A DNA stretch of 28,576 nt. Source: an uncultured Nitrososphaerota archaeon (lineage in GTDB: Archaea > Asgardarchaeota > Njordarchaeia > Njordarchaeales > Panguiarchaeaceae). The position numbers and the translations under genes are program-made. Below the pieces are notes generated by a model. It ran no database searches, was not told the DNA's origin, and worked only from the letters and a program-made list of their open reading frames with translations. Of this stretch, positions 1 to 28,576 are shown piece by piece. The DNA lies in contig CAZWPQ010000028.1 in assembly GCA_964636085.1 (NCBI GenBank), positions 1-28,576 on the forward strand, in the 5' to 3' direction. Numbering within the stretch: the stretch's first letter is position 1; each line of letters opens with the position of its first letter.

Positions 1-8
1 AAAATAGG

Positions 9-3000
9 GAAACATAGAGAATTCCCCAGGAGGGGGTTGAAATACAGGTCGTATTATCTTTCCGTATAACAACACAGATTAGAAACATAGAGAATTCCCC
101 AGGAGGGGGTTGAAATAAAGATGATATGAATGCCGTGACTGTCATAATTGACAAGAGAAACATAGAGAATTCCCCAGGAGGGGGTTGAAATATAAAATCG
201 CCACTTGCTTAAATAAATCCACATCTTCAAGAAACATAGAGAATTCCCCAGGAGGGGGTTGAAATTTGTAATTGGTTTTAATTATCTTTTTTTTGCTTGA
301 TTTTGCGAAACATAGAGAATTCCCCAGGAGGGGGTTGAAATGCTTCTGGTATCATTGCAAGTTTTTTTGCAATTTTGGGGAAACATAGAGAATTCCCCAG
401 GAGGGGGTTGAAATACGAAATCCCTAATCTTTTTGTATCTCGGCAAATTGAATATGAAACATAGAGAATTCCCCAGGAGGGGGTTGAAATAACACACGCT
501 ATACATTGTCCGCTCTCATCTCGCTAATCAGAAACATAGAGAATTCCCCAGGAGGGGGTTGAAATTGCCCTTTATTAGCCGATAATACAGTATTGCCCGT
601 GCTTGAGAAACATAGAGAATTCCCCAGGAGGGGGTTGAAATAGTTTTACTTGGTGCGTCACCGTCTCCGTGTGCGGTGGTGAAACATAGAGAATTCCCCA
701 GGAGGGGGTTGAAATCACCGCCATACGTGCGGGACAAGGACGGAGACGGCAAAAAGGAAGAAACATAGAGAATTCCCCAGGAGGGGGTTGAAATTGCAGG
801 TTTTACGTAAATATTACCACGTTCATAATATTGAAACATAGAGAATTCCCCAGGAGGGGGTTGAAATATGCTAATTATTGAGCTTATTAGTAGAGCTGGT
901 TTTATGGAGAAACATAGAGAATTCCCCAGGAGGGGGTTGAAATGTTCCAAAACGGTTAATCCTAGTAGAATCGCTAGATTTCGAAACATAGAGAATTCCC
1001 CAGGAGGGGGTTGAAATTAGTGTGCTGTTATTTCCATAACTGGATAATCAGTTACTTGAAACATAGAGAATTCCCCAGGAGGGGGTTGAAATAACGTATA
1101 GCGTCTTGTTCTGATGTTGCTGCAATCGTGAAACATAGAGAATTCCCCAGGAGGGGGTTGAAATTACTACCCAAGTTCTTCTAAGTTTCTCCCATAGGTC
1201 GGGGAAACATAGAGAATTCCCCAGGAGGGGGTTGAAATTGATAAACGCTACGCATTATTTGGAGATTGCTAATTTGTGAAACATAGAGAATTCCCCAGGA
1301 GGGGGTTGAAATTTGCAAAATTGCCCGATTCAATCCCTTGATCATCGTATAGAAACATAGAGAATTCCCCAGGAGGGGGTTGAAATTCCATTTGCGTCGC
1401 GCCAGGCAAAATGCTAACCTGACGGAAACATAGAGAATTCCCCAGGAGGGGGTTGAAATCCAGAGCTCATCGGTCTACACCAGCGGTGGCTTTGCATACA
1501 AGAAACATAGAGAATTCCCCAGGAGGGGGTTGAAATATGATGCAGCCTTCTTGGAGGAGCTGTTTTGCTTCTTGGCGAAACATAGAGAATTCCCCAGGAG
1601 GGGGTTGAAATCTTCTTCTCCTTGTCCAGTCTTATTCTCAAAAGAGCTCTCGAAACATAGAGAATTCCCCAGGAGGGGGTTGAAATGGGTCTTTGACATT
1701 AATAGCTATGTCGAGAATGTAGTAGAAACATAGAGAATTCCCCAGGAGGAGGTTGAAATTTTTTGCTTGCATACCGACACCGAATATATTTGTCTATATA
1801 TAATAGAAACATAGAGAATTCCCCAGGAGGGGGTTGAAATATATGTATGATCATCACGATAGTAACTTGCAATATCTTCAGAAACATAGAGAATTCCCCA
1901 GGAGGGGGTTGAAATGCAACAATTTTATTTTCCGCATACAAGAATTAGAGCATCGAAACATAGAGAATTCCCCAGGAGGGGGTTGAAATTTATTTAGTTT
2001 ACTGATACTCATTTTTAGTCACCCCTCTGAAACATAGAGAATTCCCCAGGAGGGGGTTGAAATACCAATTCACCTTCATCTTTGCACATATCTCGGGATC
2101 TGAAACATAGAGAATTCCCCAGGAGGGGGTTGAAATAATATTAGTCTTCCATTATCATACTCCCAGAGGTGCTCTCTCGAAACATAGAGAATTCCCCAGG
2201 AGGGGGTTGAAATTCGGTATGCCCTCGCCTCGCTCATATTTGTTGTACTAATGAGAAACATAGAGAATTCCCCAGGAGGGGGTTGAAATCAACAAGAAGC
2301 AGATAATACTTACTATGCAAGATCCAGGGGAAACATAGAGAATTCCCCAGGAGGGGGTTGAAATAATTTGCAACTCCATAAAATGCAACGAACACTTGGT
2401 CATCGAAACATAGAGAATTCCCCAGGAGGGGTTGAAATTGTTCCATTGCAATTTTAATTAAATTATTTACAAATTCCGAAACATAGAGAATTCCCCAGGA
2501 GGGGGTTGAAATTTCTCTTTAACACACCACCTATCGCCCCAACTCCTTTCCCGAAACATAGAGAATTCCCCAGGAGGGGGTTGAAATATAGTATATAGTA
2601 GCGTAACTCACTCCATACTCCTTCGCCAGAAACATAGAGAATTCCCCAGGAGGGGGTTGAAATCTCATTTACCCTAGATGCTTGGGGCTCCACATCTAGG
2701 GCGAAACATAGAGAATTCCCCAGGAGGGGGTTGAAATACTTTCTTGGCATGTTTGGGTATTCCCTTTATCTTAAAGAAACGAAACATAGAGAATTCCCCA
2801 GGAGGGGGTTGAAATGTATCTTCTGATAAAACTAAGGTTATTGGAACCAGCATGAGAAACATAGAGAATTCCCCAGGAGGGGGTTGAAATATTATCCGAT
2901 ATTGATTATAATGTAATATTAGCTTACGGTCTTGAAACATAGAGAATTCCCCAGGAGGGGGTTGAAATCACTCTAACTACTTCCCACGGATCCGAGAGCG

Positions 3001-3728
3001 TAAGGTAGAAACATAGAGAATTCCCCAGGAGGGGGTTGAAATTATCCTGCTATCGGCTCTTTTCACTCCAGTTATTATGAGGCGAAACATAGAGAATTCC
3101 CCAGGAGGGGGTTGAAATGAAGATCTTGATGCAAATACGTAAGCTTTTTAAAGCATTTTGAAACATAGAGAATTCCCCAGGAGGGGGTTGAAATTAAGAC
3201 CTATTCCCGCACCGTAGAGGTGCAGAGGCTCTTCGAAACATAGAGAATTCCCCAGGAGGGGGTTGAAATTAGAGATGCCAACAAAAGATGCTTGGACGTT
3301 ACGGAGTAAGAAACATAGAGAATTCCCCAGGAGGGGGTTGAAATCTACCAAACCTTGTAGTCACCTGCCTCACTGGTGGAAACAGAAACATAGAGAATTC
3401 CCCAGGAGGGGGTTGAAATTCGGGGAGCGAGTCAGAGAATACTGCAAATCCAAGATACTGAAACATAGAGAATTCCCCAGGAGGGGGTTGAAATATTACA
3501 TCTCCATGAACAATCATATAGTTAGCACTATCATCAGAAACATAGAGAATTCCCCAGGAGGGGGTTGAAATCTCCCCAAAAGGTTTCACCATCCATTCAC
3601 ACCACCCACCCAACAATGAAACATAGAGAATTCCCCAGGAGGGGGTTGAAATTCCCATGACGCTCTACAGAGAAATTCGATCACTAGGTTTAGGAAACAT
3701 AGAGAATTCCCCAGGAGGGGGTTGAAAT
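9..3728 (+). CRISPR. CRISPR array: 50 repeats and 49 complete spacers in the window, truncated by the left window edge
   Basis: 35-bp repeat GAAACATAGAGAATTCCCCAGGAGGGGGTTGAAAT counted 50 times (first 9-43, last 3694-3728). Spacers are 37-46 nt. Orientation is inferred from the 3' TTGAAAT end and a CCCC-AGGA-GGGG hairpin directly followed by an 8-nt tag, GTTGAAAT. Confidence 0.99.
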
Positions 3729-3820
3729 ATATTGTTACTAAAAGTTGGAAGAGAAACCTTAATTTTATAATTCTATAATTGAATAATTTATTAATGAAAG
3801 AATTTTCATTGGTGTCCATA

Positions 3821-4048
3821 TTGGCAAAAACAACAATCACTATTTCCGTTGAAGTTAAGAAGTTCCTAGATGATATGAGAGAAAACAAATCTTGGGAAGA
3901 TTTCCTATTGGAACTAGCTAGGAAAGCAAAATTAGCTGATAAATTATTGGCGTTAGGGGAACTTGAGAGGATATTCACCATGGATGATGCTGAAAAACTT
4001 ATGAAGATTATCGATCGGGTGAAATTAAAGTGGGGGTTGAGAGAATAG
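3821..4048 (+). CDS. vapB: VapB-type antitoxin
   Basis: TTG start at 3821 after a GGTG SD (the ORF track starts at 3779). MAKTTITISVEVKKFL...KSWEDFLLEL fits the archaeal KTITIS..V...L....S....I..L antitoxin pattern, and the gene overlaps the downstream PIN gene. Confidence 0.8.
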   Translation: MAKTTITISVEVKKFLDDMRENKSWEDFLLELARKAKLADKLLALGELERIFTMDDAEKLMKIIDRVKLKWGLRE

Positions 4049-4452
4049 CTATTGATACGGATGTTCTAATATTCCTCAGAAAGGAGAGAATGCTAAGAAG
4101 AATCACATTATTCTATGGTGTATCAATAACATGGGTTACGCTCTATGAATTTCTAAGAGGTTTACGCTATATAGGTAAAAGCGAAAATGAGGCCGCGAGA
4201 ATGAAGGAATTGCTAGAGAAATTGTATACAATTTTATGGCCATCTAATAGAACTATAAGAACTCTAGTCAATATATGGTGTGGCTTAAGGAATAAGGGGA
4301 GAGCATTAGATGAGAGAGATCTGTTCATAGGAGCTTTATGCATAGAGAATAATTTGCCATTATGGACGTTTAATAAGAGGCACTTTAGAATGCTAGAAGA
4401 ATACGGGTTAAGATTGTTTGAACCGAAGTTTCCAAACATGGAGATAGAATAA
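4030..4452 (+). CDS. vapC: VapC PIN-domain RNase toxin
   Basis: PIN motifs IAIDTDVLI, LYEFLRG, DERDLFIGA, LWTFNKRHF; 140 aa; overlaps the antitoxin. Confidence 0.93.
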   Translation: MGVERIAIDTDVLIFLRKERMLRRITLFYGVSITWVTLYEFLRGLRYIGKSENEAARMKELLEKLYTILWPSNRTIRTLVNIWCGLRNKGRALDERDLFIGALCIENNLPLWTFNKRHFRMLEEYGLRLFEPKFPNMEIE

Positions 4453-4475
4453 TACTTTTTGGTAGTCGGAAAACT

Positions 4476-4835
4476 TTGTATGTCCTTTATAATATTATAA
4501 CTACAACAACCGCTCTCGAGGAGTGGAAGGATAGAACCGAGGATTTATCAAGGATTGGAGAATTTAAGGCTGTTCCAGAGGATTATCTTATTAGCCTAGA
4601 GAAGATGTGCCGGCTCCTACTGGGTATTGTAGATAAGCTCGAAGAGGAAACAATATCAATATTGGACTGTACTCCTCTAACCAAAGTGTATACAATAGCG
4701 ATATTTAATATAGCTATAAAGGGGTCTCTCAGTAATCTACATCTACGAAGCAAAGAAAAAATTGATATTCATACAGAGCTTAGGATAATAGGACTTGAGG
4801 AGCCAATGATTATATCCTTAGTAATGTGCCTTTAG
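4476..4835 (+). pseudogene. Hypothetical ORF, possibly an eroded CARF-like (Rossmann) domain gene
   Basis: The frame is open from 4422 but has no canonical start until TTG at 4476. ISILDCTPLTKVYTIAIF resembles the CARF hhDhTxGxKxhS strand-helix motif. Fragmented coding-like sequence follows to about 5250. Confidence 0.35.
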
Positions 4836-5261
4836 AAGTGTTTATTACTTTCTCGTAATCATCTTTGTTATGCTTAAAAATTATCTCTTTACCCTCCTTC
4901 TTCACACAAGTAACATTGGACTCTAAGCCAGAGTGCGCTAGGAAGTTTCTGTCGGATCAACCGCTTGATTTTATCAGGCTGGACAGCGTTGTCCATTTGC
5001 TTTTGCTTTTTCTTCGAGCTTCTTTTTAATTATGTATAGATCGTAACTTATTTTTGCGTTAAGGTCATGTGTACATTTGAATATATTATGATGAGGCTAA
5101 GAGAAGAATACCTAAGATTCTTCATTAATGAACCTATAGAAATGGCTGCAAAGATAGCAGAGAAGGAAAAAAATAGGAGCAATATTCGAGATAACAATAA
5201 CATAGACACAAGGATCATCCATTAAGTTGGTCAGGGGAAGACATAGTCCAGCTATACATCA

Positions 5262-5675
5262 CTATAACCATACTCTTTTTATTTCTTTAATAGTGTCAAA
5301 ATCATCGTCTTCACTAATAATTGTGGGGATTTTATGCGTTAGCATTGTTGCTACATGAATTGCATCTGAAGGCTTTAACTTATAGGTTTTTATTATTCTG
5401 AAGAAATCATCAAGTATTCTGGAGTTTATCGCTAATATACTAATATAGGGGAGAACAGCATTCTGGATGAAACTTAGTGTAGCGTCATAAGGCACATTAT
5501 ACTTTTTCCGTGATACCCAGAAAAGCTCATCAAGTACGAGCATATCCGTATATAAAACGTATGTCCTAATAGCATCATAGTATAGTTCCTCATAAGATCC
5601 CCTATATTCTTCTTCCGTGATGCAGTTGAGGTATATTAGTAAGTTAGCATCAATGAATGCCTGCTCCCTATCCAA
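5262..5675 (-). CDS. vapC: VapC PIN-domain RNase toxin
   Basis: AFIDANLLIYL, VLDELFW, LKPSDAIHVATM, IISEDDDFD. Likely TTG start at 5675 after GAGGAGG, overlapping the antitoxin stop (the ORF track starts at 5696). Confidence 0.93.
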   Translation of the reverse strand: MDREQAFIDANLLIYLNCITEEEYRGSYEELYYDAIRTYVLYTDMLVLDELFWVSRKKYNVPYDATLSFIQNAVLPYISILAINSRILDDFFRIIKTYKLKPSDAIHVATMLTHKIPTIISEDDDFDTIKEIKRVWL

Positions 5676-5940
5676 ATTCCTCCTCAAGCGATACACCCTT
5701 AAGTTCCCCTGGCTTAGGGGATGCCGTATTAAGTTCTCTTAGTCTATCTACATGAGACCTAAAGAATTCCTTAAGCCTCTCAATATCATTTGCAGGTCGC
5801 AACAGTATACCATCATCCCTCAACTCCACCAATACCCAACCCCCCTCCTCAAAACCATACCGTGTCCGAATAATCTTTGGAATAATTAGATACCCTTTTT
5901 TTCCAAGCCTCAGCTTCAAGGCAACCACATGGTCCACCAA
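5668..5940 (-). CDS. vapB: AbrB/MazE/SpoVT-fold antitoxin (VapB)
   Basis: RLGKKGYLIIPKIIRTRYGFEEGGWVLVELRDDGILLRP is the AbrB signature; it lies directly upstream of the PIN gene. Confidence 0.92.
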   Translation of the reverse strand: MVDHVVALKLRLGKKGYLIIPKIIRTRYGFEEGGWVLVELRDDGILLRPANDIERLKEFFRSHVDRLRELNTASPKPGELKGVSLEEEFG

Positions 5941-5972
5941 ATTCCAACCAATACTCCAACAAATACAATATC

Positions 5973-6094
5973 AAAATAAATATATATAAAAAATTTATTT
6001 TTGTCTAAACTAGTTATTGATCCTATCTGTGATTTTGATGCCGATTTTTTATTTCAATAATTGATTTTGAATACCTTAACTTTTATAAATAGTT
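5973..6094. promoter_or_regulatory. Divergent promoter region (vapBC leftward, nurA-like/herA rightward)
   Basis: TATA-like TATATAAA near 5983-5990 lies inside an AAAATAAAT-N11-ATTTATTTT inverted repeat (5973-6001). TTTATAAA at 6082-6089 lies about 40 nt upstream of ATG 6131. Confidence 0.55.
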
Positions 6095-6130
6095 ATGTGT
6101 ATTTTATATATTAGAATTTGTGGTGTGTTT

Positions 6131-7552
6131 ATGGTCAGGACTTCGGCTATGTACTTTGAGAGGTTGAGGTCTGTTTTGCATAAGTGCCTTAGGCTTGGTC
6201 TGTGTTATGGCGTTATTACTATTGATATGCTTGCTAGGGAGCTTGGTATAGGGGAACGTGGACTTAGGGATTATCTTCGTGATCTCACTACTATGGGTGT
6301 TATAGAGTATCTTGGTGCTGGTCGTTATCGAATTAATACCGATCGCATTAATTCAATTTCGCGTTATCTTGATGGGGGTAGTCTTGATATTACTGATTTT
6401 TTTGATGATGAGTTAATCAGGTCTATTAGGGCTAGTCGTGAGATCGAGGATCGTGTCAGTAGGATATTTGAGAGGTTGAACGTGAAGAAGTTGTTGGATC
6501 GTGATTTCAGAATGGAGGTTCTGAATTTTAGATATAGCGGTGTTTTGACTATTGATGGTGCTAGGATTGTTGGTGATAGGCTTATTTTGCCCGGTGTTTC
6601 TGAGAGTTTTCCGCTCGATAGAATGTATGTTGGTGGCTCTGGGTATGGTTATAGTGTGGATAATAGAGTCCTGTGGTCTAGTGCTAGAGAGCCTTTTGCT
6701 ACTCTCACTCTTGCGTTTACTAGTGCTGCTTCTTTTGTCGCGTGGTTTGAGGGTGATCGTTTAGATTATTCTAAGTCTTGGTCTGATATTCATCCAAGTT
6801 TTAGGGAGTATACTGGTCGTAGTCCTTTTGTTAGGGGAGAGCCATTCTATGAGCTTGTTACGGGATATCCTGAGCTACTTGATTTTGCCCGTAGGCTTGC
6901 GGCTAGGCTAATTGCGCAACAGATCCATTATAATGTTATATTGAGTGCAATTGATTCCAAAGGTAGTGATATGGATGTTCTTTTTGTTGGAGGATCCCTG
7001 TTTCCTCATGGTTATGTCATTGAGGCTAAGAGACTTTTGGAGCTTAAAAGTATTGTCGAGAAAACTTTTGATAAATTAGTATCGATGGCTAGGAAGTATC
7101 GCGTTTTGCTTGCGGGTGTAAATTTTAAGCCTCATGATAATGTCTTTATTAGATTCTTGAGGAAGTATTTAGATGTTGAATTTGGCCATATTAACGATAC
7201 TAATGCCTTACTATTCTTGCTTAATGATGGTGACACAACGGCTCCTATAAATAGGTTTTCTGAAAAGGGTCGTAGGAGGATCGATGAGTGGTATGAGTTC
7301 TATATGAAGGTAGGGGATAGGGTGGTTAAGGTAGAATATATAAGTCTTGGCGAACCATTCAAGGATTATGTTAGGATAAGGGATCTTTTATATTCTTCTT
7401 CTTTGCCTAGTCCACGTGGTGACGATATTTTTGGGCCTAGCCCCATGGTGGAGTCTGTCATAAGGGCTCAAAGCCAGCTTAGGATATTAAGACATTCAAT
7501 TCCGAAAGTTATTCAGCTTAAACTTGATGAATATCTCGGTTTTGCTAGGTGA
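6131..7552 (+). CDS. wHTH + NurA-like domain protein, predicted nuclease-inactive
   Basis: N-terminal wHTH (TIDMLARELGIGERGLRDYLRDLTTMGVIEY..GRYRI). NurA-like motifs in the expected order: YVGGS, VLFVGGSLFP, LAGVNFK, NDTNALLFLLNDGD, FYMK..VKVEY. Directly upstream of herA. ATG 6131 follows a GGTG SD (the ORF track starts at 6095). Confidence 0.8.
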   Translation: MVRTSAMYFERLRSVLHKCLRLGLCYGVITIDMLARELGIGERGLRDYLRDLTTMGVIEYLGAGRYRINTDRINSISRYLDGGSLDITDFFDDELIRSIRASREIEDRVSRIFERLNVKKLLDRDFRMEVLNFRYSGVLTIDGARIVGDRLILPGVSESFPLDRMYVGGSGYGYSVDNRVLWSSAREPFATLTLAFTSAASFVAWFEGDRLDYSKSWSDIHPSFREYTGRSPFVRGEPFYELVTGYPELLDFARRLAARLIAQQIHYNVILSAIDSKGSDMDVLFVGGSLFPHGYVIEAKRLLELKSIVEKTFDKLVSMARKYRVLLAGVNFKPHDNVFIRFLRKYLDVEFGHINDTNALLFLLNDGDTTAPINRFSEKGRRRIDEWYEFYMKVGDRVVKVEYISLGEPFKDYVRIRDLLYSSSLPSPRGDDIFGPSPMVESVIRAQSQLRILRHSIPKVIQLKLDEYLGFAR

Positions 7553-7557
7553 TAATT

Positions 7558-9102
7558 ATGTCAGATATTTTGGGCTATGTGAGCAGGAACAAACGGGAGG
7601 AAACCAGTTCATCATCCAAGGAGTACATTGGAATAGTTGTTGGTTATGGCAGACCCCCCACGCATCTCTCGTTTTCCTTTCAGTTGAGGGACCAAGCAAG
7701 TGTTAGTGTTGGGGATTTTGTGGAGGTTCCCATTGGTAGTAGTGTTATTATTGGCAGAATAACTAGGATAGTTTCAAGGAATAAGAGTCTTATGGATCCA
7801 GAGTTCATAAAGATTCATCTGAGTAAGGGTCTTCCTATCGATGCAAGGATTGCTGTATCGAGGGATAATTGGTGGGAGGGGCTTGTAGAGATTATTGCCG
7901 TGATGAAGGCTGATACGTTATTGCCACCAAACATTCCTCCCTCGCCGGGGGATTATGTATATCCTGCAGATATTGAGACTGTTAGGAGAATATTGAATAT
8001 TTGTGAGCATGGACTATTTGTGGGTTATATGTATGGGCATAAAGATATCCACGTTATCCTCGATCCAGACATATTATTGAGACTTCATTTTGCCATATTT
8101 GGCTCTACTGGTAGTGGTAAGTCCTATACTGTAGGCGTAATTGTTGAAGAGTTGTTGAAGTCGGGGTATCCAGTTGTTATATTTGATGCCCATGGAGAGT
8201 ATTCTTCCCTTTCAATACCTAACGATTCTGCTACTGAGATTGAAGAATTGAGGATGCTTGGTCTAGAGCCCTCTGGTTTTGATGCCAAAACATTTACCCC
8301 AGATCAACTAACAGTTGGTTTTGAGGATTTAGATATTGACGCTATATCTGAGGTAACAAAAATGTCCCCAGTTATGGCGGATTTACTCTACTTGGCATTT
8401 AAACACATTGATAATGTGATCTATACTTTGGATGAAGAAAAAGATGCTTCTGAAGGAAAAGCTTGGGTAGATAGACTTATTAGGGCAGTCAACATTGCTG
8501 CCTCAAAATGGAAATTTGACAATAAAACAAGAATTGCACTAAGGAGGAGGATAGAAACACTTAAGGAGCTCTCTATTTTTGGCAATAGTCTGGATGTTAA
8601 TTCTGTCGTTAGGCGTGGTTGTGCCACAATTATTGATATTAGTCAAGGTCTTACTGATTACGAAAGAAGGGTATATGTTGGTATGGTACTTAAAAGATTG
8701 TTCGAGGCTAGGAAGAAAAAATTAGTTCCTCCACTACTAGTAATTGTTGAAGAGAGCCATATTTTTGCTCCTCAGGACCTAGATACGTATAGCAAGACAA
8801 TGATGAGAAGAATTGCTAGAGAAGGAAGAAAATTTGGGATTGGGATCGGGATAATAAGTCAGAGGATTATTGGTCTTGATAAGGATGTTATCAGCCAATG
8901 TGGAACGAAGTTTATATTAAGAGTTGACTCTAAGACAGATCTAGAATATCTAAGACCATATACTAGTCTTCTGACGAGTGAGGACTTTAAGAGGATACCT
9001 CATCTTCCAACGGGCATGGCATATATAACTGGTCAGGCTATCAGATATCCAGTGCTTACAAAGATAAGACCAAGACAATCTAAGCATTATCTTTTTGAAT
9101 AA
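7558..9102 (+). CDS. herA: HerA-family ATPase/DNA translocase (HAS barrel + DUF87)
   Basis: HAS barrel (VSVGDFVEV..IIGRITRI, PPSPGDYVY), Walker A HFAIFGSTGSGKS, IFDAHGEY, Walker B VIVEESH, REGRKFG, ISQR, LPTGMAYI. ATG 7558 follows an AGGTGA SD. Confidence 0.95.
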   Translation: MSDILGYVSRNKREETSSSSKEYIGIVVGYGRPPTHLSFSFQLRDQASVSVGDFVEVPIGSSVIIGRITRIVSRNKSLMDPEFIKIHLSKGLPIDARIAVSRDNWWEGLVEIIAVMKADTLLPPNIPPSPGDYVYPADIETVRRILNICEHGLFVGYMYGHKDIHVILDPDILLRLHFAIFGSTGSGKSYTVGVIVEELLKSGYPVVIFDAHGEYSSLSIPNDSATEIEELRMLGLEPSGFDAKTFTPDQLTVGFEDLDIDAISEVTKMSPVMADLLYLAFKHIDNVIYTLDEEKDASEGKAWVDRLIRAVNIAASKWKFDNKTRIALRRRIETLKELSIFGNSLDVNSVVRRGCATIIDISQGLTDYERRVYVGMVLKRLFEARKKKLVPPLLVIVEESHIFAPQDLDTYSKTMMRRIAREGRKFGIGIGIISQRIIGLDKDVISQCGTKFILRVDSKTDLEYLRPYTSLLTSEDFKRIPHLPTGMAYITGQAIRYPVLTKIRPRQSKHYLFE

Positions 9103-9146
9103 ATTATAGGCCTTTTTTTCGATTATAACGATGCATGGTGATATGA

Positions 9147-9959
9147 ATGCCTATGCTTATCTCTGTAAATCTTAGAGCAACTGAAAAAGCCGAGTTGCCT
9201 CCTTTTACTGGCGAGCATACAAGAGGAATATTTTTCAGCATGATTGCGGGATCAGACTTGGCCATGGTACTCCATGAGAAACCAGGAATAAAACCATATT
9301 CCATAAAGCCACTGCATCCAATAACCGAAAAAATGAATGTAAAAAATAATAGATGGATTATAAGGAAGGATATGAGGCTCTCTTTTGGGATCGGTATCCT
9401 CGATACGGACATCGAGGACAAAATATTGGCGGAGATAGTTTCATCTACAAAAGAAACAATCAAGATTCACCAGGCAACCTTCTATATTGAGAGCTTTGAA
9501 GTCTACAAAAAGAGTAATTATGAGGATCTACTACCAGGATTCACGTCAAGCTTCATAGGTATAATGTTCAAGACACCGACATTTTTCGGTGGACACCATC
9601 CACATCTCTACCCAGATGCAACACATTTATTTACAAATCTGATCAACATATGGAACACCTTTGCGGAGGAGAATATAAAAATAGAAAAGGAGAGCTTCTT
9701 AGGCTGGGTATCGGAGAGAGTCTATATTCGGCATTACAACTTAAAAACGAGAGAAGTAAGAATAAAAGGCTCAAAAATCGTAGGATTCAAGGGCATGGCC
9801 TCATACATAATAATGGATCCAGATCTAGAGGACGCAGAATATCTACTGGGCCTACTCAGACTCGGCCTAATCTCAAATGTAGGGCTAAAAAGAACCTACG
9901 GAATGGGCGTAATAAAAGTATACAACCTAGCAAAAAGACAACCCATCTCCCTGACATAA
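9147..9959 (+). CDS. cas6: CRISPR pre-crRNA processing endoribonuclease Cas6
   Basis: KPYSIKPL, FKTPTFF, GFKGMASY and the C-terminal Gly-rich loop GLISNVGLKRTYGMGVI. Confidence 0.95.
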   Translation: MPMLISVNLRATEKAELPPFTGEHTRGIFFSMIAGSDLAMVLHEKPGIKPYSIKPLHPITEKMNVKNNRWIIRKDMRLSFGIGILDTDIEDKILAEIVSSTKETIKIHQATFYIESFEVYKKSNYEDLLPGFTSSFIGIMFKTPTFFGGHHPHLYPDATHLFTNLINIWNTFAEENIKIEKESFLGWVSERVYIRHYNLKTREVRIKGSKIVGFKGMASYIIMDPDLEDAEYLLGLLRLGLISNVGLKRTYGMGVIKVYNLAKRQPISLT

Positions 9960-10124
9960 ATAAGAACAACAAATAGATTTGCTTCGAGTATCTAGCTCAA
10001 TTCCAGAAGGTCATTACCAACTATTTAGTGTGATCATCAAGAATTTTTGCCCTCTCTCTAATATCTTGTTCTTATAGTAGAAGTGTCCATAAAAAGAGAT
10101 ATGGATCAAAAATCAGTTAAGCAA

Positions 10125-12359
10125 CTATGCCTTCTCTTTCTTTCTCACTATCAATAGATAGACCATAATTATTGCTACGACTGCTATGGCACCGATAATG
10201 CCGATATATATCCAGTTTGAGGATGGATGACTCTCAGGGTCGAGGGGATCCGTCCCAGCATTGACTTCCTCTCCATCACTATAACCATCTCCATCTGTGT
10301 CGCCGTTATTTGGGTCTGTGCCTAATTCGTATTCCTCTAGGTTTGTTAGGCCGTCACCATCGTTATCCTTGTAGGAATCATTTGTCAGGGGATCTAGACC
10401 ACATGTTGTTTCCCATCCATCTGGTAGAGAATCATTATCTGTATCGGCGTCATTTGGGTCTGTGCCGTATTGATACTCTTGGTAGTTTGTTAGTCCATCA
10501 TTGTCATTATCTCTTGATGCATCCTGAGGGTTCCTGGGGTCTAGTCCATTAATCACTTCCCATCCATCCGGAATGCCGTCGTCATCTGTATCATTATCCT
10601 TTGGATCTGTATTATTTCCATACTCGTAGATATTTGCTAGGCCATCATTATCAGGGTCTAGATCAGCATCATCCATCGTTGGGTTCAAACCATTTTGTAT
10701 TTCCCACATATCGGGCATATCATCATTATCCGTGTCAGCACTTATTGGATTCGTATTATAATCAAATACTTCTTCCCCATCTAGAAGCCCATCTTGATCA
10801 GTATCAGGGTTCATTGGATTGGAACCATATGTGTATTCGTCCCCATTGTTTAGACCATCATTATCGGGGTCGTCCAGGGGATTTAGATAGTAGTATATCC
10901 TATACATTAAGGGCTTATTATCGATGGTGTCGCTGTCTATTTCATAGGGAGTGTCGCCAATCCAGTCGTGATTCGAGTCAACTCCAGTGTAGTAGGACCA
11001 GTAGTTTCCATATTCAGTATTGTCGAATTTATTTGCCATGTCGTCATAGGCACCATTGTTTATGAAATCGTTGAGCCATACCGTAACATTTTCGGAGGAG
11101 CTTAGATATACGCCAAAGTAGGTATTGTCCATGAATATATTTTGAGTAACTAATGTATTATTTGTGCCGTATAGGTTTACGCCATTGACGGAGTTGTTGG
11201 ATATGATGTTCTGCTCTAAGATTATGGTGTCTGAATAATTCAGTACTACGCCATAAGTATTGTTTGTTATTACATTGCCCGTGATTTCTTGTTTCTCTGT
11301 CTGACTCACAAATATTGCTGACGAGGAAGACATTGAGATGTAGTTGTTCTGGATCATGTTTTCTGTCGTAGTGTTGAAGATCTTTATCCCTATGGTATTG
11401 TTGGATATTATGTTGCTTTGGACTGTGTTGTCCCCTGATTCGCTGAGGTATATGCCGAATACATTATTGTTCACCACTTTATTCTCTATTATTGTGTTGT
11501 TCTTTGAGTCCGAATAGAAGACTATGCCTCCGACATTATTTTGTATTATCGTGTTGTTCCCTATAGTGATGTTTTCCACTCCATAGGCCTCTATTCCATT
11601 GTACTGGATATTTGATATTGTGTTCTGCTCTATCAGTAGGTCCTTGGAGTTGTATATGTTTATTCCATAGGTGTTATTTCTGATTTCGTTTTGTAGTATA
11701 TTTATTCTGGACGAGTCAAAGATGAATATGCCGCCATTATTGTCATAGATCTTGTTGTTGACCAATGTAACGTTGATTGACTCCTTAATATGTATTGGTC
11801 TGAATCTAGAATTGACAAAATTGTTAGAAGCAACAAGAGTGTTGTTTGCTGAGGAGAGATAGATCCCATAGAAGTTATTATCGAAAGTACTATTGACTAT
11901 TGTGGCGTTTTCCGCACCTATGAATAGGCCGGAATATAGGCCATGATCATAGCCAGCATAACATATCCTTGAATTATTAATATATATCGACGCGTTCTGG
12001 TCGACTTGAATGTAGTAGTTGTTGCTCTTATTATATGCCGTTATCGTGGAATTTATAATCACTAACGAGCCGCCACCAAACACCTCTATCCTATACTCGC
12101 CATCATATGTAAGGTTCATGTACAAGGTGGAGTTCCTCAATGTCAGACTTCCACCATCCTGTATGAGTATGCTACCATTGATTATTAGGATCTCGTTCTC
12201 TACGACCGTTGGATTACTTATGATCCAATCCCCGGTATTGGGTGGTATATCCCCACTAATACTCCTCACTTGGAGGGCTGCAGAGCCCTCAGTGCCTGCC
12301 AAAAAAATACCCGCAGACAACATGGCCAATATTGCGAGACCTAATATCGACTTTTTCAA
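10125..12359 (-). CDS. Membrane-anchored surface protein: signal peptide, parallel beta-helix (PbH1/NosD-like), Asp-rich Ca-binding repeats, C-terminal TM anchor
   Basis: TTG start at 12359 ([14 protein letters not shown]...) after GAGG. Many NxIxNNxxGIxL repeats, GNYWS, DxDxDG repeats, then hydrophobic [23 protein letters not shown] followed by RKKEKA. Confidence 0.88.
10230..10877 (-). repeat. Intragenic thrombospondin-type-3-like Ca-binding repeats
   Basis: Nine DxDxD(G/D/S) units: DPDNDG, DTDQDG, DTDNDD, DPDNDG, DTDDDG, DNDNDG, DTDNDS, DNDGDG, DTDGDG, each followed by an E...(G/N)x(D/N)P element. Confidence 0.85.
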
Positions 12360-12500
12360 TTTTGTCGCCTCACTGGTTGGCAAAAGTTTGATACAAAATG
12401 AGGCTTTAAAAAGAGAATATGAATAAAATAATTTCAGAGACGAAATAATGGAATATATTCTATTAAGATAACGCACACATTGCATGAATAGGTAGTATTA

Positions 12501-12863
12501 ATGGGTGTATTTAAGGTTAGGGTTAAGCTCAAGGGAGCAGACAGAGAAGTGGAGAGAGATCTAATAGTGGACAACGGCTCCACCCTCACATGGATCAACA
12601 AGGATATCCTCCAAAGTCTGGGGGCAAAACCAAAAAGAAGAAAGAAATTCATCTTGATTACTGGAGAAAAAGTCGAGAGAGACATCGGGGAAATAACAAT
12701 AGAAATCGACGGCGAGGAGGCAACAATCCCTGTTGTTTTCGCCCTAGAAAACGACAAAGAGATTCTAGGCAACACCGCACTCGAAATCCTCGGTTACGAG
12801 ATAGACCCAATAGAAAAAAAGTTAAAGAAAATAGAGGCAATCCTCACACTACTCTCACAATGA
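12501..12863 (+). CDS. Small clan AA (retropepsin-like) aspartic protease family protein
   Basis: MGVFKVRVKL, LIVDNGSTLTWI (canonical VDTGA), ILGNTALEILGYEIDP; 120 aa. Confidence 0.85.
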   Translation: MGVFKVRVKLKGADREVERDLIVDNGSTLTWINKDILQSLGAKPKRRKKFILITGEKVERDIGEITIEIDGEEATIPVVFALENDKEILGNTALEILGYEIDPIEKKLKKIEAILTLLSQ

Positions 12864-12926
12864 TTTCTTGTGACAAGACCTTCACACATATCCAAAATTA
12901 TGGAAAAATTTTTGATTCGATGGATC

Positions 12927-13871
12927 CTATATTAGTATATTAATTGTGTTGATAACCAAACCAATGATCTCTATTATAGTCTCCTTGCCAAATAAAATAT
13001 TCCGTCGCATTGCAATACGAAGTTTAAATAGGTCACCTAATCGATTTATATTGACATATCCCAACGACCATGATTTATAGGTTGACTTAAACTCAAGCTG
13101 TACATATGTTCTATAAAAACCAATAAGTGCTAACACTCTTGAGATCCTATTCAATATAAAAAATATGAAAAAAATCAAAAATAGCAGAAATTGCAAGTTC
13201 TCTAGCAAATATTCCAAAGAGAATTCAGTTAATGTACACCTTTGTAACAATGCTAACATAAACATCGATATAAGAAAAGAAAAAGTAATATTCTGAAAAT
13301 TCATCACGATGGAAAGAACCCGTAATAAAAAAACATATTTTCTCAATGTATATGCCATAAGCTTGTATTCCAAGTAGGTTATTTTCATTATTAGGAGTAG
13401 GCCTCCAATCAATAGTACGAATCTATAAAGTGCATATGAAATATTTGTTAGAAATGCAAAAATAAGCAAAGAATTTGTAATAAAAAAACAATACAACAAA
13501 TTCTTTCCTACTTTATTCACTTTCTCATTTTTTACTAAGTGGACGAATAGACCCAAATAAAAAACATTAGTAATTCTAAGTAGTATTACATCTATTGATT
13601 CTAGAATGAGAAAAAGAACTAAAAAATAGGAGATAGGCCTAGAGAAAAACATGCTTAGAAATGATATGAAAAATAATATGAAAAAAGAAATAAGGAAAAA
13701 TCTCATAGTACTGTGAACAAAAACTTTGGCAGAAAACGAAAAACAGAGAATATTGTATGTACTTATCTTAAGTGATAAATACAGTAAAGCTGTTAAAAAC
13801 AAAAATATGGCTGCTATGATTGTGTGCATAAATAATATCATACTAAGGCCCAAAATTGTGTATATTGGCAA
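12927..13871 (-). CDS. Polytopic membrane protein, unknown function
   Basis: 314 aa with roughly 7-8 hydrophobic segments by eye; AT-rich; start uncertain (frame open up to 13928). Confidence 0.65.
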   Translation of the reverse strand: MPIYTILGLSMILFMHTIIAAIFLFLTALLYLSLKISTYNILCFSFSAKVFVHSTMRFFLISFFILFFISFLSMFFSRPISYFLVLFLILESIDVILLRITNVFYLGLFVHLVKNEKVNKVGKNLLYCFFITNSLLIFAFLTNISYALYRFVLLIGGLLLIMKITYLEYKLMAYTLRKYVFLLRVLSIVMNFQNITFSFLISMFMLALLQRCTLTEFSLEYLLENLQFLLFLIFFIFFILNRISRVLALIGFYRTYVQLEFKSTYKSWSLGYVNINRLGDLFKLRIAMRRNILFGKETIIEIIGLVINTINILI

Positions 13872-13931
13872 GATGAATAATTTTAAAGTTGTTTTGTCTC
13901 GCGATATTTTGATGGATACCGAGATTTGTCA

Positions 13932-15338
13932 TCACCAAATTGAAATATTTTTTGATATCTCCAAGATCACATTTAAAAAATATCTTCCTATTAAATCATT
14001 GTTTTTGGTAAATTTTATGCGACTTTCCAAGACACTTAGAAGTATTATTATCTCAGATATATCATGAAAAAAGGGGTTTTCCACGACAGACATTAGCAGT
14101 AGAGTTGTTAGTATATAGTCAAAGGCAGTTAACGAATCAAAATTTGACAACACCTCCTTAAAATCTGTATCCTTAAGAAATAAAAGGATTAGATAGAAAA
14201 ATATAGAAAGTGATAAATTTGCAACAATATATTGAATTATATTATCTTGGTTCGTGGCTAACAATAGAGTTACAGAAAGCATTACTAGAAATATACTTAA
14301 TCTTTTATAGCGAACTGGCGATTGAAGAAAAACAAACGACAATGCAATATATCTCAATAAGCTATTTTCAAGATCCTTAATAGTAAGCTTTGAGCCATTT
14401 CTTCCAAAGGAAGACTTTTTATTATTTTGATCCATATAGAAGTATACAAAGGGTATAAAGAATGTCTCATCCAACGTAGACAGTATTAAAGATATGAAGA
14501 ATGAAACACTAATAAGTACATAGGGGCTAATAATCCCGTTCTGGGATTTTGAAATATTATTACCAAATATTTTCTTTATAAACACAACTAGCGTACCATA
14601 TATAGACATCTCCAACAGTATTGTGTAGAAAAGAAAATCATCTGTTTCAACCCTACTAATTTTTAAAAGTTTTCCAACAAGCAGATTTATAATGTTAAGA
14701 ATCGCTGCACTAACTAGAACCCTATTTATTGCATCGATAAACTCGTTTGTATCTTTGAGATATTTAATGTTAACATTTCTCAGAGTTGAGTAAACAGAAA
14801 TGACTTCTCTGTAAAAAATACTATAAAGCATTAGATAAAATGAAAGCACTGTCAATTCATCAAGATAATGTATCGAATCAATATTGATTCTAATAAACTC
14901 AATAAGTTTTCCTTTCCTAAGTGTCTGACAGGTCTTCTCTATAATCATCCTAATTTTTTCATAATTTAATCTGACACCATTCAAGGATATAAATACTCTA
15001 TCCAATACTGATTTGATAAGATTAATAATACCTTTTTTCCTATTTGGATAAAACTGGCGAATTAGAACGGGAATATCTCTTATTTCCTCGCCAATGCCAA
15101 GATCCTTCGCTACCTCTGATTCATATTTCCTACTCATGTACTCTGAGACTATAGTGATTATTTTATGGCCATATCGGTATATACCACTAGCATCTATATC
15201 ATAAGATATACATTCTAGAAGACGACATTCCGTACCACCTCTAATGTACTTATAGTACCCTTTTTCTTGGAGACCCTCCTTAAAAGCTTCATATTTGAAT
15301 TCACCCTTTTGCACAATTTTTACTAATTCATCTAACAA
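13932..15338 (-). CDS. Unknown protein with a soluble N-terminal domain and multiple C-terminal TM segments
   Basis: 468 aa: charged first ~160 aa, then alternating hydrophobic helices. Immediately downstream of and co-oriented with cmr1. Frame is open up to 15404, overlapping the cmr1 stop. Confidence 0.7.
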   Translation of the reverse strand: MLDELVKIVQKGEFKYEAFKEGLQEKGYYKYIRGGTECRLLECISYDIDASGIYRYGHKIITIVSEYMSRKYESEVAKDLGIGEEIRDIPVLIRQFYPNRKKGIINLIKSVLDRVFISLNGVRLNYEKIRMIIEKTCQTLRKGKLIEFIRINIDSIHYLDELTVLSFYLMLYSIFYREVISVYSTLRNVNIKYLKDTNEFIDAINRVLVSAAILNIINLLVGKLLKISRVETDDFLFYTILLEMSIYGTLVVFIKKIFGNNISKSQNGIISPYVLISVSFFISLILSTLDETFFIPFVYFYMDQNNKKSSFGRNGSKLTIKDLENSLLRYIALSFVFLQSPVRYKRLSIFLVMLSVTLLLATNQDNIIQYIVANLSLSIFFYLILLFLKDTDFKEVLSNFDSLTAFDYILTTLLLMSVVENPFFHDISEIIILLSVLESRIKFTKNNDLIGRYFLNVILEISKNISIW

Positions 15339-15391
15339 GAAGATGATGGATTGGATAATTATTTCTCTTTCGTTTAGCTTTTCTTTCGACC

Positions 15392-16690
15392 TTAAAGAAT
15401 CGATCTATATTCCCCTTCCGATAGCCAATCATTTACCTTTTTAGCGACCCTGATTAATAATTCCTCATTTATCCTTATAACACGTTTTGTTGCTCCAATC
15501 CAACGTATGGCCGAGGGCCAATCTAAGGACACCATGTGGCTTATAATTATGTAGTTTCTATTGTTTTGTCTAGATACCTTTACCCACAGGGGGCTTGCTC
15601 TTCTAATTTGACCCACGTATCCTTTTCCTCGTTGTTCTCTAGGTAGGCCTAGATACCAAGCTGAGGGAGGATTCATATATCTTAGAAAACTAGCCAAACT
15701 ATTTCGCCGTGTTCTTAAAAATATGCTCTCTATATCTCTAAATACGTTGTTGATATCATTATCTTGCTCCTTGATCCATACCGAAAATATTGGTAAATCA
15801 TCGATCTTTGATAGCGATATCGAGGGAATTGCTGGTAGTTTTCTCCTTATTTTCTGATTACTCTCTTGACCCAGAAGTCCACGAATATTTTTGATAATAT
15901 ATAATATTCTGTCCTTAAACATCATATCTCTCAAGCTCTTTAGATCTTCCAAGTTTTTGTCTATATACTGAGATTCCCAATAATCTATATCAAAGCAACC
16001 CAATCCACGCCTAGAAATTTTTCCTATACCACCCAACTCAATCGCTAGCAATGTCCCTAACACACCAATTTTGTCTCGATAGTCCATTTTTATGGCCGCC
16101 GTGTATATTGTTAATTCCATTTTGTATTGTGATATCATTGTATCATACAATGTGTTTGTAAGTCTAATAACAGCATCCCTTACGGTGCTAGGATGTCCGC
16201 GCCTGTTTTCTATATAGTTTCTTACGGCTTGGTACTCGGGCATATTTCCTATTTTTTCTTTGAGCAAATAGCTCTCGCTACATAATTGATCTAGATATTC
16301 ATAGAATTTCTTGACGTTTCTATAAAACTTACCTTCCGGTACTCTGCGTTGGGCACTATGTGCCCTCATGAATATTAGTCTAAGTCTAAAATGGCTAATT
16401 CCTTGAGGTTTAGATGTTTCTATCAGTTTTATCTGATATTTGATCCTAGATGGCTTTGGTTCCCCTCCGCCGGTTGCAACACCACCAAATATTTCTGATA
16501 CCCTATTTATGGCCTCATTTATTTCTTTGCCTTGGTCATAAGCCCACCCAGCTATTGCCGCTCTAGTCCACCACCTCACTACTCCTCTTAGGCTTGTGCC
16601 TCTTGGGTATCGATCTGCAAAAGTGTCAAATCTACCTATAGATGCGGGGGTTGTTGGGAGTAGGGTTATTTTTGCCAGCTTCTTCAACAT
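15392..16690 (-). CDS. cmr1: Type III-B RAMP Cmr1
   Basis: RGTSLRGVVRWWTRA, EIFGG, LGGIGKISRRGLGCF, YLGLPR, RRASPLW. Confidence 0.95.
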   Translation of the reverse strand: MLKKLAKITLLPTTPASIGRFDTFADRYPRGTSLRGVVRWWTRAAIAGWAYDQGKEINEAINRVSEIFGGVATGGGEPKPSRIKYQIKLIETSKPQGISHFRLRLIFMRAHSAQRRVPEGKFYRNVKKFYEYLDQLCSESYLLKEKIGNMPEYQAVRNYIENRRGHPSTVRDAVIRLTNTLYDTMISQYKMELTIYTAAIKMDYRDKIGVLGTLLAIELGGIGKISRRGLGCFDIDYWESQYIDKNLEDLKSLRDMMFKDRILYIIKNIRGLLGQESNQKIRRKLPAIPSISLSKIDDLPIFSVWIKEQDNDINNVFRDIESIFLRTRRNSLASFLRYMNPPSAWYLGLPREQRGKGYVGQIRRASPLWVKVSRQNNRNYIIISHMVSLDWPSAIRWIGATKRVIRINEELLIRVAKKVNDWLSEGEYRSIL

Positions 16691-17583
16691 AGCTCACCAT
16701 ATTCAATAACTTCGAAGATACCATAACCAGAAGATGTTTTGGCTCCAATGCCAATCTTGTTGAAGGTATAATCTAGGATATTTCTTATTGATGTTTCTAA
16801 TTCTATTCTAAGAATATCCTGTAATACTTGAACTCCATTCCTAAACTCGATTTTTAGATCACCGAACACTCTTCTTCTTGTTTCCCTATTGCTTAGGATT
16901 CTTCTTAGTCTTGGACTATCTATAATCAGTAGGAATTTGAATTTGACTCCAGGCGGGATTACTAGAAAGTGAACAGGGGTTGGCTTCACTTCCCACTCGG
17001 TTATTTTCTCGGTATATATGGGTAATATCACATCACGATCAATCAGCTTGTCCTCTTTATCTACTGGATATGCATCGGTTATAGATACCAAGGACATATG
17101 CATTTTTTCTTTTTGTTCCGAGCCGAACAAGACATCCCTTAGTTTTTGTATGTCCTTAGGAACTTCTTCCTTGTTTATAGCATATTTAAACTGTATTGCC
17201 GCTGACATGGCGCCCTTAATCTGGGAGCTAGGAATTAATACTGTATCAAGTATAGGATCCCAGTCTATACCTACTTCATCTATGAGCCATCCCATGGGTC
17301 CATTGACATTTATTATTACTCGGCTAGCAGATCTTATAGTTACTTCTATCGCATCCTTGTTGGTCATTCTCACCATTCGCTTCAATAGTTCGAAATATCG
17401 TCTATTTCGATTCAGTATTTCAGATGACAGGTCTTCTATTGTCCTTACGAGCCAATTAAGGATGTCATTTTTATATTTGACTTTTTCTTCATCTAATTTA
17501 TTTTCATCCTGAATTGAGGTGAGTTCTAGGAGTTTTTTCCTTACTAATAATATGTACTCCTCATAGATGCTTCTCGACTGCAT
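16684..17583 (-). CDS. cmr6: Type III-B RAMP Cmr6
   Basis: EVGIDWDPILDTVLIPSSQIKGAM, LFGS, TDAYP, KPTPVHFL, GIGAKTSSGYG. ATG 17583 follows GGTGA (the ORF track starts at 17595). Confidence 0.95.
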   Translation of the reverse strand: MQSRSIYEEYILLVRKKLLELTSIQDENKLDEEKVKYKNDILNWLVRTIEDLSSEILNRNRRYFELLKRMVRMTNKDAIEVTIRSASRVIINVNGPMGWLIDEVGIDWDPILDTVLIPSSQIKGAMSAAIQFKYAINKEEVPKDIQKLRDVLFGSEQKEKMHMSLVSITDAYPVDKEDKLIDRDVILPIYTEKITEWEVKPTPVHFLVIPPGVKFKFLLIIDSPRLRRILSNRETRRRVFGDLKIEFRNGVQVLQDILRIELETSIRNILDYTFNKIGIGAKTSSGYGIFEVIEYGELC

Positions 17584-17584
17584 A

Positions 17585-19087
17585 CTAATCACCATAAGAC
17601 CTAACTATATACTTTAGCTTTGTCAAGAGATCTATTATAAAACTCAGATTCATTAGGTACTGAGATATCTTATCGTCCCTAATGTAGCCATCGTCCCCAA
17701 CAACTTCTTTGGGATCTATATAGTGCATAGTTATCCACTTAATGGTATTTCTAACCTCACTATACCCAACACCACTTGCAGTACTCTTTAATATATCGTA
17801 GAACAGCATTACAGAAACGGTATCGAGTAACCTGAATCTCTCGGGGAGACCCGAGAATTTGCCTTTTAAGATCGAAGACTTCTCCCTTATTTCCTCCACC
17901 AACTCACTAAGGGAAACAGATTCCTCCTCTATCAGCAATGTATTCTTTATCGCATCTAATAGTTCAACGATACTTGGGTATGATCTAACTAACGGAGTTG
18001 ATGCCTTTTTCGTCTCATATTTCCCAGCCAACTCTGGCGGTTTTATCTTTGGATACAGAAGCGCTACTAGCCCTCTTGATAGAGTCTCCTTTCCCCCCAA
18101 GAATAGAGCCCCGGCATACTTACTGAATATTCTCTTAATGCACTCTGTATCGATCATTAAGCATTTCTCGCCTTTGAATTCAATGATTATTTTATCACAC
18201 ACAGTCGTCAAGTCTCCAAGTAAGCTTCTCATATTCTTTTCCCCAGAATCATCTACAAGAACATACTTTAGGGGTATCTTTGTCCTTGTGATGGCTATCT
18301 TGGAGATAAAAATGGATAAGGCATGTATTTCCTCCTCGAACCTTGGCCCTTGTTTGGATACAACTTTCTCATAAACATCAAGGTACTCTCCCTTGCTATC
18401 TTCCTTTTCGAAGCCCTTTATCTTTATTCCCGGTCTTATTGTTATGGCTTTTTCTAGGACGACGTCAAATATTTCATCACTTACGACACCTATTTTCACA
18501 CCACCTAATATTTGCTCTATATCCCTCCAGAGTTCCCCTAGAGAATCAGTTAATAGTTTTCTAATTACACCAACAAGTTCTAAATGAAAAACCTTTAGAG
18601 TTACACCTCCAACTATATTTATCTTCTTTACTTCACGCGCCATATTGGGATCCATAACTATGTTATCTGATAGCGAATTTGCATACAGACTATTTACCAA
18701 GACCGATACCACTTCACTTTTTACGCCAAGATATGACATAAATCTATTCAATCTGCTTGGGGACGTCAGATATATTACACCAACTGTGGAAGATACGGGG
18801 ATAAAAACTAGATGTGCATCATAGACAGCCACTAAGCCCATGTGTGGCATAATTTTTTCTTCAGCCACCTCGGCCGTGCCGAAGAGAAAGTCTACTAGAG
18901 CCTTGTTCCCTGTTGTAAGATAAACCTTGCTCCTTAGTGCCCCCTTTAGACTTGTTGAAGGGATTATTATATTGTTGAATAGATCCCGCATTAATGGTAT
19001 ATCCGTAACATTGGCTACAGACTGTCCACTAGCCACCCTCATGTTGGTTATGTTGACTAGTAATATGGGGATCTGATCCTTATACAT
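17585..19087 (-). CDS. cmr4: Second Cmr4 (Cas7) paralog fused to a C-terminal Cmr5-like (Cas11) helical domain
   Basis: ATG 19087 follows GGAGG, 2 nt after the cmr5 stop; 500 aa. Cmr4 motifs VTDIPLMRD, IIPSTSLKGALR, FLFG, DAHLVFIPVSS, TSPSRL, VVSDEIF, FEEEI, LFLGGKETLSRG. These are followed by a ~150-aa linker plus helical extension containing FSGLPERFRLLDTVSVMLFY and YL....IIDLLTKLKYIVRS. Confidence 0.85.
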   Translation of the reverse strand: MYKDQIPILLVNITNMRVASGQSVANVTDIPLMRDLFNNIIIPSTSLKGALRSKVYLTTGNKALVDFLFGTAEVAEEKIMPHMGLVAVYDAHLVFIPVSSTVGVIYLTSPSRLNRFMSYLGVKSEVVSVLVNSLYANSLSDNIVMDPNMAREVKKINIVGGVTLKVFHLELVGVIRKLLTDSLGELWRDIEQILGGVKIGVVSDEIFDVVLEKAITIRPGIKIKGFEKEDSKGEYLDVYEKVVSKQGPRFEEEIHALSIFISKIAITRTKIPLKYVLVDDSGEKNMRSLLGDLTTVCDKIIIEFKGEKCLMIDTECIKRIFSKYAGALFLGGKETLSRGLVALLYPKIKPPELAGKYETKKASTPLVRSYPSIVELLDAIKNTLLIEEESVSLSELVEEIREKSSILKGKFSGLPERFRLLDTVSVMLFYDILKSTASGVGYSEVRNTIKWITMHYIDPKEVVGDDGYIRDDKISQYLMNLSFIIDLLTKLKYIVRSYGD

Positions 19088-19089
19088 GC

Positions 19090-19545
19090 TTATTCCTCCC
19101 TTAAATATGATTCTAATATCCTTGACAATGTATCCAGACATTGAATAATCTTTTGTTCCAGGATATCAATATTGCCCAATTCTCCCCTATGAAGTTTATC
19201 GAGAAGGACTAGAAGGTCTATTTCTTTCTTAGAGGGATCAATACAATCGCTAAAATACTCGTTTATAAGTATACCAGTGACTATGGCCCATCTCATAGAA
19301 TCATTTAGGCTTCTCTCCTTTATGTTTATGTTTGATATATATACGTTTATATTGACGATTTTTGCCTTGCTAAAAGCGAATAATATTGACCTAACGAGCC
19401 CGTCGGACATTATCATATTCGACATCCTCTTCGCATAATTAGATAGTTTTTTTAAGTCATCCTTATCAAGATTTTTTATGGAATTGACATATTTATTTAG
19501 CCTCTTCGCAACATCCAAGTCGACATAAATCACCAATATAGACAC
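19090..19545 (-). CDS. cmr5: Type III-B small subunit Cmr5 (Cas11)
   Basis: 151 aa, helical; NYAKRMSNMIMSDGLVRSILFAFSK matches the Cmr5 pattern; directly after cmr4. Exact start uncertain. Confidence 0.88.
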   Translation of the reverse strand: MSILVIYVDLDVAKRLNKYVNSIKNLDKDDLKKLSNYAKRMSNMIMSDGLVRSILFAFSKAKIVNINVYISNINIKERSLNDSMRWAIVTGILINEYFSDCIDPSKKEIDLLVLLDKLHRGELGNIDILEQKIIQCLDTLSRILESYLREE

Positions 19546-20439
19546 CTAGTAGAATTTTATCCTCAAAAAGCCCCTACCAACACTCTCGTCGCCTCCAAGG
19601 TTTATGAGTTTCTTATCGAACAGATCCATCAATCTCTTAACAGGATCTCCATGTTTTTTAGCCCGTTGAGACACGAGAACTGCAGTGAAGAAAATGCTGT
19701 ATTCGGGCAATAGCTCTTGGAAGAACAGGGCACCAGTCTCCGCGGTCTTTGTTTCTGGCACTATCCTTATCCTAGCAACCCTGAACAGAGCCCTATTTGA
19801 GATACGCATGAATGATTCATCAGAAACAATCACTAGAGCCTTCTTTATTTTCGTCAAGAGGTAATCATAGCCAGGAACATCAACCTTAACTACTTCACTC
19901 AACTTCTTTATTAGGTTTGAGAGATCCATTTTCTTTATTTTAAATCTAAACGAAGCATTTGCTAGGTATAAATATTCCCCATCCCCTGCAGGGAACGATT
20001 TATCCACAGTTGCCTCTCCATCTGACAACCCATATAGACCAGACAGATCAAATCCCAATTCCTCCCCCTTCATATGTAGGAGCCTTGAAAAATCGGCTAG
20101 TTGACTTGGTGACGTAACAAAAACATAACTATAGAAATTTGAGTGTACTGGAAGCAACAATATTTTTAGGTTCAAAAAGGATACTGCACCTATTCTATTC
20201 TCGTCTCCGAATATCCAATTGATTTCATTTTTAAGCGAATCGTCCTCTGCTATTAGACTGAGATGATTTCTCAAAGCACCTTTTAAACTTGTTGAGTATA
20301 TTTCTGGGACATTTGTAGTAACGTTTCTCTGTAACCTCAGATCAATCGTGCCCACCCCTCTTTCTGAACCAACATATACAGGGGACTCAGCCCAAAAAAT
20401 TAAAATCTTCTCAACTTTATATCCAACATTAGCAGCCAT
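19546..20439 (-). CDS. cmr4: Type III-B RAMP Cmr4 (Cas7 backbone RNase)
   Basis: SPVYVGS..GTIDLRLQR, STSLKGALR, LLLPVHS, VTSPSQL, IVSDESF, RIRI..ETKT..GALFFQELLP, NLGGDESVGRG (the ORF track starts at 20448). Confidence 0.96.
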   Translation of the reverse strand: MAANVGYKVEKILIFWAESPVYVGSERGVGTIDLRLQRNVTTNVPEIYSTSLKGALRNHLSLIAEDDSLKNEINWIFGDENRIGAVSFLNLKILLLPVHSNFYSYVFVTSPSQLADFSRLLHMKGEELGFDLSGLYGLSDGEATVDKSFPAGDGEYLYLANASFRFKIKKMDLSNLIKKLSEVVKVDVPGYDYLLTKIKKALVIVSDESFMRISNRALFRVARIRIVPETKTAETGALFFQELLPEYSIFFTAVLVSQRAKKHGDPVKRLMDLFDKKLINLGGDESVGRGFLRIKFY

Positions 20440-20441
20440 AC

Positions 20442-21620
20442 CTACCACCTCCCCAATAGAGCCGAACCGAAAATATTTGAATATTCTTTCTCAACATAGC
20501 TACGCTCGAAGACATTAATTTTGACACCAACATCAAAATAAAAAACAGAACCATAACCTGCTCCATATAGAGTCTTCCTTCTAGATCCCTCCGCAAGAGA
20601 CCATCCGCTCACCAAATCCTCAACAATCATAAATCCGCTAAGGCCCTCTATCGATGGATAAACATAGTTCTTCTCAAAAATACAGGAGGAGGTTAAAACA
20701 AGCTTTACCATTTCTTTTATGGATATGGTGAATTCCTTCTCCTCCTCTAGTATTTTTACATCATTAATCTTCCTTACATGAACAAGCCCACCTTCGCCCC
20801 CAAGCCTTAAAATTTTGTCGTCTAGCGCGTTGGATATTTTCTCCGCAATTTCGTTCCGCTCTGTATGTATAGCGAAAAATATTGACCACCCCTTTTTAAA
20901 CCAAACCTTTTCAACAATATAGTATAAGCCCTTAAGGTAGCCCTCATGTGTTAGGCCATATTTTACTTTCTTTTTGAAGGGATCCAACGATACTCCAACA
21001 GTCGCTTTCTTTTTAGCGACTTCATCTACATTTACAATATTGTTATTTCTAGATCCAAGATCTACCTCGAGAGAGTAGGGATTATTTAAGTACTCCTTCA
21101 TAAGATCCGTGGATATCACGTATTCTCCTCTTATTCCAGAGACTTTTGTCTCCTCATCCCTCATTATTTCCATCATATTTGCTCGATATGCAACCTGAAG
21201 AGGAGTAAAGCGGTCATCATCAAAAGAATCACAAAAGGCTCTTCTTAAACCTCTTAGCTTATCTAGGAAATCCCGCACTTTTAATAAAAAAATTTTTTCC
21301 CCGACTCTGACAAGATCTAGGGGGACTGGATAATATACATTATGATTTTCCATATCTACTATATAGGGCCCTATAAGTACCCAGTCCATTCCACAGTAAT
21401 TTTTCCTGTCCCCTAGAAGCTCCTTGTATTGTTCCCATTTTGATGGATCAAACGAATACTGACTACTCAAAAACTCCATTATTGCCATTCTTATCATACC
21501 AGATACTGTGGAAGGAGGAGGTAATGGATAGTGCGTAGGGGCGTATCCCCCATATTTATAGGGTTGCGGTTTCCCAAAAACGAGGGGAGTTAATGGCTCA
21601 GCCATAAACTTGATTATCAT
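20442..21620 (-). CDS. cmr3: Type III-B Cmr3 (Cas5 group)
   Basis: EPLTPLVFGKPQP, PLPPPSTVSGMIR, GPY, YYPVPLD, LRLGGEGG, SGWSL, GSVFYF. ATG at 21620 overlaps the cas10 stop (the ORF track starts at 21635). Confidence 0.95.
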   Translation of the reverse strand: MIIKFMAEPLTPLVFGKPQPYKYGGYAPTHYPLPPPSTVSGMIRMAIMEFLSSQYSFDPSKWEQYKELLGDRKNYCGMDWVLIGPYIVDMENHNVYYPVPLDLVRVGEKIFLLKVRDFLDKLRGLRRAFCDSFDDDRFTPLQVAYRANMMEIMRDEETKVSGIRGEYVISTDLMKEYLNNPYSLEVDLGSRNNNIVNVDEVAKKKATVGVSLDPFKKKVKYGLTHEGYLKGLYYIVEKVWFKKGWSIFFAIHTERNEIAEKISNALDDKILRLGGEGGLVHVRKINDVKILEEEKEFTISIKEMVKLVLTSSCIFEKNYVYPSIEGLSGFMIVEDLVSGWSLAEGSRRKTLYGAGYGSVFYFDVGVKINVFERSYVEKEYSNIFGSALLGRW

Positions 21621-24600
21621 GATACATCCCTCCATAAAACTGATTTAGAAAGCACCCTAAATAGGATATTACACAGAATTGGTATGTCCTTAAGTTTCGG
21701 CTCTGTCCGTATAAGACAGCATAATTCATGAGCTAGATTTCGAGCCAACTTTGTGTTTTCTTTAGAATCTTGCTTAGTAGCTCTCCTCGATACCTCCCTA
21801 ATAAGTACTCTTTCCATGGCGTCAAATCCATCCTCGTCCCTAAGTTCAAGAATGCCAGATTTGTCTTCGATAAGCTTACCAGAGATAAGTTCATGGAATT
21901 CTAATAGATCATGTATCAGCCTTCTGGAGAGTCTACCGTTTAGGACATTATATATTATTCTTAGGGCGAACTCCATCGGCATGAATATGTTATAAAGAGA
22001 GACCACTGATGATTCCTCGGATAATGTTGCAAACTTATGATCGATATCTGGATATATTCCCTTGAATCCACTCATCTCTGTTAGCAAACGATCTACAATG
22101 TTAATGTAACCGTAAACATCTAGGTGATCCCTTATCCGCCTAATGAGTTTTTGATCCATAGTTCTTATATACTCAAACCTACATGTATTTTCCTCATCAC
22201 CAATTTCTTTACAGCCAATAAGTACATTAGGAAGAGCCGCCTTGTATAAAATCCCACCTCTAGATGCTATGGCTATACATAGTCCGTCCTTAGTCTCGAT
22301 AATCTTATTTTCAAGACTCGTTCTCATCTTCTTCGCACAATTTTCCAAAAGTTCTCTTGTGGATTCAATTGCTAGTCTAAAGTTGAACTTGGGGTCAGCA
22401 ATAAATATTCCAAAGGAATTTGAGGCCCTCCACCCCATGCCCATAACATTTAGTCTATTATTATGGTAATCCATAAGGAGATATTCTCTAGAGAATGTCA
22501 ATCTTAGCAAAATATATACCAGATGAGTAACTTCTGGAGGTAGGATCGCCAAGACGTCATCTCCCCCGGTGTAGATCAAAAACCCACCAAATGCATCGAT
22601 TATTTTTTTGATTAAAATACTATTGCTCGAAATTATTGCAGAGATATTTGAGAGAATTGCTGGCGAAAGAGGAATAGGCATTGAGAAGATATGCTTATTT
22701 TCTATAACAGTATCATTCTTAATAATAGATTTCAGATAACCATTTCTCGCATAGAACAAGATCAGTGATGGGAGCATTGAGCCAGATATCCATTTTCCAA
22801 TATTATCGCCATCAGCCATTAGAATCGTGAAGTAATCCGAGGGGGCAGACGTTATGGGCACACCTATCTTCTCTATTATTTTATGAAAATCTGTAAATGG
22901 GGCCAACAGATCTCTAATTCTTTTAATGATGAATTCCGCCAAAGAGCTTTTATCAACATTGCTTAGAACTTCTTCGAACTTTTTATAACATTTTATCAGT
23001 TTATCAAGATCTCCAGTGAGTTTTTCTATTTTATCAATCAATTCTCTCGACTTCTCATCTAGAGAACCCTTATTTTTCAGTGCATTGATAAGTTCATGTA
23101 TTTCATCTTTGGCCCTCTCAAGAAATGCTTTGTCTAGTACTTCGCCTGATAACTTAAGGAAATCACATATATATTGACCCTCAGTTCCTATATCTTCCCA
23201 CATCTTAAAAAATACTCCACTACGACAGAATTCTCCTAGCGTAGAGAGAATTTTATTATATTTTACGAGATCATCCTCAGATTCGACGATTTTTGATATA
23301 TTACCCCTTAAGTTTGAAACAATTTTACATATCTCTCCTACCAAGCCTAAAAATTCCTTGATTATATCTTCTAGGAGACTCTTATCTAACTTAAATGTGG
23401 CATAGATCATAGTTTTAAACCACATTATGCTCATATCTGACGTGCTTGGGATCGATAGAAATTTTTTCTTTATATCCTTCTTAAAATATTCTCTGAAGAA
23501 GATATCTATTCCATACCTGAAGATTCTTTTGATAAAACCGACTGAGCAAAGTTTTTCTAAATAATCTATTGTGGAGCCAGGAATATCCCAGAATTCTTCC
23601 CAATCGATGTTTATTGCATTTCTAATACCACATGTGCTACATAAATCCCCAGTGGTATCGCCCGAGATGACATAATTTCTTCTTAATCGCCTATATTTGC
23701 TTATCATTAGTGCATATTGCATTGCCCTTATCAACATGGCCAAGTTTCTAAGTGGTACTTTTCTTGGGTATTGTATTATGTCAGGGTGGCTACTTATAAA
23801 CCTCTCAATTTCCTTTAGGCCTATCGCCTCATTTATTTCATTACATACCAATCGGATAGATTCATCCAATATCTCGAGATCACCGTTCTCAGAAATCCTG
23901 CCCTTAATACCAACTAGTCTTACGCTCCCAAATACATCCTCAAACTCTAATTTTTCAATGGACTCTTCGATCTTATCGAGCAGTTGGATTGTGTACTCAT
24001 CGGCACCACTGGATTTAAGCCACCTCTCAAATCCATGTACTGTTGCGATTTTTATCTTATTCCAACACTCCTTCATTTCATATAGTATGTGTTCTCTAAT
24101 CTCCTTGAGTGACCTAAATTTGTCCGTAGGTATCATGAAAATAAAGGTGTTGGGTATAACAGGAAGCAGAAGATATTCCTCCTCTGTATTCTCCTTGAAA
24201 ATGATGCCACGAGCAAGTGGTATTGCTGGTAGCCAAGGCATGATTATGTGATCTGGGCCGTACTCGTCGACTATAGATTTTATACCACTAAAGCTTATGA
24301 GAGACATAATATAGCTCGAGGTCCAAAGGTCTACGGTTTTTTTGGAGTTTTTAATGAAATCTTGAACACCACCAATATCCACTATAGCGATCCAGAACTC
24401 TCTACCTTTCTGTATAATCGTGGCTAGTGCACTTGTCATCTGTAGATGTGCCATTATTGGGGACGATGGCGTTCGAGTGTCCTCTGGTAGGTACAATATC
24501 CACCTAGCCACATCCCTGTAGTTACTTATGTATGGGGTATAATAATAGTTGTATAGATTGGCTAAGAGGTCGTAAAATAGCTCTTTTCTGTCGCCTATTT

Positions 24601-24868
24601 CTTTTAAGAAAATCCTTGGCATGTTATTGATATCTTTAAATTGGTCTATATCTTTGCTAAACAATAGAGCCCCCGACAAGGGATGTAATATTTGTAAGTA
24701 ATTTACACTACCCTTTATAATAAGCATTCTATTAGATGCTGAGGCATTATTATCAGATTCGCTAATAATTTTTTCAAAGTTCGTTTTGGGCGCATGATGA
24801 TTTTTTATCCCACCCAAGATAATGTCTCCAAGGCCTAATTGCTCGGCGATGCGAACAGCTCTCTCCAC
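21617..24868 (-). CDS. cas10: Cas10/Cmr2 large subunit (main ORF; the true 5' end lies upstream across a frameshift)
   Basis: NHH..SDNNASASNR (HD-domain C-terminal part), LPEDTR.P..I.AHL..TSALA, DIGGVQDFI..SKKTVDLWTSSY, PNTF, CSTCG, MADGDNIG, IYTGGDDVLA. Confidence 0.97.
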   Translation of the reverse strand: MERAVRIAEQLGLGDIILGGIKNHHAPKTNFEKIISESDNNASASNRMLIIKGSVNYLQILHPLSGALLFSKDIDQFKDINNMPRIFLKEIGDRKELFYDLLANLYNYYYTPYISNYRDVARWILYLPEDTRTPSSPIMAHLQMTSALATIIQKGREFWIAIVDIGGVQDFIKNSKKTVDLWTSSYIMSLISFSGIKSIVDEYGPDHIIMPWLPAIPLARGIIFKENTEEEYLLLPVIPNTFIFMIPTDKFRSLKEIREHILYEMKECWNKIKIATVHGFERWLKSSGADEYTIQLLDKIEESIEKLEFEDVFGSVRLVGIKGRISENGDLEILDESIRLVCNEINEAIGLKEIERFISSHPDIIQYPRKVPLRNLAMLIRAMQYALMISKYRRLRRNYVISGDTTGDLCSTCGIRNAINIDWEEFWDIPGSTIDYLEKLCSVGFIKRIFRYGIDIFFREYFKKDIKKKFLSIPSTSDMSIMWFKTMIYATFKLDKSLLEDIIKEFLGLVGEICKIVSNLRGNISKIVESEDDLVKYNKILSTLGEFCRSGVFFKMWEDIGTEGQYICDFLKLSGEVLDKAFLERAKDEIHELINALKNKGSLDEKSRELIDKIEKLTGDLDKLIKCYKKFEEVLSNVDKSSLAEFIIKRIRDLLAPFTDFHKIIEKIGVPITSAPSDYFTILMADGDNIGKWISGSMLPSLILFYARNGYLKSIIKNDTVIENKHIFSMPIPLSPAILSNISAIISSNSILIKKIIDAFGGFLIYTGGDDVLAILPPEVTHLVYILLRLTFSREYLLMDYHNNRLNVMGMGWRASNSFGIFIADPKFNFRLAIESTRELLENCAKKMRTSLENKIIETKDGLCIAIASRGGILYKAALPNVLIGCKEIGDEENTCRFEYIRTMDQKLIRRIRDHLDVYGYINIVDRLLTEMSGFKGIYPDIDHKFATLSEESSVVSLYNIFMPMEFALRIIYNVLNGRLSRRLIHDLLEFHELISGKLIEDKSGILELRDEDGFDAMERVLIREVSRRATKQDSKENTKLARNLAHELCCLIRTEPKLKDIPILCNILFRVLSKSVLWRDVS

Positions 24869-24894
24869 ATGATTCGAATAATTTAATGCCTTGT

Positions 24895-24951
24895 CTATAG
24901 GATCGTAAAAATGGAAGAGATCTTTATATCCCAGTAATCATGTCCACTCAA
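24895..24951 (-). other. cas10: Out-of-frame 5' fragment of cas10 (MSGHDYWDIKISSIF...)
   Basis: AGGTGG SD, TTG at 24951, 18 codons, then TAG. Adding one base at the T5 run (24907-24911) joins it to [Y/H]DPIDKALNYSNHVERA, the typical Cmr2 start W..KI...LHDP..KAL. Confidence 0.85.
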
Positions 24952-24981
24952 TGGTTCCACCTATAACACGCTTATAAATTA

Positions 24982-25006
24982 AAAAGTTTATTATATATAA
25001 ACTTTT
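24982..25006 (-). promoter_or_regulatory. Putative cmr operon promoter (BRE/TATA) inside an inverted repeat
   Basis: The minus strand reads AAAAGTTTATATA about 45-55 nt upstream of the TTG start. The plus strand reads AAAAGTTTAT-TATAT-ATAAACTTTT (10-bp perfect arms). Confidence 0.6.
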
Positions 25007-25209
25007 ATATATCATTACTGCATTCTTCTTTGATGCCCTTCAATTGCAATACAACTATTTCAATTCATAATTATTTTCTTTTTAATTAAGAACTTAATGA
25101 TCCATAGAAACAGTTGAGTGAATAAATAAAAAGAAATCTAACTGAGATATGATTAATATTTCCCACTTTTTAGCCATAATATTTCGGCTTGGAGATTAAA
25201 AATTGTCTG

Positions 25210-26142
25210 CTATTGTTTCCTCGCTACGATGGCTATTGCTATTATCATTAGTGATGTTATTGATAGGAAGGCTAGTACTCCTGATGTGTCTCGTTCTTCC
25301 GCAACTACGTATGTTTGTTTTGTTGTTGTTTCTGGGTTGTCTAGTTGTACTGTTACTGTTTTTGTGTTTCCGTTTCCAACTCTGTCTTCTGCATATATTT
25401 CTATTGTGTGGTATCCGTTGCTGTATTCTTTTGTGTTCCATGAGTAGCTTATTGTGTCTATGTAATAGTCGGATTTTACTTTTTTGCCGTCTATGCTTAT
25501 GGACATGTAGTATACTTCGAAGTATCTGTCCTCTGCTGTTGCCGTTATTGCTACTACTCCCCTTAGTACTTGTCCATCCCTAATGTTCAGTGTTATTCTT
25601 GGTGGAGTAAAGTCAATACCGTCCCATCCCTCTACATGTTTTGTCGTTATGAATGAGTATGTATTATCAAAAATTATGTACCATGTATCCGAGTATGGCA
25701 CCCTAAACTTCCATGTGAGTGATCCAATTTTCTCGTGATATAGATAGCATAGGAATTCTTGACCATTGCTTAGTTTCTCAAAGTTCTCTGAGTCCACTAT
25801 AAAGAATGTTATATCGTTTCCAGACGTCACACGGAAGCTACCAATTAACCCCATTCCTCTTTCCCTATACGCATATCTATAGTAGTATGCCCCCGCTGGG
25901 ACATCGATGGCAAAGCTCCAGTTTAGGTCACCACGCACATTAACATTCCCATTGATGTTCTGGCCTATACCCCTCATTGTTGAAGAGTTAGTAATGGATC
26001 CTTCACCTACTATGTATTCATTACCAGGGATATGGAGTATCCATGTAAGCCATGTAAGTATTAGGAGGAGATATGCGAATTTGGAGTTTCTCAAAGCAAT
26101 CCCCCTAATAATATCTACTACATCAACAATAGTTATAATCAT
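25210..26142 (-). CDS. Membrane-anchored surface protein with a beta-sandwich and an Ig-like domain
   Basis: N-terminal hydrophobic stretch; DITFFIVD...VPYSDTWYIIFDN; Ig-like PPRIT..GVVAITATAED..SIDG..YSWNT..SNGYHTIEIYAEDRVGN; C-terminal TM followed by RKQ. Start uncertain. Confidence 0.8.
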   Translation of the reverse strand: MIITIVDVVDIIRGIALRNSKFAYLLLILTWLTWILHIPGNEYIVGEGSITNSSTMRGIGQNINGNVNVRGDLNWSFAIDVPAGAYYYRYAYRERGMGLIGSFRVTSGNDITFFIVDSENFEKLSNGQEFLCYLYHEKIGSLTWKFRVPYSDTWYIIFDNTYSFITTKHVEGWDGIDFTPPRITLNIRDGQVLRGVVAITATAEDRYFEVYYMSISIDGKKVKSDYYIDTISYSWNTKEYSNGYHTIEIYAEDRVGNGNTKTVTVQLDNPETTTKQTYVVAEERDTSGVLAFLSITSLMIIAIAIVARKQ

Positions 26143-26290
26143 TCACTCAAACAATAAGAGAGAAGTTCGAGTATCCATTTAAGAATTCTGCTTCATGCTC
26201 ATATTCTGCCCAATGCGTCTCTTGGCGCATATAGAAGGCACAAAATTCATGCCGCTATACTAAGAATACATTCTACATTGCACCTCTAGG

Positions 26291-27673
26291 CTACTGAGTA
26301 TTTGATAATTTGTTTATGGCGTCCTCTATTTCTGCATAGCCCTGTTCGATGCTGTATTTTCCAGGTCTGATGTTTGGGAAGAACCTTAGTTGTTTGCTTA
26401 TAAGAGCCAGGATTGGGATCCATCCTAATTTTTTTGCTTCAGAAATCATGGCCTCGGTGTCTTCTCTTGATAGATATGTATACCCTTGGGTAGAGTACTT
26501 GACTTGGATTCCGATGTCTTTTTCTCCAATTTTGACATATATGTCGAATGCTCCCCGACTGTCGTGTGAGTAGTATGGTATATGTCCTTTTCTTAGGAGG
26601 TAATTACCCACGATTCTCTCTGCCCAGTGTCCCACGACCGTTACCTCTGTTGGCTCCAAGCCCTCTATTATTTGCCTTATATATCTCTCGAATAATGGGT
26701 CTACGAATTGGAACCTCGCATTTTTAGGCTTCAGTATTCCAATTCTCATTAGTCTTCCGAGCGCAACCCTGTCATCTATTGCTAGTGGCTTATCATGTAT
26801 TAGTTTTGCTATGGCCTCTATATATCCCCGACCCATGCCTCGTATTCTTTCAAGATATTCAAAGAAAAGAGGCGATAGGAACTCAAAGAGTTTTTGTTTA
26901 GCTATTCTTATTGTTCTTCTGTTTATCGCCCCTTCAACATATATTTGGTGCCCCATATATTGCATGTAGAATGGATGATGACCAGCAGCTTCAACAATAA
27001 TCCTAGCGTGTTCTTCGCTAATCTCCATACCGCCCTCAGCAAAGAGCTTCTTTATCATATACAGAGCATCTCTCTCGTTAAATGGGCCAAGATATATTAG
27101 CTGAAACCTTCCACCCCAAACATCCAACGCATTCATAAGTGGCTCAATTACTGATCCACAAACAACATAACTTATTCGGGCCCCCTCAGCAAAACCTCTG
27201 AAGAACCCAAATATGTCGCTGTCCCCAAATTTACTATAGAAACCCTCATTTCTCACCCTCTCTGGCAACAAGTGAAACTCATCAAAAAGCACGAACAACC
27301 ATTTTTTCATCCCCTCGAGTAGATCGCCAAGTATGCTGAAAAACTTTTTAAGGCTACCTTTATCCAAGCATTCCCTATATGTCTCTGTTAGATCAATATC
27401 GTATTTCTTTAACTCCTCAACAATAAAGCCTACGGGGGCATCCTCCACCTTAAGGTTCACATATATCGGCACTATGTCACTAAACTCTCTCAAAATATCA
27501 TAGTATCTATACATGAGGCTACTCTTGCCATATTTCAATGGAGCGACGATGCAGAGAAGTATCTTCCGCTTGACATTAATGTTACGGATAAAGAATTCTA
27601 TCTCTTCCCGCCGGTCAAAAAATTTCTCCTTCGGTACGGCCTCCTCGAAGATGAACGGCGACTTTCGAACCAT
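26291..27673 (-). CDS. Archaeal (STAND-like) ATPase with wHTH and a C-terminal PD-(D/E)xK nuclease-like domain
   Basis: SPF....FFDRREEI, Walker A variant APLKYGKSS, Walker B VLFDEFH, VVCGS, GHHPFYMQ, FVDPLF; C-terminal GHWAERIV..AFDIYV..GIQVK. Confidence 0.9.
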   Translation of the reverse strand: MVRKSPFIFEEAVPKEKFFDRREEIEFFIRNINVKRKILLCIVAPLKYGKSSLMYRYYDILREFSDIVPIYVNLKVEDAPVGFIVEELKKYDIDLTETYRECLDKGSLKKFFSILGDLLEGMKKWLFVLFDEFHLLPERVRNEGFYSKFGDSDIFGFFRGFAEGARISYVVCGSVIEPLMNALDVWGGRFQLIYLGPFNERDALYMIKKLFAEGGMEISEEHARIIVEAAGHHPFYMQYMGHQIYVEGAINRRTIRIAKQKLFEFLSPLFFEYLERIRGMGRGYIEAIAKLIHDKPLAIDDRVALGRLMRIGILKPKNARFQFVDPLFERYIRQIIEGLEPTEVTVVGHWAERIVGNYLLRKGHIPYYSHDSRGAFDIYVKIGEKDIGIQVKYSTQGYTYLSREDTEAMISEAKKLGWIPILALISKQLRFFPNIRPGKYSIEQGYAEIEDAINKLSNTQ

Positions 27674-28147
27674 TCAATATCTCACCAAAAAATAAAAGAA
27701 AAAAGGAGATAAAAAATGTGTCCACTTCCCACCAGTTCCCCAAAATTTCTGTTTGTCTAGCCCCCTAAAGCCAAAAATACACATAAACTTATCGCAAAAC
27801 TAGTTTCGTTAGCCAATTTTGGTTGCTTCTGACATGCGGCTGTAAGCACTAGAGAGATCAGATAGGCAGAAAGCGTTGAGGAAAAAGAGAACAGAAACAA
27901 AAACAACTGGGTGGGCCCATTCTCATTCCAGCCAACAAAACACCAAAAACTTGTGCAGTTCCTGTGCAGTTTCACAGTCAAAATTATTATGTTTAGCCCA
28001 GCGAGGTTTTGCTAAAGTAGAGATGTGGATTCTATTAATAATAGAGAAAAATTATTTAAATGTTAGAAAATTGAGAACAGCCTAATTAAACTAATATGAT
28101 CTAATATGACAATGTATTCTATGGGTCAAGAAAAATAAAAATCAGAA

Positions 28148-28576
28148 TTAGTATTCATGTTTCTGGATATACACCGCGTAGTCTGGTGCTTCTCGAAAAC
28201 CTATTTTTAGTCCACGATCGATAATTCTGCGGATCCTAGTCCTCAGTTTGCCATCTCTAGTATGTGATAGCAAAAAATTTGCGAAATCTTTCACAGTAGG
28301 ATCTAGTCTCCCATCATTAAGTTTTCTTATGGAGATAATACTGAGGCTGGGGGTTTTTCTAATAAGGCTCAACAAAACATCAAGATCAGCTTCTTCGTCT
28401 CCAAATATTTTCTCATAGATTTTTTCGAGCTCGATGACGAGCTTTCTTGCTTCATCCAAAATCCCCTCGCCAAAACCCTCAGTAACAATAAATAAGCCAC
28501 CAGGTCTTAATACGCGACAAATTTCTCGGAGTACTAGTGGTAATTTTTCAATGCTGATTTGAGAAAGCGTATAGTG
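28148..28576 (-). CDS. Class I SAM-dependent methyltransferase, C-terminal part (5' end outside the window)
   Basis: The frame is open to the window edge; my translation upstream of the listed ORF gives VLREICRVLRPGGLFIVTE, the typical post-motif of class I methyltransferases. Confidence 0.8.
   Translation of the reverse strand, partial: HYTLSQISIEKLPLVLREICRVLRPGGLFIVTEGFGEGILDEARKLVIELEKIYEKIFGDEEADLDVLLSLIRKTPSLSIISIRKLNDGRLDPTVKDFANFLLSHTRDGKLRTRIRRIIDRGLKIGFREAPDYAVYIQKHEY

Follow-up and report, generated by a model that had tools for sequence, protein, structure and literature searches.

A type III-B operon with two Cmr4 and two Cmr5 domains

The window, a stretch of 28,576 nucleotides, carries on its minus strand an operon with the gene order cas10-cmr3-cmr4-cmr5-fusion-cmr6-cmr1, in which the fusion is a 500-residue Cmr4::Cmr5 protein. 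The cas10/cmr2 gene (21617..24951) was assigned with TIGR02577 (144.9 bits, cut-off 79.4) and by alignment with seven relatives, and cmr3, encoding Cas5 (20442..21635), with PF09700 (92.1 bits). A stand-alone cmr4 of 297 residues, which we term Cmr4a (19546..20439; TIGR02580, 166.8 bits, cut-off 87), is followed by a stand-alone cmr5 of about 150 residues, Cmr5a (19090..19545; TIGR01881, 41.5 bits, cut-off 27.9), whose profile matches the solved Cmr5 structures 4gkf and 6s6b. Downstream, cmr6 (16684..17583; TIGR01898, 83.2 bits, above cut-off) begins 1 nt past the fusion stop codon, and cmr1 occupies 15392..16690 (TIGR01894, 30.5 bits, cut-off 28.65). On the plus strand, cas6 (9147..9959; PF10040, 50.7 bits; PADLOC Cas6) likely encodes the crRNA-processing enzyme of a CRISPR array (9..3728) with 50 repeats of 35 nt and spacers of 37-46 nt (mode 40), which runs off the contig start.

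A Cmr2-family Cas10 with cmr1, cmr3, cmr4, cmr5 and cmr6 in one operon makes the locus, by gene content, type III-B (Cmr); in this gene set Cmr3 lies above the Pfam threshold and, with 68 bits against a TIGR01888 cut-off of 100, below the TIGR one. Type III-B is expected to have one cmr4 and one cmr5. The locus counts as a variant because it has two cmr4 and two cmr5 domains, one pair of them fused. Type III-C is marked by a diverged Cas10, Csx11, with an inactive cyclase, whereas the GGDD cyclase motif is present in all eight aligned Cas10 sequences, the window copy included. The long cas10 frame is open from 24937 to 21617, with a called GTG start at 24868 giving 1083 residues. The probable true start is a TTG at 24951 in a different frame, and an apparent 1-nt deletion in a T run (24911-24907) hits the codon for the His of the HD motif, a motif that is complete in 6/6 relatives with an intact 5' end and apparently broken in the window genome. 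Given the apparent 5' frameshift in cas10, the window copy of the system may be partly impaired.

The fusion gene is intact and conserved in Asgard archaea

The fusion gene runs without interruption from an ATG at 19087 to a TAG at 17585 (minus strand, 1503 nt), starting exactly 2 nt (GC) after cmr5, as the first-pass annotation had described. ORF callers place the start 18 codons upstream, at 19141 and inside cmr5, giving 518 residues; homologues start at the Met corresponding to 19087. Across the linker, contigs from two sequencing runs show 0 differences, and the protein encoded in two further assemblies is identical, so that the stop codon between the domains, which the first-pass annotation had named as evidence against a fusion, occurs in none of them, nor does an indel. 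When we looked in the linker for the start of a separate Cas11 chain, only TTG and GTG codons without a clear ribosome-binding site were found, and no ATG.

A search for homologous loci, also proposed at the outset, returned 15 further distinct fused homologues with 25-44% identity. In all 16 loci, counting the window, the fusion lies between cmr5 and cmr6 in an identical gene order, and the named hosts are Asgard archaea. The fusion is conserved and old. Cas10 is full length across these loci (about 1100 residues), and roughly 30 other Asgard III-B loci have a single cmr4/cmr5 pair each. An unfused second pair was absent from the matches in 1.84 billion representatives (eight matches, all of 470-523 residues), from 400 genomes of the same phylum and from metagenome contigs, where 10/10 loci are fused; the word-based homologue search missed known members, and the genome-by-genome search covered the same phylum only. 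For scorable pairs, dN/dS was 0.08-0.23 in the Cmr4 domain and 0.13-0.28 in the Cas11 domain, values which indicate that both domains are under purifying selection.

An assembly artefact or a dying pseudogene, with two genes joined through a lost stop by error or drift, would fit the two frames seen in one relative (G004) and the damage to other cas genes in the window genome. We regard this as extremely improbable given 16 distinct fused loci, a frame unbroken in every run and assembly, and selection on both halves of the protein. The break in G004 is a 10-N scaffold gap within the linker, and its downstream frame contains linker-like sequence and has no start; we therefore rejected it as a split copy. 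A 185-residue candidate for a stand-alone protein (P0028) was likewise rejected, being cut by a contig end.

The N-terminal domain is a second Cmr4

Residues 1-346 of the fusion (18050..19087, minus strand) form a domain that we term Cmr4b. Residues 7-341 match the Cmr4 model TIGR02580 with 96.2 bits, above the cut-off, compared with at most 36 bits for Csm3 or III-D Cas7 models. The predicted structure superposes on P. furiosus Cmr4 (4w8w) with Z 21.5 and rmsd 2.9 over 242 aligned residues, compared with Z 10.7 to III-D, and in a tree the domain nests among Cmr4 proteins. The claim that the first ~350 residues carry the Cmr4 motifs thus stands, with the G-loop located at residues 330-339.

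Asp29 of the fusion (codon 19003-19001) occupies the position of the catalytic Asp, is kept in 16/16 fusions and maps onto P. furiosus D26, which is essential (PMC4333402). Cmr4a retains the equivalent Asp33, so the catalytic residue is invariant in both groups, and its thumb and G-loop are canonical; at the position of P. furiosus Asp86 it has Asn90. An equivalent of D86, a residue that aids catalysis, is conserved in 88% of Cmr4b and 47% of Cmr4a sequences. The thumb of Cmr4b is altered and longer and its G-loop eroded: a thumb Arg, a thumb Leu and one G-loop Gly present in Cmr4a have been lost. In contrast, the opposite face (Lys48, Gly49, Arg52, Phe69 and Gly70) is retained in both. In many Cmr4b the canonical His and Gly pattern of the loop preceding the Asp is gone.

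The C-terminal domain is a diverged Cmr5-like Cas11

The two domains are joined by a linker (residues 347-391; 17915..18049, minus strand) of low model confidence, with pLDDT under 50 over residues 349-396, and of variable length and sequence, the distance from the G-loop to a Leu-Pro motif being 55-89 residues in 15 homologues and 171 in one. The Pro/Lys stretch noted in the first-pass annotation is present and spans residues 346-356. The remaining residues, 392-500 (17585..17914 with the stop, minus strand), form the domain that we term Cmr5b. The two C-terminal blocks that were likened there to conserved Cmr5 blocks are present (411-430 and 477-497), but sequence alone did not establish the Cmr5 assignment drawn from them. 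None of the Pfam, NCBIfam and PADLOC models matched the C-domain of the window protein. Cmr5 was also missing from the results when solved-structure sequences were searched by hmmsearch with a profile of the C-domain, and an ESM Atlas feature search gave no match at 0.9. PADLOC Cmr5 models match 6/16 fusion members (best E 4e-5), the window protein not among them.

The assignment instead comes from profile-profile comparison through the homologues and from a structure match. Against canonical Cmr5, hhalign gave 92.4% (E 5e-7, 116 columns), and seven control alignments all gave at most 3.5%. Taken from the full-length model, residues 392-500 match 4gkf with Z 8.1 (rmsd 3.4, 101 aligned), 9arw chain F with Z 8.1, 2zop with Z 7.8 (rmsd 3.0) and 2oeb with Z 7.3 (rmsd 3.0), compared with Z 6.8 for Csm2 and Z 7.1 across 81 residues for the best unrelated helical match; such Z scores are moderate for helical domains, and more telling is that Cmr5 chains, from crystal or EM structures, take four of the top five places. 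The full-length model was required for a useful search: folded alone, the C-domain gave a poor model (pLDDT 59, pTM 0.37) from which the fold search was uninformative (best Z 4.6; Csm2 4.2, Cmr5 3.6). By profile and predicted structure, then, the C-domain is a Cmr5-like Cas11 with the Cmr5 helical-bundle fold, in agreement with the similarity to Cas11 that had been anticipated. Its invariant residues are Gly409, Pro415, Tyr430, Lys434, Gly441 and Lys492. In alignments at 10-15% identity, Lys492 is equivalent to K145 of S. islandicus Cmr5, another catalysis-aiding residue, found in every fused Cas11 domain and mostly lost from Cmr5a.

Origin of the second pair

Cmr4a and Cmr4b each form one clade. 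Under the best-fitting mixture model the two are sisters (97/89), the Cmr4b stem is three-fold longer, and the subgroups match between them. Support depends on the tree model, falling to 71/70 with LG+G4 and fewer rows, and AU tests did not reject grouping of either copy with canonical archaeal Cmr4 (p 0.07 and 0.41). The earlier claim of a duplication and fusion is borne out for the fusion, whose III-B operon also contains intact cmr4 and cmr5 genes; for the duplication, an in-operon event is favoured. That the second pair was acquired from a different III-B operon within this archaeal clade and fused afterwards is a possible but doubtful alternative. It would fit the AU tests, and Cmr4a and Cmr4b are both long branches that could attract each other; the fused Cas11 also matches canonical Cmr5 at 92% and its operon neighbour at 1%. 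Set against this are the union of the two Cmr4 groups under the best-fitting model and the tandem cmr4-cmr5-cmr4-cmr5 order, the expected remnant of a duplication. A common origin of the two Cas11 domains is not shown, as the profiles of the fused domain and Cmr5a barely match (1-3%). In the favoured scenario, cmr4-cmr5 would have duplicated in tandem, and the second pair would have lost its internal stop and diverged quickly; the operon as a whole would then have been inherited stably and also passed sideways between Asgard archaea of hot environments.

A proposed filament-ending position for the fusion

In canonical Cmr complexes the crRNA is wrapped by n+1 Cmr4 and n Cmr5 subunits. Cleavage of the target at 6-nt intervals is carried out by the Asp of each Cmr4 with help from the facing Cmr5, and the Cmr4 nearest Cas10 relies on the last Cas10 domain in place of Cmr5. 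The specialised Cas7 paralogues Cmr6 and Cmr1 are non-catalytic caps with no Cas11, whereas the fusion retains the catalytic Asp and carries one. In Cmr-beta, all Cmr4 subunits except the Cas10-proximal one are paired with Cmr5 (10.1101/2020.06.24.163345); since only the proximal subunit goes without, a distal position is fitting for a Cmr4 with a Cmr5 attached.

We modelled Cmr4a, Cmr6 and the Cmr4b domain as three chains, without RNA, Cmr3, Cmr5 or the fused Cas11 domain. The complex scored 0.82, compared with 0.62 for the best of three controls; the score mark is reached by 58/80 solved complexes and 2/110 mismatched pairs. Contact agreement between runs was at least 75% and partner pLDDT at least 73. 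The first-pass annotation had called for a model of the complex, and within these three chains the modelled order is Cmr4-fusion-Cmr6 (the swapped order has no separate score), with Cmr4b contacting both chains head to tail. The best-placed Cmr4b contacts fall on Cmr6, and the changed G-loop sits in the modelled interface. The pass may derive from likeness to solved Cmr4-Cmr4 and Cmr4-Cmr6 contacts.

From the computed model and the motif pattern we infer a heteromeric, position-specific backbone. We consider it probable that this is a mixed-backbone III-B system with one fused subunit next to Cmr6, where it provides the final cleavage site and terminates the filament. Cmr4a and Cmr5a would occupy the repeating positions starting at the Cmr3/Cas10 end, the stand-alone pair probably still repeating, and a single fusion would take the last position with its conserved face on Cmr4a and its changed face on Cmr6. 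There it would bring its own tethered Cas11, form an active cleavage site and, by ending the filament, better fix the length of complex and crRNA; an example stoichiometry would be two to three Cmr4a, one to two Cmr5a and one fusion. In III-Dv, non-repeating fused subunits accompany one fixed crRNA length (PMC11026444).

It is unlikely that the fusion self-polymerises as a Cas7-Cas11 unit or swaps randomly with Cmr4a/Cmr5a, although it is a whole repeat unit including catalytic Asp and helper residues, and operon gene dosage is 1:1. Complexes would then vary in length or specificity, for example escaping anti-CRISPR proteins. However, on the side of the fusion turned towards the next subunit, thumb and G-loop lack residues invariant in self-polymerising Cmr4, and the n+1:n rule requires one Cmr4 without Cmr5. 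Loss of cmr4a/cmr5a, expected were the fusion sufficient, is seen in 0/16 loci where the contig covers these genes.

We give still less credence to a fusion that serves as a structural or regulatory cap with little or no cleavage activity, or whose Cas11 domain has the main task of signalling target binding to Cas10. The altered pre-Asp loop of many copies, the remodelled thumb and a Cas11 domain below the detection limit of library models would suit such a role; but the catalytic Asp is invariant across 25-45% identity, the D86 and K145 equivalents are retained, and the canonical His is dispensable for cleavage (PMC4333402) and absent from Cmr4a too. Placement in the first position beside Cmr3/Cas10, with the fused Cas11 replacing or doubling the last Cas10 domain, seems very unlikely. 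III-Dv does have a Cas7-Cas5-Cas11 fusion at its proximal end, and our model contained no Cmr3 and hence no such seat. However, given Cmr4a and Cmr6 the model set Cmr4b between both, and Cas10 is full length, its last domain being the one that serves the proximal Cmr4 in solved Cmr.

A stronger version of the filament-ending arrangement is tentative: the fusion would also fix length and have the most complete active site, Cmr4a/Cmr5a would have part-decayed to scaffold roles, and the system would be an independent start, inside III-B, towards fused effectors. Cleavage by such a complex would fall mostly on a single addressable site; the system would deserve a name as a subtype variant and offer a natural template for linking Cas7 and Cas11 in Cmr.

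Relation to other type III systems

Like canonical III-B systems (P. furiosus, T. thermophilus, A. fulgidus, S. islandicus Cmr-alpha/-beta), the locus has Cas10/Cmr2, Cmr3, Cmr4, Cmr5, Cmr6 and Cmr1, with the Cmr4 and Cmr5 folds, catalytic Asp, GGDD, HD motif (in relatives) and nearby Cas6, array and HerA. Canonical systems have a single gene each for Cmr4 and Cmr5, which form homo-polymers, whereas here Cmr4 and Cmr5 domains are each encoded in two diverged copies and the second pair is fused.

To our knowledge, all described Cas7-Cas11 fusions (III-E, III-I, III-Dv/D2) stem from type III-D. Full-text literature searches, a 2014 archaeal survey, the main text of the 2025 classification and a 2026 Asgard defence survey yielded no description of a III-B fusion. 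The fusion had been presented as the hallmark of III-E, which is too narrow as III-I and III-Dv share it (PMC12669027, PMC11026444). Its proposed independence from III-E holds, since III-E and III-I come from III-D (PMC12669027) and the Cas7 part here belongs to the Cmr4 family rather than descending from the Csm3-like Cas7 of III-E, III-I and III-Dv. As in III-E Cas7-11e (gRAMP) and III-I Cas7-11i, Cas7 is followed by Cas11 in a single chain, and the fusion model aligns over both domains with residues 1-364 of Cas7-11 (7wah; Z 8.8, rmsd 7.6). Those effectors have three or four Cas7 domains per chain and an absent or degenerate Cas10 (PMC12669027), III-E being defined by four Cas7 and one Cas11 without Cas10 or Cas5. 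Here only one Cmr4-family Cas7 is fused, and Cas10, Cas5 (cmr3) and the other Cas7s are kept as separate subunits; the architecture is a new III-B variant, not III-E.

The III-Dv/III-D2 systems (Synechocystis; Cas7-Cas5-Cas11, Cas7-2x) share partial fusions, flexible linkers and a Cas10-containing complex. They differ in their III-D lineage (Csm3-like Cas7, Csx19), in Cas5 lying within the fusion and in having no repeated subunit, whereas the lineage here is Cmr and the stand-alone pair probably repeats. III-Dv has position-specific subunits in a working complex of fixed length with separately mutable sites (PMC11026444), and by analogy offers the closest working model for such a complex.

The stable, old fusion in III-B means that Cas7-Cas11 joining is convergent, and would capture the step at an early stage, when a single repeat unit has been duplicated, has specialised and has become tethered but the remainder is still canonical. 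A single complex could address both where Cmr4/Cmr5 polymerisation stops, and with it crRNA length, and how much each cleavage site contributes, the latter because a site encoded by a separate gene can be mutated independently of the others. Automatic annotation overlooks the Cas11 domain and labels such loci ordinary III-B.

A Cmr4-Cmr5 fusion in a type III-B operon

The minus strand carries, in order, cas10, cmr3, cmr4, cmr5, a 500-codon fusion gene, cmr6 and cmr1. The fusion gene is an open frame from ATG 19087 to TAG 17585, two bases past the cmr5 stop, which ends at 19090; gene callers place its start 18 codons upstream, within cmr5, and homologues start at the 19087 Met. Residues 7-341 pass the Cmr4 model (96.2 bits, cut-off 87), and all motifs quoted from the fusion in the first-pass annotation are present. 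The two Cmr4 copies had been described there as highly diverged, and the fusion N-domain (Cmr4b) indeed bears a remote likeness to the neighbouring stand-alone Cmr4 (Cmr4a), at 33% across 129 residues. No second Cmr operon was found in the same genome.

Judged by its Cas10, its subunit set and its Cmr4 descent, the system is of type III-B, departing from that class only in the rule of one gene per filament. The Cas7-Cas11 fusions of III-E, III-I and III-Dv stem from III-D (PMC12669027), whereas the present fusion is descended from Cmr4, which bears out the proposal that it arose independently of III-E. No prior description of such a fusion was found in the papers searched, and this conserved III-B variant, a real and independent Cas7-Cas11 fusion, is apparently new to the literature.

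Contigs of two hydrothermal-vent runs, either of which may be the source sample of the genome, cross the linker with 0 differences, one of them covering the entire gene, and two further assemblies encode an identical protein. More telling is the family of homologues: 15 further distinct full-length members (463-558 residues, 25-44% identity to the window fusion) agree in lacking a stop between the domains, and their loci keep the order cas10-cmr3-cmr4-cmr5-fusion-cmr6-cmr1 as far as the contigs extend. Pairs that allowed scoring gave dN/dS values of 0.08-0.23 in the N-domain and 0.13-0.28 in the C-domain. One relative's genome (G004) shows the homologue as two frames, broken by a 10-N run in the linker; the second frame begins with linker-like sequence at the gap and has no start. 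A split, unfused pair was rejected on account of this scaffold gap, and the copy is probably fused. No unfused second pair turned up among the relatives examined, G004 being the sole apparent case. A lone 185-residue match was likewise rejected as a stand-alone domain, its sequence being truncated by a contig end. The fusion of another relative, at locus L044, has a linker longer by 100 residues.

The C-terminal domain resembles Cmr5

Taken by itself, the C-domain of the window fusion matched none of the library models. PADLOC Cmr5 models match up to 6 of the 16 homologous C-domains (best E 4e-5), and comparison of a profile of 15 C-domains with one of 25 canonical Asgard Cmr5 gave 92.4% (E 5e-7, 116 columns) and placed both conserved Cmr5 blocks in register. 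None of seven control alignments built from these operons exceeded 3.5%. The full-length model (pLDDT 67, pTM 0.70) has a disordered linker. Its residues 392-500 align with the Cmr5 chains of P. furiosus (Z 8.1, rmsd 3.4, 101 aligned), DtCmr 9arw (chain F, labelled D. thermophilum; Z 8.1), T. thermophilus (Z 7.8) and A. fulgidus (Z 7.3), middling values for a helical bundle; Csm2 gave 6.8 and the best unrelated chain 7.1. The N-domain gave Z 21.5 against a Cmr4 structure. Profile and modelled structure agree in direction, and both indicate that the C-domain is Cmr5-like, as first read.

The catalytic Asp of P. furiosus Cmr4, D26 (PMC4333402), maps to a residue invariant in both Cmr4a and Cmr4b. 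Cmr4a retains the thumb Arg and a complete G-loop; in Cmr4b the thumb is longer and conserved differently, and one G-loop Gly is gone. The opposite face is retained in Cmr4b, as is the D86 equivalent, a residue missing in half of the Cmr4a copies, including that of the window. In the Cas11 domains, by alignments of low identity, all fused copies carry the K145 equivalent, which is mostly gone in the stand-alone Cmr5, and an acidic residue aligns to E39.

Origin and distribution of the fusion

In a Cmr4 tree of 77 rows (LG+C20), stand-alone copies (100/97) and fused copies (100/100) each form a clade, with matching subgroups; the two clades are sisters at 97/89, with stems of 0.47 (stand-alone) and 1.49 (fused), and lie beside canonical archaeal Cmr4 from Pyrobaculum, from Saccharolobus and from three Asgard loci. 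A single old origin of the fusion, inherited jointly with the stand-alone copy, is well supported by these trees. Sister support falls to 71/70 in a tree of 45 rows (LG+G4), and AU tests permit the alternative, in which one or the other copy joins the canonical neighbours instead (p 0.07, 0.41). The in-place part of the proposed old duplication is favoured as the probable course. A genome of the same order carries a canonical cmr4-cmr5-cmr1 layout (L013, G006:C220), its Cmr4 lying in the clade nearest both duplicated copies; this locus is a candidate for the pre-duplication state.

The named fusion-bearing records comprise one Jordarchaeales bin, one Promethearchaeati bin of the window's order and two with vaguer labels, so the placeable hosts are Asgard archaea. 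The fusion was found in 6 of 400 same-phylum genomes, from three families and two orders, and in none of four congeners (75-81% complete). Elsewhere in the phylum, the III-B loci examined carry one Cmr4-Cmr5 pair each. This patchy distribution suggests that the operon spread by sideways transfer.

Proposed placement of the fused subunit

Solved Cmr complexes contain paired filaments of n+1 Cmr4 and n Cmr5, in which one base in six is flipped out by a Cmr4 thumb, the Asp cleaves, and the facing Cmr5 supplies basic and acidic residues to each cut, except that the Cas10-nearest Cmr4 pairs with the last domain of Cas10 (10.1101/2020.06.24.163345). Modelling Cmr4a, Cmr6 and the Cmr4b domain as three chains gave a score of 0.82 (best control 0.62) for the obtained order alone; of 80 solved complexes, 58 reach the score mark, as do 2 of 110 mismatched pairs, runs share at least 75% of contacts, and partner pLDDT is at least 73. 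Cmr4b is central, head to tail, with its tightest contacts to Cmr6. Because like complexes are already solved, such a pass denotes likeness rather than binding, and the useful part of the prediction is which paralogue meets Cmr6.

The model, the gene order and the pairing rule jointly suggest that one fused subunit would take the last seat before Cmr6, where it would cut the target RNA and end the filament. A precedent is III-Dv, in which non-repeating fused subunits accompany one crRNA length (PMC11026444). Gene content, folds and conservation are observed; from them we infer incorporation, seat, copy number, activity and length control, a mechanism that as a whole is plausible and, on balance, probable.

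cas10 and neighbouring genes

The probable cas10 start is TTG 24951 (minus), preceded by GGTGG, and the frame upstream of the shift resembles relatives' N-termini. Within the region 24951-24890, an apparent 1-nt deletion in a T run (24911-24907) shifts the frame on the His codon of an HD motif that six relatives keep; the GGDD is intact. Either an assembly slip or a true loss of the DNase motif could account for the shift. The fusion finding rests on the family, and the state of cas10 and csx1 here does not affect it. A Csx1 HEPN remnant (4873-5040, minus; PF09455, 47 bits) has two stops, and no intact csx1 was found in the genome with that family; beside the operons of relatives lies an intact Csx1 at L014 and, at L044, a CARF gene (APE2256, 1174-1920, ahead of cas10). 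Next to the remnant lie a MazE-like/PIN toxin-antitoxin pair (5940-5262) and a PIN gene (4030-4452).

The CRISPR array (9-3728; 50 repeats, spacers 37-46 nt) is clipped by the contig start, its last repeat being followed by an AT-rich stretch. On the plus strand, a 485-aa gene and herA (6095-9102) precede cas6; the best PADLOC models for herA include type III-associated HerA, and the 485-aa gene, in the usual nurA position, matched no known family and no NurA model. Directly past cmr1 are two hydrophobic genes (15338-12927, minus; 468 and 314 aa, GC 28-29%) with neither a family nor an Atlas match, possibly accessory or membrane effectors. At the same place, another relative's locus (L035, 11723-13948) has a pair of similar size and character with no detectable similarity. 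L044 also bears a second Cmr1-like gene (12108-13631, minus; 508 aa), facing the operon's own cmr1 from the opposite strand.

Elsewhere in the window's genome are a separate type I locus on contig C70, with cas1 and, by sequence, cas4, cas7, cas5, cas8 and cas3, and a lone CARF gene (C64:4350-5075) with 45% identity to that of L044. Within the window, a beta-helix and TSP3-repeat surface-type protein (12485-10125), an Ig-domain protein (26142-25210) and an archaeal ATPase whose tail is weakly nuclease-like (27673-26291), all on the minus strand, are not connected to the fusion.
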